Source of the DNA: Patescibacteria group bacterium | Lineage (GTDB): Bacteria > Patescibacteriota > Patescibacteriia > UBA1558 > GWA2-36-10 | Assembly (NCBI GenBank): GCA_041662585.1 | Contig: JBAZSG010000004.1 | Location: 18,173 to 82,172 of the forward strand | Direction of reading: 5' to 3' | DNA length: 64,000 nt | Part shown: positions 1-64,000 of the stretch, in pieces | Position numbering within the stretch: the stretch's first letter is position 1 | Layout: every line of letters starts with the position of its first letter | Made by a program: the position numbers and the translations under genes | Notes under the pieces: generated by a model | Seen by the model: the letters and a program-made list of their open reading frames with translations, nothing else | What the model was told of the DNA's origin: nothing | Databases searched by the model: none

Positions 1-68
1 CACAACTTCAAAAAAGTAGGCCACAGAAAAACAAAACGGTCACCCCCGAGGGTGACCGTTATTTTTTT

Positions 69-1763
69 TTATCTTCTATTTCTATTGGTTCGTTTGTGAC
101 GTTTTATTTTATTTCTAGCAAAGCCACTATTTCTTTTTCTAGGGCCTTGATAAGTGCCTCTAGAATAAGAAGCTCCATGATTATCTCTAGAGATAACAAT
201 AGTTTTATTACCAAAACGAGCTCCATTGAGATAGCTGATGACTTTGGAGACATCTTTTGTTTCCACTGAAAATACAGAGAAGTCTGATAGCAGAGTTATC
301 TCACCCAGCTCCAGACCTTTTAACTGTGGATTGGAATTGAACAAAGCAAACAAAGCTTTGATATCAAATCTATCACGCTTACCAATATTTATTTTTAGTC
401 TAGTACCACTACCACCACTGAGTTTGGTATCAAAGGCCTTGGTCTTGGCATTTAGATCTAGAGCGTGAGGACTAGCCAAGTCTTTAAATTTTTGGGCAAT
501 CAGATAGTTTATCAAATCATCTTTGTGTAGCGTATTTATTTTTCTAGTGATTTCTGGAAAATAGGCATGCTTGGCCAGCTCTTTTGTATCAGCGTGTATG
601 ATTTCTTCCAAAAAACTATCAATTTGTTTTTGGTAAACCTCTTCACCCTGAGGTATCTTTTTATAGGCAAAAGTTTTACCAATCATATGTTCCAAATCTC
701 GGATTCTTCTGCGATCTCCCGGAGTAATAATAGAAATAGCTATACCACTTTTTTTAGCCCGACCAGTACGGCCAGTTCTATGAGTATAGATTTCATTTTT
801 GTCAGGTAGATTATAGTTTATTACGTGCGTTAGATTGCTCACATCAATACCACGAGCAGCTACATCGGTTGCTACTAAGAGGCCTTGGGTTTTGGTTTTA
901 AATCTGGCCATTATTTTGGTACGCATAGTTTGTGATACATCACCATGTAGCGCTTCACAATCATAGCCAGATCTATTTAGTTTGTCAGCTATGTCTTGAG
1001 TTTCCCTTTTGGTACGACAAAATAGTATGCCGTATACTCCAGGCAAAAAATCCAAAATTCTTTTGAGTGAATCAAAACGATCACGAGCAGAGATTATATA
1101 ATATTCATGACTTACATTTTCAGCGCCAATATTTTGTTTGCCAGCACTTATCTCATGAATATCTTTCATGTATTTTTTGGCAATCGCATGAACACTTTTA
1201 GAAATAGTAGCTGAAAAAAGTAAAGTCTGTTTGTTTTTTGGTGTTTCGGCTAAGATAGCATCAAGGTCATCTTTGAATCCCATATCTAGCATTTCATCAG
1301 CTTCATCTAGCACAGCCCATTTGATATTTTGAAGTTTCAAAAACTTTTTTCGTATCAAATCATGGACACGACCAGGCGTACCAATCACAATATTGGTCCC
1401 TCTTCTGAGAGCTTTGATTTGAATATCTATTCTTTCACCACCATAGACTGGAGTGATATCTAGTCTTTTAGAATACTTGGCAAATTTTTGTATATCTTGA
1501 GAAATCTGTAGACATAGCTCTCTAGTGGGGCAGAGTACAATAGCTTGTAAATCACGAGTACCAGCTTTGATTTGATTTAAAATTGGCAAGCCAAAAGCCG
1601 CTGTCTTTCCAGTGCCAGTTTGGGCCAAAGCTATGAGATCTTGTGTAGAATTTAGGATAAAAGGAATAGCCTTCTCTTGAATATGAGTAGGTTCGGTAAA
1701 TCCCAAATCATTTAGGCTCTCCATTATTTCAGAATTTAAGCCCAATTCTTTAAATGTTTTCAT
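69..1763 (-). CDS. DEAD-box ATP-dependent RNA helicase (DeaD/CshA-like) with a C-terminal DbpA-type RNA-binding region and a basic R/K-rich tail
   Basis: 564-aa ORF; Walker A AQTGTGKT, DEAD box (VLDEADEM), SAT, HRTGRTGR motifs visible in the translation. Confidence 0.9.
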   Translation of the reverse strand: MKTFKELGLNSEIMESLNDLGFTEPTHIQEKAIPFILNSTQDLIALAQTGTGKTAAFGLPILNQIKAGTRDLQAIVLCPTRELCLQISQDIQKFAKYSKRLDITPVYGGERIDIQIKALRRGTNIVIGTPGRVHDLIRKKFLKLQNIKWAVLDEADEMLDMGFKDDLDAILAETPKNKQTLLFSATISKSVHAIAKKYMKDIHEISAGKQNIGAENVSHEYYIISARDRFDSLKRILDFLPGVYGILFCRTKRETQDIADKLNRSGYDCEALHGDVSQTMRTKIMARFKTKTQGLLVATDVAARGIDVSNLTHVINYNLPDKNEIYTHRTGRTGRAKKSGIAISIITPGDRRRIRDLEHMIGKTFAYKKIPQGEEVYQKQIDSFLEEIIHADTKELAKHAYFPEITRKINTLHKDDLINYLIAQKFKDLASPHALDLNAKTKAFDTKLSGGSGTRLKINIGKRDRFDIKALFALFNSNPQLKGLELGEITLLSDFSVFSVETKDVSKVISYLNGARFGNKTIVISRDNHGASYSRGTYQGPRKRNSGFARNKIKRHKRTNRNRR

Positions 1764-1864
1764 AATATATTGTATTGTAGTAGTTTCAGAATTAGTATCT
1801 CTGAAAGCACAAGCGCTACAATACCATATTTTATTTATTTTGTCAAGCTTTAGAGGGTTAGCAA

Positions 1865-3640
1865 TTATCGATTGCTCTTTTTTCTATCATTTTCGGTCAA
1901 ACCTTGTTTGCGTAATCTGACATTGTGAGGTGTGACTTCTAGATATTCATCCTCAGATATTATTTCCAGTCCAGTTTCAATAGTCAATACATTAGGAGGA
2001 GTCAAGGCAATAGCCTCATCAGCTCCAGAGGAGCGCATATTGGACAATTGTTTACCTTTGATAGGATTGACCACCATATCATAGCCTTTGGCAGTATTAC
2101 CAATGACCATACCTTCATAGACCTCTATATTTGGTCCAATATATAGATCGCCTCTTTCTTGAAGATTAAAGAGTGAAAAACCAAGAGCTTTACCAGTAGC
2201 CATAGAAATCATAGAACCAACATTGCGTTTTTTAATTTCACCAGTATAAGGTCGGTATTCTAAAAAGTGTGAGCAAAGGATACCTTCGCCACGAGTATCA
2301 ACGGTAAATTCACCACGATAGCCCAGTAGTCCACGAGTCGGTATTTCAAAGATAATACGCATTTGTCCGTTTTCAGTAGTCAGTTTGGTGACAATACCTT
2401 TGCGTTTACCCATCTTTTCCATGACAATACCAGAGCTAGCTTCAGGCACATCAATAGTGACTTCTTCAAATGGTTCAAATTTTTTGCCATCTCGTTCTTC
2501 AATGATAACTTTTGGTTGAGATACTTGTAGCTCATAGCCTTCACGACGCATTTGTTCTATGAGTATGGCAGCATGCAGCTCACCACGACTATATACCTTA
2601 AAGAATTCACCAGAAAAATCAATCTTCATACCCACATTTACTTCTAGTTCTTTGGCTAGTCTTTCTTTGATTTGTTTAGAAGTGACAAACTTACCTTCTC
2701 GTCCAGCAAAGGGAGAATTGTTTACCAAAAAGTCTAGCGATATTGTGGGTTCATCAACAGTGATAGCTGGTAGTCCTGCTTGCTCCTTATCTACACAAAG
2801 TGTTTCGCCAATATCAATATCAGAAAATCCAGCTACCATGACAATATCTCCAGCTATAGCTTCTTCTGTTTCTTGACGCTCAAGTCCTTTAAAAGTAAAG
2901 AGCTTGGTTACTCTAGCCGTACGACTAGTACCATCTATACTTTTGACTACTAGGTTAGCTCCTGTTTGTATAGTCCCTTCATACACGCGTGCTAGAGCCA
3001 TACGTCCCAAGAAATTATCATAGGCAAGGTTGAATACTTGAGCTCTTAGTGGTGCCTGACTATCAGTCTTAGCAGCTGGTACTTTTTCTAGGATTATATC
3101 AAGCAGTGGAAATATATCTTTGTCCTCATCCGTCAAATATCTTTTGGCTATACCGTTTTTGGCTATAGCATAGACGGTAGTAAAATCAAGTTGCTCATCA
3201 CTAGCGCCTAGATCCATAAACAATTCAAAAACTTGCTCATGAGCTCTGTGAGGATTGGCAGCAGGCTTATCAATTTTATTTAGTATGACAATTGGCTTAA
3301 GCCCTAGTTCCAAAGATTTTTTGAGTACAAATCTAGTCTGAGGCATAGGACCTTCTTGAGCATCTACCACTAGCAAGACACTATCAATAGAGCGCAGTAC
3401 TCGCTCTACTTCACTACCAAAGTCAGCATGACCTGGAGTATCAACAATATTTATCTTGGTATCTTTGTAAAAGACTGAAGCATTTTTGGAGTAAATAGTA
3501 ATACCACGCTCTTGTTCAAGCGTGTTGGAATCCATAGTACTCTCATCTGAGACCATACCAGTTTGTTTTAGTATAGAGTCAGTCAGCGCTGTTTTACCAT
3601 GGTCTACGTGAGCTATAATTGCGATATTTCTTATTTGCAT
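1865..3640 (-). CDS. typA: Translational GTPase BipA/TypA
   Basis: G1 AHVDHGKT, G3 DTPGHADF, EF-G-like domain layout in a ~590-aa product. The ORF track starts at 3676 (TTG); the internal ATG at 3640 (MQIRNIAIIAHVDHGKT) is the more likely start. Confidence 0.9.
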   Translation of the reverse strand: MQIRNIAIIAHVDHGKTALTDSILKQTGMVSDESTMDSNTLEQERGITIYSKNASVFYKDTKINIVDTPGHADFGSEVERVLRSIDSVLLVVDAQEGPMPQTRFVLKKSLELGLKPIVILNKIDKPAANPHRAHEQVFELFMDLGASDEQLDFTTVYAIAKNGIAKRYLTDEDKDIFPLLDIILEKVPAAKTDSQAPLRAQVFNLAYDNFLGRMALARVYEGTIQTGANLVVKSIDGTSRTARVTKLFTFKGLERQETEEAIAGDIVMVAGFSDIDIGETLCVDKEQAGLPAITVDEPTISLDFLVNNSPFAGREGKFVTSKQIKERLAKELEVNVGMKIDFSGEFFKVYSRGELHAAILIEQMRREGYELQVSQPKVIIEERDGKKFEPFEEVTIDVPEASSGIVMEKMGKRKGIVTKLTTENGQMRIIFEIPTRGLLGYRGEFTVDTRGEGILCSHFLEYRPYTGEIKKRNVGSMISMATGKALGFSLFNLQERGDLYIGPNIEVYEGMVIGNTAKGYDMVVNPIKGKQLSNMRSSGADEAIALTPPNVLTIETGLEIISEDEYLEVTPHNVRLRKQGLTENDRKKSNR

Positions 3641-3750
3641 GAGGCAAAGAGTAACAGGAACAGTGATTTGTGTCAAGGTTTTTAGGGGGTTTCTTGAAAA
3701 ATAAGGTTAAATAGGTTAAGCTAAATTATAGGTTATATAAGTATAAAAAT

Positions 3751-5265
3751 ATGAATTTTTTGCATAATAAAAATATAGTAAAAATAAAAAAAGCTTACGC
3801 AAGATTCAAGGCCCCATATAGACAAAAGCTTGAAGAGGAATATTATGAATATTTTAGCTATTTGTTTACTAGGGCATTCGAAGTTGGAGGAGTATCATAT
3901 TTGTTTGCTTTATTAAGAGTATCTGGAATGCAATCTGCTGGCTGGGACTCATTTATAGAATCAGACGAAGCATTAAAAGACTATTCAAAGATTTTAAGAA
4001 AAACTAAAAAGAATAGCAAAAAAGTTGATAAGCTATCATTTAGACTAGCTTTATTGATGTATAGTCATGCTACAGAAATGTCGGCGCCTTATGAAATTAT
4101 TTCAAATCTTATTAACTGTATCGCTAATAAACCATATTTAATTAGACCATTTTGTGAATTTGAAAAAAATCGCAGAGAACCATTACATCCAAAAAGTAAA
4201 ATTGAACATATTAAAAATAAAGCCAGAGCAATTGGAGAAAATAAGTTACCAAACATCTTATTTGGCTTTTTTAATGAAGATATTAGAAATGCTTTCTATC
4301 ATTCAGATTACACAATTACAGAAAATGAATTTAGAATTACAAGAGAAGATGAAATACCAAAATCTATTAAACTTGAAGAGGTCTCTGATAAATTAACTCG
4401 TTGTTTTGCATTTTATTCTGCTTTTTTTACTGCATATAAGAATGCAAGAGCTACATTTAATAAAATGCCTAGGAATTATTTTAAATGGCCAGATTTTGAA
4501 GTTTTTGAATTAGTAAAAAATAAAAAAACAGGCTTAGTTGGATTTAAGATACACCATTCTACAGGCACAGTGTCGAGTTTTAATCGCTTAGATGATGGTT
4601 CGGTAGATGCTATGAATCTTATATTTTCTCCAAATGGTCAAATTGGACTACAGATAGGTAATTTAGATGAACGTAAAGATAAATGGCTTGTAGATGGTGA
4701 AGAATTTTTTGAATACGGTACGAGATATAATGGATCCAATAAATGGCAGCCAATAGTTTTTAAAGGTGATCCTGATATAGTTTCTAAAAAAGTAAGGGCA
4801 TTAGATACGAGTGAAGATATACAAGGGATATTATTTTATGTGGAATGCACTGGTTATAAAGCGATAGAATTTGTTATCAAAAGTGATAAAAAGCTTTTTC
4901 GTGGAAAAAATTATAGTACCCCAAAGTTTGGCAACTTAGAAAAAATATTAATTGAGGAATTCAAGTCTACTGATTCTACAACGTATATTTATGATGGCAC
5001 GGTATACCTTAAAGATGCTAGTATTGGAAATATAAAAAATAATTTGGATAGAATTAAAAAAATTGAAAATAAATTTAAAAAGAAAAACCAAGACATAAAT
5101 ATTATGTTAAAATATTCAATTTATGGTGGGGCGGGTGTACAAAAAAATGATAATGGTACAATATCGATAAGTTTTAGCATGTCTAATCCTAGAAATACTA
5201 TGGTAGTTTCAGATTTATCAATCTTACCTTCTTCTGATTGGACAATAAAAGAAGAATGGATATAA
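3751..5265 (+). CDS. Hypothetical protein, 504 aa, no recognisable motif
   Basis: Long uninterrupted ORF with AT-rich codon usage matching the host. No catalytic or nucleotide-binding motif recognised by eye. Lies between typA and tRNA-Leu at the edge of a defence-type island. Confidence 0.5.
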   Translation: MNFLHNKNIVKIKKAYARFKAPYRQKLEEEYYEYFSYLFTRAFEVGGVSYLFALLRVSGMQSAGWDSFIESDEALKDYSKILRKTKKNSKKVDKLSFRLALLMYSHATEMSAPYEIISNLINCIANKPYLIRPFCEFEKNRREPLHPKSKIEHIKNKARAIGENKLPNILFGFFNEDIRNAFYHSDYTITENEFRITREDEIPKSIKLEEVSDKLTRCFAFYSAFFTAYKNARATFNKMPRNYFKWPDFEVFELVKNKKTGLVGFKIHHSTGTVSSFNRLDDGSVDAMNLIFSPNGQIGLQIGNLDERKDKWLVDGEEFFEYGTRYNGSNKWQPIVFKGDPDIVSKKVRALDTSEDIQGILFYVECTGYKAIEFVIKSDKKLFRGKNYSTPKFGNLEKILIEEFKSTDSTTYIYDGTVYLKDASIGNIKNNLDRIKKIENKFKKKNQDINIMLKYSIYGGAGVQKNDNGTISISFSMSNPRNTMVVSDLSILPSSDWTIKEEWI

Positions 5266-5284
5266 CGTAATTAAATTATTTTTA

Positions 5285-5371
5285 GGAGAGTTGGCAGAGT
5301 GGTCTATTGCGGCGGTTTTAAAAACCGAAGGCCCTTTTTAGGGCTCAAGGGTTCGAATCCCTTACTCTCCG
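5285..5371 (+). tRNA. tRNA-Leu(TAA), type II with long variable arm
   Basis: Acceptor GGAGAGT/ACTCTCC, D-stem GCA/TGC, anticodon loop TTTAAAA (anticodon TAA), variable arm GGCCC...GGGCT, T-arm AAGGG-TTCGAAT-CCCTT; 87 nt, CCA not encoded. Confidence 0.85.
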
Positions 5372-5377
5372 AATGCC

Positions 5378-6235
5378 ATGTTTGAAGCTTTTCATATATA
5401 TAAATATATGGGTGATTTAGATGAATACACATTAAACATCTATACTGATGGCTCAGGTAAATGGCATCCAATGAGAGGAGGTGTTGGAGTTGTATTTGTG
5501 TTTCCAGAAATATGTAAACGAGATTTGATATTAAAAGAATTACAAAGATATTCGGGTGCAAATATTGCCCAGATGGAATTACAAGCTTGTTTAGTTGGGC
5601 TAAAAGAGATATTAAAGTTTAATGATTTGGAAGGTGTCCAGGCTATTACCTTTTGGGTGGATCGTCAAGAAATCCCTGATAATTATACAAAAGCTATTTA
5701 TGTTTGGCCAAATTCTAAACCACCGTGGTACAGATCTAATGGTGCCCCTGTAATGAATGCTCAGCTTTGGAAAGACCTAGTTAGAGAAATGAATAAGGTA
5801 TATAATAATTTTCATATTAGAGTGACATTTAAATGGATAAAAGGACATGATGGGCATGAATTTAATTCTATAGCTAATAGGTTGGCAAAGTCATCAGCCG
5901 ATAAACCGGTTCAAAAGCCTATTATGAAAATATCGGAAGTTAATGTTAGAAAAAAATTATTTGATAATAAAGTAAAAAGAGGTTCTGTTAAGATGAATGG
6001 TCAAAAGATAATTATCAGGATAACTACGGGAGAATTATTGCCTCAGAAAATATGGAAGTATCAATATGAAGTTTTGTCTGAAAAAAGTCAATTTTATAAA
6101 CTTTCAGATATAATTTATTTTTCAGAAAATTTAAGAGCAGGACATGTGTTTGAAATAACTTGTAATAAAAATCAAAATTTTCCACAAATATCAAAAATTA
6201 TAAGAGAACTAGATAAAGAGTTATATAAAAAATAG
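5378..6235 (+). CDS. RNase HI-domain protein (N-terminal ~165 aa) with a ~115-aa C-terminal extension of unknown function
   Basis: RNase H type-1 signatures: IYTDGSG...GGVGVV (catalytic Asp), ELQA (Glu), WVDRQ (Asp), FKWIKGHDGHEFNSIANRLA (His; final Asp replaced by Asn). Starts 6 nt after tRNA-Leu. Confidence 0.6.
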   Translation: MFEAFHIYKYMGDLDEYTLNIYTDGSGKWHPMRGGVGVVFVFPEICKRDLILKELQRYSGANIAQMELQACLVGLKEILKFNDLEGVQAITFWVDRQEIPDNYTKAIYVWPNSKPPWYRSNGAPVMNAQLWKDLVREMNKVYNNFHIRVTFKWIKGHDGHEFNSIANRLAKSSADKPVQKPIMKISEVNVRKKLFDNKVKRGSVKMNGQKIIIRITTGELLPQKIWKYQYEVLSEKSQFYKLSDIIYFSENLRAGHVFEITCNKNQNFPQISKIIRELDKELYKK

Positions 6236-6271
6236 CTTGATTTTTTAGCTAGAAAATGGGAAAATGTAGCT

Positions 6272-7057
6272 ATGATTAAACCATATTATGTTAAGCCAAA
6301 GTTCAGATTATATCATGCCAACGCGCTTGATTTTTTAGCCAATGTAAAACCAAATTCAGTAGATATGATTTTTGCTGATCCCCCATATAATTTATCAAAC
6401 GGAGGCTTCACTGTGCATGCTGGAAAAATGACGTCTGTAAACAAAGGAGATTGGGATAAAAGTAAAGGATTTGAAGGGGATTATGATTTTCATCATAAAT
6501 GGCTCGAAGCTTGTAAGAGAGTCTTAAAACCAAACGGTACACTTTGGGTAAGTGGAACTTATCATTCTATATATCAGTGTGGACACGCTTTACAGTCTTT
6601 GGGCTATCACATATTAAATGATATAAGCTGGTTCAAACCAAACGCTTCACCAAATTTAAGCTGTCGTTTTTTCACGGCTAGTCACGAAACTTTAATTTGG
6701 GCTAGGAAAGATAAAAAGGGCAAACACACCTTTAATTATAAAGAAATGAAAGGTGGAAATTGGCATGAACAGGATTTGATTAAAAAACCTGATAAACAAA
6801 TGAGGTCTGTTTGGGGCATTATGACGCCTAGAAATGGAGAAAAAAAATTTGGTAAGCATCCTACTCAGAAGCCATTAGATTTATTAAATAGGATAGTACT
6901 AGCCAGTACCAATAAAGGGGATTTAATTTTAGATCCATTTGCTGGTAGTTCTACAACAGGTATATCTGCTTATGCATTAGGTAGAAAGTTTATTGGTATT
7001 GATATGGATAAGAAGTTTTTAGATTTATCTATTAAGAGGTTTGAAGATATAAAATAA
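6272..7057 (+). CDS. Beta-class N6-adenine (or N4-cytosine) DNA methyltransferase, DpnA/HinfI-like
   Basis: Motif IV DMIFADPPYN precedes motif I LDPFAGSSTTG (beta-class order); 261 aa; immediately upstream of a restriction endonuclease gene. Confidence 0.8.
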   Translation: MIKPYYVKPKFRLYHANALDFLANVKPNSVDMIFADPPYNLSNGGFTVHAGKMTSVNKGDWDKSKGFEGDYDFHHKWLEACKRVLKPNGTLWVSGTYHSIYQCGHALQSLGYHILNDISWFKPNASPNLSCRFFTASHETLIWARKDKKGKHTFNYKEMKGGNWHEQDLIKKPDKQMRSVWGIMTPRNGEKKFGKHPTQKPLDLLNRIVLASTNKGDLILDPFAGSSTTGISAYALGRKFIGIDMDKKFLDLSIKRFEDIK

Positions 7058-7061
7058 TAAT

Positions 7062-7943
7062 ATGGAAAAAGATTTTGATAAATTAATAAATACTTTTCAG
7101 GAATCAATTTTTACTTGGGGTTATTTTACTGATTTTGAAAAGGTTAATAAAAATATTAGCAAAATAGAAAGAAAATTAAATTTACTTAATTCTTTAATTG
7201 GCAAAGACAATATTGAAAATGAGTTTATAGATTTAATTAAGGAATATCCAGAGGTAAAAGAAGTACTGCCAATTTTAATTGCAGTTAGAAAAGACAAGTT
7301 AAAAGAATTGTCTATTATTTCTGATATTATTAATTTAGATCATGATAAAAAATATGATATTTTTTATGAAGGCTTAAACGAAGAAAATGCAAAAGAATTA
7401 AAAATATTTTTTAATGAAAGTGGACTAAAAGACATTTTTAAAAATAAGAATATAAAAAATGTGGTTGATTATGTTTTTGGTATAGAAGTAGGAATGGATA
7501 CTAACGCTAGAAAAAACAGAACAGGAGATTTAATGGAAGATTTAGTAGAAAAATTTTTAGAGATATTTTGTAAAGATAAAAATTTTGTTTTTATTGAGCA
7601 AGCTACTAAGGTTAAAATTAAAAAAGCGTTTAATTATGATTTAGAAATTGATAAGAATAATAGAAGATTTGATTTTGCTTTATTTAATAAAGAAGAAAAA
7701 AAGCTATATTTAATGGAAGTTAATTATTATGGAGGAGGAGGTTCTAAATTAAAAGCAACTGCTGGTGAATATCAAAAATTAAATGATTTTTTAAAAAATC
7801 AAAATATAACATTTATTTGGGTTACAGACGGCAAAGGCTGGTTAACATCAAGAAATTCTTTAAAAGAGACTTTTAAGCATAATGATTATGTGATTAATTT
7901 GGAAATGCTTAAAAATGGAAGCTTAAAAACTATAGTAAAGTAA
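7062..7943 (+). CDS. Type II restriction endonuclease, DpnII/MboI family (predicted GATC specificity)
   Basis: 293 aa; blocks DYVFGIEVGMDTNARKNRTGDLMEDLV and EVNYYGGGGSKLKATA resemble what I recall of DpnII-family conserved regions; gene is 4 nt downstream of the DPPY methyltransferase. Specificity is inference. Confidence 0.6.
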   Translation: MEKDFDKLINTFQESIFTWGYFTDFEKVNKNISKIERKLNLLNSLIGKDNIENEFIDLIKEYPEVKEVLPILIAVRKDKLKELSIISDIINLDHDKKYDIFYEGLNEENAKELKIFFNESGLKDIFKNKNIKNVVDYVFGIEVGMDTNARKNRTGDLMEDLVEKFLEIFCKDKNFVFIEQATKVKIKKAFNYDLEIDKNNRRFDFALFNKEEKKLYLMEVNYYGGGGSKLKATAGEYQKLNDFLKNQNITFIWVTDGKGWLTSRNSLKETFKHNDYVINLEMLKNGSLKTIVK

Positions 7944-7947
7944 TAAT

Positions 7948-9591
7948 ATGGAAAAATTACTTAGTAAAGAAATAGTTAGTTTTCTAATAAATAAAGAAAT
8001 AGATATTGCTAAAAAAATTCGTAAAGACAATAGAGTTTCTAAGAGTTCGAACGAAGCTTATGCCTTTATAATATCAGTATTAAGAAAAACAATTTCTGAG
8101 TCTATAACAGAAAGTAAGTTAAAAGAAATTATATTTGATGGTAAGGATGAATGTGGTTTTGATGTTATTAATATAACACCAAGAAGGATAGAGATTTATG
8201 ATTTTAAAGATACTAATTCATCATTTTCTGAACATGAAGTCTATCCGTTTTTAGAAAAAATATTAAATTTTATATTTAAAGAAGAGACACTTCCTAGTAA
8301 GATGTCTTTTTTAGTAAAAAATAGAATTAAACAAATCATAAAAATAATAGATTCTAAAAAAATAAAAGTGAGAATATATTTTGTCAGAAATGGTTTTAAT
8401 AATCCAGAAGATTGGCTTATAGCTGGCGCTAATAAAAAAATTAAGAAAGAAAATATAGAAATAAAGTATATTAATCAAAAGGATATAATTTCTGATGTTT
8501 ATGAAAATAATCAAGTGCAGGATTTAGAATTTAATTTTAATGTTGATAAGAATAATTTAGAAGATTATTTCTTATATAAACATAGTAAAATTTTAATAAC
8601 AAGAGTCAATATAAAATATTTATTAAAAGGGTTAGTTAAGGAGTCTAATTTAAAAAATTATAATTTATACCATGATAATGTGAGAGGATTTTTAGGTAAA
8701 AAAGAACCTTCCAAGGGGATGCTAGTTACAATCAAAGATTATAAAAAAGATTTTCACCTTTTTCATAACGGAATAACTTTAGCTTGTCAAAAAATTAAAA
8801 ATGTTAGAGTGCTGGGGGGCAGTTTTGCTGTAACTAATCCACAAGTTTTAAATGGTTGTCAAACTTTAGAAACTTTGTATGAAAAATATTTAGATAATCT
8901 AGATGATAAATTATTAGAGGAGGCTAGTATATTGTGTCGTTTTTTTGTATTAGATTCTAAAAAAGCATTAAAAGTATGTCAATCTTCTAATACTCAAAAT
9001 AAAATTGATTCGTGGGAATTAAGGTCTAATGATAAGGAGCAAAAATTAATTGAGTATTATTTAAATAATACTTTAAAACAAAACTTTGAGTATAAAAGAA
9101 AAAGCGGAAAAAGCAAAAGTGGTAATGTATCTTTACCAGAGTTAGGCCAATGGTTGTATGCAGCAATTTTTGAAAAACCAGCTGAAGCCAAGAATAAGAA
9201 AACAGAAATTTTTCAAATAGATATTGATAAATCAATTTATGAACAAATATATCAAACATCAAAAGTAAAACCAGTAGATTTGATTAGGATTTGTGAAATA
9301 GGAGTTTTTTTGAAAAAGGCTAAAAAAGAGAAAGAGGTTATTAAGAGAACGGAGATCAAGGGTCTAGATAAGGAGACAGAGTTATCTTTAATTCGTAGTG
9401 CAGATTTTCATATACTTTCATCTTTTTACTATACAAAAAATAAATTGAATGACGAAAATTTACAAGCTTTAGTTAATAAAATATATAAGGTAGTTAAGAA
9501 AATTCAAAAAGAAAAAGAAGGTGACTATGATATAAAGAGAATTTTTACTCAAGATTTAACAACCTGGAGTAAAATAAAGAAAATTTTATAA
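7948..9591 (+). CDS. AIPR-family abortive-infection protein (phage resistance)
   Basis: 547 aa; central FHNGITLACQ...VTNPQVLNGCQTLETL block matches the AIPR family as I recall it; located directly after the R-M pair. Confidence 0.55.
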   Translation: MEKLLSKEIVSFLINKEIDIAKKIRKDNRVSKSSNEAYAFIISVLRKTISESITESKLKEIIFDGKDECGFDVINITPRRIEIYDFKDTNSSFSEHEVYPFLEKILNFIFKEETLPSKMSFLVKNRIKQIIKIIDSKKIKVRIYFVRNGFNNPEDWLIAGANKKIKKENIEIKYINQKDIISDVYENNQVQDLEFNFNVDKNNLEDYFLYKHSKILITRVNIKYLLKGLVKESNLKNYNLYHDNVRGFLGKKEPSKGMLVTIKDYKKDFHLFHNGITLACQKIKNVRVLGGSFAVTNPQVLNGCQTLETLYEKYLDNLDDKLLEEASILCRFFVLDSKKALKVCQSSNTQNKIDSWELRSNDKEQKLIEYYLNNTLKQNFEYKRKSGKSKSGNVSLPELGQWLYAAIFEKPAEAKNKKTEIFQIDIDKSIYEQIYQTSKVKPVDLIRICEIGVFLKKAKKEKEVIKRTEIKGLDKETELSLIRSADFHILSSFYYTKNKLNDENLQALVNKIYKVVKKIQKEKEGDYDIKRIFTQDLTTWSKIKKIL

Positions 9592-9619
9592 AATAAAGCA
9601 CTGAAATCAAACCAAGCTT

Positions 9620-9678
9620 AAATCAAAAAACTAAGTAATGTATTAACCCCCGCGAAAGCGGGGGTTTTTAAAAAGACA
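9620..9678 (+). repeat. 57-bp direct repeat, copy 1 (contains a Rho-independent terminator hairpin)
   Basis: aaatcaaaaaactaagTaatgtattaAcccccgcgaaagcgggggttttTaaaaagaca; near-identical to 10337..10393. Confidence 0.8.
9647..9670 (+). terminator. Rho-independent terminator (CCCCCGC-GAAA-GCGGGGG + T5) after the AIPR gene
   Basis: 7-bp GC stem, GNRA tetraloop, T-run, seen directly. Confidence 0.8.
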
Positions 9679-9770
9679 AGGTGAATCGCGAAGCGAGGGA
9701 GGGTGGCCTGGGCCATGTAAATAAATAAGGATTTTTGATATAATGGATATATAAAATTTAAATTCAATTT

Positions 9771-10325
9771 ATGAAAAAAGTACAGCAAATAAAAAATTTA
9801 ATTAAAAATGAATGTGCCAAAGGGCCAATAGATGATTGGTTTTACTCAACATACTTATTGGGTGTAGAAAAATTTGCCAAATGGCTACTAGCTAGACTAC
9901 CAAAAGCAAACAAAGAAGTAGTCATGCTAGGAGTTTGGCTTCATGATTTACAGAGGATAAAAGGCATCAAAGGCAATCATCAAGAAGTGGGCGCTAAGGA
10001 AGCCGAAAAAGTAATGATAAAATTTGCTTATGATAATAAAACAATTAATCAAGTAAAAAATATAATCCTTAGTCATTCTTGTAGTAGTAAAAAGCCAAAT
10101 ACTTTGGAAGGAAAGATTTTGGCTAGTGCCGATGCCATGTCTCATTATCATAATGATTTTTTCTTACAAATTGCTGTAACTGGTCAAAGAAATTTAGAAG
10201 AATATAAAAAATGGGTATTAGAAAAATTAAATAGAAATTATAATGTAAAAATTTGTTTTCCTTTTGCCAAAAAATCTATAAAGGCAAGGCATGATTTATT
10301 TAAAAAGGTTTTTACCATGAAGTAG
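9771..10325 (+). CDS. Hypothetical protein, weak HD-phosphohydrolase-like motifs
   Basis: 184 aa; WLHDLQR (HD dyad), LSHSC, SADAMSHY present but no upstream motif-I His found; bracketed by the 57-bp direct repeats. Confidence 0.3.
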   Translation: MKKVQQIKNLIKNECAKGPIDDWFYSTYLLGVEKFAKWLLARLPKANKEVVMLGVWLHDLQRIKGIKGNHQEVGAKEAEKVMIKFAYDNKTINQVKNIILSHSCSSKKPNTLEGKILASADAMSHYHNDFFLQIAVTGQRNLEEYKKWVLEKLNRNYNVKICFPFAKKSIKARHDLFKKVFTMK

Positions 10326-10336
10326 TAAATAGATTT

Positions 10337-10393
10337 AAATCAAAAAACTAAGCAATGTATTACCCCCGCGAAAGCGGGGGTTTTAAAAAAGAC
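10337..10393 (+). repeat. 57-bp direct repeat, copy 2 (with terminator hairpin)
   Basis: aaatcaaaaaactaagCaatgtattacccccgcgaaagcgggggttttaaaaaagaca; followed by a second hairpin cacccga...tcgggtg (10393..10414). Confidence 0.8.
10363..10384 (+). terminator. Rho-independent terminator (second copy of the CCCCCGC-GAAA-GCGGGGG hairpin)
   Basis: Same stem-loop plus T-run. Confidence 0.75.
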
Positions 10394-10429
10394 ACCCGAT
10401 ACGCCACTCGGGTGTTGTTTCTTTATTTG

Positions 10430-10927
10430 ATGGTTTTTTGGTATAATAACTCTATGGAAAATCAAAATAAACCCTACAATCCAGCCAATGATTCAATAAA
10501 ACAACTTTGGACATACGATAAACGTCTAGATAGATATTTAGTAATTTTACAGACAGTCTTTACGCTGACTTTTTCATACAGGGCTCATATTTGGGGTTTA
10601 TTTGTGTTTATAGCTTTTGTATGTTTTTTCTTAGTTCCTCTTATCTACTTCAGTAAATTTGCTAAGGGGTGGTTCTTAAACAAAAAACTTTATGAGCTTG
10701 TAAGAGAACAAAAAATACCAGCCTGGATTCCAAGAAGGCGTATAAGAACTTGGGTTATCTGGCTTATAATTGGAAATCCAGTTACATGGATGTTTTTTGC
10801 AGCTACGGTTGCTACAGCTTCGCAGGCATTACCAATCTTTGTGTCATTAATTTTAGCTATACCTTGGTATTTACTTGAACGTTTGCATAAGAAAGAAGAG
10901 CCTTATCTTGCACCTTATATAAAATAA
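10430..10927 (+). CDS. Hypothetical membrane protein
   Basis: Hydrophobic helices (LFVFIAFVCFFLVPLIYF, VIWLIIGNPVTWMFFAATVA). The track ORF begins at 10355 inside the repeat/terminator, so the start was moved to the in-frame ATG at 10430. Confidence 0.45.
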   Translation: MVFWYNNSMENQNKPYNPANDSIKQLWTYDKRLDRYLVILQTVFTLTFSYRAHIWGLFVFIAFVCFFLVPLIYFSKFAKGWFLNKKLYELVREQKIPAWIPRRRIRTWVIWLIIGNPVTWMFFAATVATASQALPIFVSLILAIPWYLLERLHKKEEPYLAPYIK

Positions 10928-10943
10928 ACTTAAAAATAAAATT

Positions 10944-11417
10944 ATGAAAGTAAAACCAATAAAACTATCAGCAGCTATACTAATGTCTTTAGCCGCTGGA
11001 GCTATAGGCTCAGCCTTTACTTTTACCGGCATAGATTCTTGGTATCAATATCTCAACAAACCAAGCTTCAATCCACCTTCTTGGATATTTGGTCCAGTCT
11101 GGACCACACTATATATTTTGATGGGTATAGCTTTGTATTTGATTTGGCAAGAAGGACTTAAAAAAGCCTTTGTTAAAAACTCTTTTATATTGTTTATAGT
11201 CAATCTAGTTTTAAATTCTCTCTGGTCTATTACTTTCTTTGGTTTACAAAATCCAGCTTTGGCATTTTTGGTGATTGTCTTGCTCTGGATTACTATCTTG
11301 GTACTTATCATTCGTTTCTATAGGATAAACAAACTAGCATCTTATCTACTGATACCATATCTATTATGGGTTAGTTTTGCTAGTGTGTTAAATTTTAGTA
11401 TTTGGCAGTTGAATTAA
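10944..11417 (+). CDS. tspO: TspO/MBR family tryptophan-rich membrane protein, paralog 1
   Basis: 157 aa; five TM helices, Trp-rich, FNPPSWIFGPVWTTLYILMGIALYLIW signature. Confidence 0.8.
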   Translation: MKVKPIKLSAAILMSLAAGAIGSAFTFTGIDSWYQYLNKPSFNPPSWIFGPVWTTLYILMGIALYLIWQEGLKKAFVKNSFILFIVNLVLNSLWSITFFGLQNPALAFLVIVLLWITILVLIIRFYRINKLASYLLIPYLLWVSFASVLNFSIWQLN

Positions 11418-11452
11418 TAATTATACTAATAATCATAGATAAAATGCAGCAA

Positions 11453-11606
11453 TAAAATAGCCTAAAGTATAGGGTTTTTATGTATTTTTATTAAAAATGC
11501 AGCAATTCGCTTGAAAAAATGACGCAATGAAATAGCTTAAAATATGGGGTTTTTATATATTTTTATTAAAAATGACGCAATTCGCTTGAAAAAATGACGC
11601 AATGAT
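11453..11606 (+). repeat. Two tandem ~77-bp direct repeats upstream of the Fic-family gene (possible operator or promoter array)
   Basis: Unit aaatagcYtaaaRtatRgggtttttatRtatttttattaaaaatgMMgcaattcgcttgaaaaaatgacgcaatg present twice at ~90% identity. Contains five copies of an AATGNNGCAAT-like motif (aatgcagcaat / aatgacgcaat). Confidence 0.8.
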
Positions 11607-11620
11607 GATAAAGTATACTT

Positions 11621-12658
11621 ATGAATAAAAGACAGAAACAAATTATAGAATTTGCTAGGAAAAATGATTCTTTTCAAAATAAAGATTTAGTTATTTTTTT
11701 TGACGATAAATATTCTAGAGAAACAATAACTAGAGATTTATCTTTTTTGTGTAAGCAGAATTTTTTGCGTAAAAGCGGTGCTGGAGCGTTTGTAACTTAT
11801 TCTTTGTCTGAAGTTTATGGAATTTTAGAGAAGGTTAATATCAAAAAATATTTTGATATTCCATACTTAAAAAGAGAAGTAAGGGAAAGTTTTAATTTTG
11901 AAATACTAGATGTCTTGGAGAAGGATATTTTTACAGCTGAGGAAAAAACAAAACTAGAAAATTTACAAAAAGATTTTATTGGCAATTTCTCAAAATATGA
12001 TAGTCAAACTCTTATTAACAAAGAATTTGAAAGAATAATGATTGAATTTTCTTGGAAATCTTCAGTAATTGAAGGCAACACTTATTCACTTTTAGGTACT
12101 GAAGCTTTGATTAAGAATAATGTGATAGGAGAAGGCAAGACAGATAAAGAAACTCAAATGATTTTGAATCATAAGGATGCTTTTAATGAAGCTATTCAGA
12201 ATAAAGAAAGATTTAAAAAATTACATGTTTCTGATATTGAATATATTCATTCAGTTTTAACTAAAAAACTCGGAATTTCTAAAAATATAAGAAACGGAGC
12301 AGTTGGAGTCACTGGTACAAAGTATAAGCCTCTAGATAATGAGTATCAGATCAAAGAAGTGATGAAAAAAATGGTTGATCTCATTAATAAAAAAGAATCT
12401 TTTTTTGAAAAAGCTTTTTTGGTATTAATTCTTATCTCTTATATACAAATTTTTGAAGATGGAAACAAAAGAACCTCTCGTATGATTTCTAATGCTATTT
12501 TATTGGCACATAACTCAATACCACTCTCTTATAGAATCGTAGATGTTGAGGAATATAAAAAAGCTGTTATATTATTTTATGAAATAAATAACGTTTCTTA
12601 TTTTAAACAGATATTTATTAATCAGTTTGAAGATGCCGTTAATAATTATTTTAAATAG
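11621..12658 (+). CDS. Fic/Doc-family protein (class II-like, N-terminal SxxxEG inhibitory motif) with a degenerate catalytic motif
   Basis: 345 aa; SSVIEGNT (S-x-x-x-E-G) upstream of IQIFEDGNKRTSR, which aligns to HPFx(D/E)GNGRxxR with His replaced by Gln and the second Gly by Lys. Confidence 0.65.
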   Translation: MNKRQKQIIEFARKNDSFQNKDLVIFFDDKYSRETITRDLSFLCKQNFLRKSGAGAFVTYSLSEVYGILEKVNIKKYFDIPYLKREVRESFNFEILDVLEKDIFTAEEKTKLENLQKDFIGNFSKYDSQTLINKEFERIMIEFSWKSSVIEGNTYSLLGTEALIKNNVIGEGKTDKETQMILNHKDAFNEAIQNKERFKKLHVSDIEYIHSVLTKKLGISKNIRNGAVGVTGTKYKPLDNEYQIKEVMKKMVDLINKKESFFEKAFLVLILISYIQIFEDGNKRTSRMISNAILLAHNSIPLSYRIVDVEEYKKAVILFYEINNVSYFKQIFINQFEDAVNNYFK

Positions 12659-12712
12659 TGTCTATAGATAAAGTATAGACAAGATCATATCTTTTAATTA
12701 GTGATAACTTAA

Positions 12713-12739
12713 AAACTACTCTAGTGAGTAGTTTTTTGA
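12713..12739 (+). terminator. Rho-independent terminator hairpin X (AAAACTACTC-tagt-GAGTAGTTTT + T-run), copy 1
   Basis: Perfect 10-bp stem; a near-identical copy lies at 17114..17140. Confidence 0.75.
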
Positions 12740-12751
12740 TATAATAACCAT

Positions 12752-13197
12752 ATGAACAAACTATGTCCTATAACAAAACCATATAAGACAGCTAAGCTAA
12801 AGGTATCTAAATTACACACTCTTTATTATGAGCAAGTAGGTAATCCACAAGGAGTGCCTCTGGTATATTTACTATGAGTAAATGGGAATTAGATTGGTTG
12901 CATAATGATAAGGCTAAGATGTTTTATCCTGATGCTTGGCAAGTATATTCTGCTGGTCTAAAGAAAAATCAAACAAGTAATTTGATAGAGGTATTTTATA
13001 AGAAAGTATTTTCAAAAGTTATAATCCAAGGACGTTATGATATGATTTGTCCACCTATTACTGCTTGGAAGCTTCATGAGACTTGGACAAAGGCAGATTT
13101 TGAGATGATAGAAGCTTCAGGGCATCATTCTAGTGAAAAGAATAATATAGATGTTATTATAAAATATACTAATAAGATGTTGAGATATAAAATTTAA
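12752..13197 (+). pseudogene. pip: Proline iminopeptidase (pip) remnant: N-terminal 41 codons and C-terminal ~107 codons joined with a frameshift; ~190 internal codons deleted
   Basis: 12752..12877 encodes MNKLCPITKPYKTAKLKVSKLHTLYYEQVGNPQGVPLVYLL*, the start of the Pip N-terminal signature, but it stops before the GGPG motif. 12874..13197 (other frame) encodes IQGRYDMICPPITAWKLHETWTKADFEMIEASGHHS, a Pip C-terminal signature. Confidence 0.6.
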
Positions 13198-13206
13198 TTT
13201 AAAACT

Positions 13207-16200
13207 ATGTACAAAACTCAAACATTAACTAAAACATCAGTTTCTATTAAAGAAAAAATTGCTATTGGTGTTGGACTATTAGCCATTAGCTTTATTGGTT
13301 TCAACTTTATTTTTTCATTATTTGGTGAAGTATTAGAGCCAGTAAAAAAAATAGTAATATCAAAGCCACAAACTATAGTTAACAATAATGTATATAGTAT
13401 ATATCCAGTTTTTGAAAAAAAGTATGTAGAAGATGAAATTATAATTAAAATTGCAGATAAGGTAAGTAAAGAAACTATTGAGTCTGTGATAATGACAGAT
13501 CTTACAAACTTATCTCCAAAACAAATAAATTTTAGTTTGAGCGAAACAGATAAAGAGTCTGTATTGCTAAAACCTGTATTTTCTCATTTTAAAAATAAAG
13601 AATTAGGATTTAAATATGATCTTGATAAATTTTATTATATAAAAAATTTAAGCACGGATGAAGATCAATTGATAAAGGATTTACAAAAAACAAATAACTA
13701 TGAATATGTTGGACGTTTAGTAGAACCTCAAACTTTTTTTACGCCAAATGATACATTTTATAACAAGCAATGGTTTCTTAATAATACTGGACAAAGTGAT
13801 TTAATAAACTATGTACCGCCAGCAATATCAGGTTTTGATATAAATGCTCCAGAAGCTTGGGATACTACACAAGGTTCCAGTGATATTATTATTGCTTTTA
13901 ATGAATTGACACAACCTAATCATCCGGATTTAGTAAATAATATGTGGGTTAATGATGATGCTCCTGGTGATAAAAATAGTGATGGTTGTCCTGGAGTATG
14001 TGGAATTGATGATGATGGTGATGGCCTGATTGATGAAGATAGATTAGATAATGAACCAGGGGATATGGGGTATTTAAATGATTTAGTCAATGACGATGAT
14101 GAAAATGGATATCCAGACGATATTCATGGTTGGAATTTTACGACAAACTCAGGAGATGTTTATAGTGAGTATGCTCAACACGGCATGGGTGTTCATGGTT
14201 TGTTAGCAGCGCAAGGAAACAATTCATTAGGAGTAAGTGGAGTATGTCCACAGTGTAAAGTTATGTCGATTGGTTCTGAATGGGGAGCTGAATCAATAAT
14301 AGCAGCACCTGTTTACGCAGTTGATAATGGTGCTAGGATTTTAAGTATGAGCTATTTAACAACAGATGATCCAGCTTTGCATGCAGCAGTGCAATACGCA
14401 TATGAGGCTGGATTATTAATGTTTGGTGCCTCTGGTAACTCTAATATCTCAACGGAAGCTCTTTATCCAACTTTTTATTCAGAAGTATTAGCGATTACCG
14501 CTGCTGATCAGTTTGGTTGGAAAGCTCCTTGGAGTGTTTTTGGTCCAAAAACAGAACTTATGGCTCCTGGAAGTGAAATATTATCAACCACAGTTAATGA
14601 TCAGTATGCATATTTTGGCGGTACCTCTGGCGCAACACCCGTTGTGGCTGGTATCGCAGGATTAGTTTTTTCGGCAAATCCTTTACTGACAGCACATGAT
14701 GTAAAAAATATATTACGTACTACAGCACAGCCATATAAATCTTGGTTTTATGCAGGTGTAGGTATGGTTGACACAGAAGCGGCAGTACAACTTGCGCAAT
14801 ATTCTAATACACCAAGAGTAGAGATAAATGATCCACTACAAAGCACAGTAATAGCAAATAGCGACACCTCTTATAATATAAGAGGTAGTGCCAACGGAGA
14901 TAAATTTGTATCGTATGATCTAGTATATGGTAGAGGAATGTTTCCTTCGGATTGGACGTATATTGTGCAATCTAGTAATAATCAAGTAGCGGACAATGTA
15001 TTAGGAATATTTGATGTTAGCAGTGTAGGGGCTGGGTATTATACGGTTGAATTACGAGTTACTTCATCAGACGGAATAGAATATACAGATAAAATAGTTT
15101 TGTATAAACAACATGCATTTGATCAATCTTGGCCAATAGAACTTAGCGCAGGAGGGCTTAAAGAATCATTAGGTATATTTGATATTTTAGATGATAACAA
15201 TCCAGAGTTTTTGGTTGCAGATTATGATTCAAATAACATTGAAATATATTCTATTAATGGTTCTCTTGTAACTAGTACAGATATAGATAGTGCAGTAATT
15301 AATAGTCCAACTTTTGTAGTACAAGGGGATGTAACTTGTGATGGTAATAAAGACACAATAGTAGTGACAAAAAAAAATTGGCCATCTATTCCTTTAATAT
15401 ATATTTATGATAAAAGTGGAAATAAAATTAGAGAATTTGAAGTACCTGGCATAACAATACTCAGTTATAATTTTTCAAACGTCGCATTAGGTGATATTAA
15501 TGGTGATGGCTGTGATGAAATAGTTATTAAAACAGCAGAATCAATTTTAGTTGTGGATGGTAATGGCATAAATCTTGGTTCTAAAGATTATTCATTATTA
15601 CAAATGGGATCCCCAGCAATATTTGATATTAATAATGATGGCACTAATGAAATATTATTTTCCTCAAATGAAGGAATTGATTGTTTAACATATTCAAATT
15701 CAGCTTTATCAATGTGTCCTGGACAATGGCCTTATTATATAGATGGTTATCCGGGAGTAGCTACAATAGTGGTTGATTTGGATTCCGATAATGTTTTTGA
15801 AATTGTTAATTTTGCCTTTTCTATACAAATATTAGAATTAAATGGAACGCTTATTAACGATATTCAAATACCAAGACTTATACCTACTATGGGAAACAAT
15901 GAAACATTTATCACTGGATTTGCAATTGGCGATATTAATAATGATCAGCAATATGAAATAATTTTTACTCGAGATTCAAGATTTGGAAATGTAATGAATG
16001 GCGAGGAGCAAAATATATATGCCTATACATTACAAGGAGCTCTTATTGATGGGTGGCCACAAAAATCTGAAGCATCTGGTAATAGTAAGGTTGCTATTCG
16101 AATTGATGATTTAGATGGAGACGGTATTAATGATATTTTATATGAGCAAAATAATCGTATTTTTGCTTTTCATGGTGATGGAAGTGTTGTGAATAGCTTT

Positions 16201-16623
16201 CCTCGCCAAATGTCAAATTTTGAAAATAGTCAGGAAATAGATATTTATTTATGGGATGATAAGCAAGGCTCCGAGTTATTTCTTTATTCTTTTGTAAGAT
16301 TTGGGGACTTATCTAGGATTACTAAAAATACATTTTCAAGTAATGATTCTATAGGTACATGGCAATTACCTTTTGCGAATAGGCAATCTTCAATGACTCT
16401 ACCAAGTATGTATGTTCAGCCAATGTGTTCAGATGGTACAGCCTATAATAAGTGCAATGATAGTGCTCAATATTGTGATGAAGGTCGGCTTATATCACGT
16501 TGTGATTTATGTAATAAAGGTTGTTTAGATGGTTATGATTGTATATCAGGCCAATGTTGTCAGAAAATAGAAGGTCAATATGAGTGTGATATAGCCACAG
16601 AGCAGTTTGATTTAAAATATTAA
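13207..16623 (+). CDS. Secreted, membrane-anchored subtilisin-like (S8) serine protease with a Ca-binding Asp-rich insert, FG-GAP/VCBS beta-propeller repeats and a Cys-rich C-terminus
   Basis: 1138 aa; N-terminal TM/signal; Asp (DINAPEAWD), His (HGMGVHGL) and Ser (GGTSGATPVVAG) catalytic motifs; DDDGDGLIDEDRLDNEPGD insert; repeated GDINGDGxDEI, FDINNDGTNEILF, DDLDGDGINDILY; C-terminal CSDGTAYNKCNDSAQYCDEGRLISRCDLCNKGC. Confidence 0.8.
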   Translation: MYKTQTLTKTSVSIKEKIAIGVGLLAISFIGFNFIFSLFGEVLEPVKKIVISKPQTIVNNNVYSIYPVFEKKYVEDEIIIKIADKVSKETIESVIMTDLTNLSPKQINFSLSETDKESVLLKPVFSHFKNKELGFKYDLDKFYYIKNLSTDEDQLIKDLQKTNNYEYVGRLVEPQTFFTPNDTFYNKQWFLNNTGQSDLINYVPPAISGFDINAPEAWDTTQGSSDIIIAFNELTQPNHPDLVNNMWVNDDAPGDKNSDGCPGVCGIDDDGDGLIDEDRLDNEPGDMGYLNDLVNDDDENGYPDDIHGWNFTTNSGDVYSEYAQHGMGVHGLLAAQGNNSLGVSGVCPQCKVMSIGSEWGAESIIAAPVYAVDNGARILSMSYLTTDDPALHAAVQYAYEAGLLMFGASGNSNISTEALYPTFYSEVLAITAADQFGWKAPWSVFGPKTELMAPGSEILSTTVNDQYAYFGGTSGATPVVAGIAGLVFSANPLLTAHDVKNILRTTAQPYKSWFYAGVGMVDTEAAVQLAQYSNTPRVEINDPLQSTVIANSDTSYNIRGSANGDKFVSYDLVYGRGMFPSDWTYIVQSSNNQVADNVLGIFDVSSVGAGYYTVELRVTSSDGIEYTDKIVLYKQHAFDQSWPIELSAGGLKESLGIFDILDDNNPEFLVADYDSNNIEIYSINGSLVTSTDIDSAVINSPTFVVQGDVTCDGNKDTIVVTKKNWPSIPLIYIYDKSGNKIREFEVPGITILSYNFSNVALGDINGDGCDEIVIKTAESILVVDGNGINLGSKDYSLLQMGSPAIFDINNDGTNEILFSSNEGIDCLTYSNSALSMCPGQWPYYIDGYPGVATIVVDLDSDNVFEIVNFAFSIQILELNGTLINDIQIPRLIPTMGNNETFITGFAIGDINNDQQYEIIFTRDSRFGNVMNGEEQNIYAYTLQGALIDGWPQKSEASGNSKVAIRIDDLDGDGINDILYEQNNRIFAFHGDGSVVNSFPRQMSNFENSQEIDIYLWDDKQGSELFLYSFVRFGDLSRITKNTFSSNDSIGTWQLPFANRQSSMTLPSMYVQPMCSDGTAYNKCNDSAQYCDEGRLISRCDLCNKGCLDGYDCISGQCCQKIEGQYECDIATEQFDLKY

Positions 16624-16632
16624 ATTAAAAAT

Positions 16633-17100
16633 ATGAAAATAATAAAACTATCAGCAGCTATACTAATGTCTCTAGCCGCTGGAGCTATAGGTTCAGCCTT
16701 TACTTTTACAGGAATAGATTCTTGGTATCAATATCTCAACAAACCAAGCTTCAATCCACCTTCTTGGATATTTGGTCCAGTCTGGACCACACTATATATT
16801 TTGATGGGTATAGCTTTGTATTTGATTTGGCAAGAAGGACTTAAAAAAGCCTTTGTCAAAAACTCTTTTATATTGTTTGTAGTCAATCTAGTCTTAAATT
16901 CTCTCTGGTCTATTGCTTTCTTTGGTTTACAAAATCCAGCTTTGGCATTTTTGGTGATTGTCTTACTATGGGTTAGTATATTAGTACTTATCATTCGTTT
17001 CTATAGGATAAATAAACTAGCTTCTTATCTACTAATACCATATCTACTATGGGTTAGTTTTGCTAGTGTTTTAAACTTTAGTATTTGGCAGTTGAATTAA
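16633..17100 (+). CDS. tspO: TspO/MBR family protein, paralog 2 (~96% nucleotide identity to 10944..11417)
   Basis: 155 aa, near-identical protein; the DNA repeat runs from ~16643 to the stop. Confidence 0.8.
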   Translation: MKIIKLSAAILMSLAAGAIGSAFTFTGIDSWYQYLNKPSFNPPSWIFGPVWTTLYILMGIALYLIWQEGLKKAFVKNSFILFVVNLVLNSLWSIAFFGLQNPALAFLVIVLLWVSILVLIIRFYRINKLASYLLIPYLLWVSFASVLNFSIWQLN

Positions 17101-17113
17101 AGGTATAGAAGAT

Positions 17114-17140
17114 AAAAACTACTCTAGCGAGTAGTTTTTT
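17114..17140 (+). terminator. Terminator hairpin X, copy 2 (AAAACTACTC-tagc-GAGTAGTTTT + T-run)
   Basis: Same stem-loop as 12713..12739. Confidence 0.75.
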
Positions 17141-17217
17141 GGTATAAAAATAGTCGGATGACAGGGACAAGAATAAACTTGTATATCATCCGACTATTGG
17201 ATTGTAGGCCAAGTTGT

Positions 17218-17637
17218 CTAGCCTTCGGACTGCTTGACGGCGTCGAACTCGATCTCGACCAGAGCATCGAAGGGGAGCCAGGAGACACCGAAGGCCTTGC
17301 GCCTGGGCCTCACGACGGAGGTGTTGACTCCGAAGGAGACCTTCCAGCAATCGTTGAGGCAGGCGTAGTCCCGGGGGTAGTTGTCGCTGACGATCATGAC
17401 CGTCGCCGAGTGGACGTCGTCCGGCGTCAGACCGACAGCGATGAGCTGGTCGGCCATCTTCTGCAGTACCTCGACGACCTGCTCCTGGAAGTTGCCGTTG
17501 GACTTCAGCCGGCCGTTCTCGACGATGCCTATGGTGCCGGAGAAGTGGAAGTGGTTACCGACCTGCACGCAGGTTGAGTAGGGTTGACCCGGAGCTTCCA
17601 TATTGGCTATGGCAGCTGGCTTGGTTTTTTGGGGCAT
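17218..17637 (-). CDS. ridA: RidA/YjgF/TdcF-family enamine/imine deaminase, compositionally foreign (~64% GC)
   Basis: 139 aa from the ATG at 17637, preceded by AGGAGGT; YjgF signature (PAAIANMEAPGQPYSTCVQVGNHFHFSGTIG...VVRPRRKAFGVSWLPFDALVEIEFDA); GC-rich sequence matches the ORF extent (~17195..17640). The track's longer start at 17724 is unlikely. Confidence 0.8.
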   Translation of the reverse strand: MPQKTKPAAIANMEAPGQPYSTCVQVGNHFHFSGTIGIVENGRLKSNGNFQEQVVEVLQKMADQLIAVGLTPDDVHSATVMIVSDNYPRDYACLNDCWKVSFGVNTSVVRPRRKAFGVSWLPFDALVEIEFDAVKQSEG

Positions 17638-17742
17638 GAAATACCTCCTATAGTGTACAGGTTTTGTCTGCTGGGCAGACGTTGGTTGATGGATAAAGTT
17701 ATAATAAATAACTATTTTTGTCAATAATTGTTTTAAATAAAA

Positions 17743-17871
17743 ATGTACAATTTTGTAATTTTAAATATTTTATAAAATGTACAATTTTAAAGTAAAAATA
17801 TCAAAAAATAAGGTATTTTTAGCATAAAAATGTACAATATTATATTAAAAACTTGTCAAAAAATGTACAAT
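17743..17871 (+). promoter_or_regulatory. Four direct repeats of (A)AAATGTACAAT (palindromic TGTACA core) at 17743, 17777, 17830 and 17863, upstream of a perfect TATAAT -10 box (17887..17892) and the MerR-GHKL gene
   Basis: Motif copies seen directly, in two pairs spaced 33-34 bp; a likely operator array. Confidence 0.55.
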
Positions 17872-17908
17872 TTGTTATACTTATTTTATAATATTAAGCT
17901 ATATAAAT

Positions 17909-18643
17909 ATGCCATACAAATTTGATATAAATGAAACTGCTGATATTTTGGGAGTCAATCCTTATACTTTACGTAGATGGGATAATAAAAAAATACTTAA
18001 AGCTAATAGAGATAGCGAAAAAGGACATCGTTATTATTTTGAAGATGATATAGAAATTTTTTTATCTAATAATTATAAGTATCTTTTAAAAATTGCCAAT
18101 AAATGGTCTCTTTCAAAGGAATCTATAAAAATACCATCTAGGTTCTATTGTGAAGATGCTTTTGTATTTAAGTCTCGTTTATCTAGATTTGCAGAAACTT
18201 TAAAGAGAGATGGTGTTCTTGGAGATTCTTTTTCACTGGTCACTTCTGTTGTAGGTGAAATTGGCAATAATTCATTTGATCATAATATTGGTAATTGGCC
18301 AGACATACCTGGAATATTTTTTGGATATAGTCTAAAAGAGCGTAAAATTATTTTAGCTGATAGAGGAAGAGGTGTGCTCACTACATTACAAAAAATTAGG
18401 CCAGAATTAGCCAATGATAAAGATGCTTTAAAAATAGCATTTACAGAAGTAGTGACCGGTAGATATCCAGAGAATAGAGGTAATGGATTGAAGTATGTCA
18501 AAAAAATAGTACAGAATAATAATATGTTTTTATGGTTTCATTCAGGGCAAAATGCTATTGTGCTAAAAAGTAAATCATCAGATTTGATAAATATAGACCT
18601 AGAGAAATATATGAGGGGGTGTTTTGTTATATTAGAATATTAA
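17909..18643 (+). CDS. MerR-type HTH DNA-binding domain fused to a GHKL (RsbW-like) ATPase/kinase domain
   Basis: 244 aa; N-terminal TADILGVNPYTLRRWDNKKIL...GHRYY (MerR HTH); C-terminal N-box EIGNNSFDH, G1 box DRGRGV, G2 box GNGLKYV. Confidence 0.65.
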   Translation: MPYKFDINETADILGVNPYTLRRWDNKKILKANRDSEKGHRYYFEDDIEIFLSNNYKYLLKIANKWSLSKESIKIPSRFYCEDAFVFKSRLSRFAETLKRDGVLGDSFSLVTSVVGEIGNNSFDHNIGNWPDIPGIFFGYSLKERKIILADRGRGVLTTLQKIRPELANDKDALKIAFTEVVTGRYPENRGNGLKYVKKIVQNNNMFLWFHSGQNAIVLKSKSSDLINIDLEKYMRGCFVILEY

Positions 18644-18659
18644 AAATTAAAATAAAATT

Positions 18660-18950
18660 ATGAATATAGAATTAAAAAAATTTGGCACTACTTTAACATC
18701 AAGAGATGGTGGTAAAGAAGCTTATAATGCACTGCAATCATCATTAATTAATTTTAAAGAAGATGAAGAATTGGTCGTAGATTTTAAGGGCGTTGATACT
18801 TTTTCTCCATCATGGGGGGATGAGTTTTTAGCAAATTTATTTAATAAATACAAAAATAGATTAGTACTTATCAATACTACTAATCCATCTGTAATCGCGA
18901 CTTTGGAAATGTTGTCAGATATAAAAGATATTAAATTTAATTTGCAATAG
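18660..18950 (+). CDS. STAS-like anti-sigma-factor-antagonist-type protein (DUF4325-like)
   Basis: 96 aa; VVDFKGVDTFSPSWGDEFLANL resembles the phosphorylatable-Ser loop of SpoIIAA/RsbV-type STAS domains; 16 nt downstream of the GHKL gene. Confidence 0.5.
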   Translation: MNIELKKFGTTLTSRDGGKEAYNALQSSLINFKEDEELVVDFKGVDTFSPSWGDEFLANLFNKYKNRLVLINTTNPSVIATLEMLSDIKDIKFNLQ

Positions 18951-18984
18951 AAATAAGATATTTAATGATAAAAAATAATAAAAA

Positions 18985-20238
18985 CTAACTCTTACTACTA
19001 GCTTCACCAGCTAGTCGTCCAGTCGCCCAAGCTGCTTGGAGATTGAAGCCACCGGTATAGCCATCAATATCTAGTATCTCTCCAGCAAAATACAAGTTGG
19101 GACAAAGCTTTGATTCCATAGTACTAGGGTTTATCTCTTTTAAAGACACGCCACCAGCAGTGACAAACTCATCGCCAGCTCGACGACTTACTATCGTCAA
19201 GGGTATATTTTTTAACCAAGTACTGACAGCTTGAAATTCTGCTTTGCTTATTTCAGCATTTTTCTTTTGACCGTCTATAGCCAGTTGGGCTAGGAGGACA
19301 GTGGCTAGTGATAGTGGTATTACTTTGCGGATACTATGCTTAAATATTTTTTTGGGCTCAGCTTGAGCAAAGTTTTTTAATTTTTCTTTCAAGTCTTCCA
19401 GAGATAAGTCTGGAAATAGGTCTATAGATACTTTTAGAGGCTTAGTTTCGCTAAAATTTTCAAAAGCAATCAGTGATGACAGAGCAAAGACAGCTGGTCC
19501 ACTGATACCCCAGTGAGTAAAGAGAAAAGGACCAGAAAATTCATGTTTCTTTTTGGTATTAGCTTTTAATTTGGCATTTAGAAAAGACAGACCAGATACA
19601 TCACTAGGCCAAGTTTCTTTGGTGGTCAGTGAGCTGAGACTAGGGGCTAAGTTGCTGATAGTATGTCCTAGGCTTTCGGCTAGAGCGTAGCCATCACCAG
19701 TAGAGCCAGTGTGTCTGTAGGCTTGACCGCCCAAGGTCAAAATGACTTTGTCAGTAGTGAGTGCTTGGTGATTTTTAAAGTGAATAGTAAATTGTTTTTT
19801 ATTTTTTTCAATTTTTGTAACAGAGTGTTTGAGTAATATTTTTTGCTTGTCACTAGATAATATATTTTCAAAGACTCTGACTATATCTTGACCATTATTG
19901 GACACGGGAAAGACTCGCATATCAGCTTCGCATTTTAGAGCTACGCCGTGATTTTCAAACCAATCTTTTACTTCTCTAGGTGGGAAAGCATACATAGCTG
20001 AATTTAAAAATTTATTACCTCGTGGATATTTTTCTAGCACAGTTTTGATATCTTCAATGCCAGTAGTGACATTGCACCGGCCACCACCCGAGATGATTAC
20101 TTTTTTTCCTAGTGAGTCATTTCGCTCAATCAAAAAAACTTCCATTTCTGGATTGTTTTTCACTATAGTAGCGGCACACATCATGCCAGCTGCTCCACCA
20201 CCGATTACTGCTATACGCATAAAATTTATTTTATGCAT
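18985..20238 (-). CDS. HI0933/BaiN-family FAD-dependent oxidoreductase (aminoacetone oxidase-like flavoprotein)
   Basis: GGGAAGMMCA dinucleotide-binding motif, GGGRCNVT, C-terminal TGGFNLQAAWATG. Confidence 0.8.
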   Translation of the reverse strand: MHKINFMRIAVIGGGAAGMMCAATIVKNNPEMEVFLIERNDSLGKKVIISGGGRCNVTTGIEDIKTVLEKYPRGNKFLNSAMYAFPPREVKDWFENHGVALKCEADMRVFPVSNNGQDIVRVFENILSSDKQKILLKHSVTKIEKNKKQFTIHFKNHQALTTDKVILTLGGQAYRHTGSTGDGYALAESLGHTISNLAPSLSSLTTKETWPSDVSGLSFLNAKLKANTKKKHEFSGPFLFTHWGISGPAVFALSSLIAFENFSETKPLKVSIDLFPDLSLEDLKEKLKNFAQAEPKKIFKHSIRKVIPLSLATVLLAQLAIDGQKKNAEISKAEFQAVSTWLKNIPLTIVSRRAGDEFVTAGGVSLKEINPSTMESKLCPNLYFAGEILDIDGYTGGFNLQAAWATGRLAGEASSKS

Positions 20239-20329
20239 TTATCTTAGCATATACTTTGATTTATTAAAAACATTTATTTTATAGTCTGGTTTTGCTATAA
20301 TAAGTATATATTAAATTAATTAAAAATAT

Positions 20330-20644
20330 ATGATTATCACAACAGGGGAAACTATCCCAGGCAAAAAAGTAGTTAAAATTTTGGGTATTTCACGAGGTAG
20401 CACAGTCAGAGCTCGCAATATTGGTCGAGATATTTTGGCCGGGCTCAAAAATATAGTCGGAGGAGAAATCAGTGAATACACCAAGCTCCAAGCCGAGTCT
20501 CGTGAACAGGCTATGGAGCGTATGATAGCCGATGCTAGCAAGCTAGGCGCTGATGCTGTCATCAATCTTCGAATACAAACATCTATGATTATGCAAAATG
20601 CTTCAGAGATGCTAGTTTATGGTACAGCTGTAAAAATAGAATAA
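20330..20644 (+). CDS. YbjQ/UPF0145-family protein
   Basis: 104 aa, typical length, overall similarity to YbjQ (DUF74). Confidence 0.7.
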   Translation: MIITTGETIPGKKVVKILGISRGSTVRARNIGRDILAGLKNIVGGEISEYTKLQAESREQAMERMIADASKLGADAVINLRIQTSMIMQNASEMLVYGTAVKIE

Positions 20645-20777
20645 TTATATGTCAAATTTAATTCCATTTTTGATTTGGGGTATTATCGGGATAATTCTTA
20701 TCTATCTTATTTTCAAAAGAATAAAAGACAAGAAGAAAGAAACTTTTGAAGATAGAGATAATTAATACAAAAAATGA

Positions 20778-20815
20778 AAGTCGCTCTCCATAGTGTTGGG
20801 GAGCGACTTTTTTTG
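20778..20815. terminator. Bidirectional Rho-independent terminator (GTCGCTCTCC...GGGGAGCGAC, A-run/T-run on both sides) between the ybjQ region and the desaturase
   Basis: 10-bp stem seen directly. Confidence 0.7.
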
Positions 20816-20824
20816 GTAGCGTGA

Positions 20825-21976
20825 TTAAGTACTAATCACTTTACACAGCACTAGCCACTTTTGCCATTTTTCATGATAAGCTCGGCGAAGCTCTTTGAGT
20901 TGTTGGCCTAGACTTTGTCTGGCTGGTTTATTGTGTTTGGGCGTAGCCCTATATTCCTTGATGGTTGTTGAGAGTTCTTTACTCAAGGTTCTTAGAGATT
21001 GATAGTATGAGTTTATGAGGTCCTCAATATTATGGTTGGGAAATAGTCCGTGCTTTTGTAAAGCAGCCTGTATCTTGGCTTTGTCCAAATTTTGGATTAG
21101 CCCCAAGAGCCGTTGATGATCCAAACCAATCAATCTATTGGTTATAGTATGGTTATTGTGTTTTTTTAGATCTTTGGCCAGACCTACTTTGCTCATCAAC
21201 CAAATGATCCATTTGTTGGGATCAAATTGATACCAGCGCCAACCATTGCGATAGTCGGCTGGAAAGGCATGGTGATAGCTGTGATAGCCTTCTCCCAGAG
21301 TTATACCAGCCAATATGGCATTGTTTCTGGCAGAGCACTCTCTGGAATAGGATTGCTCACCCCAATAGTGAGCTAGCGAATTGATAAACCACGTGATGTG
21401 GTACGAAAAGAACAAGCGTACACCAAAGACCATGACAAAGGCTCCTAGTAAGTCGCCGAGCATCCAGCTAGTTGTGACAATGACCAGGATGTTAGCGAGG
21501 ACGGCGAGTATTACAAAATAGCGGTTCTGAAAAACCACCAAGCGATTTTCCATCAAATCAGGTACGATTTTTTGGTCAATCTTTGGACGTTTTTCAAAAA
21601 GCCACAATATATGAGCATGGAGCAGACCTTTTTTGACATTGTAAGGATCTCCTTCCTTGTCGGTGTAGCGATGGTGGAGTCTGTGGTCATGACTCCAAGA
21701 CAAGGCTGATCCTTGAATAGTCAAAGTGGCCAAAAAGAGAAAAATACTCTCAGGTAGTTTGGCCATTTGGTATGCCCGATGCGAATAGAACCTATGATAA
21801 GCCGAGGTGACTCCTAGAATACTAGCAAAGAGCCAAAAGATACTTATCATTATCAAGCTCCCAGAAGGTGGGGCGAGATAAAAATAAAATGGCAAGCCAA
21901 GTATAGCTAGAACGTGTACGACGAAAATAAAAATACCAGGTGTGGTCCAGCTTAGATTGGAAAATTTTTCTTTCAT
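20825..21976 (-). CDS. Membrane acyl-lipid/acyl-CoA delta-9-type fatty acid desaturase
   Basis: Three His boxes: HRFYSHRAY, HDHRLHHRYTD, HNYHHAF-like EGYHSYHHAF; N-terminal TM helices. Confidence 0.85.
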   Translation of the reverse strand: MKEKFSNLSWTTPGIFIFVVHVLAILGLPFYFYLAPPSGSLIMISIFWLFASILGVTSAYHRFYSHRAYQMAKLPESIFLFLATLTIQGSALSWSHDHRLHHRYTDKEGDPYNVKKGLLHAHILWLFEKRPKIDQKIVPDLMENRLVVFQNRYFVILAVLANILVIVTTSWMLGDLLGAFVMVFGVRLFFSYHITWFINSLAHYWGEQSYSRECSARNNAILAGITLGEGYHSYHHAFPADYRNGWRWYQFDPNKWIIWLMSKVGLAKDLKKHNNHTITNRLIGLDHQRLLGLIQNLDKAKIQAALQKHGLFPNHNIEDLINSYYQSLRTLSKELSTTIKEYRATPKHNKPARQSLGQQLKELRRAYHEKWQKWLVLCKVIST

Positions 21977-22110
21977 AATAGCTATCTCCTTATTTTTTTG
22001 TTATGATATCTTATTTTCTGTAGCAAGCTTAGCATATTATTGGATTTATTAAAACGTTACTTTTTGTTGGTTTTTTGCTATACTTAGTATATAAAATTAA
22101 AATAAAAATT

Positions 22111-23457
22111 ATGATTAAAAACAACCAAGGATTTAGTGATGCAATTAGTATGACTATTGTCTGTGGTATATTGGGTGCTTTGTTTATTACGGGAGTTTTT
22201 GTGTGGAAAGAAACTGAGCTTTTTAGAGCCAATCAATTTATAAACAAAATTTTTAACATTGAATTAAAGGCTGATACAAAAGACGAAGCTAAAACAATAA
22301 TACTCAATGAAGGACAACATGATATTGTTTTGGATGCTACAGACCAGACTTATATTTTAGCTGATAGTAAAACAGAGCTAGTCTTAAAAAGAGTCCATAC
22401 CATATATGAATTGGGTGGTGAAAATGGTGCATACGGTCCCAATAATATATTTGAAGAAAAAGGTCTTCCTTATCTGAAGATAGATGATGCTTGGTTAGAA
22501 ATTTTTAATGATGCCGAAATTTATAGTAATGGTTATAATATTAAATTGAAAAATAATGGTTGTGCTATTTTAGAAAAATTTCAAGAGGACTATTCTTATA
22601 ATTATATTGATAGTTGCAATATCAGTGTTGATATTAAAAAAGACGAGGCTGATTATATTTTACCCAAAGCCACGGAACATACATTTTCTTTTGATACTCG
22701 TTATGATGGCTTTTTGATAAAAAACAATTATGACAATTTTGTAGCCATTAGAGAAACAGGTTTTTATGTGGGCAATATTGACAACAGCAAAAATCCGCCA
22801 GAGCCAACGAGTTTAAGAGCAGGACTGGATATAATCACCAATTTTGGAGTAAAAAATATAGAATTTGATTTATTTGATGAGAAAGTATTAAATCGTGTTG
22901 ATAGTATAATCATCGGGCCATTAAAAATAAGCTATTCAATCAAAGATGTCGGCAATAGCAATACGCATTGTTATACCGGCTCCTGTATAAATATTTTTGT
23001 CATTGAACTCAAGTCAGAAGTAATTGATGATAAATATTCAGAAGTCAAGATTATCTCTCCGGCTTCATTATTAGAAGAGCCAACAAATGAAGAGCTACTT
23101 TTAGAAGCCATAAAATCAAATGATAAACAGCTGTGTAATAATATATTAGATTTGGACAAAGAATTGTGTATAAATGTTTTTGAAGATAAATGTGATGTAT
23201 ATTCAGATATAAATTTGGAATCATGCGAGTATTTTAAAACCATTTTAGACAATAGTATTGTCATTGATAATACGACAGTCTGTTTGCCAGAACAAAGAAA
23301 TGCCGATGCTTGTGTGTTTATATATGATCCAGTCTGTGCTAGTGTCAATGTAGAATGTATTACTGCGCCTTGTCCACCAATCAAACAAACTTTTTCAAAT
23401 TCATGTGAGGCTTGTCGTAATAGTCGGGTGATTGATTATATAAAAGGTGAGTGCTAA
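22111..23457 (+). CDS. Secreted hypothetical protein with a C-terminal Kazal-like Cys-rich domain
   Basis: Signal/TM at N-terminus (MTIVCGILGALFITGVFVW); C-terminal DPVCASVNVECITAPCPPIKQTFSNSCEAC fits a Kazal-like disulfide pattern; start chosen at the internal ATG. Confidence 0.5.
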   Translation: MIKNNQGFSDAISMTIVCGILGALFITGVFVWKETELFRANQFINKIFNIELKADTKDEAKTIILNEGQHDIVLDATDQTYILADSKTELVLKRVHTIYELGGENGAYGPNNIFEEKGLPYLKIDDAWLEIFNDAEIYSNGYNIKLKNNGCAILEKFQEDYSYNYIDSCNISVDIKKDEADYILPKATEHTFSFDTRYDGFLIKNNYDNFVAIRETGFYVGNIDNSKNPPEPTSLRAGLDIITNFGVKNIEFDLFDEKVLNRVDSIIIGPLKISYSIKDVGNSNTHCYTGSCINIFVIELKSEVIDDKYSEVKIISPASLLEEPTNEELLLEAIKSNDKQLCNNILDLDKELCINVFEDKCDVYSDINLESCEYFKTILDNSIVIDNTTVCLPEQRNADACVFIYDPVCASVNVECITAPCPPIKQTFSNSCEACRNSRVIDYIKGEC

Positions 23458-23477
23458 TTAAATAAAAATTTATAAAC

Positions 23478-23517
23478 AAAAAACCGTCCTGAGCGTAGTC
23501 GAATGGACGGTTTTTTA
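23478..23517. terminator. Bidirectional terminator (AACCGTCC...GGACGGTT flanked by A-run and T-run) between convergent genes
   Basis: 8-bp stem seen directly. Confidence 0.7.
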
Positions 23518-23522
23518 AAATA

Positions 23523-24026
23523 TTATTTTTTCTTTTTTTTGCTAGCTACTTTTTTCTTGGATGTTTTTTGTTTTACTACTTTATTGGAGCTAGCTTTTTT
23601 ATTTGATTCAGTTTTTTCTTCAGCTGGAGCATGGGGACTCAAAGCTTTTAAGAGCTCATCAAATTTGTAGTTTAGAGTTTTCAAACTCTTCAAGATATCT
23701 TTGGTATCATTGTTTTTGGCACCAGAGCTTCTATCTTCAAAGCTAGGTCTTCTATCTCTGTCGCCACCTCTGTCTCCACCACGTCTATCATTGCCTCTAT
23801 TACCACCACCTTGTTTACTAAAACAGTCACTACAAAAAATAGGTTTATCACCGCTAGGTTTAAAAGGTACTTCACAGCTTTTATGGCAAGCATCACAAAC
23901 TGCTTGGTGCATTGTTGGTCTTTCGCCTCTGTCTCTATTAAAACCACCACCACCGCGTCTATCTCCACCTCGGTCTCTATTAAAACCACCCCCGTGCCTA
24001 TCTCCACCTCTATTAAAGTTTCCCAT
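23523..24026 (-). CDS. RGG/RGD-repeat zinc-ribbon protein (putative nucleic-acid binding) with a Lys-rich tail
   Basis: 167 aa; GGDRHGGGFNRDRGGDRRGGGGFNRDRG repeats flanking CDACHKSC...FCSDCF (CxxC-x13-CxxC); KKKK tail. Confidence 0.5.
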   Translation of the reverse strand: MGNFNRGGDRHGGGFNRDRGGDRRGGGGFNRDRGERPTMHQAVCDACHKSCEVPFKPSGDKPIFCSDCFSKQGGGNRGNDRRGGDRGGDRDRRPSFEDRSSGAKNNDTKDILKSLKTLNYKFDELLKALSPHAPAEEKTESNKKASSNKVVKQKTSKKKVASKKKKK

Positions 24027-24166
24027 AGTTGATTTATATTAGTTAATATATTTTATATTCTAGCTATTTTATAGATAAATAGCAATAGCACTTGCTAAAT
24101 AAGCTATATTTTTGTAACCTTTTATAGCTAGCATGGTATTTAATAAATGTAAGCCAAAACAAATAA

Positions 24167-24700
24167 GTGAATTCACATAATGAGGAAAATTTGAAAAGTC
24201 TTATATTGTTGAGCATAGAGGGCAGGGAAAGTTCTTTTCAACAATTATATGAACATTTGTCAGATCAATTGTTTAGATTTGTATTTGCTCGTTGTAGCAA
24301 CAGAGAAGATACGCTGGACTTATTACAAGATATATTTGTTGATTTGTGGAAAGCTTTGCCAAAATTTAAATATTCTACCGATGCTGAATTTTATAGTTTT
24401 GTCTTTACGATTACTCGTCGTAAGCTCAGTAAATATTATAGGTTTAAAAATAAGTCTGTAGTCTTTGACGAAAAATATATCAGAGAAAATTATGAAATAC
24501 AGCCAGAGGATTATTGGCTACTTGAAAAGATAATCCCGAGGCTCAAAGATAAATATCGTCAGGTTTTAGAATTACGCTATTTTAGTGATTTCACTTTTGC
24601 TCAAATTGCAAAATTTTTGAACATCAAAGAATCTACAGCCAAGGTACAGCATCATCGAGCTATCAAACAACTCAGCGATATAATCAAAAAATATGAATAG
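24167..24700 (+). CDS. ECF-type sigma-70 family RNA polymerase sigma factor
   Basis: Region 2 (LLQDIFVDLWKAL) and region 4 HTH (YRQVLELRYFSDFTFAQIAKFLNIKESTAKVQHHRAIKQL); GTG start in track. Confidence 0.75.
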   Translation: MNSHNEENLKSLILLSIEGRESSFQQLYEHLSDQLFRFVFARCSNREDTLDLLQDIFVDLWKALPKFKYSTDAEFYSFVFTITRRKLSKYYRFKNKSVVFDEKYIRENYEIQPEDYWLLEKIIPRLKDKYRQVLELRYFSDFTFAQIAKFLNIKESTAKVQHHRAIKQLSDIIKKYE

Positions 24701-25550
24701 TAATATAAACAATAAACTAGAAAAAATAAAAACTAAATCTTTGTCATCAACAGAAAAAGATACTCTGTGGCAAGGTATTAGTCATGATATAAATCAAGAA
24801 AATAATTTATCATTTTTTAGTTTGTTGTTTAGTAGAAAAGTGGTGTTCAATATAGCTATAGCTATATTGGTAATTTTTGGAGGATTTATCGCTACTGTCC
24901 AAGCAGCCGATAGAGCCAAACCAGGTGACAAATTGTACGCTCTAGATAGAGCAGTAGAAAATATACAAATTACTTTTGCTTCTCCAGCCAATAAAGACAA
25001 ACTCAAAATAAAATTTTCTCAGGAAAGAGCTAGTGAAATACAAGGTGTAATTAAAAAAAATATTGATGAAGATTTTGAATTTGAAAAAGACAAAAATAAA
25101 AATTCCAATGTCGGGAATAATGTCGGGAATATAGAAGAATCTAGTCATGATGCCTTAAAATATATAATTAAAGTAAGGAATGAATTGTTTGAAAAAAACA
25201 ATCAAATAGCTGTAGATGATTTGGATATTTTGCTAGAGAGTGTACAGGCTAGTCTAGCTACATTGCCAGACAATATGAAAGTAGATGTAGAAATAGAAGA
25301 AGAAAACAACAAAGCTGAATTTAGGATTAATTTTAAAGATGAAGATGGTCAATTTAAGATAAAATATAAATCAGCCGAAAATAATAAAAATAATCGTAAT
25401 ACTAATGATAAAGAAGAAGAAGATGAAGATGAAAATGAGGATATTGAATTGAAAAATCAAAAACTTGATAATATTAATAATGACGAAGAAGAAGATGAAG
25501 ATGAAAATGAGGATGATGACAAAGATGATAAAGAAGATGAAGACAGATAA
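24693..25550 (+). CDS. Single-pass membrane protein, putative anti-sigma factor, with a long acidic repeat tail
   Basis: Start overlaps the sigma factor stop (ATGAATAG); one TM (VVFNIAIAILVIFGGFIATV); tail with duplicated EEEDEDENED blocks and NVGNNVGN. Confidence 0.45.
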   Translation: MNSNINNKLEKIKTKSLSSTEKDTLWQGISHDINQENNLSFFSLLFSRKVVFNIAIAILVIFGGFIATVQAADRAKPGDKLYALDRAVENIQITFASPANKDKLKIKFSQERASEIQGVIKKNIDEDFEFEKDKNKNSNVGNNVGNIEESSHDALKYIIKVRNELFEKNNQIAVDDLDILLESVQASLATLPDNMKVDVEIEEENNKAEFRINFKDEDGQFKIKYKSAENNKNNRNTNDKEEEDEDENEDIELKNQKLDNINNDEEEDEDENEDDDKDDKEDEDR

Positions 25551-25628
25551 TAGAGGTTTTTGTGGCACTTCTTGTAATTATTTAGCCAAAGTGATATTTT
25601 AAATACATAACAAACTTTAAATAAAAGT

Positions 25629-26171
25629 ATGAAAAAAAATATTCTTATTTTTTTGCTGTCAGCAGTCATTATTGTTTTGGCTGTTTTTGGTTTTAATTAT
25701 TATAAAAAACCAGTCAATGAAAATTTAAATGTCAATAATAATGTCAATGACAATGGAAATCAGGTAAAAAAGTTAGCCACTGATTTGACAGTCAAAGTTT
25801 TTTTGGGCAACGAGCAATTTAATCCCAATGCTATGGATTGCAGCTTGGTTTATCCTGTTGAAAGAAAAGTAGCTGTTACTCCGGCGATAGCTAGAGCCGC
25901 TTTGAATAGTCTATTGCTTGGTCCAAGCAACACGGAAAAACAAAATGGATATTATACTTCTCTTAATACTGGAGTAAGTATTAATTCACTTAAGATTGAA
26001 AATAAAACTGCTTATGTGGATTTTGATAATCAATTGGAACAAGGGGTTGGTGGCTCTTGTCGAGTTTTGGCCATTGCTTCTCAAATCAGAGCTACACTGA
26101 TGCAGTTTGATACAGTAGAGAATGTAGTGATATCAATTGACGGCCGGACAGAAGATATTTTACAGCCATAA
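25629..26171 (+). CDS. GerMN-domain (Gmad2-like) secreted protein
   Basis: N-terminal TM; LVYPVERKVAVTPAIARAALNSLLLGPS...YVDFDNQL...ISIDGRTEDILQP matches the GerMN pattern. Confidence 0.55.
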   Translation: MKKNILIFLLSAVIIVLAVFGFNYYKKPVNENLNVNNNVNDNGNQVKKLATDLTVKVFLGNEQFNPNAMDCSLVYPVERKVAVTPAIARAALNSLLLGPSNTEKQNGYYTSLNTGVSINSLKIENKTAYVDFDNQLEQGVGGSCRVLAIASQIRATLMQFDTVENVVISIDGRTEDILQP

Positions 26172-26194
26172 TATTTTGAAATATTTATAAAATA

Positions 26195-26225
26195 AAAAGC
26201 TAGGTTTTAAAACTTAGCTTTTTGA
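26195..26225. terminator. Bidirectional terminator hairpin (AAAGCTAGG...CTTAGCTTT)
   Basis: Stem-loop with flanking A/T runs between convergent genes. Confidence 0.6.
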
Positions 26226-26263
26226 TTTGGGCTCTGAGATTATCGTCGTATAATTGTTTATAG

Positions 26264-27199
26264 TTATTCTTCAAAAACAATTTGGGAGACTATAAAGAGT
26301 AGATAAAATATTATCAAAACAATACCCTCGGATCTTTTTAAGTTCCGACCACTTCTATAAAATACAAAAACCAAAGACAAAAGAAGGGCCATACCGATAA
26401 GTAGTATATAGTAGGATTTATCAATAGTCAGACTAAAAGGACGAGTGACCGAGAACACACCAATCAACAGCACATTCACCATTGCTGATCCTAGTAAATT
26501 GCTCAAGGACAATTCTTTGACGTTGTTTTTCCAGGCTCTTATAGTCACAATTATTTCTGGGAAATTGGTACCAATGGCAAAAATAACAATACCAATCACA
26601 AATTTACTTAGTGGAAGTTGGTACAAAATTTTGGCTGTGAGATCAACTGTAAAATTTGCTACCAAGAGCACCATGATAATTCCCAAAATAAATAGAAAGA
26701 TGTTTTTTAGGAGGCCTTTGTTGTCCGAAAAATGAGGCATGTCAATTGTATGGTGTTGTCCTCGATATAAAATAATTAATAGGGCAAAATAGCCGATGAT
26801 AATAGTGAGTCCTTCGGCAACACCTAGGGTGCCATTGATTCCCAATAATACCGGTATAAATAAAAATAATAAGATACTAGCAAACTGCCAAAGATTTTGT
26901 TCGGAATTGATTTTTCTTTGTAGGTAGATATTGATTCCTAGTATTAAGCCAAACAAAACCATTATTCCACCAAATAGATTTCCCAAGGAAATATTGGGTA
27001 CATCATCAATGATGGCGTTTATACCAATGGCCATTTCTGGAAAGGAGGTAAAAAATCCCATTACTAATCCTAGAAAAAATATACCAATACCCAATTTCTC
27101 AGCGATAATACGTAAATTATAAATAGCTAGGTCAGCTGACTTGCCCAAAATATAAAATAAAGCCAGTAGTGCTAAAATAATGGTTATGGTTTGATACAT
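26264..27199 (-). CDS. CaCA-family cation/Ca2+ antiporter (YrbG-like)
   Basis: Two alpha-repeat regions with GTSFPEM / GTNFPEI motifs; polytopic. Confidence 0.75.
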   Translation of the reverse strand: MYQTITIILALLALFYILGKSADLAIYNLRIIAEKLGIGIFFLGLVMGFFTSFPEMAIGINAIIDDVPNISLGNLFGGIMVLFGLILGINIYLQRKINSEQNLWQFASILLFLFIPVLLGINGTLGVAEGLTIIIGYFALLIILYRGQHHTIDMPHFSDNKGLLKNIFLFILGIIMVLLVANFTVDLTAKILYQLPLSKFVIGIVIFAIGTNFPEIIVTIRAWKNNVKELSLSNLLGSAMVNVLLIGVFSVTRPFSLTIDKSYYILLIGMALLLSLVFVFYRSGRNLKRSEGIVLIIFYLLFIVSQIVFEE

Positions 27200-27394
27200 G
27201 GTTTATGGTAATAATTAAATATATTTTATTGATTCTTTGTGTATTATAGCATAGATTTATAAAATTTATTAAACAAAAAACCACTAGCCAGAAGGCTACT
27301 GATTTTTTCATTGGCTCCGCCCTACGTCGCGCAGTGCTCCTCAGGACGTCGCAGTAAAAATAAAAATCCGAACAAAAGTTCAGATTTTTATTTT

Positions 27395-27469
27395 TGGCTC
27401 CGGGAGGGGGATTCGAACCCACGACCAATTGATTAACAGTCAACTGCTCTACCACTGAGCTATCCCGGA
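27395..27469 (-). tRNA. tRNA-Asn(GTT)
   Basis: rc: TCCGGGATAGCTCAGTGGTAGAGCAGTTGACTGTTAATCAATTGG...GGTTCGAATCC...GGAGCCA; anticodon loop CTGTTAA; CCA encoded. Confidence 0.85.
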
Positions 27470-27486
27470 ATATATATAATAAAGCT

Positions 27487-27563
27487 TGGTAGCAGGGGGG
27501 AGAATCGAACTCCCGACCTCAGGCTTATGAGTCCTGCGCTCTAACCAACTGAGCTACCCTGCC
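27487..27563 (-). tRNA. tRNA-Met(CAT), elongator type (tRNA-Ile2/LAU not excluded)
   Basis: rc: GGCAGGGTAGCTCAGTTGGTTAGAGCGCAGGACTCATAAGCCTGAGGTCGGGAGTTCGATTCTCCCCCCTGCTACCA; 77 nt. Confidence 0.75.
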
Positions 27564-27590
27564 TTAGGGTTAATTTGTAATAATAAAGTT

Positions 27591-27666
27591 TGGTAGCGGG
27601 GGTCGGACTCGAACCGACGACCTCCAGGTTATGGGCCTGGCGAGCTGCCAACTGCTCTACCCCGCG
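27591..27666 (-). tRNA. tRNA-Met(CAT), initiator-like (unpaired C1, A11:U24)
   Basis: rc: CGCGGGGTAGAGCAGTTGGCAGCTCGCCAGGCCCATAACCTGGAGGTCGTCGGTTCGAGTCCGACCCCCGCTACCA; C1 mismatched with position 72. Confidence 0.7.
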
Positions 27667-27696
27667 TCATGAAAAAAGAAAATATTTATTTTGTTT

Positions 27697-27773
27697 TGGT
27701 CGGGGTGATCAGACTTGAACTGACGACCTCACGCACCCCATGCGTACGCGCTAGCCAACTGCGCTACACCCCG
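27697..27773 (-). tRNA. tRNA-Pro(GGG)
   Basis: rc: CGGGGTGTAGCGCAGTTGGCTAGCGCGTACGCATGGGGTGCGTGAGGTCGTCAGTTCAAGTCTGATCACCCCGACCA; anticodon loop ATGGGGT with G37. Confidence 0.8.
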
Positions 27774-27827
27774 AATATTTCGTAAAGTATAGACAGTATA
27801 AAGGAATTTGATTTTACTGACAAGGTG

Positions 27828-27904
27828 TGGTGGACCCAACAGGACTTGAACCTGCGACCTCTTCCATGCCATGGAAGCGCTCTAGCCAACTGAGCTATGG
27901 GCCC
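27828..27904 (-). tRNA. tRNA-Ala(GGC) with G3:U70
   Basis: rc: GGGCCCATAGCTCAGTTGGCTAGAGCGCTTCCATGGCATGGAAGAGGTCGCAGGTTCAAGTCCTGTTGGGTCCACCA. Confidence 0.8.
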
Positions 27905-27905
27905 A

Positions 27906-27992
27906 TGGTACCGAAGAGAGGATTTGAACCTCCACGGGGTTGCCCCCACTGGATTTTGAGTCCAGCGCGTCTACCAGTTCCGCCACTTCGGC
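27906..27992 (-). tRNA. tRNA-Leu(CAA), type II
   Basis: rc: GCCGAAGTGGCGGAACTGGTAGACGCGCTGGACTCAAAATCCAGTGGGGGCAACCCCGTGGAGGTTCAAATCCTCTCTTCGGTACCA; long variable arm; 1 nt from tRNA-Ala. Confidence 0.85.
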
Positions 27993-28146
27993 TAATATTT
28001 TTATATAAACAAGGATGATTTTACAATAAAAATGATGTTTAGTCAAGACTATTTAAATATAATATCTTTTGCTCTAATGCTTGTAAGAATCTCTTAAAAA
28101 TGTATAATGATTATAATAATTATTAAATTTAGGAAGATTAATATAT

Positions 28147-28983
28147 ATGATAGCTAGTTTTATAATTACCTTGCGAGAAACGCTAGAGGCAGCTTTGATC
28201 GTGGGTATTGTGATTGGTATTTTAAAACGTAGTGGACAATATATCTACTATCGTATGGTGTGGTATGGAGTTTTAGCTGGGATAGCTTTGAGTATTTTAG
28301 GAGCAGCATTGTTTCAAAGATTTGTCGGAGGATTTTCTGGATCAGCAGAAGAATTATTTGAAGGTATTACCATGATAGTAGGTTCTATATTGATTACTAC
28401 TTTAATAATTTGGGTAATGCGAAGAAAAGACATTAATAGTAATATTAAAGATAAGATTAATAATCATTTATACAACGCTAGGCCTCTTAGTATATTTTTT
28501 ATGATTTTAGTAGCTGTTTTAAGAGAGGGAATTGAGACGGTTATTTTTTTAGAGTCAGCTAGTTTGGCTTCTGGTGAAAATAATCTATGGGCAGCTTTAT
28601 CAGGTATAGTAGTGGCAGTTGTTTTGGGCATAGCAATTTATTTTGGTTTTTTACATATTAATATCAAAAGGTTTTTTGCTATTACTAGTATTATTTTAAT
28701 ATTTTTTGCAGCTGGCCTTTTGGCTCATGGTGTGCACGAATTACAAGAAGTGGGAGTGTTGCCTGTATTTATTGAACAGATATGGGATATTAATCCTAGT
28801 GTTTTTGTAGATGGGGTATATCCTTTGTGGCACGAAAATGGATACATTGGTAGTTTTTTGAAAGGACTTTTTGGTTATAATGCAAATCCTAGTTTGCTAG
28901 AACTTTTAAGTTATATATTATATATTATAGTTATAGCTTATTTTTGGAAAAAAGCTGGACAGGGCAAAAAAATGAATGTTTAA
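28147..28983 (+). CDS. FTR1/EfeU-family high-affinity iron permease
   Basis: Two RExxE motifs (LRETLEAAL, LREGIETVIF) in TM helices; 278 aa. Confidence 0.8.
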   Translation: MIASFIITLRETLEAALIVGIVIGILKRSGQYIYYRMVWYGVLAGIALSILGAALFQRFVGGFSGSAEELFEGITMIVGSILITTLIIWVMRRKDINSNIKDKINNHLYNARPLSIFFMILVAVLREGIETVIFLESASLASGENNLWAALSGIVVAVVLGIAIYFGFLHINIKRFFAITSIILIFFAAGLLAHGVHELQEVGVLPVFIEQIWDINPSVFVDGVYPLWHENGYIGSFLKGLFGYNANPSLLELLSYILYIIVIAYFWKKAGQGKKMNV

Positions 28984-29009
28984 AATCATAAGAATTAATA
29001 AAAATACAA

Positions 29010-29762
29010 ATGCAAATATTGTCTTGGAATATAAATGGCATTAGAGCTGCCATACGAAAAGATTTTGTCGGTTTTCTCAAAAGACAAAAACCAGATATTA
29101 TTTGTTTGCAAGAAATCAAAATATCAAACGATAAGATAGCTCAAGAAGATTTTGATTTTGCAGATTATCAAGAATTTTACAATAGTGCCCAGCGTCCAGG
29201 CTATAGTGGCACAGCTATACTTGTCAAAAATGGTATCAAGGTAGATATTTTGCCAGACCTTCCTTGGGATGATGAGGGGCGTATCCAAGTACTTGATATT
29301 GGTAAATATTATCTTATAAATATTTATTTTCCCAACGCCAATCATGAATTGTCTAGATTGGATTTTAAGCTTGATTTTAGCGACAAGCTTTTGGCTTATT
29401 TAAAAAAATTGGAAAAAGATAAACCACTGATTATTACCGGAGATTACAATGTGGCTCATCAGGAAATAGATTTGGCTCGTCCCAAAGAAAATGTTGGCAG
29501 TCCTGGATTTACTGATGAAGAAAGAGCTTGGATGGACAAATTTTTAAAGGCTGGCTTTAAAGATACTTTTCGTGAGCTTTACCCTAGTAAGATTCAATAT
29601 TCTTGGTGGTCTTATCGGGCTATGGCTCGAGTCAATAATGTTGGTTGGCGCATAGATTATTTTTGTGTGTCAGACAAAATATTAAAAAAAATATCTCAGG
29701 CCTATATCTTGGACAAAGTCATGGGTTCAGACCATGCGCCAGTCGGTATTGAAATAAAATAA
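29010..29762 (+). CDS. xth: Exodeoxyribonuclease III (AP endonuclease, Xth family)
   Basis: MQILSWNINGIRA, GDYNVAHQEIDL, SDHAPVGIEI. Confidence 0.9.
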   Translation: MQILSWNINGIRAAIRKDFVGFLKRQKPDIICLQEIKISNDKIAQEDFDFADYQEFYNSAQRPGYSGTAILVKNGIKVDILPDLPWDDEGRIQVLDIGKYYLINIYFPNANHELSRLDFKLDFSDKLLAYLKKLEKDKPLIITGDYNVAHQEIDLARPKENVGSPGFTDEERAWMDKFLKAGFKDTFRELYPSKIQYSWWSYRAMARVNNVGWRIDYFCVSDKILKKISQAYILDKVMGSDHAPVGIEIK

Positions 29763-29789
29763 AATTTATTTTGGCTAATATTAGTAAAT

Positions 29790-29813
29790 AATTGTCATTA
29801 AATATTGACAATT
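29790..29813. promoter_or_regulatory. Perfect inverted repeat AATTGTCA-N8-TGACAATT (extends to 11-bp arms with 1 mismatch), ~70 bp upstream of a GC-atypical gene
   Basis: Seen directly; operator-like palindrome. Confidence 0.5.
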
Positions 29814-29880
29814 TTTTGTTTTTGTGTTATGATTACAAAATATTTAGTTATTTTAAATTAAGCTCAATAAGGAGACAATC

Positions 29881-30408
29881 ATGAAGACGTTGTTGTTCGT
29901 ACTGGTTTTAATGGCGGTTTCCGCTACTATGGTCTGGGCAGAGTCTGAGGACTCTGTACATGAAATCTCTTCTGCTCTGAGCAGTCAGCAAATAGCGACA
30001 GCTGACAGTCTGATCTGGCACCTGTTTAGGTCGCCTAATCAGCCGAAACCCATTAGTTATGATCCGTTGGTTATGGGTTGCCAAGTATTTTTGGAAACAA
30101 AAGAAATATCAGCCGACAACGCTGGCTGGCTCTGGTCAATGGAGACCGACGATTTAATGCGAGCAGGCATTATTTCGAGTGAGTATTTAGTCTACCACGA
30201 AGTAGTGGTGAATGCCGGCTTGATCAGCGATCTGGTTGGCCGCTACCAACAGGTTTTGCTTTACGAACAAGGTAAGTTCTATCTAACGGAACAAGTCTGG
30301 TTCTACGAGCAAGTTTATTGGGGTAGAATACTGCTTGGGTACATAATAGCCCTTTTCTCTGGTATGGCCATTTTGTGGGTATCACGAAAGATTAGGCGAC
30401 GAGCCTAA
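29881..30408 (+). CDS. Hypothetical exported/membrane-anchored protein with atypical composition (~47% GC, CTG/GCC-rich codons)
   Basis: 175 aa; signal peptide MKTLLFVLVLMAVSATMVWA, C-terminal TM; strong RBS AAGGAGA; GC content far above neighbours; followed by a terminator at 30441..30474. Confidence 0.6.
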   Translation: MKTLLFVLVLMAVSATMVWAESEDSVHEISSALSSQQIATADSLIWHLFRSPNQPKPISYDPLVMGCQVFLETKEISADNAGWLWSMETDDLMRAGIISSEYLVYHEVVVNAGLISDLVGRYQQVLLYEQGKFYLTEQVWFYEQVYWGRILLGYIIALFSGMAILWVSRKIRRRA

Positions 30409-30440
30409 AGACCAGCTGGTCAAACATATTTGAGCAAAAC

Positions 30441-30474
30441 AAAAACTTCGGTTCAACAGGCCGAAGTTTTAAAT
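30441..30474. terminator. Bidirectional terminator (AACTTCGG...CCGAAGTT with flanking A/T runs)
   Basis: 8-bp stem seen directly. Confidence 0.7.
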
Positions 30475-30492
30475 TTGAAAAAATATAAATTA

Positions 30493-31632
30493 TTAATTAA
30501 AAATATGGTCCGGATAATAATTTCTAGCATTCCATAGTAGCCAGCCACTGGTAGTAGATGCTTCTTCAGCTGCTTGAGCTTGAGCATCTATTTTTGTTTT
30601 GTCATAGACTGCTCGGATATCAAAGGCTTGCAACCAAGGTCGAATTGTTGCTCGGCTACTTCTAGAAGTACTGGAGCTGATTTCCAATCCATAAGCTATG
30701 ACATCATAAGGATGTTCAGCTGAGTTGCTAAAGCCCAAATAAGTCAAAGGATAATGAGAAGGATACATCATCGGAGAAACATAATCAAAATACTGTACAA
30801 CACTAGCTAGTCTTTGACCAATACCCAAATCATAGTCATCATCAGTATGATCCATGACCAGTCCAAAGGTGTCTATGGATATAGGAGCTAGATCGCTAAG
30901 ATTGTCGGATAGATATTTGAAAAATTTATCTAGCATACTGACTTTTGTTTCGCCAGCTGGGATATTGTAGGCAATATTTCCGATACTACCATCGCTAGGG
31001 TAGCGCATATAGTCAAAATTTATTTCATCAAAGCCTAGAGAGATAGCCTCTTTGGCTATTTTTAAATTATAGTCCCATACTTCTTCTTGAGCTGGGTCCA
31101 CCCAAGCTAGCCCGCTCTTATCATACCAAGTATTTCCATTGTAGGTCTTGATAGCCAGATCAGGTCTGCCTTCAGCTAGAGCTGGATCTTGAAAAACAGT
31201 TTGACGAGCTATGACATAGATATTTAAATCATGAAATTCTTTGAGTACCTTGGCCAAATCTGGTATACGATTGTTTTTGGCTTTGATATTTTGGACTTCA
31301 GGTATTTGACTATCATATAGTATATAGCCAGAATAATCTTTGATATCTATCACCACAGTATTGATACGACTGTCTTTTATTTTTTCCAAAATATTTGCTC
31401 TATAGCTATCACTACCAGCTGAATAAGCTGTCAAATAAATACCGCGCACATATTCTGGTAAATATGATTTTTTTTGTATTATAGTTGGCTCCACTGGTTG
31501 AGTATTATTTTTATCAAGCAACAGTGGTTTGAATATATTGCTAGCTGGGGTATTATTGAGAGCCAAAAAACTAAATACAGTGACTGTAAATATAATAAAA
31601 GAATGAAAAGCGGCAATATTTTTATTTGGCAT
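30493..31632 (-). CDS. Putative TIM-barrel glycoside hydrolase (GHL/DUF4015-like), secreted
   Basis: N-terminal TM; VRGIYLTAYSAGS...NTVVIDIKD...WVDP...EINFDYMRYP pattern resembles the hypothetical glycosyl hydrolase family as I recall it. Confidence 0.5.
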   Translation of the reverse strand: MPNKNIAAFHSFIIFTVTVFSFLALNNTPASNIFKPLLLDKNNTQPVEPTIIQKKSYLPEYVRGIYLTAYSAGSDSYRANILEKIKDSRINTVVIDIKDYSGYILYDSQIPEVQNIKAKNNRIPDLAKVLKEFHDLNIYVIARQTVFQDPALAEGRPDLAIKTYNGNTWYDKSGLAWVDPAQEEVWDYNLKIAKEAISLGFDEINFDYMRYPSDGSIGNIAYNIPAGETKVSMLDKFFKYLSDNLSDLAPISIDTFGLVMDHTDDDYDLGIGQRLASVVQYFDYVSPMMYPSHYPLTYLGFSNSAEHPYDVIAYGLEISSSTSRSSRATIRPWLQAFDIRAVYDKTKIDAQAQAAEEASTTSGWLLWNARNYYPDHIFN

Positions 31633-31705
31633 AATAATAGTATAGCAGATTCATTTATATCTTGCATATGGATTTTACTTGAAAAAAATACCTTGCTCGG
31701 GTAAA

Positions 31706-32935
31706 ATGTATATTATGAAAAAATATATTATTATCATAGTGTTTGTAGTGCTCGGTGCAGCAGTGCTTGCCCGTGTTTTTTTTACTAAACATAACCAATC
31801 TAGTGCTTTAGATGGCCCCAGCGAGATAGTTGAAGAATTGAGCTATAAAGAAGAAATAGTCACCGTAGAGCCAGGTATGACATTTTCTACTATTTCTGAA
31901 GAAGTAGGAATTGGAGGGACCTTGATGATGAATATATTGTCAGCCAGTGAAGATGTCTATGATTTGGTAAAGATAAGGGCTGGCAGAGAAATAAAATTTC
32001 ATTTTGATAAAGTCACCGGAGATTTTGTTAAACTTATTTATCCTATAGACAGCGAAGAAGAGCTTTTTGTAGAATATGATGGAGAGGGTAATTTGGTGGC
32101 TCAGCGTCTAGGAATAGATTATGAAATAAAAATAAAGACCGTTGAGGGGACCATTGAGTCATCTCTTTATGAGTCAGCTGTTGAGCAGGCTGTAGATATC
32201 AGAGCTATTATTGAGCTAGCCGATGTGTTTGCTTGGACAGTAGATTTTGGTATGGGTATTAGAGTAGGCGATACTTACAAGTTTATATATGAAGAAAGAT
32301 ATAGAAATGGAGTCTATCAAATGCCAGGCAAAGTTTTGGCAGCCAAGTTTGTCAATGACGGTAAAACTATAGAAGGATATTATTTTTCAGAAGGGCTAGA
32401 TGAAGATGGAGATATTTTGGAAGGCTATTATCACCCAAGTGGTGAATCAGTGCAAAAGATATTTTTGAAAAATCCAGTATCATTTAAATATATTTCTTCT
32501 GGCTTTACCACTGGCAGAAGATATGTTGAAGCTTTCAATGTTTCTACAGGACATCGGGCTATTGATTATGCAGCAGCAGCTGGTACACCTATCAAATCAG
32601 TTGGAGATGGTACAGTTACCTTTGCTGGTTGGTCTACAGCTGGTTATGGTTATCTTACTAGTATCAGACACAATAGTGTCTTTAGTACCAACTATGCTCA
32701 TCAAAGTAAAATAGCTGTAACTTATGGTCAAAAAGTCACTCAAGGTCAGATTATTGGTTATGTCGGTTCTACCGGATTTTCAACTGGGCCACATCTTCAT
32801 TTTGAAATGGTCAAAAATGGTACCAAGATAAATCCCATGACGGTGGATATTCCATCTGACGAATCAATAGCCGAAGATCAGATGGATAAATTTAAAGCAG
32901 CTATTTCTGATTGGCAAAATCAATTGAATAACTAA
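31706..32935 (+). CDS. M23-family (LytM-like) metallopeptidase with N-terminal TM
   Basis: HRAIDYAA (HxxxD), GYVGSTGFSTGPHLHFEM (HxH) motifs. Confidence 0.85.
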   Translation: MYIMKKYIIIIVFVVLGAAVLARVFFTKHNQSSALDGPSEIVEELSYKEEIVTVEPGMTFSTISEEVGIGGTLMMNILSASEDVYDLVKIRAGREIKFHFDKVTGDFVKLIYPIDSEEELFVEYDGEGNLVAQRLGIDYEIKIKTVEGTIESSLYESAVEQAVDIRAIIELADVFAWTVDFGMGIRVGDTYKFIYEERYRNGVYQMPGKVLAAKFVNDGKTIEGYYFSEGLDEDGDILEGYYHPSGESVQKIFLKNPVSFKYISSGFTTGRRYVEAFNVSTGHRAIDYAAAAGTPIKSVGDGTVTFAGWSTAGYGYLTSIRHNSVFSTNYAHQSKIAVTYGQKVTQGQIIGYVGSTGFSTGPHLHFEMVKNGTKINPMTVDIPSDESIAEDQMDKFKAAISDWQNQLNN

Positions 32936-32945
32936 TTATATAAAA

Positions 32946-33182
32946 ATGGATAATTTTGAATCTAAATATCAAAAAAATCAAGCCAAGCTTCAAGCTGACA
33001 TGGCCAAATCAAGCTGGACACTATCTTATCGTATCAAAGGTATGACTGCCGGAGCTTTGGTCATGCTTCTTTATATCAATTTTTATTTAGGACAAAATAA
33101 TCCCAAGATGATTATTGCTGGTGGAATACTAGGATATTTTTTGGGCTGGCTGGCTGGTAGTTTTTTTTACACCAAAAAGTAG
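32946..33182 (+). CDS. Small membrane protein
   Basis: 78 aa, two hydrophobic helices. Confidence 0.4.
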   Translation: MDNFESKYQKNQAKLQADMAKSSWTLSYRIKGMTAGALVMLLYINFYLGQNNPKMIIAGGILGYFLGWLAGSFFYTKK

Positions 33183-33218
33183 ATTATGTGCTATAATTAA
33201 AGAAGATTTAGGTGTTTT

Positions 33219-33986
33219 ATGGCTAGAATAATTTCTATAGTAAATCAAAAAGGAGGAGTTGGAAAAACTACCACGTCCATAAATTTAGCGGCGTGGTTGG
33301 CTGCTTTTGGTAAGAGAGTTTTAATCATTGATATTGATCCACAAGGCAATGCTTCGTCTGGTTTGGGTATTGATTACAAAAATTTAAGCAAAGGTATGTA
33401 TGAAGTATTGGTTGATCCCAATACTCATATCAGTGAAGCTATCAGATCTTACCAAGCCAACTTTCATATTTTACCAACTACACCAGATTTGGCAGGAGCG
33501 GCTATAGATTTGGTAGAGACTAGCGAAAGAGAATTTCAACTGGAAAAACAAATAAAAGAAATAGCTGATCTTTACGATTTTATTTTGATAGACAATCCAC
33601 CATCTTTGGGTCTTTTGACCATCAATGGACTGGTAGCTTCTCGAGAAATTATTATTCCTGTTCAATGCGAATATTATGCTTTGGAAGGATTATCTCAACT
33701 GCTCAATACCATTAATCTCATAAAAGAACATCTTCAACCAGAACTAAATATACTAGGAGCAGTCATGACTATGTATGATAGTCGCAATAAATTGTCCAAC
33801 GATGTTTTCAATGAATTGTATCGTTATTTTCCAGCCAGGATTTTTAAGAGTGTCATACCTAGAAATATAAAAATAGCCGAATCTCCATCACATGGTTTGC
33901 CACTTAGGGATTATGCACCAAATTCATTGGGATCAAATGCCTACAAACGTCTAGCTCAAGAAGTAATATTAGCTAAATCAAAATAA
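33219..33986 (+). CDS. parA: ParA/Soj partitioning ATPase
   Basis: Deviant Walker A NQKGGVGKTTT. Confidence 0.9.
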   Translation: MARIISIVNQKGGVGKTTTSINLAAWLAAFGKRVLIIDIDPQGNASSGLGIDYKNLSKGMYEVLVDPNTHISEAIRSYQANFHILPTTPDLAGAAIDLVETSEREFQLEKQIKEIADLYDFILIDNPPSLGLLTINGLVASREIIIPVQCEYYALEGLSQLLNTINLIKEHLQPELNILGAVMTMYDSRNKLSNDVFNELYRYFPARIFKSVIPRNIKIAESPSHGLPLRDYAPNSLGSNAYKRLAQEVILAKSK

Positions 33987-33990
33987 AATT

Positions 33991-34851
33991 ATGTCAGCAT
34001 TAGGAAAAGGACTGGGATCACTCATTCCCAATAAAAATCAAAAAGCTACAATACTCTCATCAGTCGTAGATGAAAATATTGATAATCAACAAATTCAACA
34101 AGTGGCTATTGCCGATATAGTTTCCAATCCTTGGCAACCACGTACACATTTTGATAGAGACAAGCTAGATGAATTGGCTGAGTCTATAAAACAACATGGT
34201 ATTTTACAACCCATTGTGGTTTGTAGGGTAGGCAACACCTATCAATTGATAGCTGGAGAAAGACGTTTTAAGGCCGCTGAACTTTTGGGATGGACAGAAG
34301 TGCCAGTCATTATCAAAGATGTAAGTGACAGAGATAAACTAGAATTATCTATTATTGAAAATATTCAGCGTCGTGATCTTAATCCCATAGAAACTGCCAA
34401 TAGCTACAAAAGACTAGCTGAAGAGTTTGCTTTGAGCAATGAAGAAATAGCCCAACAAGTTGGTAAAGGTGTTTCAACTGTAGCCAATTTTTTAAGACTT
34501 TTAAGATTACCAGTAGCTGTAAAAGAGGCTATTGCCAAAGAGGAAATCACAATGTCTCATGCCAAGATTATTCTCTCTTACCAAACAAAAGAAGAGCAGG
34601 TTAAAGCTTACAAACAGATTTTGAAAAATAAAATGTCAGTTAGTGATTTGCATGAGATGCAAAAAAAATCTGCTGTTAAAAAAGATAAAGATAAACCACG
34701 TGATCCAGTTTTGGCTTCTTGGGAAGATAAGCTTACCAAAAATATTGGTGCTAAGGTAAATATTCAAAAAAGAGGAGAACGAGGATTTGTAAAAATAAAT
34801 TTTCATTCTCACTCGGAGCTCAAAAATATTTTAGACAGATTGGAAAAATAA
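33991..34851 (+). CDS. parB: ParB/Spo0J partitioning protein
   Basis: ParB box LIAGERRFKAA, HTH region. Confidence 0.85.
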   Translation: MSALGKGLGSLIPNKNQKATILSSVVDENIDNQQIQQVAIADIVSNPWQPRTHFDRDKLDELAESIKQHGILQPIVVCRVGNTYQLIAGERRFKAAELLGWTEVPVIIKDVSDRDKLELSIIENIQRRDLNPIETANSYKRLAEEFALSNEEIAQQVGKGVSTVANFLRLLRLPVAVKEAIAKEEITMSHAKIILSYQTKEEQVKAYKQILKNKMSVSDLHEMQKKSAVKKDKDKPRDPVLASWEDKLTKNIGAKVNIQKRGERGFVKINFHSHSELKNILDRLEK

Positions 34852-36282
34852 TTATTTTTTATTTAATTGAGATTTTATTTTATGTTTGGCCATGTTGGTG
34901 GCTACTATGTTTAACCAGTCTGAATTTGGTTTTTTTCTATTTTTGTTAGTAAGTATTTCTACAATATCACCAGATTTTAGTCTAGTATCAAGGGACGCCA
35001 TTTGATTGTTTATTTTGGCGCCTACACACTGACTACCAATATCAGTATGGATATAATAAGCAAAATCCAATGGTGTAGAATTTTCTGGTAATTCTACTAC
35101 ATCTCCTTTGGGGGTAAAGACAAAGATTTGATTTAAGAACAAATCATTTTTTATGTGTTTTACAAATTCGGTATTATCAGTGATAGTTTTTTGGATTTCT
35201 ATCAAATGTTCCAACCATTTAGGAGGGTTTTTCTTTTTGCCAAAACTTCCCAACTCTTTATATTTACTGTGGGCAGCAACACCAAATTCTGCTTCTTCAT
35301 CCATTTCTACAGTACGGATTTGTATTTCAACTATTTTAGAAAAATCAGTAAAAACCGAAGTATGAAGAGATCGGTAACCATTTGGTTTTGGCTGAGCAAC
35401 ATAGTCTTTAACGCGACCCTTAAGAGGTGTCCATTTTTTATGTAGTACTCCCATCGCACTGTAGCAATCTGCTATATTATCTACAACTATTCTTAAAGCT
35501 ATCAAATCGTATATTTTATTTATATCTTTTCCTTTACGTAGTAATTTTTGATAAATACTATAGATACTTTTAACTCGACTACGGATATTGTTAAAATCGA
35601 TATTATTTTTAATGAGTTCTTTTTGGGTTAATTTTTTTATTTTTTCTATATATTTTGTTTCGGATTTTAATCTATCTTCTATTAGATTCATAGTCCATTT
35701 ATATTCTTCGGGATAGACATAAGGAAAAGCCATGTCTTCTAGTTTGCTTTTGATACGAAACATGCCTAGACGATTGGCTAGAGGAGCATATATCTCCAAA
35801 GTTTCTTGGGCAATGCGTAGTCTTTTCTCTGGTCTGACACCATCTAGTGTTTCCATATTGTGCGTTCTATCAGCTAGTTTGATAATGATTACTCTAAAGT
35901 CTTGGCTCATAGCCAAAAACATTTTTCTCAAATTTTCAGCGTATCTTTCTAGACCGCGGTATTTAAATGTTCCTAATTTTGTAACGCCTTTGACTAGGTA
36001 GTGTATTTCATTGCCAAAATTGTTTTTGAGATCTTCAAAAGTAAAGTCAGTATCTTCTGGTACATCATGAAGCAGGCCAGCGGCTATAGAAGTGATATCC
36101 ATTTTCATCTCAGCCAGATTGTAGGCAGTAGCTATAGAGTGATATATATAATCCTCACCAGTTCTTCTTTTCTGGCCTTTGTGAGCTTCAGAAGCAAAAT
36201 GAAAAGCCTTGATAACTAGTTTCAAGTCATCGGCTGAGTAGTTGGCACTAAGTATCTTTTTTAAATCTTCAAAGGTTTTCAT
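34852..36282 (-). CDS. Short Rel/SpoT-type (p)ppGpp synthetase/hydrolase (HD + synthetase + TGS; no ACT/RRM domain)
   Basis: HD motif HSIATAY...LLHDVPEDT; synthetase RIVVDNIADCYSAMGVLHKKW; TGS VFTPKGDVVELPENSTPLDFAY; only 476 aa. Confidence 0.8.
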   Translation of the reverse strand: MKTFEDLKKILSANYSADDLKLVIKAFHFASEAHKGQKRRTGEDYIYHSIATAYNLAEMKMDITSIAAGLLHDVPEDTDFTFEDLKNNFGNEIHYLVKGVTKLGTFKYRGLERYAENLRKMFLAMSQDFRVIIIKLADRTHNMETLDGVRPEKRLRIAQETLEIYAPLANRLGMFRIKSKLEDMAFPYVYPEEYKWTMNLIEDRLKSETKYIEKIKKLTQKELIKNNIDFNNIRSRVKSIYSIYQKLLRKGKDINKIYDLIALRIVVDNIADCYSAMGVLHKKWTPLKGRVKDYVAQPKPNGYRSLHTSVFTDFSKIVEIQIRTVEMDEEAEFGVAAHSKYKELGSFGKKKNPPKWLEHLIEIQKTITDNTEFVKHIKNDLFLNQIFVFTPKGDVVELPENSTPLDFAYYIHTDIGSQCVGAKINNQMASLDTRLKSGDIVEILTNKNRKKPNSDWLNIVATNMAKHKIKSQLNKK

Positions 36283-36340
36283 AATTTATTTATAAGGCAG
36301 TATTTATAGTAATATTTACTTAGCAAAATAGCAAGAGGCA

Positions 36341-36376
36341 ATTTAAAAAGCCTCCCCCTGTTTAAGGGGAGGCTAT
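36341..36376 (-). terminator. Rho-independent terminator downstream of topA (GCCTCCCC...GGGGAGGC)
   Basis: 8-bp GC stem; T-run on the minus strand. Confidence 0.75.
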
Positions 36377-36394
36377 AAAAGGTTAAATTTTTTA

Positions 36395-38596
36395 TTATAT
36401 TTTTTTTGAGAAATCACACTCTTCACATTTGATAGTAGTTTTATTGGCTTGATAAAGCAGTTTGCTACAATCAGGACATTTTTCACCAGTAGGTTTGCCC
36501 CAGAGCAAGTGTTCACATTTTGGATAATTGTTACAACCATAAAATATCTTTCCTCTCTTACTACGTTTGGTGACCATTTCTCCTTCCTTACACAAGCCAC
36601 ATTTTACACCGGTACCACTATCTTTGGATTTGGTAGTTTTGCATTTTGGATAATCAGAACAAGCAATAAATTTTCCAAAGCGTCCAGTCTTGACTATCAT
36701 ATCTTTACCACAAGTAGGACAAGGTTCGTCAATTTTTTCTCTTTCTTCTGGTTTACCATCATCACCAATTGGTTTGGTATTTTTACAATCAGGATAGTTT
36801 GAACAAGCCAAAAATTTTCCAAAGCGTCCAAGTTTGATTACCATTGGACTATCACATTTATCACAAACTTCTTCAGTGGCAGTTTCAGTGATTTCTTTTT
36901 TGTCTAATTCTTTTTCTTTTTCCATTAGATTTTTTTCAAAAGGTTTATAAAAAGCACTTATAATAGGTTGCCATTCTTTTTTACCTTCAGCTATTTCATC
37001 CAAGTCATTTTCCATTTGAGCGGTGAAGTCATAAGATACTATATCATTAAAATGTTCCATCAACAATTTGTTTACTATCTCACCAATTTCAGTTGGTGCC
37101 AAACGTTTTTCTTCTTTGGTGACATATTGTCTATCTATTATAGTAGCAATCGTAGGAGCATAAGTAGATGGACGGCCGATTCCCAGTGCTTCCATAGCTT
37201 TGACTAGTCCGGCTTCTGAATACCTGGCTGGAGGAGTAGTAAAGTGTTGTATAGCCTCTAAGGTGTCTAAATTTAATATATCATCTTTGGCTATAGCTGG
37301 GAGCTCATTTTCATCATCGTTGTTTTGATAAATGGCTTTCCAACCAGCAAATTTGGTGACAGTGCCCAGTGCTTTTAAAATCCAATTAGTACCTTTAGCG
37401 TCAATAGCTACAGTAGTAGTTTCGGTCACAGCTTCAGACATTTGAGAAGCTACAGCTCTTTGCCAAATGAGCGTATATATTTTAAATTGTTTGGGATCTA
37501 GATAAGTTTTGATAGACTCAGGGTCATAGCTCACTTCAGTTGGCCTGATAGCTTCGTGAGCTTCTTGAGTAAACTTGGCTTTCTTTTTGAAAACACGACC
37601 ACCAGTTTGCATATATTCTTTGCCCAGTTTTTCATTTATATAATTTTCTGTAGCTTTTACAAAACTATCAGACAGATTTAGAGAGTCAGTTCTCATATAG
37701 GTAATCAAACCGTGACTACCTTTTGAGCCAAGTTTGATACCTTCATATAGCTGTTGAGCTAGCATCATGGTTTGTTTGGCGCTATAGCCAAAACGACGGT
37801 TAGCATCTTGTTGAAGAGTGGAAGTAGTAAATGGAGCTAGAGGAGCTTTTTTGTGCTCGGTAGCATTTACCTCACTTACTACTAGCTTGCTGGCTTTTAT
37901 ATCTTCTAGAGCTTGCTTGGCTTTTGCTTCATCAATATCAAATTTTTTGAGTACATTATCTTTTTCTTTGTGCAAAGAGATATCAAATTTTGGAGAATTA
38001 TCTTTACTAGCCTGTCCCTCAACCGTCCAATATTCTTCAGTCTTAAATTTTCGGCGTTCTTCTTCACGCTCTACTATCAATCTGACAGCTACAGATTGTA
38101 CGCGTCCAGCAGATAGCCCACGAGTGACTTTTTTCCATAAGAGTGGGGATAGTTTATAGCCGACTAGTCTATCCAATATTCTACGAGCTTGTTGAGCATG
38201 AAAAAGATTGATATCCAAATTTCTAGGATTATCAAGTGCTTCCATTATAGCTGTCTTAGTGATTTCATGAAAAGCAATTCTTTTTTGTTTGGCTTTATCT
38301 ACATTTAATAGTTGTTGGAGATGCCAAGAAATAGCCTCTCCTTCACGATCTTCATCAGTTGCAAAATAGACCATCTCAGCATCTTTGGCCAATTTTTTTA
38401 GTTTAGTGACTTGTTTTTTGGCTTTAAGAGGTACAGTATAGGTTGGTTCAAAATTACTTTCTGTATCAACTCCTAGTTTACTTTTTGGTAAATCTCGGAC
38501 ATGTCCAAAAGAAGACTCCACGACATATTCTTTGCCGAGGAAACCTTTGATGGTTTTTGCTTTGGTAGGAGACTCAACTATTACTAATTTGGACAT
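36395..38596 (-). CDS. topA: DNA topoisomerase I with C-terminal zinc ribbons
   Basis: TOPRIM start MSKLVIVESPTKAKTI, active-site region, multiple CxxC...CxxC ribbons. Confidence 0.9.
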   Translation of the reverse strand: MSKLVIVESPTKAKTIKGFLGKEYVVESSFGHVRDLPKSKLGVDTESNFEPTYTVPLKAKKQVTKLKKLAKDAEMVYFATDEDREGEAISWHLQQLLNVDKAKQKRIAFHEITKTAIMEALDNPRNLDINLFHAQQARRILDRLVGYKLSPLLWKKVTRGLSAGRVQSVAVRLIVEREEERRKFKTEEYWTVEGQASKDNSPKFDISLHKEKDNVLKKFDIDEAKAKQALEDIKASKLVVSEVNATEHKKAPLAPFTTSTLQQDANRRFGYSAKQTMMLAQQLYEGIKLGSKGSHGLITYMRTDSLNLSDSFVKATENYINEKLGKEYMQTGGRVFKKKAKFTQEAHEAIRPTEVSYDPESIKTYLDPKQFKIYTLIWQRAVASQMSEAVTETTTVAIDAKGTNWILKALGTVTKFAGWKAIYQNNDDENELPAIAKDDILNLDTLEAIQHFTTPPARYSEAGLVKAMEALGIGRPSTYAPTIATIIDRQYVTKEEKRLAPTEIGEIVNKLLMEHFNDIVSYDFTAQMENDLDEIAEGKKEWQPIISAFYKPFEKNLMEKEKELDKKEITETATEEVCDKCDSPMVIKLGRFGKFLACSNYPDCKNTKPIGDDGKPEEREKIDEPCPTCGKDMIVKTGRFGKFIACSDYPKCKTTKSKDSGTGVKCGLCKEGEMVTKRSKRGKIFYGCNNYPKCEHLLWGKPTGEKCPDCSKLLYQANKTTIKCEECDFSKKI

Positions 38597-38643
38597 AAAA
38601 TGTAGTTTTAATTTTTACAATAGTTTGGACTATAAAAGAAAAG

Positions 38644-39990
38644 TTATTTATTGTCAAGTTTGAGGTTTTTTAAGATGTATTCTTCGGATATCCATTTTTT
38701 CCTCAGTTCACCGGCCAAAAAGAAAGATCCAGTCACTACAATCAAATCATCTTTTTCCCGCGAACGGGATCCCGCTTTGCGGTGATTGACTAATTTTAGG
38801 GCAGAATCTAGAGCTTGATGAGGATCATTGAATACAGAAATACTTAGTTTGGGACGGAGTTTTTGGCTAGTTTTATATAGTTTTTTTAGCTCAGCCGATT
38901 TTCTGACATTGATAGTAAATCTGGTAATATATAGATAGTCACTAAGTTTTAGCAATTTTTTGAGGGGAGCTCTATAATCTTTATTTTCAGCAAAAGCCAA
39001 TATAAGGTGTAATTTTTTATATTGCTGTTGTTTTACAAAAGCTATTAGATTGTCTAGTTTATCATTATTATGAGCTCCATCTAGTATCACGAAGGGTTTT
39101 TTGGAGATTGTTTCTTGCCGACAAATAAGCCCAAAATTGGAAATGACTTTTTGAGTATTGCGAGGTTTTATTTTTAAAATATCCAAAATATTTAATACCA
39201 AGTTTAGATTATCTTTTTGTCTGGCAGTAGAAAAATAATTATTGGTATCATAGTTGACTGCTAGATTTTGATTTTTGATAAACCAAGCTTGTTTATTTTT
39301 ACAAGTAGTTTTAAATATTTGTAATAATTTTTTATTACGCTCTGTGGTCAAAAACAAACTATTCTTTTTTATAATGCCAGCTTTATTTTTGGCTATCAAT
39401 GTTTTTGTTTTACCCAAAATATGAGTATGGTCTAAACCAATATTGGTAATAGCTGTTATTTTTGGATTGGCTATGACATTGGTGGCATCATGAAGACCAC
39501 CGAGTCCAGCTTCTAGTACCACCCAATCACATTTTTGTTCTTTGAAATATAGTAGAGCTATTATCAGCCACACTTCAAAATATGATATGGAGTCAGAAAA
39601 TTTTAAAACATACTTATCTAGCGTTGGCTTTATTTGGTATTCCAAAATATTATGTAAGTCATGAGGAGATATTAATTTATTATTAATACTTATGCGTTCA
39701 ATACTGGTACTAGCAAAGGGAGAGGTAAAAGAGCCAGTTTTTAAATGGGCATTGGCTAGCAAAGATTCTAACAGTTTTACAGTAGAGCCCTTACCACTAG
39801 TACCAGCAATATGGATAAATTTGAGATTGTCTTGAGGATTATTTAGTAAATTCAAAAATCTTTTTATACGAGTTATAAAAATTTGTTTATCACTAGGGCC
39901 AAGCATATAAGTAGTTTTAGGAATATTGGCTATACCTTCCAAAAACTCTATATCTTTTTGGTATGTTTCAAACATTTTATTTTTCTTCAT
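38644..39990 (-). CDS. folC: Folylpolyglutamate synthase/dihydrofolate synthase (Mur-ligase family)
   Basis: P-loop IAGTSGKGST; Mur ligase middle/C domains. Confidence 0.8.
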   Translation of the reverse strand: MKKNKMFETYQKDIEFLEGIANIPKTTYMLGPSDKQIFITRIKRFLNLLNNPQDNLKFIHIAGTSGKGSTVKLLESLLANAHLKTGSFTSPFASTSIERISINNKLISPHDLHNILEYQIKPTLDKYVLKFSDSISYFEVWLIIALLYFKEQKCDWVVLEAGLGGLHDATNVIANPKITAITNIGLDHTHILGKTKTLIAKNKAGIIKKNSLFLTTERNKKLLQIFKTTCKNKQAWFIKNQNLAVNYDTNNYFSTARQKDNLNLVLNILDILKIKPRNTQKVISNFGLICRQETISKKPFVILDGAHNNDKLDNLIAFVKQQQYKKLHLILAFAENKDYRAPLKKLLKLSDYLYITRFTINVRKSAELKKLYKTSQKLRPKLSISVFNDPHQALDSALKLVNHRKAGSRSREKDDLIVVTGSFFLAGELRKKWISEEYILKNLKLDNK

Positions 39991-40651
39991 TAGTAGGTTC
40001 TATTTTAGGTTTAAGAGCTAGCCACTTGACTCCTAAATATACCAGTGGAGTATCAGCTAGGGCCAAAATTATTTTTAAAATGTAATAAGGTATTATCAAT
40101 TGCCAGATAAAGCCAGCATCAAATTTTGGAGAGATATGATAAAAAGCTATAAACATAAATAGTACCGTATCAATAAATTGGCTGACCATAGTAGAAAGAT
40201 TATTTCTGAGCCAAAGCATTTTGCCATTGGTTTTTTTCTTCCAATATTCAAAGGCCCAGATATCATGAAATTGACTCAAAATAAAAGCAATGATAGAGGC
40301 CAAGAAAATACGAGAGCTATTGTTAAAAATAGTGACAAAGGCTGGATTGGTTTGGGCAAAGCGATCAGCTGGAGTAGCCATAATACTTAGTTGTATAAAT
40401 AAATAACTAAATATCAAAGCAATAACTGTAGACCAGATAAGATTATTTACAAATTTTTTACCTTTTACTTCAGCTAGGATGTCAGTGATTAAAAAAGATA
40501 TTGGCACTAGCCAAATACCCACAGAAGTTGCTACCGGACCTATGTTTACAATTTTTACTCCAACTATATTAGCTAATATCATGGAGGTGACAAAAAGTAT
40601 TTGCAGTAGCAATATTTTGTTGTCTTGTTCTATATTAAATATATTTTTCAT
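39977..40651 (-). CDS. YhhQ/DUF165-family queuosine-precursor (preQ) transporter-like membrane protein
   Basis: 224 aa polytopic protein; family resemblance only. Confidence 0.5.
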   Translation of the reverse strand: MKNIFNIEQDNKILLLQILFVTSMILANIVGVKIVNIGPVATSVGIWLVPISFLITDILAEVKGKKFVNNLIWSTVIALIFSYLFIQLSIMATPADRFAQTNPAFVTIFNNSSRIFLASIIAFILSQFHDIWAFEYWKKKTNGKMLWLRNNLSTMVSQFIDTVLFMFIAFYHISPKFDAGFIWQLIIPYYILKIILALADTPLVYLGVKWLALKPKIEPTNEEK

Positions 40652-41727
40652 ATTATTTCTAGTTGATTTAAATTGTTAAGTTTTATCAGACCCCTTATTT
40701 CCATTTCGGAGATTAGGGAGCTTGTATCAGCTATGGATACGCCCAATAAATTGGTCAGTTCAACTAGCTTCATAGGTTCTGTCTGTAGTGTAGAGTATAT
40801 TTTAGCATGGTATTTATTTTTAAATAATGTTTTAGATATTTTTAAGTCTTTGTTTAGGTTGTATATTTTGAAAATATCTTCAGCGCAGTCAATAATTGCA
40901 GCTCCTTGTTTTATCAGTTTGTTTGGACCCTGACTCAATCTTAGATTGATATTGCCAGGTAGTGCCAATACCTCGCGTCCTTCATCTATAGCCACCTGCG
41001 CAGTTATCAGTGTACCAGATTTTTGAGCCCCTGATATGACTACAGTTGCTTTGGATAGTCCGGCTAATATTCTATTTCTTTTGGGAAAATGATAGAGCTG
41101 TGTTTTGGTATTAGAGCTTTGCTCGGAAATAAGCAATCCTCCTTTAGCTATTATTTCTTGAGCCAGTTTTATATTTTCATGAGGATACAATACATATTTA
41201 TTTAAGCCAGATCCTAGTACAGCTATAGTAGCTAGATTGTGGTCTAGAGCTAGACGATGACTAAAAGTGTCTATCCCGACAGCCAAACCACTGACAATCA
41301 CTAGTGGTGTATCACACAAATCTTTAAATATATTTTTCAAAACATGACGATGATAGTCAGTGGTAGTGCGTGAGCCTACAATAGTGACTAGATTTGGACT
41401 TTTTAAAAGATCAACATTGCCTTGGTAGAACAAAAATAGAGGTGGATCATAAATATTTTTCAAATTTTGAGGATAAGCTGAGTCTAGTATGCTAATATAC
41501 TTTTCATCCAAGTTCCTAAAATATTCTTTTGTTTGAGATAAAAAGTTTTTATCTTGGAGAATATGATTTAGTTTGTCTCCTAGTATTTTAGGATTGGCTA
41601 GAAGTATTTTGTACAATTCTTTGGGACTAGGAAATTTTTCCAATAATTTTAATATATTTTTAGAGCCTAGACCTTGAATTTTAGAAAATAGAAATAAATA
41701 ATAATTATTTTCAAAATCGCTTTTCAT
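40648..41727 (-). CDS. dprA: DNA processing protein DprA/Smf
   Basis: Rossmann core IVGSRTTT...VSGLAVGIDT...VLGSGL; N-terminal SAM-like and C-terminal wHTH extensions. Confidence 0.85.
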   Translation of the reverse strand: MKSDFENNYYLFLFSKIQGLGSKNILKLLEKFPSPKELYKILLANPKILGDKLNHILQDKNFLSQTKEYFRNLDEKYISILDSAYPQNLKNIYDPPLFLFYQGNVDLLKSPNLVTIVGSRTTTDYHRHVLKNIFKDLCDTPLVIVSGLAVGIDTFSHRLALDHNLATIAVLGSGLNKYVLYPHENIKLAQEIIAKGGLLISEQSSNTKTQLYHFPKRNRILAGLSKATVVISGAQKSGTLITAQVAIDEGREVLALPGNINLRLSQGPNKLIKQGAAIIDCAEDIFKIYNLNKDLKISKTLFKNKYHAKIYSTLQTEPMKLVELTNLLGVSIADTSSLISEMEIRGLIKLNNLNQLEII

Positions 41728-41888
41728 CCTGTTTATAAATTAATATTTAACAGGGGGCTCATAGATTGTCTTGTTCAGCTGACCATTATGATAATATATG
41801 TTTTAGATTTTGTAAAATTGACCCACTTTACTTTCTAAAAATTAATTGTTATTATTTAAGTATTAAAAATAAATAATAATTTTACCTT

Positions 41889-42419
41889 ATGCCTATAAAA
41901 AAAATAAATCCTACGACTAAAGTTAGGAAAAGTACTAGCGAAGCCACAGAAAAAGAAGCAGATACTTTGATGGAATTTGAGCAATTTGTGTCTCATAAAC
42001 CAAAAAACAGCCGAAGTAAATCTTGGCTCGCTTTGACACTTATTATCATTATCTTTTTGTTGGCAGCTCTTTGGTTGTTTATGTCCAGAGTATCTAGCTT
42101 TGAAAAAGATAACAAGTTTAAAGCTATTTATCTAGAAAATGGTCAGACATACTATGCCAAGATAGTCAAAGAAGACGCTTTAAATATTTATTTAGATGAA
42201 GTTTATTATATACAAATGGAACAACAAACCATTTCAGCCGAAGAAGAGGGAGCTGAAGCGCAAGTTATAGAAGTCCCAGTACTTATCAAAAGAGGTCAAG
42301 AATTGACTCGTCCAGAAGGAGCTATACAAATAAACAGAAGCAAATTGGTGGCCACGGAAGATATTGGCGCAGATTCTCAAATACTCATAGAAATCAATAG
42401 ACTAAATCAAGCTCAATAA
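41889..42419 (+). CDS. Hypothetical single-TM protein
   Basis: 176 aa, one TM helix. Confidence 0.4.
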   Translation: MPIKKINPTTKVRKSTSEATEKEADTLMEFEQFVSHKPKNSRSKSWLALTLIIIIFLLAALWLFMSRVSSFEKDNKFKAIYLENGQTYYAKIVKEDALNIYLDEVYYIQMEQQTISAEEEGAEAQVIEVPVLIKRGQELTRPEGAIQINRSKLVATEDIGADSQILIEINRLNQAQ

Positions 42420-42433
42420 TTTTACGCGTAAGT

Positions 42434-42462
42434 CAAAACCACTCGCAAGAGTGGTTTTTTTG
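42434..42462 (+). terminator. Rho-independent terminator (AAACCACTC-GCAA-GAGTGGTTT + T-run)
   Basis: Seen directly. Confidence 0.75.
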
Positions 42463-42553
42463 TTTATAATCTAAGCTTGTAGGTTATACCAACCTGCGAT
42501 CAAGTCTTGATACAACCATATAGTAATTAGGATTACTTTACACTTCTTACTTT

Positions 42554-42817
42554 ATGCTTTATAATATAGCTACCTTTATGGAAAAGAGGATTAAAGATAG
42601 TGGATTTATCAAAATTGGAGAACTAGCCAAGCTGTTTTCTGTTTTGCCGTCCACTATAAATTTTTATACTCGCGAAGGATTACTCAAAGAAGCTAGACGC
42701 TCACAAGGTGGCTATCGTCTTTATGATCCTAGTAAAGCAATGCAGGTATTAAAAAAAATAGCCGAACTCCAAAACAAAAAACGATACACCATAGAGGAAA
42801 TCAAGAAGTTGTTATAA
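42554..42817 (+). CDS. Small MerR-family HTH regulator
   Basis: IKIGELAKLFSVLPSTINFYTREGLL...GYRLYD. Confidence 0.6.
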   Translation: MLYNIATFMEKRIKDSGFIKIGELAKLFSVLPSTINFYTREGLLKEARRSQGGYRLYDPSKAMQVLKKIAELQNKKRYTIEEIKKLL

Positions 42818-43079
42818 ACCTCTTAGGCCTTTTTTCATGCTTAAAGGCCTAAGAGTTTATATATATTTATTAATAAAATAAAAATGAAAAAAAGATTGGA
42901 CAAAGTATTTAGTACGCCAACTAGTAAACAAGTCAAGGTATATCGAGCCAAATGTTGCAAAAAACACAAGAAAAGTTTTTGGCAAACTCTGTATTCTTTG
43001 TTTTTCTAGTAATGTTGTCAAAATTGGTGTTTTCGGTTAAAATAACAACTCTATTAGCTCACTAGATTAAAATTAAAAT

Positions 43080-46028
43080 ATGGTAGATTTTAAGGCAAAA
43101 GAAAAAGAAATATTGGATTTTTGGGATAAGCAGGAAATTTTTCAAAAATCTGTAGATAGAGAAACTCTTCATGGGGATTATGTTTTTTATGATGGGCCGC
43201 CTTTTGCTACTGGTTTGCCACATTATGGACATATTTTATCGTCAGTTATAAAGGATGTAGTGCCTCGTTATTGGACTATGAAAGGTTATCGTGTCAGAAG
43301 AAGATGGGGATGGGATTGTCACGGATTACCTATTGAAAATTTAGTGGAGCAGAAATTAAATATCTCTGGCAAAAAGCAGATTGAGGAATATGGAGTAGAT
43401 AAATTTAACGAAACTTGTAGTAGTGAAGTTTTAAGATATACAGAACAGTGGAAAGACATGGTCCATCGTATTGGGCGCTGGATTGAGTTTGATAATTCTT
43501 ATAAAACCATGGATTCTACTTATATGGAGTCAGTTTGGTGGGCCCTTAAGAAAATTTGGGATAAGGGATATATCTATGAGGGTAAAAAAGTTCTTTTGTA
43601 TTGTCCTCGTTGTGAAACTCCAGTATCTAAATTTGAAGTGGCCATGGATAATAGTTATAAAGATGTTACCGACACTACCGTTATTGTAAAATTCAAATTA
43701 AAAGTAGGACAGAAAATTAATGGTCAAACCATAGATGATAATACTTATGTTTTGGCTTGGACTACTACTCCTTGGACTTTGCCTGGTAATGTGGCTTTGG
43801 CGGTTAATTCAGATATAGACTATATTAAGTTAGTTGATTCTGAAAAAAAGGAAAAATATTGGGTGGCCGAAAAATTAGCTAATAATTTTTTAGATGAAGG
43901 AAGTAAATATAATGTTTTGATTGAGCCCACTTCTGTTAATAAGGGTAAAAATTTGGTTGGTTTAGAATACGAACCCTTATATGAAATACCAGCTGTAAAA
44001 AATAGTGGCAAAAAATCTCATTATATTGCCGAAGCTGATTTTGTCACGATCGAAGAAGGAACTGGTATAGTACATACGGCTGTTATCTATGGTGAAGATG
44101 ACTTTAATTTGGGGTTAAAGATTGATTTGCCGATGGTGCCGCTTTTAGATAGTAAAGGAATTTTTAATAACGAAGTCCCACAGTTTATCAGAAGCCTTAA
44201 ATTTAAAGAATCAGAGCCAAAAATAATAGAAGATTTAAAAAAACGTGATTTATTGTTTAAAGAGGAAGATTATACTCATGCTTATCCTCATTGCTGGCGT
44301 TGTGAGAATGCATTATTTTATAATGCTATAGATGCTTGGTTTATTGATATCCAAAAAATAAAAAATCGTTTGGTAAAATTAAACGAAAAAATAAATTGGT
44401 TTCCTGAACATTTAAAATATGGCCGTTTTTTGAATAATATAGAAAGCGCACCCGATTGGAATATTTCACGCAATCGTTATTGGGCTAGTGCTTTACCGTT
44501 TTGGAAATGTACAGCAGATAATTGTGATAAAGTAGTTTGTATTGGTAGTGTAGAAGAATTAAAATCTAAGGCTTCAAATTTTTCGGACGTTTATCAGTCA
44601 GACAAGGTTGAAGATATGGATTTACACAAACATTTTATCGATAAAGTACAGCTTAAGTGTGAATGTGGTGGTGTTATGAACAGAGTTCCTGAGGTAATTG
44701 ATTGTTGGGTAGAATCATCCTCTATGCCTTTTGCCGAATTTCATTATCCTTTTGAAAACAGAGAAATTTTTGAAAAAAGATTTCCCGGACAATATATAGC
44801 AGAATACATTGCTCAGACTAGAACTTGGTTTTACTACATGCATGCCATGTCTACTTTACTATTTGATGATATTAGTTTTGAAAATGTTGTAACCACAGGG
44901 ACAATCTTGAATGAGTATGGTGTCAAAATGTCCAAATCCAAACGTAATTTTCCCGATCCATGGAAAGTTATAGATAGTTATGGAGTAGATAGTTTAAGAT
45001 TTTATCTAATGAGCTCGGTAGTTATGCAGGCTGAAAATTTAAATTTTAGCGAAGATGAGGTAAGACAAACATATAATAGACTTATCAATACGCTTGGCAA
45101 TGTATTAAATTTTTATCTTTTGTATCATGATCAAGCATTATTAAGTGATAAACTAGATAATTCTGATCCCATGGATTCATGGGTACTTAGTAAGATAAAT
45201 ATTTTAAATGACTATGTTACTAAAGAAATGGATAATTATAATACGGTAAAATCAACTAGAGCAATTTTAGATTTCGTACAAGAATTATCAACTTGGTATA
45301 TTAGAAGGAGTCGAGATAAATTTAAAAATGAACAAACTCGTCAAGAGGCAGTCAACGTACTTTATTATGTATTAACAAAACTATCAAAATTAATAGCTCC
45401 TTTTATACCTTTCATGGCTGAAAGTATTTGGCAAGCTTTAAATAATACAGATATAGAATCTGTGCACTTAGCTCATTGGCCACAAGTTGATAAAAAATTG
45501 ATTGATAAAAAAGTTTTGGAAAGCATGGATGCTATAAAACAACTTGCTGAACGTGCTCATGCTTTGAGAGCTAAATCTGGCATAAAAGTTAGACAACCTT
45601 TGGCCAATTTACAAATTACTAAGCCAGTAGATAAAAATTATCTGGAAATTTTACAGGATGAATTAAATGTAGAGAAAGTAGAAATAGTAAAAAAAATAAA
45701 TATTTCTGATAATTGGATTTTTGATGAAGAAAAAACTTTATCTTTAGATACCAATTTAACAGATGATTTGAAAGACAAAGGTGTAGTCAGAGAGCTTATC
45801 AGAGCTATCAATGCTATGAGAAAAGATGCTGGTCTCATGCCTAGCGACAGTCCAGTAGAGACATACAATACTAAGTCAGATTATTTAAAATCAGTAATAG
45901 CTAAATATAAAGATGAACTGGTAAGTGGTACTTCAGCTGGAGATTTGCTAGAAACAGATGAAGACCCGAAGATAAATAAAGAATTAAAAATAAGCAGCGA
46001 AGAAATTATTTTAGGATTAAAATTGTAA
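43080..46028 (+). CDS. ileS: Isoleucyl-tRNA synthetase
   Basis: HIGH (HYGHILSS) and KMSKS motifs; editing domain; Zn ribbon CPRCETPV. Confidence 0.95.
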   Translation: MVDFKAKEKEILDFWDKQEIFQKSVDRETLHGDYVFYDGPPFATGLPHYGHILSSVIKDVVPRYWTMKGYRVRRRWGWDCHGLPIENLVEQKLNISGKKQIEEYGVDKFNETCSSEVLRYTEQWKDMVHRIGRWIEFDNSYKTMDSTYMESVWWALKKIWDKGYIYEGKKVLLYCPRCETPVSKFEVAMDNSYKDVTDTTVIVKFKLKVGQKINGQTIDDNTYVLAWTTTPWTLPGNVALAVNSDIDYIKLVDSEKKEKYWVAEKLANNFLDEGSKYNVLIEPTSVNKGKNLVGLEYEPLYEIPAVKNSGKKSHYIAEADFVTIEEGTGIVHTAVIYGEDDFNLGLKIDLPMVPLLDSKGIFNNEVPQFIRSLKFKESEPKIIEDLKKRDLLFKEEDYTHAYPHCWRCENALFYNAIDAWFIDIQKIKNRLVKLNEKINWFPEHLKYGRFLNNIESAPDWNISRNRYWASALPFWKCTADNCDKVVCIGSVEELKSKASNFSDVYQSDKVEDMDLHKHFIDKVQLKCECGGVMNRVPEVIDCWVESSSMPFAEFHYPFENREIFEKRFPGQYIAEYIAQTRTWFYYMHAMSTLLFDDISFENVVTTGTILNEYGVKMSKSKRNFPDPWKVIDSYGVDSLRFYLMSSVVMQAENLNFSEDEVRQTYNRLINTLGNVLNFYLLYHDQALLSDKLDNSDPMDSWVLSKINILNDYVTKEMDNYNTVKSTRAILDFVQELSTWYIRRSRDKFKNEQTRQEAVNVLYYVLTKLSKLIAPFIPFMAESIWQALNNTDIESVHLAHWPQVDKKLIDKKVLESMDAIKQLAERAHALRAKSGIKVRQPLANLQITKPVDKNYLEILQDELNVEKVEIVKKINISDNWIFDEEKTLSLDTNLTDDLKDKGVVRELIRAINAMRKDAGLMPSDSPVETYNTKSDYLKSVIAKYKDELVSGTSAGDLLETDEDPKINKELKISSEEIILGLKL

Positions 46029-46029
46029 G

Positions 46030-46728
46030 ATGGCTTTTAAGACCGAAGCATTTGTACTGAGATCTAGACCTTTTGTAGAGGCTGATAGAATCTACGATCT
46101 TTTTACTCCTCAAGAAGGCGTGATATCTGTAGTGCTTCGCAGTGCAGCACGCTCACGAAGCAAATTGGCTGGACACTTGATGCCCTTTAATAAAGTAAAA
46201 GTAATGATCGGTCGTGGTAAGATGGATCATATGGCTGGCGCAGTTATATTGGAAAATTATGCTAATTTAAGAGCAGATTTAAAAAGTATGTCCCTAGCCT
46301 CTTCGGTGGTTGAGTTGTTTCTCAGTGACAAATCAATGGGACAAAAGTTTGTAGAATTTTCTTTGCTGGAACATATTTTTATCATTTTAAATCATCAAGG
46401 TATTGGTATGAATAAAAAAATGATGTTGGTCAGAGCTTTTCTTTGGAAATATTTATCTGTCGCTGGTTGGCAACCACATTTTCAACTAGGTAAAAATTCT
46501 TCAAATGATGGTATAATGTATATGGAGCATGATCATAGCAAAGCTATACCAATCAGCGGCGAGCTATTTGATTTTTTACAATTTATTATCAAAGCAGATT
46601 GGCCACAATTAATAAATCTATCTATTGATAGCAATCTCAATAAAGAGTGGCTAAAAATTTCAAAAATATATTATCAATCAATATTTGAGCAACCTTCTAA
46701 ATCTTTAAAACTATTTATCTATGGCTAA
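46030..46728 (+). CDS. recO: DNA repair protein RecO
   Basis: N-terminal OB-fold signature AFVLRSRPFVEADRI; typical length. Confidence 0.7.
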   Translation: MAFKTEAFVLRSRPFVEADRIYDLFTPQEGVISVVLRSAARSRSKLAGHLMPFNKVKVMIGRGKMDHMAGAVILENYANLRADLKSMSLASSVVELFLSDKSMGQKFVEFSLLEHIFIILNHQGIGMNKKMMLVRAFLWKYLSVAGWQPHFQLGKNSSNDGIMYMEHDHSKAIPISGELFDFLQFIIKADWPQLINLSIDSNLNKEWLKISKIYYQSIFEQPSKSLKLFIYG

Positions 46729-48574
46729 AATAACAAAAAGAAATATGGACTCAGCAAAAAGAGCACCAATTAGAAAGCAATCATACCAAGCTCCTTCTAT
46801 TAGTAATAGGAGTAATAATGTACCCAAAGAATATCAAACATTTAAAAAAGCACCCAAAGGCAAAGGATCTTTTTTGTGGTTTTTATTTTTACTTTTTGCA
46901 GCTACAGTAGCTGGCTTTTGGTTTTGGGCTCAACAGAGCCAAGAAACAATCAACAATAGTATAGAGCTAGTCGTTGATGGACCAAGTGAGATAATCTCTG
47001 GTGATCAAGCTACTTATAAAGTGAGTTACAAAAATATAGATACAGTAGCGCTACAAGGTTTAGAGCTTTCTGTACGTTGGCCAAATGGATTTTATTTTGA
47101 TGGCGCTAGTATTGAGCCGATAGATCAAAACGCTACTACTTGGTTGTTGGAAGATATAGCACCTGGTCAAACAGTAGATTTAGAAATTACTGGACAATTG
47201 GTTGGTCAAAAAGATGAAAATTTATCAGCTGCCTTTACGCTAGCTTATCAACCAGTCAATTTTCATTCAGATTTTAAAGCCAAAGCTAATATAGATACAA
47301 AAATATCTGATGCCAAATTAGAATTGAGTGTTGAAGCACTGGACAAAACATTGGTAGCTAGCCAGCAAGAAATCAAAGTAAATTTTAAAAACCTGACAGC
47401 AGCCAATTTGGAAAATTTGTATATTGATATATTGTATCCTGACGATTTTGAAATAGCCCCCGTAATTGATGAATCAAGTGCTGAAGATGTAGAAGTAACA
47501 GAGGAAGAAAATACAGAATTAAACTCAGATTTTATAATAGAAGGAGATTATTTCAAATTAAATTTAGCTGAAGAAGAATTAAAAACCATGTTGATAAATG
47601 GATTTTTTACAGTAGATTCCAAGACGGATCAACTATTGGTAGTAGAAATTGGAAATATGGTTGATGGTAATTTTAGAAGACTGGCCAGAATAGAAAAACC
47701 AATGATAGTCATCAATCCAAAATTTGATATGAATTTTCAAATCAATGGTCAGTCCTCTCCACAAGCTGTAAATTGGGGAGATACACTTAGATATCAATTG
47801 GAAGTAACCAACAATAGCCAAGGGGATGTAGTGGATGTAGGTGTTTCAGCCTTGATTGATAGTGTAGCTTTGGATTGGGATAGTTTGGAAACTATTGGTA
47901 ATTATGCAGACAACAAAATCACTTGGACCAAAACAGAAAATGAGGCCTTGGGTAATTGGCCAGCTGGAGAAACTAGAATCTTTACTTGGCAAGTAGCTGT
48001 AGTAAAAGAGCCTATTGCTGATCGTATGGTAGAAAATATTATTGAAATAAATATAGAAGGTTTAGGAGATTGGAAACAAGTTTCTTCTCCGATAGCCATT
48101 ACCATTGGAGAGAGTATCAATTTTAACAATGGAGTGTATTGGGATTTGGGAGGTAGACGAGTAGGCTCTGGACTGTTGCCACCTCGTGTTGGAGAAGCCA
48201 CTGAGTATTTGGTGATTTGGTCACTTCCTCAAGCCACTGGTGTTTTTGACAATGTAAGTGTCTCTACCACTTTACCACCACAAGTAGATTTTATTTCAGA
48301 AATAGATATTCAAGATGGTGATTTAGAATTTGATTTGGAAGACAGGAGCCTTACTTGGAACATAAATAGTTTTTCAAATATTATTTTACCAACCACAGCT
48401 TCTTTTACTCTTAGACTTACTCCCACCAAAGAAGATCTCGGTCAAGCTACAAATATACTCAATACGACAACAGTAAATGCTAGTGGTATAGAAGATGTAA
48501 TAGTCAGATCCAAGGCCATTAAGACAGCCGATGTAATCTCAGACAGTAGTAGTCCAATAGGTATAGTAGAATAA
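46721..48574 (+). CDS. Large membrane-anchored extracellular protein with repeated beta-sandwich (DUF11-like) domains
   Basis: 617 aa; N-terminal TM FLWFLFLLFAATVAGFWFW; no catalytic motifs. Confidence 0.45.
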   Translation: MAKITKRNMDSAKRAPIRKQSYQAPSISNRSNNVPKEYQTFKKAPKGKGSFLWFLFLLFAATVAGFWFWAQQSQETINNSIELVVDGPSEIISGDQATYKVSYKNIDTVALQGLELSVRWPNGFYFDGASIEPIDQNATTWLLEDIAPGQTVDLEITGQLVGQKDENLSAAFTLAYQPVNFHSDFKAKANIDTKISDAKLELSVEALDKTLVASQQEIKVNFKNLTAANLENLYIDILYPDDFEIAPVIDESSAEDVEVTEEENTELNSDFIIEGDYFKLNLAEEELKTMLINGFFTVDSKTDQLLVVEIGNMVDGNFRRLARIEKPMIVINPKFDMNFQINGQSSPQAVNWGDTLRYQLEVTNNSQGDVVDVGVSALIDSVALDWDSLETIGNYADNKITWTKTENEALGNWPAGETRIFTWQVAVVKEPIADRMVENIIEINIEGLGDWKQVSSPIAITIGESINFNNGVYWDLGGRRVGSGLLPPRVGEATEYLVIWSLPQATGVFDNVSVSTTLPPQVDFISEIDIQDGDLEFDLEDRSLTWNINSFSNIILPTTASFTLRLTPTKEDLGQATNILNTTTVNASGIEDVIVRSKAIKTADVISDSSSPIGIVE

Positions 48575-48576
48575 CT

Positions 48577-49683
48577 ATGTTTAAGTTAAAGCAAAAATCC
48601 AAAAAATCTCAAGCAAGATTGGGAGTACTTAAGACTTCTCATGGAGAAATCAGTACTCCTTTTTTTATGCCCATTGCTACTAAAGCTGCTATCAAGTCAT
48701 TGGAAATTAAAGATGTCAAAGATTTGGGAGCTGAAATTATACTTTCCAATACTTATCACAATTTATTAAAACCAGGTGTAGCAGTCATCAAAAAATTTGG
48801 GGGTCTTCATGAGTTTATGCACAATGATTTGCCAATACTCACCGACAGTGGGGGCTATCAAGTGTTTTCTTTGGCCAAGTTTAGAAAAATAAAAGGCAAT
48901 AATATTGAATTTCAATCGCATATTGATGGCAGTCGGCATATATTAAATCCAAAGTGTGTTATTGATATCCAAGTTGCACTAGGCAGTGATATTATGATGG
49001 TACTAGATGAATGTGTAGGTTTGCCAACCACCAAGGCCAAAGCACAAGAGGCTGTAGAAAGGACCAGTAAGTGGGCACGTATTGCTATAGAATATAAAAA
49101 TAGATTAAACAAAAAATCTAGCAAAATAAAAAAACAGCTTTTGTTTGCCATTGTTCAAGGCGCTGATTTTAAAGATTTGCGTATACACAGTGTCAAAGAA
49201 CTGGTAGCAATGAATTTTGATGGCTACGGCATAGGTGGTTTAGCAGTTGGAGAACCAGCTAGTACTATGTATAAAGTTTTGGATTATACAGTAGATGAGC
49301 TACCGGAAAATAAGGCTAGGTATCTGATGGGAGTGGGTTATCCAGAAAATATTGTAGAGGCAGTCAGGCGAGGTATAGATATGTTTGATTGTGTAATACC
49401 AACTCGTGAAGCTCGTCACGGCAAGCTTTATATTTGGAATGGTAAGCCAGATGTGACAAAAAAGAATTTTTATAAAACAATCAATATTTTCAATGCCAAA
49501 TTTGCCAAAGATACAAAATCCATAAATAATACAAATTTAAAAAATTATTCCAAGGCGTATCTACATCATTTGTTTAAGACTCAAGAGCCATTGGCTCTTA
49601 GATTGGCCACTTTGAATAATTTGGCATTTTATTTGGATATGATGAAAAAGATTAGGCAAGCTATCAAAACTGGCAAATTGTAG
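48577..49683 (+). CDS. tgt: Queuine/preQ1 tRNA-ribosyltransferase (TGT) lacking the CxCxxC-H zinc site
   Basis: LTDSGGYQVFSL and MFDCVIPTR catalytic motifs; the CxCxxC region reads INNTNLKNYSKAYLHHL with no Cys. Confidence 0.8.
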   Translation: MFKLKQKSKKSQARLGVLKTSHGEISTPFFMPIATKAAIKSLEIKDVKDLGAEIILSNTYHNLLKPGVAVIKKFGGLHEFMHNDLPILTDSGGYQVFSLAKFRKIKGNNIEFQSHIDGSRHILNPKCVIDIQVALGSDIMMVLDECVGLPTTKAKAQEAVERTSKWARIAIEYKNRLNKKSSKIKKQLLFAIVQGADFKDLRIHSVKELVAMNFDGYGIGGLAVGEPASTMYKVLDYTVDELPENKARYLMGVGYPENIVEAVRRGIDMFDCVIPTREARHGKLYIWNGKPDVTKKNFYKTINIFNAKFAKDTKSINNTNLKNYSKAYLHHLFKTQEPLALRLATLNNLAFYLDMMKKIRQAIKTGKL

Positions 49684-49721
49684 TATTTAATAAATATATT
49701 AAACATGATATAATATCAAAT

Positions 49722-50528
49722 ATGAAAGTAGTAGATTATAATAAAGGCTTTACTTTGGTGCAATTGATTATTTCCATTTCTATTTTTTTGGTTTTGTCAG
49801 CTATGGTGTTGTTTAGTCTAGATGTAACATCTAGAAATGGTAAAGCCAAAGATACCAAAAGATGGGAAGATGTCACAGCTATTGCTGAGGCAGTCGGGCT
49901 TTATCAAATAGATAATAATTCTTTACCAGCTAGTATAGCTGGAGCTACTTATATTGATACAGCCCAAAAATATGTACTTTGTTCAACAGCCTCATCACTT
50001 ACTTGTGATGGACAAAGCAGAGATTGTTTGGTGATTGATGACGCAGATTTCTTGGGGGCTTATTTAGGAGGATCTTTGCCAGTTGATCCAGAAAAAACCG
50101 ATAGTACCGACACTGGTTATTATATTGCTAGAAATGGTGATCAAATGCTATTTGGAGCTTGCAGTAGCTATGATGGCACGAGTATTGAATATACAGCTAG
50201 AGCCAAAGTACCAGCTGTTTGTGGAAATGGCATAATAGAAGACAACGAAGTTTGTGATGATAGTGATGCGTTGACTGAGGGTTGTGGTACTTCAAACCCA
50301 GCTGAATTGAATACGCCAGGCACTTATTGTAATAGTGATTGTACAGCTGAGGTGACTACTGCTATAACTGAGCTTTGTGATTATAATACTTGGACAAATG
50401 ATTGTCAGCTTGATAGTGTGTGGTATACAAATAGTGATGTAGGTGGAACAAGTTGGTGTAATGTTACTTGTAATGTGGAACAATCAATTGGTGTTGCATG
50501 TGATGAGTTGCCACCACCAATTGATTAG
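49722..50528 (+). CDS. Type IV pilin/pseudopilin-like protein with Cys-rich C-terminal domain
   Basis: Prepilin N-terminus KGFTLVQLIISISIFLVL (Gln at +5 instead of Glu); many Cys in the C-terminal third. Confidence 0.6.
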   Translation: MKVVDYNKGFTLVQLIISISIFLVLSAMVLFSLDVTSRNGKAKDTKRWEDVTAIAEAVGLYQIDNNSLPASIAGATYIDTAQKYVLCSTASSLTCDGQSRDCLVIDDADFLGAYLGGSLPVDPEKTDSTDTGYYIARNGDQMLFGACSSYDGTSIEYTARAKVPAVCGNGIIEDNEVCDDSDALTEGCGTSNPAELNTPGTYCNSDCTAEVTTAITELCDYNTWTNDCQLDSVWYTNSDVGGTSWCNVTCNVEQSIGVACDELPPPID

Positions 50529-50605
50529 TATAATTAGTCAATAAAAATTTATTTTTTATAAAACCGTCTGAGTTTTTTTCAGGGCGGTTTTTTTGTTTAT
50601 AAAAA

Positions 50606-51013
50606 TTGCCTAAATATGTTATAATGTATTTGATGACACAAAATGTAATAGTACAAGCCATAAAGATATTACTTATTGATTTGATAGGTGAAATTTTATA
50701 TTTCCCTATTTGGTGGTATAGCCAAGGACTCATAAGAACAGTGCTTTATGTTTTTAATACTATCAAAGACACCAATCGCAATTTGGCGGTAGGCTTGATG
50801 TTTAAAAGTCTTTTTAAGCCAATGTTTGGTCAATATGATAGAGAAGGACGCATTATTAGTTTTTTCTTTAGATTGATTTTGACTTTTGCTCGCTCAATAG
50901 TCTTTTTAATTTTAGTGATTATTTATTTATTGCTAATTATTTTTTGGATATTTTTACCAGTCGTAGTAGCTTGGATGATTTATAATAATTTTAATACTTT
51001 ATGGAAGGCCTAA
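50606..51013 (+). CDS. Small polytopic membrane protein
   Basis: 135 aa; overlaps the start of the Clp-like gene. Confidence 0.4.
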   Translation: MPKYVIMYLMTQNVIVQAIKILLIDLIGEILYFPIWWYSQGLIRTVLYVFNTIKDTNRNLAVGLMFKSLFKPMFGQYDREGRIISFFFRLILTFARSIVFLILVIIYLLLIIFWIFLPVVVAWMIYNNFNTLWKA

Positions 51014-53688
51014 AGTTTGAAAATTGTCAGGCTTGTGGAGGTACAGGCAAACTCAACGGTGCAAGTTGTGCTACTTGTTTTGGGTATAGAGAATATTATT
51101 TTACCAATAATAATTTTTTGTATTTTACGCGCAGTACAAATTATGCTCATATTTTTGTCAGAGAACTTAAGAAAACAGTTGATATTATTATAAATATATT
51201 TTTATTAGCAAGTGTATTTATTACTTTATATCTAGTTTACAAAATATTAAATGTTGTAGAATTTGAGCCTAGAAATTTGTGGTATTTTATTTCTACAATC
51301 AGAAGTGAAAATCTTTATTTAGGTATTTTGATTTTGGCTGATATGTTTTTGTATTATCGTTTGGTTATACCTGGTATCAAGAAAACCGACAAAGAAAAAA
51401 TGCTAGCCAATCAAGATATAAATGTCAAACATAATATTGCTGATCATCTAGGGCAAGAAGCTTCAAAGATGATTGATAAGGCTTGGCTTTTTGGTAAATA
51501 CAAACAAATATTTCCTATCAGTGCTTGGCATTTGCTTTTTATATTATTAAATGATAGAGATATTCGTTTGGTTTTGGCTAGACTAGGAATTGGAGCAGAT
51601 AATATCAAAAAAAGTATAGATGAAAATATATCTAAACTAGTTGTTTCTCAAGATAAAGAATTGGATTTAGATGAAAATGCCAAAAATGCTATGCTCAATG
51701 CTTATTGGCATATGAATAAAAGACATGGTGAATATATTGCGGAGGTAGATTTGTTTTATGGTGTTGTAACATCTAGCCAACAAATACGCAACATGTTTTA
51801 TGATATGGATATTGATGAACAAAAAATAGAAAATGTAATTTCTTGGGTGAAGATAAATAAAGATTTGGTAGATAGATATAAGAGGCTTAGATCTAGGTCT
51901 ATCTTTAAACCAAAAGGTGGAATGAATAGATCATACACGGCTATTGCCACACCAATCTTAAATAGTTTTTCTCAAGATTTGACACTTATGGCCAAGGCAG
52001 GGGTACTAGGTTTGTCGGTCGCTAGAGAAAAAGAAATAGCAGAAATTATATCAACAGTTGAAAGTAGTATTGCTTCGGTGGTATTGGTTGGTCCACCAGG
52101 GATAGGTAAAGGTAATATAGTAGAAGGTATTGCCAATAGTATGATGGCCGAAGAACTGCCAGAGCTTTTTCAAGATAAAAGATTGGTAGCGATATCTGCT
52201 CCAATGCTTGTTTCCGGTGCAGAAGGCACCGGCAGATTAGAAGAAAGATTTTTGGCTCTTTTGCAAGAAACAGCTGCTTCTGGAAATATAATATTATATA
52301 TTGAAGATATTCATCAGTTGGTTGGTATATCATCTGAAGGTACAGAAGGTGTATCTTTGGCGGAGATATTGGCTGGAGAAATACGCAAGAGAAATGTGAT
52401 TGTCATTGCTACAGCCAATAGCAAAGAATATGTACAATATATAGAAGGTACTGGCTTGGGACAAGCACTTAAAAAAATAAATATTAAAGAGCCAGATAAA
52501 AATCAGACTATTCAGATGATGGAAGCACATGTTGGTATGGTAGAAGGTAAACATCAGGTATATTTTACTTATGATGCTCTTGATACTATTTATGAATTAT
52601 CAAATAGATATATTACCGACAAAGCTTTGCCTAGCAAGGCTATAGATCTTATGGATGAGGCTGGTATTATAGTTTCCAAACGTGGTCAAAAAGATAAGCT
52701 AGTTAAAAAAGAAGACATAGAAGCCCTTGTAAGTCATAAGACTAGTATTCCTTTGTCAGCTGTGACTAGTCAAGAATCTACCAAGCTTATAAATATGGAA
52801 GCAGAGCTTCATGAGCGTATTGTCGGTCAAGATGAAGCGGTTAGTCTTGTTGCTTCAGCTTTGAGGCGCTCTAGAGCCGAACTACGTGACAAGAAAAGAC
52901 CAATTGTCAATTTACTTTTCTTAGGTCCAACTGGTGTGGGTAAAACAGAGCTAGCTAAGACAGTGGCTGAAAAATATTTTGGTGATGAAAAAAATATGAT
53001 TCGTTTGGATATGAGTGAATATCAAAACCAAACATCCCTACCTAGACTGATTGGTTCTCCTGAGTCTGGTACACCAGGCTTACTTACTGAAGCTGTCAGA
53101 CATCAGCCATTTGCATTGCTACTCTTAGATGAAATTGAAAAAGCCAATCCAGATATTTTGAATATATTTTTACAAGTGATGGAAGATGGACGACTTACCG
53201 ATGCACTAGGTCGTACAGTAGATTTTACCAATTTGATTATAGTAGCTACTTCCAATGCTGGTACATCTTTTATTCAAGATCAAATCAATGCTGGACGCAC
53301 GGTTGATGAATTTAAAGATCAATTAATCAAAGAAGAAATACGAGATATTTTTAGACCAGAATTTATCAATCGTTTTGATGGTACTGTAGTTTTTCGTCCA
53401 CTTACTCAAGAAGAGATATTCAAGATTGCTGGCTTCATGCTAAACAAAGTTAAAAAGAGGTTGGAAGAAAAAGGCATTATTTTTGAAGTGACTGAAGCTG
53501 CTCAACGTGAACTGGCTCAAGCTGGGTTTGATCCGGTTTTTGGTGCTAGGCCACTAAGACGTGTTATCCAAGATCAAGTGGATAATGCTTTGGCTGACTT
53601 TTTATTAAATGGTAAACTAGGCAGAAGAGATGTAGTAGTCTATGATGTAGGTGGTCAAATTTCTGTTCGCAAACCAACAGGATATTAA
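51001..53688 (+). CDS. ClpA/ClpC-type two-ring AAA+ ATPase with N-terminal zinc ribbon plus TM helices and degenerate D1 Walker motifs
   Basis: CQACGGTGKLNGASCATC; TM IINIFLLASVFITLYLVY; Clp_N-like repeats; D1 Walker A GPPGIGKGN (Gly in place of Thr/Ser) and Walker B LYIEDIH (ED instead of DE); D2 canonical GPTGVGKTELAK / LLLDEIEKA; no M-domain coiled coil. Confidence 0.8.
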   Translation: MEGLKFENCQACGGTGKLNGASCATCFGYREYYFTNNNFLYFTRSTNYAHIFVRELKKTVDIIINIFLLASVFITLYLVYKILNVVEFEPRNLWYFISTIRSENLYLGILILADMFLYYRLVIPGIKKTDKEKMLANQDINVKHNIADHLGQEASKMIDKAWLFGKYKQIFPISAWHLLFILLNDRDIRLVLARLGIGADNIKKSIDENISKLVVSQDKELDLDENAKNAMLNAYWHMNKRHGEYIAEVDLFYGVVTSSQQIRNMFYDMDIDEQKIENVISWVKINKDLVDRYKRLRSRSIFKPKGGMNRSYTAIATPILNSFSQDLTLMAKAGVLGLSVAREKEIAEIISTVESSIASVVLVGPPGIGKGNIVEGIANSMMAEELPELFQDKRLVAISAPMLVSGAEGTGRLEERFLALLQETAASGNIILYIEDIHQLVGISSEGTEGVSLAEILAGEIRKRNVIVIATANSKEYVQYIEGTGLGQALKKINIKEPDKNQTIQMMEAHVGMVEGKHQVYFTYDALDTIYELSNRYITDKALPSKAIDLMDEAGIIVSKRGQKDKLVKKEDIEALVSHKTSIPLSAVTSQESTKLINMEAELHERIVGQDEAVSLVASALRRSRAELRDKKRPIVNLLFLGPTGVGKTELAKTVAEKYFGDEKNMIRLDMSEYQNQTSLPRLIGSPESGTPGLLTEAVRHQPFALLLLDEIEKANPDILNIFLQVMEDGRLTDALGRTVDFTNLIIVATSNAGTSFIQDQINAGRTVDEFKDQLIKEEIRDIFRPEFINRFDGTVVFRPLTQEEIFKIAGFMLNKVKKRLEEKGIIFEVTEAAQRELAQAGFDPVFGARPLRRVIQDQVDNALADFLLNGKLGRRDVVVYDVGGQISVRKPTGY

Positions 53689-53713
53689 TTTTATAGATTA
53701 TAGAGTTTTAAAA

Positions 53714-53753
53714 ATAATAAGACTTGTTTGATTACAACTGGTCTTATTTTTTA
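53714..53753 (+). terminator. Terminator-like hairpin after the Clp-like gene (AATAAGAC...GTCTTATT + T-run)
   Basis: 8-bp stem with long loop. Confidence 0.5.
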
Positions 53754-53850
53754 TCTAGTTATGTAATAAATTACTCATTTAGTCAACCTTGATAATTAAT
53801 GTATTTTTAGGTATAATTTTGATATTAAAGTATTAAAAAATTATCTTTAT

Positions 53851-55236
53851 ATGAAAGAATTGCGCAAGTTTGATAAGGTAGTAAATCTAGCCAAAACCAA
53901 AGGCTTTATTTTCCCTTCTTCTGAAATATATGGTGGTCTAAATTCCATCTATGACTACGGTCCATTAGGTACTGAGCTCAAAAATAATCTCAAGCAAGCT
54001 TGGTTTGATTTTATGTTGGCTAGACGTGATGTAGTGGGTCTAGATTCAGCTATCTTGATGCACCCAGCTATATGGAAAGCCTCAGGGCACTTAGATGGTT
54101 TTTCTGATCCATTGGTAGATTGTATGAAATGTAAAGCACGCTGGCGTGCTGATCACTTGCTCGAGAAAAAAGGTATCAAACCACACTTTGGTAAAGACAA
54201 GGGTCCGGCGATGGGTGATATAAAATGTCCCGATTGTGGAGGCGATCTTACCGAAGTCAGACAATTCAACTTGATGTTTAAGACTTTTATGGGACCACTA
54301 GAAGATAGTGCCAATCAGATTTATCTTCGTCCAGAAACTGCTCAAGGTATTTATGTCAATTTTCTCAATGTGATCAATTCTATGCGTATGAAGATGCCAT
54401 TTGGTATTGCTCAAATTGGCAAAGCTTTTAGAAATGAGATTACTCCTGGTAATTTTACTTTTCGGATGCGTGAATTTGAGCAAATGGAAATGCAATATTT
54501 TGTTCATCCTGACAAAACTAAAGAAGTTTTTGCCAAATGGCAACAATTGCGTATGGAATGGTATAAAGATTTGGGTATTAGTCCGGACAATTTAAGATTT
54601 AGAGAGCACGAGAAAGATGAATTGGCTCACTATGCCAAGCGAGCCCTAGATATTGAATACAACTTTGCTTTTTCTGCCAACGAAACTTTCAAAGAGTTAG
54701 AAGGTATTCATCACAGGGGTGATTGGGACCTTAGTCAGCATCAAAAATTTAGCAAACAAAAACTAGCACTTAAAGATGCAGAGGCCAAAGAATATATTCC
54801 AAACATAATAGAAACATCAGGTGGCGTAGATAGAGCTATTTTAGCCTTTTTAATGGAAGCCTATACAGAGATAGAAGGAGGACGCAGCACTACTACTGAG
54901 AGCAACAAAGAAGCTGAAGTTGTTTTGAAATTAGATAAAAGATTGGCGCCAATCAAAATTGCAATACTTCCTCTTTCCAAAAAAGATGAATTGGTCAACA
55001 AGACCAATGAGGTTTATGATATATTGGTTGGTAAATATCGTATTGCTTATGACGAGACTGGCTCTATTGGTAAGCGTTATCGTCGTCAAGATGAAATAGG
55101 TACACCATATTGTGTAACAGTTGATTTTGAAACTTTAGAAAATAATATAGTCACAGTCAGAGACAGGGATACTATGAAACAAGATTATGTAAATATTTCT
55201 GAGCTAGGGGTTTATTTTCAAGATAAATTTAAGTAA
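53851..55236 (+). CDS. glyQS: Glycyl-tRNA synthetase, dimeric class II (GlyQS type)
   Basis: N-terminus FIFPSSEIYGGLNSIYDYGPLGTELKNNL; class II motifs; anticodon-binding C-terminus. Confidence 0.9.
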   Translation: MKELRKFDKVVNLAKTKGFIFPSSEIYGGLNSIYDYGPLGTELKNNLKQAWFDFMLARRDVVGLDSAILMHPAIWKASGHLDGFSDPLVDCMKCKARWRADHLLEKKGIKPHFGKDKGPAMGDIKCPDCGGDLTEVRQFNLMFKTFMGPLEDSANQIYLRPETAQGIYVNFLNVINSMRMKMPFGIAQIGKAFRNEITPGNFTFRMREFEQMEMQYFVHPDKTKEVFAKWQQLRMEWYKDLGISPDNLRFREHEKDELAHYAKRALDIEYNFAFSANETFKELEGIHHRGDWDLSQHQKFSKQKLALKDAEAKEYIPNIIETSGGVDRAILAFLMEAYTEIEGGRSTTTESNKEAEVVLKLDKRLAPIKIAILPLSKKDELVNKTNEVYDILVGKYRIAYDETGSIGKRYRRQDEIGTPYCVTVDFETLENNIVTVRDRDTMKQDYVNISELGVYFQDKFK

Positions 55237-55257
55237 ATATAAAAGCGTTTTTAATAT

Positions 55258-56532
55258 ATGTATAAAAGAATTGTTCGTCGTGATGGCAGTGTCATCATCT
55301 TAGCTCCCAAGCAAGATACCAAAGCTATTACCTTTGAAGTGTTATATAAAGTAGGTAGTCGTCAAGAAAATAACAAAAACAATGGAGTGTCTCATTTTGT
55401 TGAACACTTGATGTTTAAGGGTACCAAGAGACGACCAGCTACAGCTGATATTGCCAAAGAGCTCGATGGTGTAGGAGCGCAATACAATGCTTTCACAGGC
55501 AAAGAATATACTGGTTATTATATTACTGTAAATAATAGTCATATGACTATGGCTATAGATATGCTTTCTGATATGCTCCATAATTCTAAATTTGATAAAG
55601 CAGAAATAGATAGAGAACGAGGTGTGATTGTTGAAGAAATAAATATGTATGAAGACAATCCTATGATGTATATTGAAGAAGTCTTCGAAGCTTTGTTGTT
55701 CGATGGTACAGATCTTGGTAAGTCTATTGCTGGTCCTCGTATAAATATTCAAACAATTTCTAGAAATACTCTTTATACTTATCATCAAAAATATTATTAT
55801 CATGGCAACGCTATCATTGGTTTGGCTGGCAACTTCAATGAAAAGCAAGCCCTCAAGTTGATAGACAAACTTTTTCCTATCACCAAGCGTCAGGTACGTG
55901 TCAAAAATAAAAAATTAGCTGTGATAAAACAAGTTAAACCAGCTATCAGGATTGTAAATCGTGAACTAGAACAAGTACAATTGATGCTTGGTTTCCGTAC
56001 GTCTTCTATCAATGATAAGGATTTTATTTTTAATCAACTCTTAGCCAATATAGTAGGTGGTACTATGAGCTCAAGAATGTTTTTAAATATTAGAGAAAGA
56101 AAAGGTCTTTGTTATTTTATCAGAGCGGAAGTCAGTGGTTATGAAGGAGTGAGTGCATTTACAGTACACGCCGGTCTTAACAAGTTAAAGATTTATGAAG
56201 CTCTTACTGCTATTAAAGAGGAGTTAGATAAGATTGCTCATGATGGAATTAGTATGGCTGAGTTATATCAAGCCAAAGAAAATATCAAAGGACACATGAT
56301 TCTTAATATGGAAAATTCTAGTTCTCATCTAAATTTTTTAATCTCACAGGAGGCAATCGGCAAACCGATAAAAGATTTGGAGGAAAAACTCAAAGAATTG
56401 GATAAACTTAGTTTGAAGCAGGTCAATTTTTTGGCCAACAAAATTGTTGACTGGGCAAAATCAAATTTGGTTATTATTGGGCCATTTAAAGACAAAAATA
56501 AGTTTATTAATATATTATCTCACAAAAATTAA
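55258..56532 (+). CDS. M16-family (insulinase/pitrilysin-like) zinc peptidase
   Basis: Inverted zinc motif HFVEH. Confidence 0.8.
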   Translation: MYKRIVRRDGSVIILAPKQDTKAITFEVLYKVGSRQENNKNNGVSHFVEHLMFKGTKRRPATADIAKELDGVGAQYNAFTGKEYTGYYITVNNSHMTMAIDMLSDMLHNSKFDKAEIDRERGVIVEEINMYEDNPMMYIEEVFEALLFDGTDLGKSIAGPRINIQTISRNTLYTYHQKYYYHGNAIIGLAGNFNEKQALKLIDKLFPITKRQVRVKNKKLAVIKQVKPAIRIVNRELEQVQLMLGFRTSSINDKDFIFNQLLANIVGGTMSSRMFLNIRERKGLCYFIRAEVSGYEGVSAFTVHAGLNKLKIYEALTAIKEELDKIAHDGISMAELYQAKENIKGHMILNMENSSSHLNFLISQEAIGKPIKDLEEKLKELDKLSLKQVNFLANKIVDWAKSNLVIIGPFKDKNKFINILSHKN

Positions 56533-56551
56533 ATTTTAAAATAAAAATATT

Positions 56552-57592
56552 ATGTCTAATCAATCTATTTCAATTACCACAGAAACAATCTTAAGAATAA
56601 TAACTATATTATTATTCTTGGGTTTTATGTTTTTGATAAAAGATGTTTTGGCTCTGCTATTTGTAGCAGTGATATTAGCAGCTGCTTTTGATCCTTTGGT
56701 TGATTGGCTACATAGATTTAAGATGCCAAGAGCTATTAGTATCATTGGAGTTTATATTATAAGTTTATCTTTGGTAGCTTGGTCTATATATCTTTTATCT
56801 GGGCCTTTGGCTACACAAATTGTAGATATGTCTAGAGCTTTTCCAGATTTTTATAACAAAATTAATCAAAACTTAGGAGGTACCATAGATCTTAATCATT
56901 TGTTTAATAAAGAGGCTATTAGTGCTAGTTTTACTGATATTACCAAAAGTCTAGGGCAAGCTACTACTGGAATATTTAATATTTTGTCTTCTATTTTTGG
57001 TGGTATGATTAGTTTTTTTATGGTTTTGGTTATTACTTTTTATCTGACCGTAGAAGAAGATGGCGTTAAGCGTTTTATTTCTTCTATCACCCCAATTAGG
57101 CATCGTCCTTATATTTCAAAATTGATTGTTGATATGCAACATCGTATGGGCTATTGGCTTCGAGGACAATTGTTGTTGTCACTAGTCATTTTTATCATGG
57201 TTTATCTTGGTTTGATGTTTTTGGGAATAAAGTATGCCTTGTTATTGGCATTGATAGCAGGCTTATTTGAAATTGTGCCATTTATTGGTCCTTGGATTGC
57301 AGCTATCCCTGGTGTATTTTTTGCCTTAGCCTACAGCCCTAGTAAAGCTTTTTGGGTAGCTATTATGTATCTGGTAATTCAACAACTAGAAAACAATTTG
57401 ATAGTGCCAAAAATCATGGGTAAAACTACCGGTCTCAATCCACTAGTAGTGCTTGTTGCTATCATGGTTGGTGCTCGATTGGGTGGTGTAGTAGGAGCAT
57501 TACTGGCTGTGCCAGTAGCTTTGGCAATCGCTGTTTATGTCGAAAGTTTGATAGGCGATAAAAAAAAGAACGATAATAAATTATCTAAATAA
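56552..57592 (+). CDS. AI-2E family (PerM/UPF0118) transporter
   Basis: Polytopic; LVIQQLENNLIVPKIMG block. Confidence 0.8.
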   Translation: MSNQSISITTETILRIITILLFLGFMFLIKDVLALLFVAVILAAAFDPLVDWLHRFKMPRAISIIGVYIISLSLVAWSIYLLSGPLATQIVDMSRAFPDFYNKINQNLGGTIDLNHLFNKEAISASFTDITKSLGQATTGIFNILSSIFGGMISFFMVLVITFYLTVEEDGVKRFISSITPIRHRPYISKLIVDMQHRMGYWLRGQLLLSLVIFIMVYLGLMFLGIKYALLLALIAGLFEIVPFIGPWIAAIPGVFFALAYSPSKAFWVAIMYLVIQQLENNLIVPKIMGKTTGLNPLVVLVAIMVGARLGGVVGALLAVPVALAIAVYVESLIGDKKKNDNKLSK

Positions 57593-58258
57593 ATGTTATA
57601 TATTGTTGCTACTCCAATTGGAAACTTAGAAGACATCACATTGCGTGCTTTAGAAGTTTTAAAGAACGTAGATATTGTATTGGCCGAAGATACTCGGGTC
57701 AGCAAAAAACTTTTTAGTCATTATAAAATAAACACTCAGCTTATATCTTGGCATCAGCATAGTAGTGATAAAGATTTTGATAAGTTGGCCAAGTATTTTG
57801 CTAGCAATAAAAATGTCGCTTTGATTACTGATGCTGGCAGTCCAGGTATTTCCGATCCAGGTGGCAAGCTTATAGAATTGGTATTGACCAATTTTCCTGA
57901 TATAGAGATTGTAGCTGTGCCTGGTGCTTCAGCTTTGACGGCTATGATATCTATCGCTGGTATAGCGATGGACAAATTTTTATTTTTGGGATTTTTGCCA
58001 CACAAAAAAGGTAGACAGACCTTGATGACAGAGATAAAAGCCAGTAAAAGACCAGTAATATTTTTTGAATCAGTTCATCGTGTACTAAAAACTCTGGATC
58101 AACTAGCTGATTGTAATAAACAATTAATAATCGGTAGAGAATTAACCAAAAAGTTTGAAACTGTCTATCGTGGTACTGCTAAAGAGATTTTAGCAAAATT
58201 AAATAATGATAAAAACCAACAAAAAGGTGAATTTGTAATAATCGTAAACAATGTCTAG
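57593..58258 (+). CDS. rsmI: 16S rRNA 2'-O-ribose C1402 methyltransferase RsmI (tetrapyrrole-methylase fold)
   Basis: LYIVATPIGNLEDITLRALEVLKNVDIVLAEDTR. Confidence 0.85.
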   Translation: MLYIVATPIGNLEDITLRALEVLKNVDIVLAEDTRVSKKLFSHYKINTQLISWHQHSSDKDFDKLAKYFASNKNVALITDAGSPGISDPGGKLIELVLTNFPDIEIVAVPGASALTAMISIAGIAMDKFLFLGFLPHKKGRQTLMTEIKASKRPVIFFESVHRVLKTLDQLADCNKQLIIGRELTKKFETVYRGTAKEILAKLNNDKNQQKGEFVIIVNNV

Positions 58259-58311
58259 AGAGAATGATACAGAAGGGCTTTGATAAATATAATAATTTAA
58301 AATAAATATTT

Positions 58312-58578
58312 ATGTCACTTACGAAACAATTGGGCACTATTAGTATTTTGATGAAAGATAGACATAGTTATGCAGTTGAGGTTCAAGAAATATTGACTGA
58401 ACATGGAAATTTGATTATGGCTAGAATGGGAGTCAATCCTGCCAGAACATGTGTAAAAAATTGCACAGGCATCATTACCATAATAGTTGAGGGTACAACC
58501 AAAGAAATAAATGATTTGACCAAAAAACTTGATAAGGTGTATGGTGTGGTAGCTAAGAGTGTAATTATTACCAAATAA
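58312..58578 (+). CDS. Small hypothetical protein
   Basis: 88-aa ORF in the operon; no motif recognised. Confidence 0.4.
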   Translation: MSLTKQLGTISILMKDRHSYAVEVQEILTEHGNLIMARMGVNPARTCVKNCTGIITIIVEGTTKEINDLTKKLDKVYGVVAKSVIITK

Positions 58579-59033
58579 TGAATTTTGCTATAAGACAACT
58601 AAAAACCGAAGATTTACAAGATGGCAGTGGCTTTTTAGAAACATTATCTCATCTTAGTGATATCAGTAACTTAGCTATTAAAGCAAGACAAGAAATTTTT
58701 GAACGAGCTAGTGGCAATGGAATTTATTTTTTAGTGGCTGTATCAGAAGAAGAGGAAAACAAGGGACAGATTGTTTCAACAGTCAAGCTGATAGTAGAAC
58801 CAAAGTTTTTTCATGGAGGTCTTTCAGCTGGACATATAGAAGATGTGGTTACTCGCCAAGGATTTGAAGGGCAAGGCTTATCCAAAGCTTTACTTACAGA
58901 GGCTATTAAGATTGCCAGAGACAGTGGTTGTTACAAAGTTATTTTAGATTGTAAAAAAGAATTTATTCCTTTTTATAGCAAATTAGGATTAACAGAGCAT
59001 GATATTTGTATGAGATTAGATTTGATTGATTAA
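58578..59033 (+). CDS. GNAT-family N-acetyltransferase
   Basis: Motif A RQGFEGQGLSKALL. Confidence 0.7.
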   Translation: MNFAIRQLKTEDLQDGSGFLETLSHLSDISNLAIKARQEIFERASGNGIYFLVAVSEEEENKGQIVSTVKLIVEPKFFHGGLSAGHIEDVVTRQGFEGQGLSKALLTEAIKIARDSGCYKVILDCKKEFIPFYSKLGLTEHDICMRLDLID

Positions 59034-59042
59034 TTAAAAATA

Positions 59043-60473
59043 ATGAAAAAGTTTTATATCACCACACCTATATATTATGTCAATGACAAGCCACACATTG
59101 GCCATGCTTATACTACCATAGTAGCTGATGTTTTGGCTCGTTTTTGGCGTCAACAAATTGGAGATAAAAATGTATTTTTTTTGACTGGTACTGATGAGCA
59201 TGGTGCCAAAATTGCCGAAGCTGCTCAAAAAGAAGGTCTAGAACCACAGGCCTTTACAGATAAAGTATCACAAAAATTTAAAGATGCTTGGTCAGCTATG
59301 GAAATTGATTATGATCAATTTATTCGTACTACTGATAAAGAACATGTAAAGATTGTTGGCGATATTTTAAATACTTTAAAAGATAAAGGAGTACTCTATC
59401 AAGGAGATTATCAGGGGCTGTATTGTGTGGGTTGTGAAAAATTTATTTTAGAAAGTGAACTAGTAGACGGTAAGTGTCCAGACCATAATAGAGTGCCAGA
59501 TAAGCTAAAAGAAAAAAATTGGTTTTTCAAATTGTCGGATTTTTTACCAAAGATAAAAACTGCCATTGAGTCAGGCGAGTTGTATATCTATCCAGAGTCT
59601 AGAAAAAAAGAAGTGCTAGGTTTAATAGACAAACAACATGTACCAGATTTTTCTATTTCACGATCCAAAAAAGCTGTGCCATGGGGTATAGATTTACCAT
59701 GGGATAGTGATCAAAAAACATATGTGTGGATAGACGCTTTGAGCAATTATATTACAGCTCTTAACTATCCGCAGGGAAAATATTTTAAAAAGTTTTGGCC
59801 AGCTGATGCTCAGTTTTTGGCTTTAGATATATTGAAGTTTCATGCTCTTTATTGGCCAGCCATACTCATGGCTCTTGGTTTGCCTTTACCCAAATTGTAT
59901 ATTCATGGTTTTTTTACTATCAATGGTAAGAAGATGAGTAAAACTTTGGGCAATGTCATCAGTCCCAATGAATTGGCAGACAAGTATGGTGCGGAAGTAA
60001 GTAAATATTTGATATTATCTCAATTTTCTTTTGGACAAGAATCAGATATTAAGGTAGATGATTTTTCAGTAAAATATAATGCTGATTTGGTAAATGGCTT
60101 GGGTAATTTGGTAAATCGTGTTACCAATATGGTAGAACAATATATGGCTGGTAAAATAAATATTGAGTTTAAAGATATGTCTTTGGGCAAGGAAGAATTA
60201 AAACAACTTCATTTCAGAGAAGCTTTGCTTACTATTTGGCAAGTCATAGCCAAAGATAATACTTTGATAGATCAATCCAGGCCTTGGGAACTAGCCAAAG
60301 CTGATACCAATAAAGATAAATTAGAAAAAATACTTCAAGAGCTTAGTTTGGATTTGTATAATATTGCTTTAGCTCTTAAGCCTTTTATGCCAAAAAAGTC
60401 TAAAGAGATATTGGATATAATCACTGCCAAAAAAGTTCAAAAGCCAGCTAAGCCATTATTTCCTAGAATATAA
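59043..60473 (+). CDS. metG: Methionyl-tRNA synthetase (short form, no C-terminal tRNA-binding domain)
   Basis: HIGH (KPHIGHAYT), KMSKS (KMSKTLGN), zinc knuckle CVGCEKF...CPDHN. Confidence 0.9.
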   Translation: MKKFYITTPIYYVNDKPHIGHAYTTIVADVLARFWRQQIGDKNVFFLTGTDEHGAKIAEAAQKEGLEPQAFTDKVSQKFKDAWSAMEIDYDQFIRTTDKEHVKIVGDILNTLKDKGVLYQGDYQGLYCVGCEKFILESELVDGKCPDHNRVPDKLKEKNWFFKLSDFLPKIKTAIESGELYIYPESRKKEVLGLIDKQHVPDFSISRSKKAVPWGIDLPWDSDQKTYVWIDALSNYITALNYPQGKYFKKFWPADAQFLALDILKFHALYWPAILMALGLPLPKLYIHGFFTINGKKMSKTLGNVISPNELADKYGAEVSKYLILSQFSFGQESDIKVDDFSVKYNADLVNGLGNLVNRVTNMVEQYMAGKINIEFKDMSLGKEELKQLHFREALLTIWQVIAKDNTLIDQSRPWELAKADTNKDKLEKILQELSLDLYNIALALKPFMPKKSKEILDIITAKKVQKPAKPLFPRI

Positions 60474-60514
60474 ATATTGGTGTATTATATATATAAATTA
60501 ATATAAAAATAATT

Positions 60515-61033
60515 ATGAATTGGTTTGATATTTTCTTAATAGTCATTTTATTCATTTTCACTTGGAAAGGATTTAGAGCTGGCTTGGTGGGAGCTATTGG
60601 AGGGTTTTTTGGAACTATTTTTGGGATTTGGGCAGGCGCTCATTATATGCAACAAGCTGGCGCTTGGATAATGGAGCTTATCAATTTTAGCAATGAGTAT
60701 TTAGCAATTATCCTTGGATTTTTAGCGATATTTTTGGCTATCAATATTGTAGTCAGCATTATTGTTTCTATTATCAATAAAGTTTTTCATATTATTCCTT
60801 TTATCAATTTAATAAACAAACTTTTAGGAGCTGTTGTCGGTATTGTGACTGGAGCTTTGGCTGTTTCAGCGATAGTCTATATTATGTCACTATTACCAAT
60901 TAGTGAGGCTATATCAGGCAATATATTGCATTCACAGATAGCTGATACGGCTCTAAAAATTGCCTTTATAGTCAAACCATTTATACCAGAGGCTATTAAA
61001 GGTTTAAAATCAATTTTTGAAAATGTTAATTGA
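60515..61033 (+). CDS. cvpA: CvpA-family membrane protein
   Basis: MNWFDIFLIVILFIFTWKGFRAGLVGAIGG. Confidence 0.65.
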   Translation: MNWFDIFLIVILFIFTWKGFRAGLVGAIGGFFGTIFGIWAGAHYMQQAGAWIMELINFSNEYLAIILGFLAIFLAINIVVSIIVSIINKVFHIIPFINLINKLLGAVVGIVTGALAVSAIVYIMSLLPISEAISGNILHSQIADTALKIAFIVKPFIPEAIKGLKSIFENVN

Positions 61034-61835
61034 TAGTCATGCCCATCTAAACTTTGAAGCATACAAAGATGACCTGTCAGCAGTGATAGGTCGCTCTTGT
61101 CAAGCCAATATGCGCGTCATAAATATCGGCGCAGCTTATGATACTAGTCTCAAAGCTGTCAATTTGGCTTTGGCTGAGCCTAGTTTTTTTAGCGCCATTG
61201 GTCTTCATCCTGTGCATGTCTATGACGAAGAGTTTAATGTTGAGCATTTTCAAGACTTGATACATAGTGCCAAGGGCAGAGTAGTAGCTATGGGAGAAAC
61301 TGGTTTTGATTATTTTCATCTTTGGCAATCTTTAGAAAAAGGTGCCAAAGATATTGCCGAAATAAAAGCCAAACAAGAAACAGTTTTTCGTAACCATATC
61401 AAATTGGCTAAAGAAAATAAGCTAGCTTTAGTAGTCCATGGCAGAAATGGTAAGGAAGATAAAACTGCTTATCAAGATATTTATCGAGTCCTCAAAGATG
61501 AAGGATTTACCAGAGGCGTGATACATTGTTATGGAGGAAATTTAGAAGAAGCCAAAGCTTTTGTTGCTTTGGGGCTATATATAGGTTTTACAGGAATAGT
61601 GACTTTTGATAAAACAGGAGTATTGGAAGAAATTGTTAAGTGGATACCAGAAGATAAAATGTTGATAGAAACCGATGCACCGTATTTGTCACCAGTGCCA
61701 AATAGAGGCAAGCGCAATGAGCCAATATATGTAAAGCATGTGGCAGAAAAAATTGCCGAAATAAAAAACAAAAGTGTAGAGGAAATAATAGAGATTACTG
61801 GCAACAATGCTATTAAGTTATTTGGATTAAAATAA
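61017..61835 (+). CDS. tatD: TatD-family metal-dependent hydrolase/DNase
   Basis: IDSHAHLNF start, HCYGG, ETDAPYL. Confidence 0.85.
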   Translation: MKMLIDSHAHLNFEAYKDDLSAVIGRSCQANMRVINIGAAYDTSLKAVNLALAEPSFFSAIGLHPVHVYDEEFNVEHFQDLIHSAKGRVVAMGETGFDYFHLWQSLEKGAKDIAEIKAKQETVFRNHIKLAKENKLALVVHGRNGKEDKTAYQDIYRVLKDEGFTRGVIHCYGGNLEEAKAFVALGLYIGFTGIVTFDKTGVLEEIVKWIPEDKMLIETDAPYLSPVPNRGKRNEPIYVKHVAEKIAEIKNKSVEEIIEITGNNAIKLFGLK

Positions 61836-61943
61836 ATATTTATAGACATAATAATATTATATTGCTCGTGTTATGAATTATCTGCTCCGTTGCTAAAGCA
61901 AAGTCGCATCTAAATCATAACTCTCGCAATAATAAATAAAAAA

Positions 61944-62270
61944 ATGTTAGATGATGATAAAGATTTTAAATTTTCTAAATTAACTCCAGAAAATATTGTT
62001 ATAAATTATATTTTTAATATGGAGCAGGGAGATTTTGGAATACTGGACGAAGTAAAATCTGCTATTCATCAGCAAGTAGCTCTGGAACTTATCAAAGCTG
62101 GACAAGCTAAATTATTGGCAGATAATCTAGAGAAGTTTAAAGACATTGATAAACAGCAAATAGTAGAGTCAATTATTGAATCAGGAGACAATTTTTTGGC
62201 TAGTCAGATAGCTGGTCAAACTACAGATATAGAGCTTGATGATTTGGGAGATATAATAGATAAAATATAA
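61944..62270 (+). CDS. Hypothetical acidic protein
   Basis: 108 aa ORF. Confidence 0.35.
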   Translation: MLDDDKDFKFSKLTPENIVINYIFNMEQGDFGILDEVKSAIHQQVALELIKAGQAKLLADNLEKFKDIDKQQIVESIIESGDNFLASQIAGQTTDIELDDLGDIIDKI

Positions 62271-62279
62271 TATAAATAT

Positions 62280-63332
62280 ATGGAAACATTTTCATTATTA
62301 ATTTCAATTTTAGTCTTAGCACTCATGGCAGTAGTGATTTTTTTGCTTTTTAGGAATAACAAGCCTCAGGAAGTAAAAGAAGATAAGGCTATGTTGATGT
62401 TGCAACAGCAATTAAATGATTTGACTAAACAGTTAGGAGAAAAAATTGACAATACTACTAGACATTCTTCCAAGATGCTCCAAGATCAGTTTATGGAAAC
62501 AAGTCGTATTTCCAAAGATGTCACTGAAAAACTTTTAAAATTGGAAGAAACAAATAAACAAGTAGTTAGTTTTACTGATCAGTTACAAAATTTGGAAAAA
62601 GTTTTGACCAATGCCAAGACCAGAGGCAATCTTGGTGAAGCAAGTTTGGAAATGATATTAGCAAATATATTACCTCCTCAATCATATGAGATGCAGTATC
62701 ATTTTAAAAATGGTGAAGCAGTTGATGCTGTTGTTAAGATTAAAGATAAAGTATTACCAGTTGATGCTAAGTTTTCTTTGGAAAACTATCGTCGTATTAT
62801 TGATGAACAAGACAAAAGCAAAAAAGAGACGCTAGAAAAAGAATTCAAAAATGATTTGAAAAAAAGAATTGATGAAACTTCTAAATATATTCGTCCTAGT
62901 GAAGATACGCTTGATTTTGCTTTTATGTTTATCCCAGCGGAGGGAATATATTATGACTTACTCATTAATGAAGTAGGGGCAGTCAAAGTAAATACGCGAT
63001 CTTTAATTGATTATGCTTTTAATGAAAAGAAAGTTATTATAGTTTCTCCTACTACTTTTGCCGCTTATTTGCAGACAGTATTGCAAGGTCTCAAAGCTTT
63101 ACAAATAGAAGAATCAGCCAAAGAAATTCGTAAAAATGTTGAGATGTTACAAAAGCATCTATTGGCTTATGGTGAGTATCACAAAAAACTTGGTAACCAG
63201 CTCTCTACTGTAGCTAATACTTATAATATTTCTAATAAAGAATTCAATAAAATTGATAAGGATGTGTTGAAAATTAGTGGTAAATCAGGGGAGTTTGAGC
63301 TAGAAGATGTTGAAAAACCCAGGTTAGAGTAA
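62280..63332 (+). CDS. rmuC: DNA recombination protein RmuC
   Basis: N-terminal TM plus coiled coil; C-terminal RmuC nuclease-like region (GNLGEASLEMILANILP...FMFIPAEGIYYDL). Confidence 0.75.
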   Translation: METFSLLISILVLALMAVVIFLLFRNNKPQEVKEDKAMLMLQQQLNDLTKQLGEKIDNTTRHSSKMLQDQFMETSRISKDVTEKLLKLEETNKQVVSFTDQLQNLEKVLTNAKTRGNLGEASLEMILANILPPQSYEMQYHFKNGEAVDAVVKIKDKVLPVDAKFSLENYRRIIDEQDKSKKETLEKEFKNDLKKRIDETSKYIRPSEDTLDFAFMFIPAEGIYYDLLINEVGAVKVNTRSLIDYAFNEKKVIIVSPTTFAAYLQTVLQGLKALQIEESAKEIRKNVEMLQKHLLAYGEYHKKLGNQLSTVANTYNISNKEFNKIDKDVLKISGKSGEFELEDVEKPRLE

Positions 63333-63354
63333 GGGCGAAAAAACTATTGACTTT

Positions 63355-63702
63355 TTGGCGGTTTACATATATAATGTAGCCGCTTTTGTTTATTATAAAT
63401 TTATGCCATCGGTTGAAAAAGATAACAAAAACAAGGACAAAAATGATCTAATGAGACTAGCTATGACGATGTTTGTTGAGGCTAGTGGTTGGATTGCTTT
63501 TCCAGTTATAGGTGCTTTATTTTTGGGCAGATGGTTAGACGATAAGCAGGGTACAGAACCATTGTATTTTATCAGTATTACAGCCTTAGCTTTTATTGTT
63601 TCTTCGGTCGGAATTGGTAAAACGGGAGTAAAATACATGAAAAAAATTGAACAAGAAGATGCTTTAAAGAAACAAGACAAAAATGAGTCAAGAGACAAGT
63701 AA
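63355..63702 (+). CDS. AtpI/AtpZ-like small membrane protein preceding the atp operon
   Basis: Two TM helices, 115 aa, immediately upstream of atpB. Confidence 0.45.
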   Translation: MAVYIYNVAAFVYYKFMPSVEKDNKNKDKNDLMRLAMTMFVEASGWIAFPVIGALFLGRWLDDKQGTEPLYFISITALAFIVSSVGIGKTGVKYMKKIEQEDALKKQDKNESRDK

Positions 63703-64000
63703 TAATCAAGAAGTTTTAGATAATATAAACAACTCTTTAGAAGAAGAAGTTGAGGTTACTGGCGAACACGAAGAACACGAGCATACTCTTTTTGCCGAAA
63801 ATTTATTTAGTATAGGTAATTTTAATATTACCAATTCTCTGCTTACATCTTGGGTAGCAGTTTTTTTGATTATTATTTTAGCTATTGTCATTAGAATAAA
63901 AAATTCTAAAATACCATCAAGGTTTCAAAGTTTCATAGAGACAGTTATTGAAGGTGCTTATAATATGATGGATATGGTGACCGATAATCGATCTAAAAGT
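63683..64000 (+). CDS. atpB: ATP synthase F0 subunit a (AtpB), N-terminal fragment running off the window
   Basis: MSQETSNN...LFAENLFSIGNFNITNSLLTSWVAVFLIIILA, typical subunit-a N-terminus; no stop before the window end. Confidence 0.6.
   Translation, partial: MSQETSNNQEVLDNINNSLEEEVEVTGEHEEHEHTLFAENLFSIGNFNITNSLLTSWVAVFLIIILAIVIRIKNSKIPSRFQSFIETVIEGAYNMMDMVTDNRSKS

Follow-up and report, generated by a model that had tools for sequence, protein, structure and literature searches.

The closest described relatives of the restriction-modification (R-M) genes reported here are dpnMAB, the DpnII system of Streptococcus pneumoniae, and LlaDCHI of Lactococcus lactis. LlaDCHI is carried by pSRQ700, is related to DpnII, and is associated with GmATC methylation (PMC6458302; PMC4132740). 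Classical cassettes of this kind encode two methyltransferases, a Dam-like enzyme (DpnM or LlaDCHI-A) and DpnA or LlaDCHI-B (PMC3812788). The location of AIPR genes beside R-M genes is a published association, and an abortive infection (Abi) phenotype for AIPR/AbiU is known only from lactococcal AbiU, which delays phage transcription and resembles nucleases (PMC13064643). Here, we analyzed a 64-kb stretch of Patescibacteria DNA, hereafter the window, in which a DpnII-like R-M pair and an AIPR gene lie downstream of a tRNA gene. We read the region, at a probability of roughly 0.6, as an integrase-free defense cassette made up of a GATC R-M system and an AIPR protein, which occupies a recombination hotspot of Patescibacteria together with an RNase H gene that is not specific to it and an HD gene that is native.

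The locus begins with tRNA-Leu(TAA) (5285-5371, + strand; detected by ARAGORN and, at 56.4 bits, by the Rfam tRNA model) and continues, as the initial annotation had it, with five + strand genes, each of which was found where it had been placed. These encode an RNase HI domain protein, a methyltransferase, an endonuclease, an AIPR protein, and an HD domain protein, and all five domain calls are borne out by Pfam scores far above cut-off, with further PADLOC matches for the R-M and AIPR genes. The spacing of 4 to 36 nt that had been claimed is correct for the first four genes (36, 4, and 4 nt) but not for the HD gene, which follows a gap of 179 nt. The open reading frame of the RNase H gene opens at 5378, and its start is most likely the ATG at 5408, 36 nt after the tRNA, as that start is the NCBI call and agrees with the alignment of homologs.

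The R-M pair resembles DpnII and LlaDCHI both in its enzymes, a DpnII-family nuclease and a DpnA-type methyltransferase, and in the order of its genes, with the methyltransferase gene 4 nt upstream of the endonuclease gene. The methyltransferase (6272-7057, + strand), an N6-adenine DNA methyltransferase of the DpnA/LlaDCHI-B type, matched Pfam N6_N4_Mtase over the full profile (5.8e-60) and PADLOC MTase_II (7.6e-98), and shares 53% identity along its entire length with the beta methyltransferase of pSRQ700 (LlaDCHI-B; E 3e-98). Its earlier assignment to the beta class by a DPPY motif is upheld by the translation, as motif IV, "FADPPY" (residues 34-39), is N-terminal to "DPFAGSSTTG" (residues 221-230), which is the beta-class order. 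The endonuclease (7062-7943, + strand), previously called DpnII/MboI-like, is a type II enzyme that matched Pfam DpnII (PF04556) along essentially its full length (residues 4-289 of 293; 1.7e-95; 320 bits versus a cut-off of 23) and PADLOC REase_II (8.4e-99), and is 42% identical to R.LlaDCHI of pSRQ700 (E 1e-72). We observed that GATC is depleted in the window (121 sites versus 204 expected; observed/expected, 0.59; z, -7.1) and that GANTC occurs at expectation. The solved structure closest to the methyltransferase is the catalytic domain of CcrM, however, and CcrM recognizes GANTC, which counts against GATC specificity. By sequence, the pair is a DpnII/LlaDCHI-type system with predicted GATC specificity and activity. 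The methyltransferase would then mark GATC as self with m6A, and the endonuclease would cut unmethylated GATC in incoming DNA.

The cassette also departs from the classical systems. Instead of two methyltransferases, the interval from 5.3 to 9.6 kb encodes only the DpnA-type beta-class enzyme, whereas the pYP14d variant has only the Dam-like one. Moreover, an AIPR gene has been added here, and an RNase H gene with an OB-like C-terminal domain lies in front. The methyltransferase gene has a GC content (0.340) near that of background genes (0.346 +/- 0.032), unlike the endonuclease gene (0.227), and the pair may therefore be a recent assembly.

The likeness of the fourth gene (7948-9591, + strand) to AIPR/AbiU1 lies in its position immediately 3' of the R-M pair and in full-length matches to Pfam AIPR (PF10592; 1.8e-29; 103.8 bits versus a cut-off of 25), PADLOC AbiU (1e-30), and PHROG 1841, "Abi alpha-like" (1.3e-40). 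The "NGCQT" block that had suggested an AIPR-like protein is readable in the translation. Relative to known AIPR/AbiU1 proteins, however, the protein is distant (E about 1e-30) and has no PDB relative, and no recognized domain was found in its N-terminal 240 aa. It is predicted to be a nuclease-like abortive infection effector that would provide a second line behind the R-M pair, its gene following the R-M genes directly as in many R-M operons. The R-M and AIPR cassette offers little new biology, but it indicates that CPR bacteria have the same combination of GATC restriction and AIPR as cultivated bacteria.

The HD gene (9771-10325, + strand) is a neighbor of the cassette rather than part of it. 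Its product, a putative phosphohydrolase, matched Pfam HD (PF01966; 1e-8; 35.9 bits versus a cut-off of 22), and the H...HD motif is readable as "WLHDLQR." Two direct repeats of 57 bp had been reported to bracket the gene, and repeats are indeed present, although they measure 61 nt (copy A, 9618-9678, + strand) and 60 nt (copy B, 10335-10394, + strand), with 58 of 61 positions identical (95%) and one 1-nt gap. The repeats occur at these two sites only in the window, where none would be expected by chance. In both, CCCCCGC-GAAA-GCGGGGG precedes a T-run (fold, -20.2 kcal/mol; z, -5.0), and copy B runs into a second hairpin terminator (10391-10416, + strand; combined fold, -32.8 kcal/mol; z, -4.9). 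Thus, the repeats are duplicated intrinsic terminators and not a signature of mobility. Transcription of the RNase H, methyltransferase, endonuclease, and AIPR genes would end in copy A, at the intrinsic terminator at 9647-9670. An extended -10 promoter element, TGATATAAT, can be read directly in the sequence at 9736-9744 (+ strand), and the motif TTTTTG(R)TATAAT is also found upstream of other genes (repeat D10) and in a related contig (L245). Since both a terminator and a promoter lie within the 179-nt gap, the HD gene forms a transcription unit of its own. Moreover, HD homologs form at least 187 clusters in Patescibacteria at 58 to 96% identity. We conclude that the HD gene is not island cargo, as the initial annotation had assumed, but a native Patescibacteria neighbor of a widely conserved family, with its own promoter, that anchors the locus beside the swapped cassette.

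The DNA between the conserved genes is variable. In 80 sister loci anchored on TypA, no RNase H, AIPR, or HD gene was found, nor were the 504-aa and 190-aa open reading frames of this region, and relatives of the methyltransferase and the endonuclease occurred once each and unlinked (L055 and L049, respectively). The L055 methyltransferase is 70% identical but is partnered by a different small open reading frame. The gap between TypA and an HI0933-like gene spans 15.3 kb in the window but only 2.6 kb, filled by other cargo, in the closest relative (L001). Synteny is poor even with that genome, in which TypA is 90% identical, and the edges of the island consequently rest on few comparisons. The endonuclease and AIPR genes (GC, 0.227 and 0.246) fall 3 to 4 standard deviations below background, a deviation not shared by the methyltransferase and RNase H genes. 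Thus, the block is not a feature of all relatives with core-like composition, and the designation of defense island is sound for an R-M pair and AIPR gene in horizontally exchanged DNA, although not for the RNase H gene as a part of the system or the HD gene as its cargo.

How the cassette was acquired is suggested by what replaces it. In L245, a contig of 1.9 kb from a close relative, the HD protein is 96% identical and a C5 methyltransferase and an Mrr-type (Mrr_cat) nuclease are encoded upstream of it; nucleotide identity (94%) begins at 9724 and is confined to 9724-10324. An alternative R-M system in a slot beside a conserved gene, with no recombinase, is reminiscent of defense hotspots flanked by core genes and of the pneumococcal DpnI-DpnII exchange, except that there is one alternative allele here and that transformation is a presumed means of exchange. 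The absence of integrase and att duplication noted initially extends to the whole window: between 3.7 and 18.9 kb, the open reading frames of at least 120 aa and one of 107 aa lacked any integrase or transposase domain, no integrase was found elsewhere in the window, and the window contains no second copy of the tRNA-Leu(TAA) 3' end or other att repeat. These absences speak against a tRNA-integrated genomic island, which would carry an integrase gene and repeat the end of the tRNA at its far boundary; the absence from relatives and the deviant composition expected of such an island were observed. Perhaps the block is instead a decayed integrative (conjugative or mobilizable) element that entered at tRNA-Leu and lost its integrase and transfer genes, leaving the RNase H gene as a backbone relic. 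In favor of such a history, one family member (L082) is found 1.2 kb past tRNA-Leu(GAG) on its downstream side, close to VirB11-like and TraG genes, and integrases or type IV secretion system (T4SS) genes flank the family in four further loci (L083, L239, L240, and L241). We consider it rather unlikely, however, as neither the 15-kb variable region nor the rest of the window has an integrase, a T4SS gene, or a tRNA-derived repeat, as a low-GC and possibly defense-linked gene upstream of the tRNA does not fit insertion at the tRNA 3' end, and as L245 shows cassette replacement beside the HD gene without hallmarks of an element. Acquisition or exchange by homologous recombination through conserved flanks, and not tRNA-targeted integration, is the likeliest route, a conclusion drawn from one short contig of a relative and from the lack of any recombinase. 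CPR bacteria would in that case exchange R-M cassettes at one fixed site of the chromosome with no recombinase involved, which fits a lifestyle based on DNA uptake.

The RNase H protein (275 aa; 5408-6235, + strand) consists of an RNase HI domain, a basic linker, and a predicted, weakly OB-like beta-barrel of five strands. Residues 19-174 matched Pfam RNase_H (1.3e-14; 55 bits), and the original description of a type 1 domain with an unfamiliar C terminus is accurate, as about 110 aa beyond the Pfam match are unassigned. Foldseek with the AF2 model (pLDDT, 84.9) found E. coli RNase HI to be closest (E about 1e-10; target TM, 0.75 to 0.82). The protein shares with RnhA its fold (target TM about 0.78) and a Trp-rich basic protrusion but differs from it in the added module of about 110 aa, in which the barrel is preceded by a basic linker carrying invariant R and K residues, and in belonging to a rare family associated with mobile elements. 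Searches of Pfam, PHROG, and PDB sequences gave no match for the C-terminal module, and the OB-like matches to its modeled five-stranded barrel are weak. The catalytic residues D14, E57, and D85 are invariant in the family, and the fourth acidic position is Asn here and Asp in most relatives. The D134N mutant of the E. coli enzyme retains activity. The core would remove RNA from RNA:DNA hybrids, either primers or R-loops, on an element or on incoming DNA, and the barrel and linker would add nucleic acid binding.

Whether the RNase H gene belongs to the R-M/Abi operon, as initially proposed, can be judged from its family. The family comprises 330 clusters among 1.84 billion representatives, with the C-terminal module following after about 160 to 180 residues in essentially all near-full-length matches, and its neighborhoods were compared at 12 loci, namely, the window and 11 other independent loci. 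A functional component, for example one that couples the sensing or processing of hybrids to restriction or to AIPR activation, would be expected from the intact D, E, and D residues and from a same-strand gene that ends 36 nt before the methyltransferase gene, in an interval that holds neither a terminator nor a convincing promoter. DpnII and AIPR are, however, missing near the family at all 11 other loci, and no neighbor family is common to the 12. Moreover, the R-M genes found nearby elsewhere belong to unrelated types and are for the most part divergently oriented or set apart, no conserved partner appears across the family, DpnII systems do without an RNase H gene in pSRQ700, pYP14d, and L049, and the PADLOC models did not match the protein. 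We conclude that the RNase H gene is probably cotranscribed with the R-M and AIPR genes yet has no specific partner, and that a functional role in their system is highly improbable.

The gene might alternatively be a housekeeping RNase HI gene left by chance between the tRNA and an inserted R-M cassette. The E. coli-type fold with its basic protrusion and the GC content of 0.307, only 1.2 standard deviations below background, would suit such a gene, and no second RNase HI gene was found within the 64-kb window. The protein scored 67.2 bits against the NCBIfam rnhA equivalog (NF001236), far below the 160-bit cut-off, however, and a rare family that is missing from 80 sister loci and found in mobile-element contexts elsewhere makes a housekeeping role unlikely. 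It is also doubtful that the gene is a stand-alone defense or antidefense gene that rides in defense hotspots and on mobile elements, even though it is a single-gene module, patchily distributed over loci of 0.30 to 0.66 GC, with defense genes no farther than about 7 kb away at about 7 of the 12 loci. Those genes include four other R-M systems, LmuB, a KAP NTPase, an HsdR-like gene, and MazE/PIN. By plain counts, hallmarks of mobile elements are about as frequent, the other neighbors including TraG at three loci, TrbC, a VirB11-like ATPase, ParAB, two integrases, IS66, and RadC, and the association with defense may be indirect because defense genes themselves cluster on mobile elements. In addition, no PADLOC model matched, and viral contigs yielded no example of the two-domain form. 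We favor the view that the RNase H gene is a mobile-element gene that is transferred horizontally and stands alone. We speculate, with considerable reserve, that its family is an undescribed module of mobile elements and defense hotspots that acts on RNA:DNA hybrids of incoming single-stranded DNA during conjugation or transformation, and that, if so, it would either help an element to establish itself or serve as a defense or antidefense factor. Pneumococcal DpnA is known to methylate single-stranded DNA that enters the cell, and the pairing with a DpnA-type methylase would be meaningful if the module acts on the same substrate. The family is noteworthy for its 330 clusters of fixed architecture, its unannotated C-terminal module, and its recurrent T4SS, integrase, and defense neighbors.

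A further gene may extend the defense region beyond the bounds first drawn. Upstream of the tRNA, a gene of low GC content (0.288; 3751-5265, + strand) encodes a 504-aa protein that matched nothing in Pfam, PADLOC, PHROG, NCBIfam, or PDB but belongs to a conserved family of about 500 aa. Because this gene also looks defense linked, the tRNA may lie inside variable DNA and not at its edge. The R179-N180-x3-H184 block is invariant in an alignment of the family (A3), and the protein could conceivably be a new HEPN-like Abi effector. Either this RNxxxH family or the RNase HI-OB-like family could represent a new mobile-element or defense function. Two occurrences of the 500-aa family are near AIPR, and one homolog is encoded on the same strand after an N6_N4 methyltransferase, a 563-aa protein of unknown function, an AIPR protein, and a PDDEXK_3 protein.

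The block of five genes reported by the initial annotation behind tRNA-Leu(TAA) (5285-5371, + strand) was confirmed with corrections. By sequence profile, the five plus-strand ORFs are unambiguously assigned to the Pfam families RNase_H (1.3e-14, residues 19-174 of 285), N6_N4_Mtase (5.8e-60), DpnII (1.7e-95), AIPR (1.8e-29), and HD (1e-8). Independent PADLOC calls of a type II MTase, a type II REase, and AbiU likewise bear out the homology proposed for the restriction-modification (R-M) and AIPR genes, and PHROGs called RNase H and an "Abi alpha-like" protein. The probable start of the RNase H gene is ATG 5408, giving 275 aa, in agreement with the NCBI call and the homolog alignment. Spacers of 4 to 36 nt hold among the first four genes (36, 4, and 4 nt) but not before the HD gene, where the gap is 179 nt and includes an extended -10 promoter, TGATATAAT (9736-9744), as well as a terminator. 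The RNase H gene is probably cotranscribed with the R-M operon, as no terminator lies in the 36-nt gap. We note that a promoter-like motif, TTTTTG(R)TATAAT, recurs at 9732-9745, 10434-10449, and 12731-12747 of the window and at 1126-1138 of L245, a contig of a close relative. The motif sits 5 to 26 nt upstream of start codons, which suggests very short leaders in this lineage, and the copy at 10434-10449 puts the true start of the ORF at 10355-10927 at ATG 10454.

The direct repeats around the HD gene, first described as 57 bp, are not a mobility signature of that gene but intrinsic terminators. The two copies (9618-9678 and 10335-10394) are identical at 58 of 61 positions with one 1-nt gap, and each holds CCCCCGC-GAAA-GCGGGGG followed by a T-run. 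The fold is -20.2 kcal/mol (z -5.0), or -32.8 kcal/mol (z -4.9) when a second downstream hairpin is included. One copy ends the RNase H-to-AIPR unit, and the other ends the HD gene. A dispersed element was considered and rejected: no copy beyond the two occurs in the window, and the repeat was absent from the related loci, with the exception of the identical contig L081 and one unrelated hairpin match in contig L235.

The horizontal origin of the defense cassette holds. The TypA gene flanks the cassette region and places the window in Patescibacteria (Parcubacteria/Komeilibacteria-like), and the same DNA is present both in a 153-kb NCBI MAG contig and in a Logan assembly. In L001, the closest genome by TypA (90% identity), a 78% identical homolog of the HI0933-like gene at 18985-20238 lies 2.6 kb from TypA, versus 15.3 kb in the window. 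The L001 gap has no tRNA and carries different cargo (7440-9879), namely, a 364-aa ATPase-like gene and two small genes of 244 aa and, on the opposite strand, 164 aa; were these defense genes, both genomes would share a hotspot here. The RNase H, AIPR, and HD genes, a 504-aa ORF upstream of the tRNA, and a 190-aa ORF (10355-10927) were absent from all 80 TypA-anchored loci. Gene GC is 0.227 for DpnII, 0.246 for AIPR, 0.288 for the 504-aa ORF, 0.297 for HD, 0.307 for RNase H, and 0.340 for the MTase, against a background of 0.346 +/- 0.032 for 35 genes. As initially observed, integrase and att duplication are lacking, and no integrase, transposase, or tRNA-derived repeat was found in the window. 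A candidate recombinase at 17909-18643 (+), a MerR/HTH_17 protein with "excisionase/transposase" PHROG matches, was rejected because only the HTH matches and the remainder has GHKL-ATPase-like motifs. The protein is a MerR-type HTH fused to a GHKL-ATPase-like domain ("GNNSFDH," "DRGRG," and "GNGLKY"), of which profile libraries recognize only the HTH part.

The HD gene was thought to be cargo of the island, a view that does not hold. The HD family is found widely across Patescibacteria and is well conserved there (at least 187 clusters, mostly at 58 to 75% identity), and a close relative (L245/L246) encodes an HD protein that is 96% identical. The L245 DNA match to the window is limited to 9724-10324 (94%), that is, to the promoter and coding sequence, and neither copy of the terminator repeat was found in the relative. 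Upstream of HD, the relative has an Mrr_cat nuclease bearing a Zn-ribbon, together with a C5 cytosine MTase gene of which the 3' end is present. That the nuclease is a methyl-dependent, "DpnI-like" complement was rejected, as the C5 MTase gene just upstream indicates an ordinary R-M pair. Because HD is conserved and a different R-M system precedes it in the relative, HD is a native anchor, and the slot upstream carries alternative R-M cassettes. The arrangement indicates that homologous recombination in the conserved flanks would exchange the cassettes, with no recombinase involved.

The R-M plus AIPR cassette belongs to an already known kind of system. Full-length identity of the MTase to the beta-class MTase of the Lactococcus plasmid pSRQ700 is 53%, and the endonuclease is 42% identical to its pSRQ700 counterpart. 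The system on pSRQ700 is LlaDCHI, which is related to DpnII and methylates GATC (PMC6458302; PMC4132740). In pneumococcal dpnMAB, DpnM is a double-stranded DNA methylase, DpnA is a single-stranded DNA methylase, and DpnB is the nuclease for unmethylated GATC (PMC3812788). The window, in contrast, has only a DpnA-type MTase, and the pYP14d variant has only a Dam-like MTase. The CPR locus L049 has a classical DpnII-type cassette (12070-15850) that encodes a Dam-like D12 MTase, a 184-aa unknown, a DpnII nuclease, small HTH-like ORFs, and a further MTase; the radiation thus contains both architectures. Among the 4-bp palindromes of the window, only one is avoided more than GATC (121 observed versus 204 expected; O/E, 0.59; z -7.1), and the GANTC count is at expectation, which favors GATC specificity for the pair even though the closest solved MTase structure is CcrM. 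The strong GC difference between the MTase and nuclease genes suggests that the pair may be a recent assembly; in locus L055, an MTase 70% identical to that of the window is paired with another small ORF. AIPR behind an R-M pair is a known arrangement, as AIPR is commonly encoded in R-M operons and AbiU1/AIPR is frequently R-M associated (PMC2292703, PMC3506569). Lactococcal AbiU delays phage transcription, gives modest protection, and has a nuclease-like appearance (PMC13064643). Separately, TCGA is strongly avoided in the window (O/E, 0.49), a hint that a second, TaqI-type restriction pressure is at work. CTAG shows an enrichment (O/E, 1.41; z +7.4) not usual in bacteria.

In the AlphaFold model of the RNase H-OB protein (5408-6235, + strand; pLDDT 84.9), an RNase HI domain is joined by a basic, disordered linker to a barrel of five strands. 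The first domain matches the E. coli-type RNase HI fold (E about 1e-10; target TM, 0.75 to 0.82), and the barrel weakly resembles OB-like folds (best E, 7.8e-3; TM, ~0.45 to 0.5), with no sequence relatives in Pfam, PHROG, or PDB. Within the family, D14, E57, and D85 are invariant, as is an R-x-K in the linker; the fourth acidic residue, Asp in most members, is Asn in the window protein. About 47 homologs cover 91 to 96% of the sequence at 32 to 45% identity. A profile of the C-terminal 110 aa matched 330 of 1.84 billion cluster representatives, and in near-full-length matches the module almost always begins after ~160 to 180 residues; the shorter matches are probably gene fragments. A metagenome scan with the full-length alignment returned generic RNase HI for the most part and added just two loci to the family, and a literature search on RNase HI-OB or defense-linked RNase HI families found nothing relevant. 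Viral origin was rejected, as the two-domain form was not found on IMG/VR contigs, where matches were to the RNase H domain only (25 to 33% identity). Known plasmids encode plain rnhA.

The initial annotation suggested that RNase H may be a functional part of the R-M/Abi system, and this was not borne out: neither DpnII nor AIPR recurred at 11 other independent RNase H-OB loci, and all-against-all clustering of neighboring ORFs gave no shared partner family. On these grounds, RNase H-OB is interpreted as a variant of RNase HI that belongs to mobile elements and defense hotspots, stands alone, and moves horizontally. The GC content of its loci spans 0.30 to 0.66. Mobile-element genes occur beside it as ParA, ParB, and TraG directly upstream (L083/L084), TrbC and RadC (L239), or an integrase fragment (L241). 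At L082, tRNA-Leu(GAG) lies upstream, and VirB11-like and TraG genes lie downstream. Neighbors at the other loci are IS66, a KAP NTPase, and a type IIG MTase (L088); LmuB, an integrase, and a SacI-type nuclease paired with a C5 MTase (L240); T5orf172 and a type III-like res/mod pair (L242); an HsdR-like helicase-nuclease (L159); a sigma factor and HTH genes (L085); an M23 peptidase with many small ORFs (L087); or unknown genes only (L160). As a stand-alone mobile variant, RNase H-OB would most likely remove RNA from RNA:DNA hybrids on the element or on incoming DNA, aided by the basic linker and barrel. Less probably, it could act in defense or antidefense, serve as a housekeeping RNase HI, or be the relic of a tRNA-Leu-integrated element.

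Besides the RNase HI-OB-like family, the only part with some potential for novelty is the family of the 504-aa ORF (3751-5265, + strand), which is low in GC and conserved without annotation. The ~500-aa family has an invariant "FRNDIRNAFYHSDY" block (R-N-x3-H, HEPN-like in shape). A known family was rejected: the libraries, a profile search of PDB, and viral contigs all gave no match. A homolog in another genome (L243/L244, 6001-7542) lies directly behind genes for an N6_N4 MTase, a 563-aa unknown, an AIPR protein, and a PDDEXK_3 protein, and in both contexts AIPR and N6_N4 MTase genes occur within 5 kb. The family may be a new Abi-type effector. If the ORF is defense linked, tRNA-Leu(TAA) lies within the variable DNA and does not mark its edge.

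Farther along this variable region, two TspO genes (10930-11417 and 16612-17100; 94% DNA identity over 489 bp and 96% in protein) form direct repeats around a 5.2-kb Fic-protease segment with an HTH-Fic gene (PADLOC SoFic, 1.5e-16), a prolyl-aminopeptidase gene fragment, and a 1138-aa S8 protease/FG-GAP gene. The segment looks like a single-crossover insertion or a recent segmental duplication; insertion of circular DNA by a single crossover would leave flanking direct repeats such as the TspO pair. The 107-aa ORF at 12874-13197 (+) matches only the C-terminal end of prolyl aminopeptidase/alpha-beta hydrolase and is a gene remnant, which points to decay within the variable region. A 75-nt tandem duplication (11438-11603; 87% identical) lies immediately before the Fic gene. 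In it, AAAAATGACGCAAT occurs three times exactly and also in variant forms, and the HTH-Fic protein could use these as operators. Finally, a RidA/L-PSP gene (17218-17724, - strand) has a GC of 0.56 and a GC3 of 0.76, against 0.33 GC for the window, and is a very recent acquisition from a high-GC donor, which accounts for the GC spike at 17.0 to 17.75 kb.

Follow-up and report, generated by a model that had tools for sequence, protein, structure and literature searches.

Direct duplication of tspO around a mosaic of accessory genes in a Patescibacteria genome

Results

Two tspO genes lie in direct orientation

The window (the whole 64-kb stretch of DNA analysed) contains two intact TspO/MBR genes on the same strand about 5.7 kb apart, with mobile and decaying genes between them. 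The first, tspO-1 (10944..11417, + strand), encodes 157 amino acids and starts 16 nt past an upstream membrane-protein ORF (mem157, 10454..10927); the second, tspO-2 (16633..17100, +), encodes 155 amino acids and starts 9 nt past the stop codon of an S8 protease gene. Both products match PF03073 over 144 of 145 profile positions (1-144; E ~5e-52, 176 bits with a cut-off of 24), and the NCBIfam model NF047825 is matched at 122 bits, short of the 180 set as its equivalog cut-off. Solved TspO chains are also matched (8e7x, E=1e-23; 4uc1, E=3e-22; 4ryi, E=9e-15), and the tryptophans W33, W47, W53, W68, W94, W115 and W142 are invariant among 18 relatives. The two proteins are present in NCBI as MFA6307731.1 (TspO-1, 100% identity) and MFA6307736.1 (TspO-2, identical). 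Literature searches covering Patescibacteria TspO and TspO paralogs found nothing relevant.

The initial annotation had described two ~96% identical paralogs, and alignment gives 95.6% identity (20 mismatches in 459 coding nt), with both ORFs as described. The direct repeat extends over 10959..11420 and 16642..17103 (+) with a period of 5,683 bp, and self-comparison, which had been proposed as a check, recovers it as the sole long repeat in the 64-kb window. The near-identity breaks off sharply on both sides, at the tspO stop codon on the right and inside the first ~5 codons on the left, such that the first ~3 codons of tspO-2 lie outside the repeat. No protein is closer to either TspO than the other copy: the two are 96% identical, compared with no more than 89% for any other among 5.8e9 database proteins.

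Sixteen of the 20 substitutions are synonymous and the other four are conservative non-synonymous changes, giving a dS of 0.17, a dN of 0.011, and a dN/dS of ~0.07; purifying selection thus acts on both copies. The longest identical run is 143 nt (11031..11173, partner 16714..16856; permutation p ~0.01) and is sharply bounded, with similar SNP density on either side and a dS of ~0.23 in the flanks. This SNP-free core suggests recent recombination between the copies, as a gene-conversion or crossover tract, and it is likely that gene conversion still joins tspO-1 and tspO-2. RecA-type recombination at the repeats would let the 5,683-bp unit be looped out or amplified. Both deletion and inversion of the intervening block had been suggested previously; because the copies are direct repeats, deletion or amplification is possible and inversion is not.

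A duplicated hairpin carries promoter-like sequence

The hairpin AAAAACTACTCTAG(Y)GAGTAGTTTTTT has two matches in the 64 kb (12711-12737 and 17114-17140), with 0.00 expected. The right-hand copy directly follows tspO-2 at the position given in the initial annotation; the left-hand copy also exists, two nucleotides away from where it had been placed (12713..12739). The corresponding elements, H1 (12710..12747, +) and H2 (17113..17150, +), are 92% identical, differing at 3 of 38 nt (repeat family D4/D9). Both have an 11-bp stem with just three G-C pairs, a 4-nt loop, an A5 head and a T6 tail (A5-CTACTC / GAGTAG-T6), with folding energies of -11.7 and -12.4 kcal/mol (-12.4 for H1, z = -3.7). A stable stem-loop followed by a T-run past a stop codon is the arrangement of an intrinsic terminator, and a terminator consensus scan recovered one of the two copies. 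H1 resembles a bidirectional intrinsic terminator fused to an extended -10 element, TGATATAAT, and precedes the pip pseudogene, and H2 ends in a vestigial extended -10-like sequence, TGGTATAAA, with no + strand gene downstream. The terminator and promoter roles of these elements are predictions from sequence; a promoter-like TGGTATAAA without a gene to drive fits a copy derived from the H1-pip arrangement. The 12 nt past the hairpin give no specific indication of homology, since a T-run and extended -10 promoter of this sort are generic. Among 150 loci examined, the hairpin is present only in a second assembly of the same organism.

An HTH-Fic module occupies the gap between tspO-1 and H1

Between the tspO-1 stop codon and H1 lies an HTH-Fic module (11438..12670, +) composed of tandem repeats and a Fic coding sequence (11621..12658). 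The repeats (11438..11605, +; TRF, 11441-11605) have a period of 75 nt in 2.2 units, rather than the 77 bp first reported, and include five 13-mers AAAATGMMGCAAT spaced 53, 22, 53 and 22 nt apart. The 13-mers are kept upstream of Fic homologues in loci L134-L149, and presumably constitute an operator array and promoter for the Fic gene.

The Fic protein carries Pfam Fic and HTH_DeoR domains and matches PF02661 with E=3e-12 (47.7 bits, cut-off 24). Catalytic motifs in Fic (HxFx(D/E)GNGRxxR) and Doc (HxFxDANKR) both contain the catalytic histidine; here the motif reads Q-I-F-E-D-G-N-K-R-T-S-R (QxFxDGNKR), without that residue, and the glutamine is invariant in 10 family members. The protein thus has the signature of the Fic fold family and is probably not a canonical AMPylase. 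PADLOC reports a partial match to SoFic (E=1.5e-16, residues 120-299 with model positions 36-217 of 361), and homologues occur within type I R-M operons. The 345-aa family is 75-87% identical across Patescibacteria classes. It is very widespread, without the catalytic histidine and with its own conserved operator-like repeats.

The module recurs at 82-85% nucleotide identity in unrelated Patescibacteria loci with unrelated contexts, and behaves in these comparisons as a discrete, horizontally mobile unit. Its edges, at ~11438/11495 and ~12670, fall within the gap between tspO-1 and H1; the right-hand homology stops at 12657-12666, and immediately past the module there is a weak similarity to the tspO-2 spacer (p ~0.02-0.04). 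The earlier proposal that the Fic cassette was inserted between tspO-1 and its hairpin is therefore plausible, as the edges lie inside the gap and the module is found in unrelated genomes. A different Fic gene sits between tspO and a ridA-type L-PSP gene in a related genome, which makes the tspO-ridA site a recurrent landing site, not a one-off. Searches of viral contigs and plasmids for Fic and for the 5,683-bp unit were negative.

The rest of the interval holds a pip remnant and an S8 protease gene

Profile matches bear out the remaining contents reported between the copies, so that the region is indeed a mosaic, in which the mobile Fic module is followed by a pip pseudogene and the gene of an S8 protease. 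The prolyl aminopeptidase remnant, pip' (12752..13197, +), consists of a 41-aa N-terminal and a 107-aa C-terminal piece in two reading frames, matching TIGR01249 (NCBIfam) only at positions 1-33 (E=1.5e-8) and 251-306 (E=1.2e-20). The middle part, after 33 and up to ~250, is absent, and with it the region where the nucleophile serine of the hydrolase family should lie; judged by its coding sequence, pip' is a pseudogene rather than an intact prolyl aminopeptidase gene. A 107-aa ORF after tspO in relative L091 was tested as a pip remnant and ruled out. The S8 gene (13207..16623, +) encodes a predicted 1138-aa subtilase with FG-GAP repeats and a cysteine-rich C-terminus (PF00082, E=4e-37; FG-GAP_3; NCBIfam).

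The block forms one end of a variable island

To the right, a separate strong hairpin with a U-run (17150..17199, -; fold of 17103-17215, z = -7.9) marks the unique flank of the block and is likely the terminator of a RidA/L-PSP gene (17218..17640, -; PF01042) that converges on tspO-2, a junction also present in the second assembly. The ridA gene has 58-64% GC, and the ridA module 60-65% GC within 30% GC genomes. A variable island lies between bipA and ridA, with the duplicated block at its ridA end; in this island Pfam and PADLOC matches identify a type II R-M pair, AIPR/AbiU, an HD protein and the Fic module; the defence assignments are predictions from these matches. Among the Pfam-scanned ORFs between tRNA-Leu and ridA there is no integrase or transposase.

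All related contigs examined (L083-L093) carry one tspO, the comparison that had been suggested at the outset, and a scan of GTDB genomes found relatives of no more than 58% identity and no close genome. A related genome (149-kb JGI contig, gene table) has the same bipA...tspO-Fic-L-PSP frame filled with different methylases, GmrSD and two Fic genes; its L-PSP protein did not come up among the homologues of the window RidA. Direct repeats of 106 nt bracket tspO in relative L089, and the HD gene is bracketed by terminator repeats. Integron-like attC sites were considered for these cassette-flanking repeats and rejected, as the inverted-repeat cores are misordered and there is no integrase.

A second assembly breaks inside the repeat

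The second MAG assembly, GCA_041667165.1, contains a 5,786-bp contig that is 100% identical to 11051..16836 of the window. It begins in tspO-1 and ends in tspO-2, with 123 nt of the tspO core at each end and identical 103-nt termini. A 213-kb contig of the same assembly starts in the core and the 3' part of tspO-2, and continues into ridA and MerR. The second assembler thus left unjoined the link across the 143-nt core, which connects the 5' and 3' SNP blocks of each copy. As these contigs break inside the repeat, the duplication is not assembly stutter, and the proposed segmental duplication of tspO and hairpin is reproduced. With 100% identity over this stretch, the two assemblies probably come from a single population, and so do not provide independent evidence from different organisms.

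Discussion

The direct duplication of tspO is genuine: a single molecule carries both copies on one strand, and their identity is far beyond what chance would give. Both TspO proteins of this MAG should accordingly be kept in its annotation. The account we prefer, and hold to be rather probable, is a lineage-specific direct duplication of a ~0.5-kb unit comprising tspO, its spacer, the hairpin and the extended -10 element. The ancestral order would have been tspO-hairpin-promoter-pip-S8, and duplication would have put a second tspO-hairpin-promoter copy after the S8 gene. With a left breakpoint inside the first few codons, tspO-2 would have recruited a new ATG, leaving it two codons shorter. 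Later insertion of the HTH-Fic module may have split tspO-1 from its hairpin, and pip may have decayed through internal deletion. In the resulting arrangement both TspO copies would be functional under purifying selection and belong to separate transcription units, mem157-tspO-1 and pip'-S8-tspO-2. We infer the order of these events from the present layout. The tspO gene of a relative lies beside L-PSP, suggesting that tspO-2, not tspO-1, is in the older context, and this sits awkwardly with the proposed order. An mRNA-mediated (retro) copy was also considered, as the repeat spans approximately the start codon to the terminator, and is unsupported because the homology passes through the T-run into promoter-like sequence and no transcript begins with either copy.

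A dS of ~0.23 in the flanks of the core is large for an in-situ duplicate with a decaying pseudogene between the copies, and would be explained equally well if one copy had been imported from a sibling lineage. One tspO would then be a xenolog from a ~6%-diverged lineage, with tspO-hairpin and pip-S8 (perhaps also Fic) recombined at the resident tspO, either as a circularised fragment by a Campbell-type single crossover or by homology-facilitated illegitimate recombination. Two hybrid copies would flank the imported DNA with the 143-nt core as the crossover zone, a geometry that agrees with the similar SNP densities on both sides. High flank dS with strong purifying selection is expected of orthologues from separate lineages, foreign modules (Fic, the GC-rich ridA) have demonstrably entered the island, and the tspO-2 3' half shares its four amino-acid states with the syntenic relative (P0009). 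However, no donor-like sequence was found, with nothing beyond the copies above 89% identity, no other locus was found with the hairpin or the S8-tspO adjacency, and the circular intermediate is assumed without support. Divergence within the hairpin pair, at 3 of 38 nt, is roughly that of the gene, as an old in-situ duplication would also predict, and SNP polarity relative to outgroups was uninformative as to which copy is native and which foreign. We regard import as possible, and somewhat unlikely.

It is improbable that the linear tandem is just one of two walks through the assembly graph, with at least part of the population carrying a single hybrid tspO (copy 1 5' part, copy 2 3' part) directly before H2 and ridA, and a free 5,683-bp circle of tspO-Fic-pip'-S8 that leaves or enters the chromosome through homologous recombination at tspO. 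The identical 103-nt ends of the 5,786-bp contig lie in the repeat core, the neighbouring contig starts in the same core, and the segment holds iteron-like direct repeats. However, the 153-kb contig of the window's own assembly passes through both copies, no replication, partition, mobilisation or integrase gene is found in the segment (Pfam, NCBIfam), which resembles no plasmid or viral contig, and the hybrid 157-aa TspO was not recovered from the protein database. Core ends of 123 nt are moreover what a de Bruijn assembler with k=124, if such was used, would leave at a repeat.

More improbable still is that the unit is a circular cassette that excises and re-integrates, or amplifies, through tspO homology with no dedicated recombinase. 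If true, accessory genes would be shuttled in Patescibacteria without a recombinase, using a conserved membrane-protein gene as attachment site, and the circle-compatible contig, the 106-nt repeats of L089 and the terminator repeats around the HD gene would be traces of the same process.

That a single tspO was falsely doubled by mis-joining contigs of co-existing strains is barely credible: the source is a metagenome-assembled genome and the identical core exceeds most k-mers, but the 5,786-bp contig joins the 3' part of tspO-1 to the 5' part of tspO-2 and includes the SNPs that tell them apart as well as the S8-tspO-2 junction, the assembly graph has no linear strain-variant solution lacking two tspO sequences, and 16 synonymous substitutions in 20 are not error-like. 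The concern about an artefact is thus largely, but not fully, removed.

Patescibacteria are usually described as streamlined, and the locus documents gene duplication, gene conversion and mobile-module insertion in one of their genomes, marking the bipA-tspO-ridA interval as a hot spot of recombination in the clade. The layout can also bridge repeat-induced contig breaks in sister assemblies. The HTH-Fic family and the GC-rich ridA module are perhaps more worth following than the duplication itself, which is real but evolutionarily ordinary and reveals no new mechanism.

The TspO proteins match those of Rhodobacter sphaeroides (4uc1) and Bacillus cereus (4ryi) over their full length, with Trp, Pro and Asn positions kept in 18 relatives; the match to the Rhodobacter TspO chain is clear but distant (E ~1e-23), and nothing visible around the Patescibacteria copies points to photosynthesis or porphyrins. 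In defence islands, as in variable genomic islets, R-M, Abi and Fic/Doc genes turn over between conserved flanking genes, and the bipA-ridA interval has the same character, although the tspO duplication is not itself a defence function. As in Campbell-type or amplifiable units, there is a defined 5,683-bp unit within homologous direct repeats and a second-assembly contig whose topology is compatible with a circle; unlike these, no recombinase is encoded, any circular form is hypothetical, and the repeated sequence is a membrane-protein gene of housekeeping type, not an IS or att site. A parallel also exists with duplicated tuf and rrn genes, in which purifying selection on paralogs and gene conversion between direct repeats form a general bacterial pattern. 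The tspO copies differ in their short length (460 bp) and their spacing of 5.7 kb within a small Patescibacteria genome, in enclosing accessory and partly decayed rather than core DNA, and in having a single 143-nt tract as the indication of conversion. As in those pairs, both copies are intact and share a strand, dN/dS is low, and diverged sequence surrounds a homogenised tract; the copies potentially allow RecA-mediated deletion or amplification of the DNA between them.

Two tspO genes in direct repeat

Both tspO open reading frames reported in the initial annotation were confirmed, tspO-1 at 10944..11417 (157 aa) and tspO-2 at 16633..17100 (155 aa), each on the + strand. Their near-identical DNAs lie 5,683 bp apart from start to start and constitute the sole long repeat found in the 64-kb window. 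Pairwise alignment places the beginning of homology about 15 nt into the coding region, the N-termini being MKVKPIKLS (TspO-1) and MKIIKLS (TspO-2), and its end precisely at the stop codon. Between the copies, 20 of 459 aligned coding nt differ; 16 of the differences are synonymous and four are conservative replacements (I/V, T/A, I/V and T/S), and the resulting 95.6% identity agrees with the ~96% originally described. Each protein matches Pfam TspO_MBR over its full length (E about 5e-52) as well as the solved TspO structures 8e7x and 4uc1 (E about 1e-23). The repeats had been proposed to mediate deletion or inversion of the intervening block; inversion is impossible because they are direct, but homologous recombination between the 460-bp direct repeats can loop out (delete) the 5,683-bp unit or multiply it.

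Overall divergence between the copies is dS = 0.17 and dN = 0.011, with a dN/dS of 0.07 (Nei-Gojobori), and we conclude that both have remained functional ever since their divergence. The differences are unevenly distributed, with a dS of 0.22–0.23 in the two flanks of a 143-nt core that has none, and with 20 SNPs over 459 nt a SNP-free run of this length has a permutation p of about 0.01 (0.007 at the codon level). We conclude that the middle of the gene was probably made uniform in recent times; this may reflect gene conversion, or the tract may be the crossover zone of a recombination from which the arrangement arose. The two TspO proteins, 96% identical, are closer to one another than to any other of about 8,000 scored homologues, the next of which reaches at most 89%, and the duplication event thus belongs to this lineage. 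Comparison with related genomes agrees, in that every related tspO contig fetched (including loci L083–L093, with TspO proteins 77–89% identical) carries a single tspO, as against two in the window. The main rival is that one tspO copy and its neighbours were imported from a sibling lineage diverged by ~6%, through recombination at tspO. This would account equally well for the high dS of the flanks and for the sharp identical core, but no donor was found, and we consider it rather unlikely; duplication within the lineage is the favoured explanation.

The arrangement in a second assembly

A homology search assigns the window to a Patescibacteria MAG, with TspO-1 (MFA6307731.1) and TspO-2 (MFA6307736.1) on one 153,225-bp contig. 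In a second MAG assembly, GCA_041667165.1, a 5,786-bp contig starting within tspO-1 and ending within tspO-2 reproduces 11051..16836 of the window at 100% identity, and a 213-kb contig starts at the equivalent point of tspO-2 and continues, as in the window, with ridA, the MerR-like gene, the DUF4325 gene and an HI0933-like gene. Both breaks fall within the 143-nt identical stretch (11031-11173 and 16714-16856), and each contig end retains 123 nt of it, which we infer is what a k=124 de Bruijn assembler would leave at a repeat. The two assemblies are 100% identical across the region compared; they probably represent one sampled population, and so are independent assemblies and not independent organisms.

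The assembly graph admits two walks, either the tandem layout of the window or a single hybrid tspO together with a 5,683-bp circle. The circle is improbable, since the Pfam and NCBIfam hits in the segment include no replication or mobilisation gene, the segment has no plasmid or viral similarity, and a hybrid TspO was not recovered in the protein collection searched. That the unit is a recombinase-free excisable cassette with tspO as its attachment homology is very doubtful. A pure assembly artefact is scarcely credible, because the 5,786-bp contig carries parts of both tspO copies, and this one molecule, running from the copy-1 3′ SNPs through Fic, the pip pseudogene, the S8 gene and the S8–tspO-2 junction to the copy-2 5′ SNPs, excludes false duplication of a single gene.

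Genes between the tspO copies

As first described, a prolyl aminopeptidase (pip) pseudogene and a giant S8 protease gene lie between the repeats. In the former (12752..13197) all that is left of TIGR01249 is positions 1-33 and about 251-306, in two frames, and the latter (13207..16623) encodes an S8/FG-GAP protein of 1138 aa.

The Fic gene (11621-12658) encodes a 345-aa protein with HTH_DeoR and Fic domains (Pfam), a member of a very widespread family with thousands of homologues. The best 120 of these are 75–100% identical, almost all exactly 345 aa, and come from many Patescibacteria classes; identity across the classes is 75–87% (loci L134–L149). The family motif, QxF(E/D)DGNKRTxR, has a Doc-like NKR and, in place of the catalytic His of canonical Fic/Doc enzymes, an invariant Gln. 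At the nucleotide level, 11495..12666 is 82–85% identical to loci whose surroundings differ widely: one lies within a type I R-M operon (hsdM-OLD-hsdS-...-Fic-hsdR), another beside RT, PDDEXK and Y1-transposase genes. The gene is often found inside type I R-M operons.

The homology takes in an upstream array of the 13-mer AAAATGMMGCAAT with 22/53-nt spacing, a direct repeat with which the gene travels, and stops about 8–12 nt past the Fic stop codon. Relative to homologous loci the window's array has one additional 75-nt unit; the tandem repeats noted beside Fic are present in 2.2 copies between tspO-1 and Fic, with a period of 75 nt and not the 77 first given. The 13-mers, which overlap a TATACT resembling a -10 shortly ahead of the Fic ATG, are putative operators to which the HTH at the N-terminus of the Fic protein itself would bind. 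From these homology limits the module (about 11438-12670, + strand) lies wholly between the tspO-1 stop codon (11417) and the first hairpin, H1 (12710). The nucleotides that follow it, TAAAGTATAGA, resemble the spacer after tspO-2, TAAAGGTATAGA, a marginal likeness (p about 0.02–0.04). Together with the position of the module edges, this supports the proposal that Fic inserted between tspO-1 and its terminator, which we regard as fairly probable.

The duplicated hairpin and its junction motif

Exactly two copies of a 26–27-nt hairpin, AAAAACTACTCTAG(Y)GAGTAGTTTTT(T), are present in the 64 kb, versus 0.00 expected. The copy after tspO-2 (H2, + strand, -11.7 kcal/mol) is at 17114-17140 as annotated; the other (H1, + strand, -12.4 kcal/mol), ahead of the pip pseudogene, is at 12711-12737, two nucleotides before its reported position of 12713-12739. 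Both form an 11-bp stem that has an A-run ahead and a T-run behind, a structure predicted to act as a bidirectional terminator-like element.

The ~12 nt common to both copies past the T-run, TTTTTTG[A/G]TATAA[T/A], comprise the T-run and an extended -10. Against 0.32 expected, the window has four occurrences of this fused motif, TTTTTGNTATAAW, always within the 9.7–17.2 kb island (9732, 10435, 12733 and 17136). An ATG follows the -10 at three of the four sites, by about 25 nt at 9732 and by 6 nt at 10435 and 12733, where the short spacing suggests leaderless starts; no + strand gene is downstream of 17136. The motif is also sporadic in other genomes, so the tail of the hairpin repeat is generic, and the specific homology of the junction is the stem-loop. 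The predicted promoter of H1 sits ahead of the pip pseudogene, S8 and tspO-2; the promoter-like copy at H2, TGGTATAAA, points towards the 3′ end of the convergent ridA, with that gene's own terminator, and no gene lies there for it to transcribe. This asymmetry suggests that the duplicated unit was copied from a tspO–hairpin–promoter–pip arrangement.

A second duplicated terminator, a CCCCCGCGAAAGCGGGGG hairpin with ~30 nt of upstream flank, is present at 9618-9673 and 10335-10390 (79% identical). Its copies bracket the HD-domain gene (9771..10325), and the pattern of a cassette between two junction copies therefore recurs in the island.

The surrounding island and related loci

Upstream of tspO-1 the window has bipA on the - strand, followed by a 504-aa ORF, a tRNA-Leu, an RNase-H-like ORF, an N6/N4 methyltransferase with a DpnII-type endonuclease, an AIPR/AbiU protein of abortive-infection type, the HD protein and a small membrane protein. 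The interval from tRNA-Leu through AIPR/AbiU (5285-9591) is a defence island, and the ORFs scanned include no integrase. In the gene table of a relative with a 78% identical TspO, the order is bipA(-) ... Fic, methyltransferases, GmrSD/HNH ... tspO, RhuM-Fic, L-PSP(-), and then NUDIX, sigma-70, zf_Tbcl_2 and PIF1; zf_Tbcl_2 and sigma-70 genes are downstream in the window too. The shared bipA...tspO...L-PSP frame with differing contents marks the bipA-to-tspO/ridA interval as a hot spot of gene turnover, and on at least two occasions a Fic-type gene has entered the site just downstream of tspO.

Other related tspO contigs are also rearranged. In L091, TspO is fused to a Cys-rich C-terminal domain of ~85 aa (530-1255) sharing 71% identity with the C-terminal end of window ORF 22075..23457, suggesting that the fusion arose by deletion; L091 also has a DGR-like bAvd and reverse transcriptase pair (6464-7772). 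In L090 (1010-1519), a 5′-truncated tspO directly adjoins a piece of a DUF4325 gene that corresponds to the 3′ end of the window gene (…LINTTNPSV(I/V)ATLEMLS), another rearrangement scar at the locus. In L089 (FLOH01001027.1; TspO 77% identical), 106-nt direct repeats (9902-10007 and 10472-10577; 84% identical), each with an internal inverted repeat CCGGTTAGAAATT...AATTTCTAACGG, bracket the single tspO and are followed by unusually GC-rich (45–56%) minus-strand genes; the second copy may be the orphaned 5′ leader of a lost second gene.

The RidA/L-PSP gene (minus strand, in 17218-17743) is 58–64% GC against ~30% for the genome, the composition changing where the CDS begins and ends. A search of 5.8 billion proteins returned only four homologues; an 85% identical homologue on another low-GC contig (L150, 2453-2974) is also 64% GC. 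Nucleotide homology (85.6%) covers only the CDS and a ~100-nt leader with a conserved small hairpin (GTCTGC.CAGCAGAC) and AGGAGG, and ridA has the appearance of a mobile module the size of a single gene, derived from a high-GC source. Between ridA and the MerR-like gene (17909..18643), which precedes a DUF4325/STAS-like gene, a 10–16% GC spacer (17740-17871) holds four exact copies of AAAATGTACAAT, probably an operator array, with a core resembling the Fic-module 13-mer (AAAATG...CAAT). Farther downstream, the 3′ end of ORF 24693..25550 is a low-complexity acidic repeat rich in Asp, Glu and Asn (25380-25543).

A proposed history and its known counterparts

In the favoured history, duplication within the lineage would have placed a second tspO–hairpin–promoter unit downstream of the S8 gene, with a left breakpoint within the first tspO codons that would have given TspO-2 its new, shorter N-terminus. 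Later steps would have been entry of the Fic module into copy 1, loss of the interior of pip, and gene conversion between the tspO copies, which would still be going on. Two nearly identical TspO proteins would be expressed from different transcription units. Nothing on TspO in Patescibacteria was found in the literature searched. Duplicated paralogs under purifying selection with gene conversion, turnover of defence islands, and repeat-bounded amplifiable units are all of well-known kinds, and the arrangement described here adds a new instance in a Patescibacteria genome, not a new mechanism.

Follow-up and report, generated by a model that had tools for sequence, protein, structure and literature searches.

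In Fic enzymes the catalytic His has an established role as the general base. In class II Fic proteins an inhibitory Glu, in contact with the signature's second Arg, keeps the gamma-phosphate site blocked. Doc of phage P1 is a kinase in which a Lys inverts the nucleotide. The scheme that defines class II Fic proteins is reportedly that of Engel et al. 2012.

A variant of the Fic signature carrying Gln and Lys has been known from an in silico study since 2015: Khater & Mohanty named it 'clade D2' and gave it as Qx[F|Y]x[D|E][G|V]NKR (PMC4454073). The clade comprised 45 sequences, mostly single-domain and Doc-like, and its function was left unassigned; the authors argued that selection retains the variant and that catalysis may not have been lost in the clade (PMC4454073). 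For the role of the Doc Lys the same paper refers to Castro-Roa et al. 2013, which is used here as far as it is cited there (PMC4454073). CccR of Yersinia pseudotuberculosis is a Fic toxin with a fused HTH that represses its own promoter; its boxes lie near the -35 and -10 elements, and the authors liken the repression to toxin-antitoxin autoregulation (PMC9755527). CccR has a canonical His (H192), AMPylates FtsZ and is a T6SS effector (PMC9755527). Non-catalytic Fic domains are also known, as in Bartonella BepC (PMC7842960). No experimental study of any Gln-type Fic protein was found in the literature.

Here we describe a gene for a Gln-type Fic protein, Fic(Q), in a 64-kb stretch of DNA from a Patescibacteria group bacterium; this whole stretch of 64,000 nucleotides is referred to as the window. 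The gene and the parts of its product are as follows.

11621..12658, + strand: wHTH-Fic(Q/K) gene, an intact ORF of 345 aa
11621..11815, + strand: predicted N-terminal winged helix-turn-helix (wHTH), aa 1-65 (Pfam HTH_DeoR; AF2 secondary structure; helix/box covariation)
12059..12076, + strand: inhibitory-helix motif S147-S-V-I-E151-G152 (class II alpha-inh), in the column of FICD TVAIEG
12290..12331, + strand: flap (beta-hairpin), R224-P237 (residue conservation; alignment to FICD)
12446..12481, + strand: Fic signature Q276-I-F-E-D-G-N-K283-R-T-S-R287 (HMMER alignment; family alignment)

The first-pass annotation had assigned the protein to the Fic family with a His-to-Gln and a Gly-to-Lys replacement, and both points were borne out. 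The PF02661 (Fic) profile matched residues 201-294 (E 3e-12, 47.7 bits against a cut-off of 24), and in the HMMER alignment to FICD/Fic-1 Q276 occupied the His column and K283 the second Gly column of H-P-F-x-D-G-N-G-R-T-x-R; the signature letters in the protein are QIFEDGNKRTSR. The AMP-transferase signature HxFx(D/E)GNGRxxR with its catalytic His is absent, and K283 is a Doc-like Lys in place of the second Gly of the anion nest. A canonical motif placed elsewhere in the protein had been considered as a way in which the assignment could fail, and no second, His-containing Fic motif occurred anywhere in the 345 residues. Because the general-base His is replaced by Gln, canonical His-dependent AMPylation is not expected, in agreement with the earlier proposal of an AMPylation-dead or switched Fic, and the canonical chemistry has presumably been lost. 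The class II inhibitory motif was correctly recognised as retained: the pattern (S/T)xxxE(G/N), on the same chain and N-terminal to the Fic core, is present as S147-SVI-E151-G152 and aligns with TVAIEG of FICD. We take R224-P237 to be the Fic flap from its position in the FICD alignment.

Structure prediction, named at the first pass as a check, supported the same assignment. The AF2 model had a pLDDT of 95.4 and a pTM of 0.90, and its best Foldseek matches were FICD/HYPE (E 1e-9, prob 1.00, TM 0.61 over 242 columns), with further class II Fic proteins next in rank. The Doc profile TIGR01550 scored 17.0 bits, below its cut-off of 38.65, and the SoFic model of PADLOC matched partially (58.7 bits, model positions 36-217 of 361), which falls short of a SoFic system. 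No paralogs of the gene were found in the 64-kb window.

The N-terminal wHTH had been overlooked in the first-pass annotation, as had the family-wide Q..GNKR signature and the putative operator nature of the upstream repeat. Pfam HTH_DeoR matched residues 4-56 right at the profile cut-off (E 2.6e-4), and residues 3-62 of the AF2 model form H-H-H-strand-strand with pLDDT >90, with the recognition helix at about aa 33-45 (ETITRDLSFLCKQ). The protein is not a DeoR-family regulator, as the HTH part alone matches and the remainder is Fic. Fold and profile match suggest that this domain binds DNA.

The 345-aa protein had at least 7983 database matches, with 186 clusters at 50% identity (E<=1e-30), and at least 503 species genomes carry family members. 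The family extends over Patescibacteria, Bacteroidota and other phyla. Of 120 close homologs 118 had the pattern Q.F.D[GA]NKR, as did 113 of the best 150 representatives; the expression failed to match nearly all of the remaining representatives, and most of these were fragments. Among 43 diverse members 25 residues were invariant, including S147, S148, E151, G152, Q276, F278, D280, G281, N282, K283, R284 and R287, and within the flap R224 and P237 were invariant and V228, G232 and Y235 were conserved in at least 90%. The Gln/Lys pair was kept across thousands of sequences, down to 29% identity. A proteobacterial relative (L089) has the signature QPFEDVNKR and other relatives have QPFxDGNKR. 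The dN/dS of the family was ~0.08 (range 0.07-0.12), indicating strong purifying selection, and together with the signature of so large a family this argues that the substitution is neither a local oddity nor decay.

Relatives from different CPR classes shared 80-87% protein identity at a dS of ~0.8-1.6, so that the high identity mostly reflects constraint; the case for recent horizontal transfer that this identity had suggested was weakened by the same dS values. No phage origin was apparent, since 50,697 phage records yielded 9 weak matches, none of them full-length. In 2.9 M viral contigs there were ~10 close relatives, and the family is nearly absent from phages.

Upstream of the gene lies a tandem repeat with the following elements.

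11438..11605, + strand: putative operator array, 2.2 tandem units of 75 bp with five boxes (TRF; repeat search)
11441..11453, + strand: box 0, AAAATGCAGCAAT, lineage-specific extra copy
11494..11506, + strand: box 1, AAAATGCAGCAAT
11516..11528, + strand: box 2, AAAATGACGCAAT
11569..11581, + strand: box 3, AAAATGACGCAAT, abutting the -35 hexamer
11591..11603, + strand: box 4, AAAATGACGCAAT, within the promoter spacer
11586..11614, + strand: promoter-like site TTGAAA, 17 nt, TG-n-TAAAGT (consensus scan)

A tandem repeat of 2 x 77 bp had been annotated here; the repeat was confirmed and its length was not, TRF giving a period of 75 with 90% matches and 2.2 copies (11441-11605). The two complete 75-bp units, 11438-11512 and 11513-11587, are 87% identical. 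The gene start had been placed at 11453, which lies inside the repeat, and is corrected to 11621. The five motif-like repeats reported upstream proved to be five exact AAATG(CA/AC)GCAAT boxes (11442, 11495, 11517, 11570 and 11592, all on the + strand), against 0.12 expected by chance in the whole window, and 0 of 100 shuffles reached five. Their spacing across the array is 53-22-53-22 bp, which places all boxes on one face of the DNA helix. The -10 of the promoter-like site ends 6 nt before the ATG, so that the mRNA is probably leaderless or nearly so.

The layout box1-22-box2-53-box3-22-box4 was common to six homologous loci with diverged spacers, and the -35 and -10 hexamers were both kept in L001, L005 and L008-L010. 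From this comparison, the one additional 75-bp unit would be a lineage-specific duplication, and the rest essentially a conserved putative operator array. An exact 8-mer direct repeat with 22-bp spacing was found upstream in 36 of 78 loci, compared with 1 of 78 downstream and 1 of 78 within the gene. At least six lineages showed covariation of box sequence and recognition helix, box types among them being ATGACGCAAT, ATGTCGCAAT and TGAGCTA. As for the motif elsewhere, a search proposed at the first pass, the exact double box was present in 32 metagenome loci, 30 of which then have a Fic(Q) gene within 11-24 nt; of the other two, one is a deletion remnant and one has no Fic(Q) gene. In Bacteroidota members the proximal box adjoins a TAnnTTTG -7 promoter element. 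The boxes in the window's clade are all direct repeats, and distant members use dyad arrangements with boxes in both orientations. The predicted operator boxes probably serve repression of the Fic gene's own promoter.

The gene and its array occupy a discrete segment between parts of a TspO locus.

10944..11417, + strand: TspO/MBR copy 1 (Pfam TspO_MBR, E 5e-52)
11418..12710, + strand: inserted cassette of ~1.29 kb, comprising the putative operator array, the wHTH-Fic(Q) gene and a 52-nt tail (empty-site comparison)
12659..12710, + strand: 3' tail of the cassette (alignment with L008/L010)
12711..12737, + strand: terminator hairpin, originally that of TspO and now 3' of the Fic gene (RNA fold)
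16633..17140, + strand: TspO copy 2 with its terminator, the empty site

TspO copy 1 is ~95% identical to copy 2 (16633-17100); the homology ends at the stop codon of copy 1 and picks up again at the terminator hairpin. Because copy 2 thus provides the empty site, the cassette 11418-12710, whose ends are placed to within about +/-20 nt, has been inserted behind the TspO stop codon and ahead of the terminator, as had been suspected for the gene at first. The hairpin at 12711-12737 (-12.4 kcal/mol, z -3.56) was missed by a simple terminator scan, and a near-identical one follows copy 2 (z -3.62). No convincing transposase, integrase, terminal inverted repeats or target-site duplication was found around the cassette, and an exact-sequence look-up of the TspO neighbour returned no record of a related genome without the insert. 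The 3' tail is possibly a decayed remnant of the 5' end of hsdR, as is suggested by ~59% identity over 29 nt.

A toxin/immunity-like or regulatory module had been proposed, and the regulatory part of that proposal held up while the immunity partner did not: when 613 neighbour ORFs of 78 loci were clustered all-vs-all, no cluster occurred in more than 4 loci, and no antitoxin or immunity partner gene lay beside the Fic(Q) gene. The gap upstream of the gene was always at least 56 bp. The tightly linked downstream genes were heterogeneous, and 33 of 71 downstream genes were on the opposite strand. Among 138 immediate neighbours only a handful matched PADLOC or R-M families; defence genes made up less than ~10%, and most neighbours were housekeeping genes, so that a family-wide defence role is unsupported. 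An association with defence islands across the family was rejected on these counts and kept for the close CPR clade only, where the context is defence-rich. In the window, DpnII R-M and AbiU genes lie 2-5 kb upstream of the Fic gene. In L008 and L010 the gene order is hsdS-fic-hsdR, with hsdR starting 7-9 nt after the fic stop codon, and L001 and L005 retain remnants of the hsdS/hsdR flanks. The Fic(Q) gene also adjoins GmrSD, NERD and an MmeI-type enzyme in L005, and a reverse transcriptase and a PD-(D/E)xK nuclease in L001.

The explanation that we prefer, with a probability of roughly 0.55, is an autorepressed, inserted, His-less class II-type Fic cassette. It builds on the anatomy of the locus, the family-wide conservation, the architecture and covariation of the array, and the insertion, each of which comes directly from the computations. 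The self-contained 1.3-kb cassette between the TspO stop codon and the terminator would encode a single protein with three functional parts. The wHTH would bind the 13-bp boxes (AAAATGACGCAAT) of the array at their spacings of 22 and 53 bp; as the two boxes nearest the gene lie on either side of the -35 hexamer and take up the promoter spacer, their occupancy would shut off the gene's own transcription, and we infer that the protein represses its own promoter in this way. CccR, with its fused HTH, offers a precedent (PMC9755527). The helical linker with its S-x-x-x-E-G helix would block the nucleotide pocket in cis, as in class II Fic proteins. The Fic core would be complete except for two residues, an invariant Gln for the general-base His and an invariant Doc-like Lys; because pocket, flap and inhibitory Glu are near-perfectly conserved, a nucleotide or phospho-ligand and a target are presumably still bound. 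The cassette would then be a stand-alone, single-chain module resembling a toxin-antitoxin system of the addiction or defence type, in which wHTH and inhibitory helix take the antitoxin role (autoregulation and cis-inhibition) and the Q/K Fic core would be an effector with a non-canonical output. Taken alone, a toxin or defence role of the cassette is doubtful. A symmetric Fic dimer is not expected to bind direct-repeat boxes, an observation that sits uneasily with this explanation.

A pure sensor-regulator would account for the same data without a toxin. Such a protein would be a transcription factor whose Fic core is a silent, ligand-sensing pseudoenzyme that tunes DNA binding by the wHTH; it would control itself and, where there is one, a co-transcribed downstream gene, which in hsdS-fic-hsdR is hsdR, like the controller (C) protein of R-M systems. 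The wHTH with promoter-overlapping boxes, the missing catalytic His, the start of hsdR 7-9 nt past the fic stop in L008 and L010 and the precedent of a non-catalytic Fic domain in BepC (PMC7842960) all speak for it. However, the double boxes are essentially confined to the Fic(Q) gene's own promoter, and because the downstream genes are heterogeneous and often on the opposite strand, the protein would regulate itself alone in most genomes. That flap, inhibitory Glu and the whole anion nest are invariant is also more than ligand sensing by itself would call for. We regard this alternative as possible but rather unlikely.

An active enzyme with switched chemistry is, in our view, unlikely. Here the Doc-like Lys would invert the nucleotide, or the acceptor (phosphate, carboxylate or water) would need no general base, so that Gln could replace His without loss of function. 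The invariant K283/Q276 pair in an otherwise preserved pocket and the strong purifying selection fit this proposal, as does the argument of Khater & Mohanty that the clade may not be dead (PMC4454073). Against it, Doc still needs its own His, and the protein has a class II Fic fold with a flap that is not Doc-like (17 bits against 38.65 for TIGR01550; best structures FICD). Switched chemistry refines the effector part of the preferred cassette explanation and does not exclude it. A bolder extension, to which we give similarly little weight, is that the Gln/Lys core catalyses or senses something new and that the cassettes form a self-repressing single-gene addiction/defence class, horizontally spread and once a passenger of type I R-M systems. 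If true, the core might, for example, transfer a phosphate from an inverted nucleotide as Doc does, or a nucleotidyl group to an acceptor other than a hydroxyl, and the cassettes would have spread horizontally through Patescibacteria and Bacteroidota, first as passengers of type I R-M operons.

It is very improbable that the boxes are iterons or ends of a replicon or mobile element, with the wHTH-Fic protein as initiator or recombinase. Direct repeats with 22-bp periodicity before a wHTH gene do resemble plasmid iterons, the cassette is a discrete insertion without another mobility gene, and some relatives are on plasmids or adjoin integrases. However, the boxes are confined to one side, where they overlap the promoter, the contigs belong to chromosomes and reach 0.7 Mb, terminal repeats and a target duplication are lacking at the cassette, and the Fic fold is not known to transfer DNA strands. 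Even less credence is due to the idea that the repeats encode a structured RNA, such as a repetitive ToxI-like antitoxin of a type III toxin-antitoxin system, an idea that tandem repeats directly 5' of a toxin-family gene might bring to mind. The repeat region had no Rfam match at E<=1 and folded worse than shuffles (z +2.69), and homologs keep the 13-bp boxes only, not the 75-bp units; these three results speak against a ToxIN-like system. The boxes of distant members occur in both orientations, and the feature therefore belongs to the DNA rather than the RNA level. A decaying, non-functional Fic relic, which the loss of the catalytic His and a few frameshifted or deleted relatives (L139, L132) might suggest, is refuted for practical purposes by the intact ORF, the dN/dS of ~0.08 and the invariance of Gln and Lys in thousands of sequences with identities as low as 29%.

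A catalytic His defines the Fic enzymes, and the Fic(Q) family, thousands strong in two major groups of bacteria, one of them the reduced-genome Patescibacteria, has over a very long time kept all other pocket residues, the inhibitory Glu and the flap while Gln and Lys became fixed. Such conservation suggests either a Fic activity that has so far escaped notice or a pseudoenzyme that senses nucleotides. The question is now testable: the putative operator is defined in its boxes and spacing, six helix/box pairs predict a recognition code, the minimal cassette is 1.3 kb long and its empty site occurs naturally, and E151G, Q276H and K283G suggest themselves as point mutants.

Compared with known systems, the protein is close to class II Fic proteins (FICD/HYPE, C. 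elegans Fic-1, CdFic and SoFic), with which it has in common the fold, the in-cis inhibitory helix, the flap and the F-x-D-G-N-x-R-x-x-R pocket, whereas the invariant Gln for His, the Lys for the second Gly and a putative operator array of its own set it apart. Its N-terminal partner domain is a wHTH rather than the TPR of FICD; in the SoFic defence system the His is canonical and the wHTH C-terminal. Doc of phage P1 has the NKR Lys in common with Fic(Q), and Doc/Phd is a functional analogue in combining a DNA-binding antitoxin part, an inhibitory helix and an autoregulated Fido effector, but Doc keeps its His, has no flap, measures ~125 aa and depends on Phd as a separate gene, whereas Fic(Q) has a flap and no partner gene. 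The order hsdS-fic-hsdR in L008 and L010 recalls genes embedded in type I R-M operons, such as PrrC, whose gene sits between hsdS and hsdR; such embedding concerns part of the CPR clade only, and the gene has no R-M context of this kind in the window or in most Bacteroidota members. By consensus alone the protein falls in clade D2 (QIFEDGNKR, with L089 covering the V option), but the Fic(Q) family is far larger than that clade as described and has a class II Fic fold with flap, a wHTH and a conserved putative operator. Its predicted DNA-binding domain is fused to Fic, as is the HTH of CccR, although the domain order, Fic then HTH in CccR, is reversed, and CccR has as its operator a single inverted repeat, spaced by 26 bp, in contrast to the direct-repeat box array of the cassette. 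If its predicted repression is correct, Fic(Q) would independently provide, after CccR, a second example of a Fic protein that carries its own repressor as a fused domain.

The window ORF at 11621-12658 (+ strand) encodes 345 aa, and its product was 100% identical to a protein of a Patescibacteria-group MAG in the protein database. Pfam placed a Fic domain at residues 201-294 (E = 3e-12) and a DeoR-type HTH at residues 4-56, the latter exactly at the cut-off (21.1 bits against 21, E = 2.6e-4); with NCBIfam, the DeoR-HTH matches were weak and a Doc match fell below threshold. The AlphaFold2 model, built from 43 diverse homologs, was very confident (pLDDT 95.4, pTM 0.90), with residues 3-62 forming a winged helix (wHTH; helix-helix-helix-strand-strand) followed by an all-helical body that Foldseek grouped with FICD/HYPE, C. 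elegans Fic-1, BT_2513, SoFic, CdFic and Coxiella Fic2 (top match E = 1e-9, TM 0.61, ~242 columns). In HMMER alignments to Fic-1 and FICD, 'yiqifedgnkrtsr' aligned to 'lvhpftdgngrtar' and 'ssviegnt' to 'tvaiegnt', indicating that Gln276 takes the place of the catalytic His and Lys283 that of the second Gly, and that the class II inhibitory motif is present. The first-pass annotation had claimed all three features and is borne out on each; the possibility that a canonical His-containing motif lies elsewhere in the protein did not hold, as no second Fic motif was found there.

Searched against 5.8 billion proteins, the sequence had at least 7983 matches, and the best 120 of these were all ~345 aa long, 75-87% identical, and derived from many Patescibacteria lineages, including Moranbacteria, Falkowbacteria, Komeilibacteria, Kerfeldbacteria and Paceibacterota; 118 of them carried Q.FEDGNKR. 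Among 50%-identity representatives, which were searched exhaustively, the number of clusters was 186 with a cut-off of E<=1e-30 and 2260 with E<=1e-3; Q.F.D[GA]NKR was present in 113 of the 150 best representatives, nearly all the rest having no regex match and being mostly fragments. At least 503 species-level genomes encode a relative; among the best 80, Bacteroidota were the most frequent and Patescibacteria next, other phyla being represented by single genomes. When 43 full-length members (29-87% identity) were aligned, 25 columns were invariant, including W145, S147, S148, E151 and G152 in the inhibitory helix, N183 and H184, H210, R224 and P237 in the flap region, and Y274, Q276, F278, D280, G281, N282, K283, R284, R287 and N291 around the signature. 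Purifying selection on the gene is strong, with dN/dS of 0.07-0.12 against close homologs (dS ~0.8-1.6). The window gene is typical of its very large family, whose database label is simply 'Fic family protein', and the His-to-Gln substitution is a signature of that family rather than decay. Two homologs from Absconditabacterales and Gracilibacteria (L011, L012) look broken under genetic code 11 and are probably intact, because these lineages read UGA as Gly (code 25).

The general-base His of Fic proteins is needed for canonical AMPylation of hydroxyl groups, and since it is absent here, this activity would not be expected; its loss is likely. A Doc-type Lys at this position is linked to an inverted nucleotide and phosphotransfer. 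The inhibitory Glu in cis would imply a gated pocket.

The cassette and the features around it in the window are as follows.

10932-11417, TspO copy 1
11418-12710, cassette segment: operator array, Fic gene and 52-nt tail
11441-11605, tandem repeat, period 75 bp, 2.2 copies (Tandem Repeats Finder)
11442, 11495, 11517, 11570 and 11592, + strand, five exact AAATG(CA|AC)GCAAT boxes
Upstream of the Fic gene, predicted sigma-70-like promoter (consensus scan): TTGAAA, 17 nt, TG-n-TAAAGT
12711-12737, hairpin after the Fic gene
12752-13197, proline-iminopeptidase-like alpha/beta hydrolase in two fragments
16615-17100, TspO copy 2, direct orientation relative to copy 1
17114-17140, terminator hairpin directly 3' of TspO copy 2

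The two full repeat units are 87% identical, and the boxes are spaced 53-22-53-22 bp apart, with 0.12 matches expected by chance in the whole window versus 5 observed. The first-pass annotation had described a 2 x 77-bp repeat carrying five motifs; what it observed is real except for the 77-bp period and the gene start, and its interpretation was partly right. RNA-based readings of the repeat were unsupported, the Rfam search of the region giving no match and its fold being weaker than that of its shuffles (z +2.69). When the regions upstream of the window gene and of the gene in five homologous loci (protein identity 68-87%) were aligned, all six shared the layout box1-22-box2-53-box3-22-box4 with ~18 nt to the ATG, and the boxes were kept while the spacers had diverged. 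The window has one additional box plus spacer, which is a lineage-specific duplication of a 75-bp unit. Because spacings of 22, 53 and 75 bp are near 2, 5 and 7 helical turns, the boxes would all face the same side of the helix. The promoter was also conserved in this alignment, box 3 adjoining the -35 element and box 4 occupying the spacer. Since the -10 element ends 6 nt upstream of the ATG, with no visible Shine-Dalgarno sequence, the mRNA is probably leaderless.

Across the family, an exact 8-mer direct repeat at exactly 22-bp spacing occurred within 200 bp upstream in 36/78 non-redundant loci, compared with 1/78 downstream and 1/78 inside the gene; a looser test (7-nt threshold, 21-23 bp) was satisfied by 60/79 loci. 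The box word varied along with the predicted recognition helix.

Predicted recognition helices and corresponding box words in the family
SRETITRDLSFL: box AAAATGACGCAAT
DRKTLQRDLKEL: box AATGTCGC(A/G)AT
..T(V/I)VRDL: box ATGATAC(A/G)AT
TRMT..RDLEKM: box AATGTTACAT
SYAT.KRIL (most Bacteroidota): box TGAGCT(A/T)
NERTLKR.I: box CGGGACAAA

In Bacteroidota members, the TAnnTTTG -7 promoter element is followed directly by the proximal box, and the distal box pair is inverted. A scan of 241 million metagenome records yielded 32 loci with the exact double box, and in 30 of these a Fic gene followed after 11-24 nt (two with GTG starts, one frameshifted, a few cut by the contig end); one of the others held a remnant, 'MNK*' followed by unrelated DNA, and one had no Fic gene. 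Three loci are decay states of the cassette: in L132 (~3636-3669, - strand) the double boxes are intact but the gene has been deleted, 'ATGAATAAATAA' and then unrelated DNA coming after them, L139 has a frameshifted Fic gene and L142 has double boxes alone. Because the boxes are co-inherited with the gene, track the recognition helix, overlap the promoter and are nearly confined to this gene, the simplest reading would be autorepression by its own wHTH, to which we assign a probability of about 0.75.

The two TspO genes are ~95% identical and lie 5.7 kb apart. The hairpin after copy 2 recurs after the Fic gene with one or two mismatches (fold z ~-3.6 for both). Copy 2 is therefore a natural empty site, and segment 11418-12710 is an insertion that separates the copy 1 stop codon from the terminator of that copy. 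The empty site thus supports, and delimits, the insertion proposed in the first-pass annotation. No terminal inverted repeats, target duplication, transposase or integrase were found at the cassette. Between the TspO copies also lie a 1138-aa S8 peptidase gene and the broken peptidase gene at 12752-13197, which looks like an internal deletion pseudogene, with a 41-aa N-terminus stopping just short of the expected HGGPG and a 107-aa C-terminus.

Clustering of 613 flanking ORFs from 78 loci revealed no conserved neighbor gene (largest cluster ≤4 loci). The upstream gap was always at least 56 bp, and close downstream genes were mutually unrelated (HsdR, PAS, methyltransferases, a radical SAM enzyme, a nucleotidyltransferase, a glycosyltransferase); the cassette is a stand-alone unit. 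In two loci, from Kuenenbacteria and Moraniibacteriota (L008 3687-8365, L010 3634-8384), the gene lies inside a type I restriction-modification system, with hsdS before it and hsdR after it. The distance from the fic stop codon to the hsdR start is 7-9 nt, so hsdR may share the box-controlled promoter. Two further loci (L001, L005) still show recognizable remnants of these flanks, an hsdS 3' end on the upstream side and an hsdR 5' end on the downstream side, and the 3' tail in the window weakly resembles an hsdR start. Taken together, the intact flanks and the remnants suggest that the close CPR clade probably began as a passenger in type I restriction-modification operons.

These loci bear on the main rival explanation, a pure sensor-regulator with a pseudoenzyme Fic domain: it fits the hsdS-fic-hsdR arrangement, where it would control hsdR, but in most genomes such a protein would have nothing to regulate. 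We favor a single-chain, toxin-antitoxin-like module, in which the wHTH and the inhibitory helix would provide autoregulation and cis-inhibition and the Q/K Fic core would be an effector with non-canonical output. What the computation itself establishes is the domain anatomy, the invariance of Gln/Lys, pocket, flap and inhibitory Glu, purifying selection, the helically phased, covarying boxes that overlap the promoter, and the insertion.

A toxin or defence role is itself doubtful. GC content across the AT-rich window is 27-39%, with 27-31% in a low-GC stretch over 4-14 kb at whose edge the cassette is found. Genes of this stretch at 5378-9591 form a defence cluster: an RNase H-like protein (285 aa), a DpnII-type N6/N4 methylase, DpnII endonuclease and an AIPR/AbiU abortive-infection protein. 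Close homologs likewise have defence-rich surroundings: the gene adjoins GmrSD, NERD and an MmeI-type enzyme in L005, and a reverse transcriptase and PD-(D/E)xK nuclease in L001. Family-wide, immediate neighbors are mostly housekeeping genes, PADLOC matches to SoFic and PDC-S04 span the generic Fic core only, and the gene is almost absent from phage records and present on some plasmids and at integrase-adjacent loci. Given the housekeeping neighbors and near-absence from phages, defence would be a hypothesis for the CPR clade rather than a family-level result. Elsewhere in the window, a 56-nt element with a strong GC hairpin (CCCCCGCGAAAGCGGGGG plus T-run) at 9618-9673 and 10335-10390 flanks an HD-domain gene (9771-10325) and may be a duplicated terminator module or small mobile repeat; imperfect tandem repeats at 25380-25543 encode an Asp/Glu/Asn-rich low-complexity stretch within ORF 24693-25550, and a 103-nt direct repeat occurs twice at 36629-36875 (73% identity, 144 nt spacing).

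The odd motif itself had been noted in silico, and hence is not new: Khater and Mohanty (2015) described as 'clade D2' a group of 45 sequences sharing the consensus Qx[F|Y]x[D|E][G|V]NKR, and argued that it may not be dead, assigning no function (PMC4454073). A 465-aa proteobacterial relative on conjugative plasmid 2 of Aromatoleum aromaticum EbN1 (L089 3986-5380) fits this consensus with QPFEDVNKR; it also carries SSRLEG and an additional C-terminal extension of ~100 aa, and its gene adjoins a partial integrase. Our literature and structure searches found no experimental study or solved structure of a Gln-type member. An experimental precedent for autorepression through a fused HTH is the Fic toxin CccR, which represses its own promoter and whose authors liken this to toxin-antitoxin autoregulation (PMC9755527). 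What is new here is the N-terminal wHTH, an operator architecture that co-evolves across the family, and the movement of gene and operator together as a 1.3-kb unit, which the internal empty site demonstrates.
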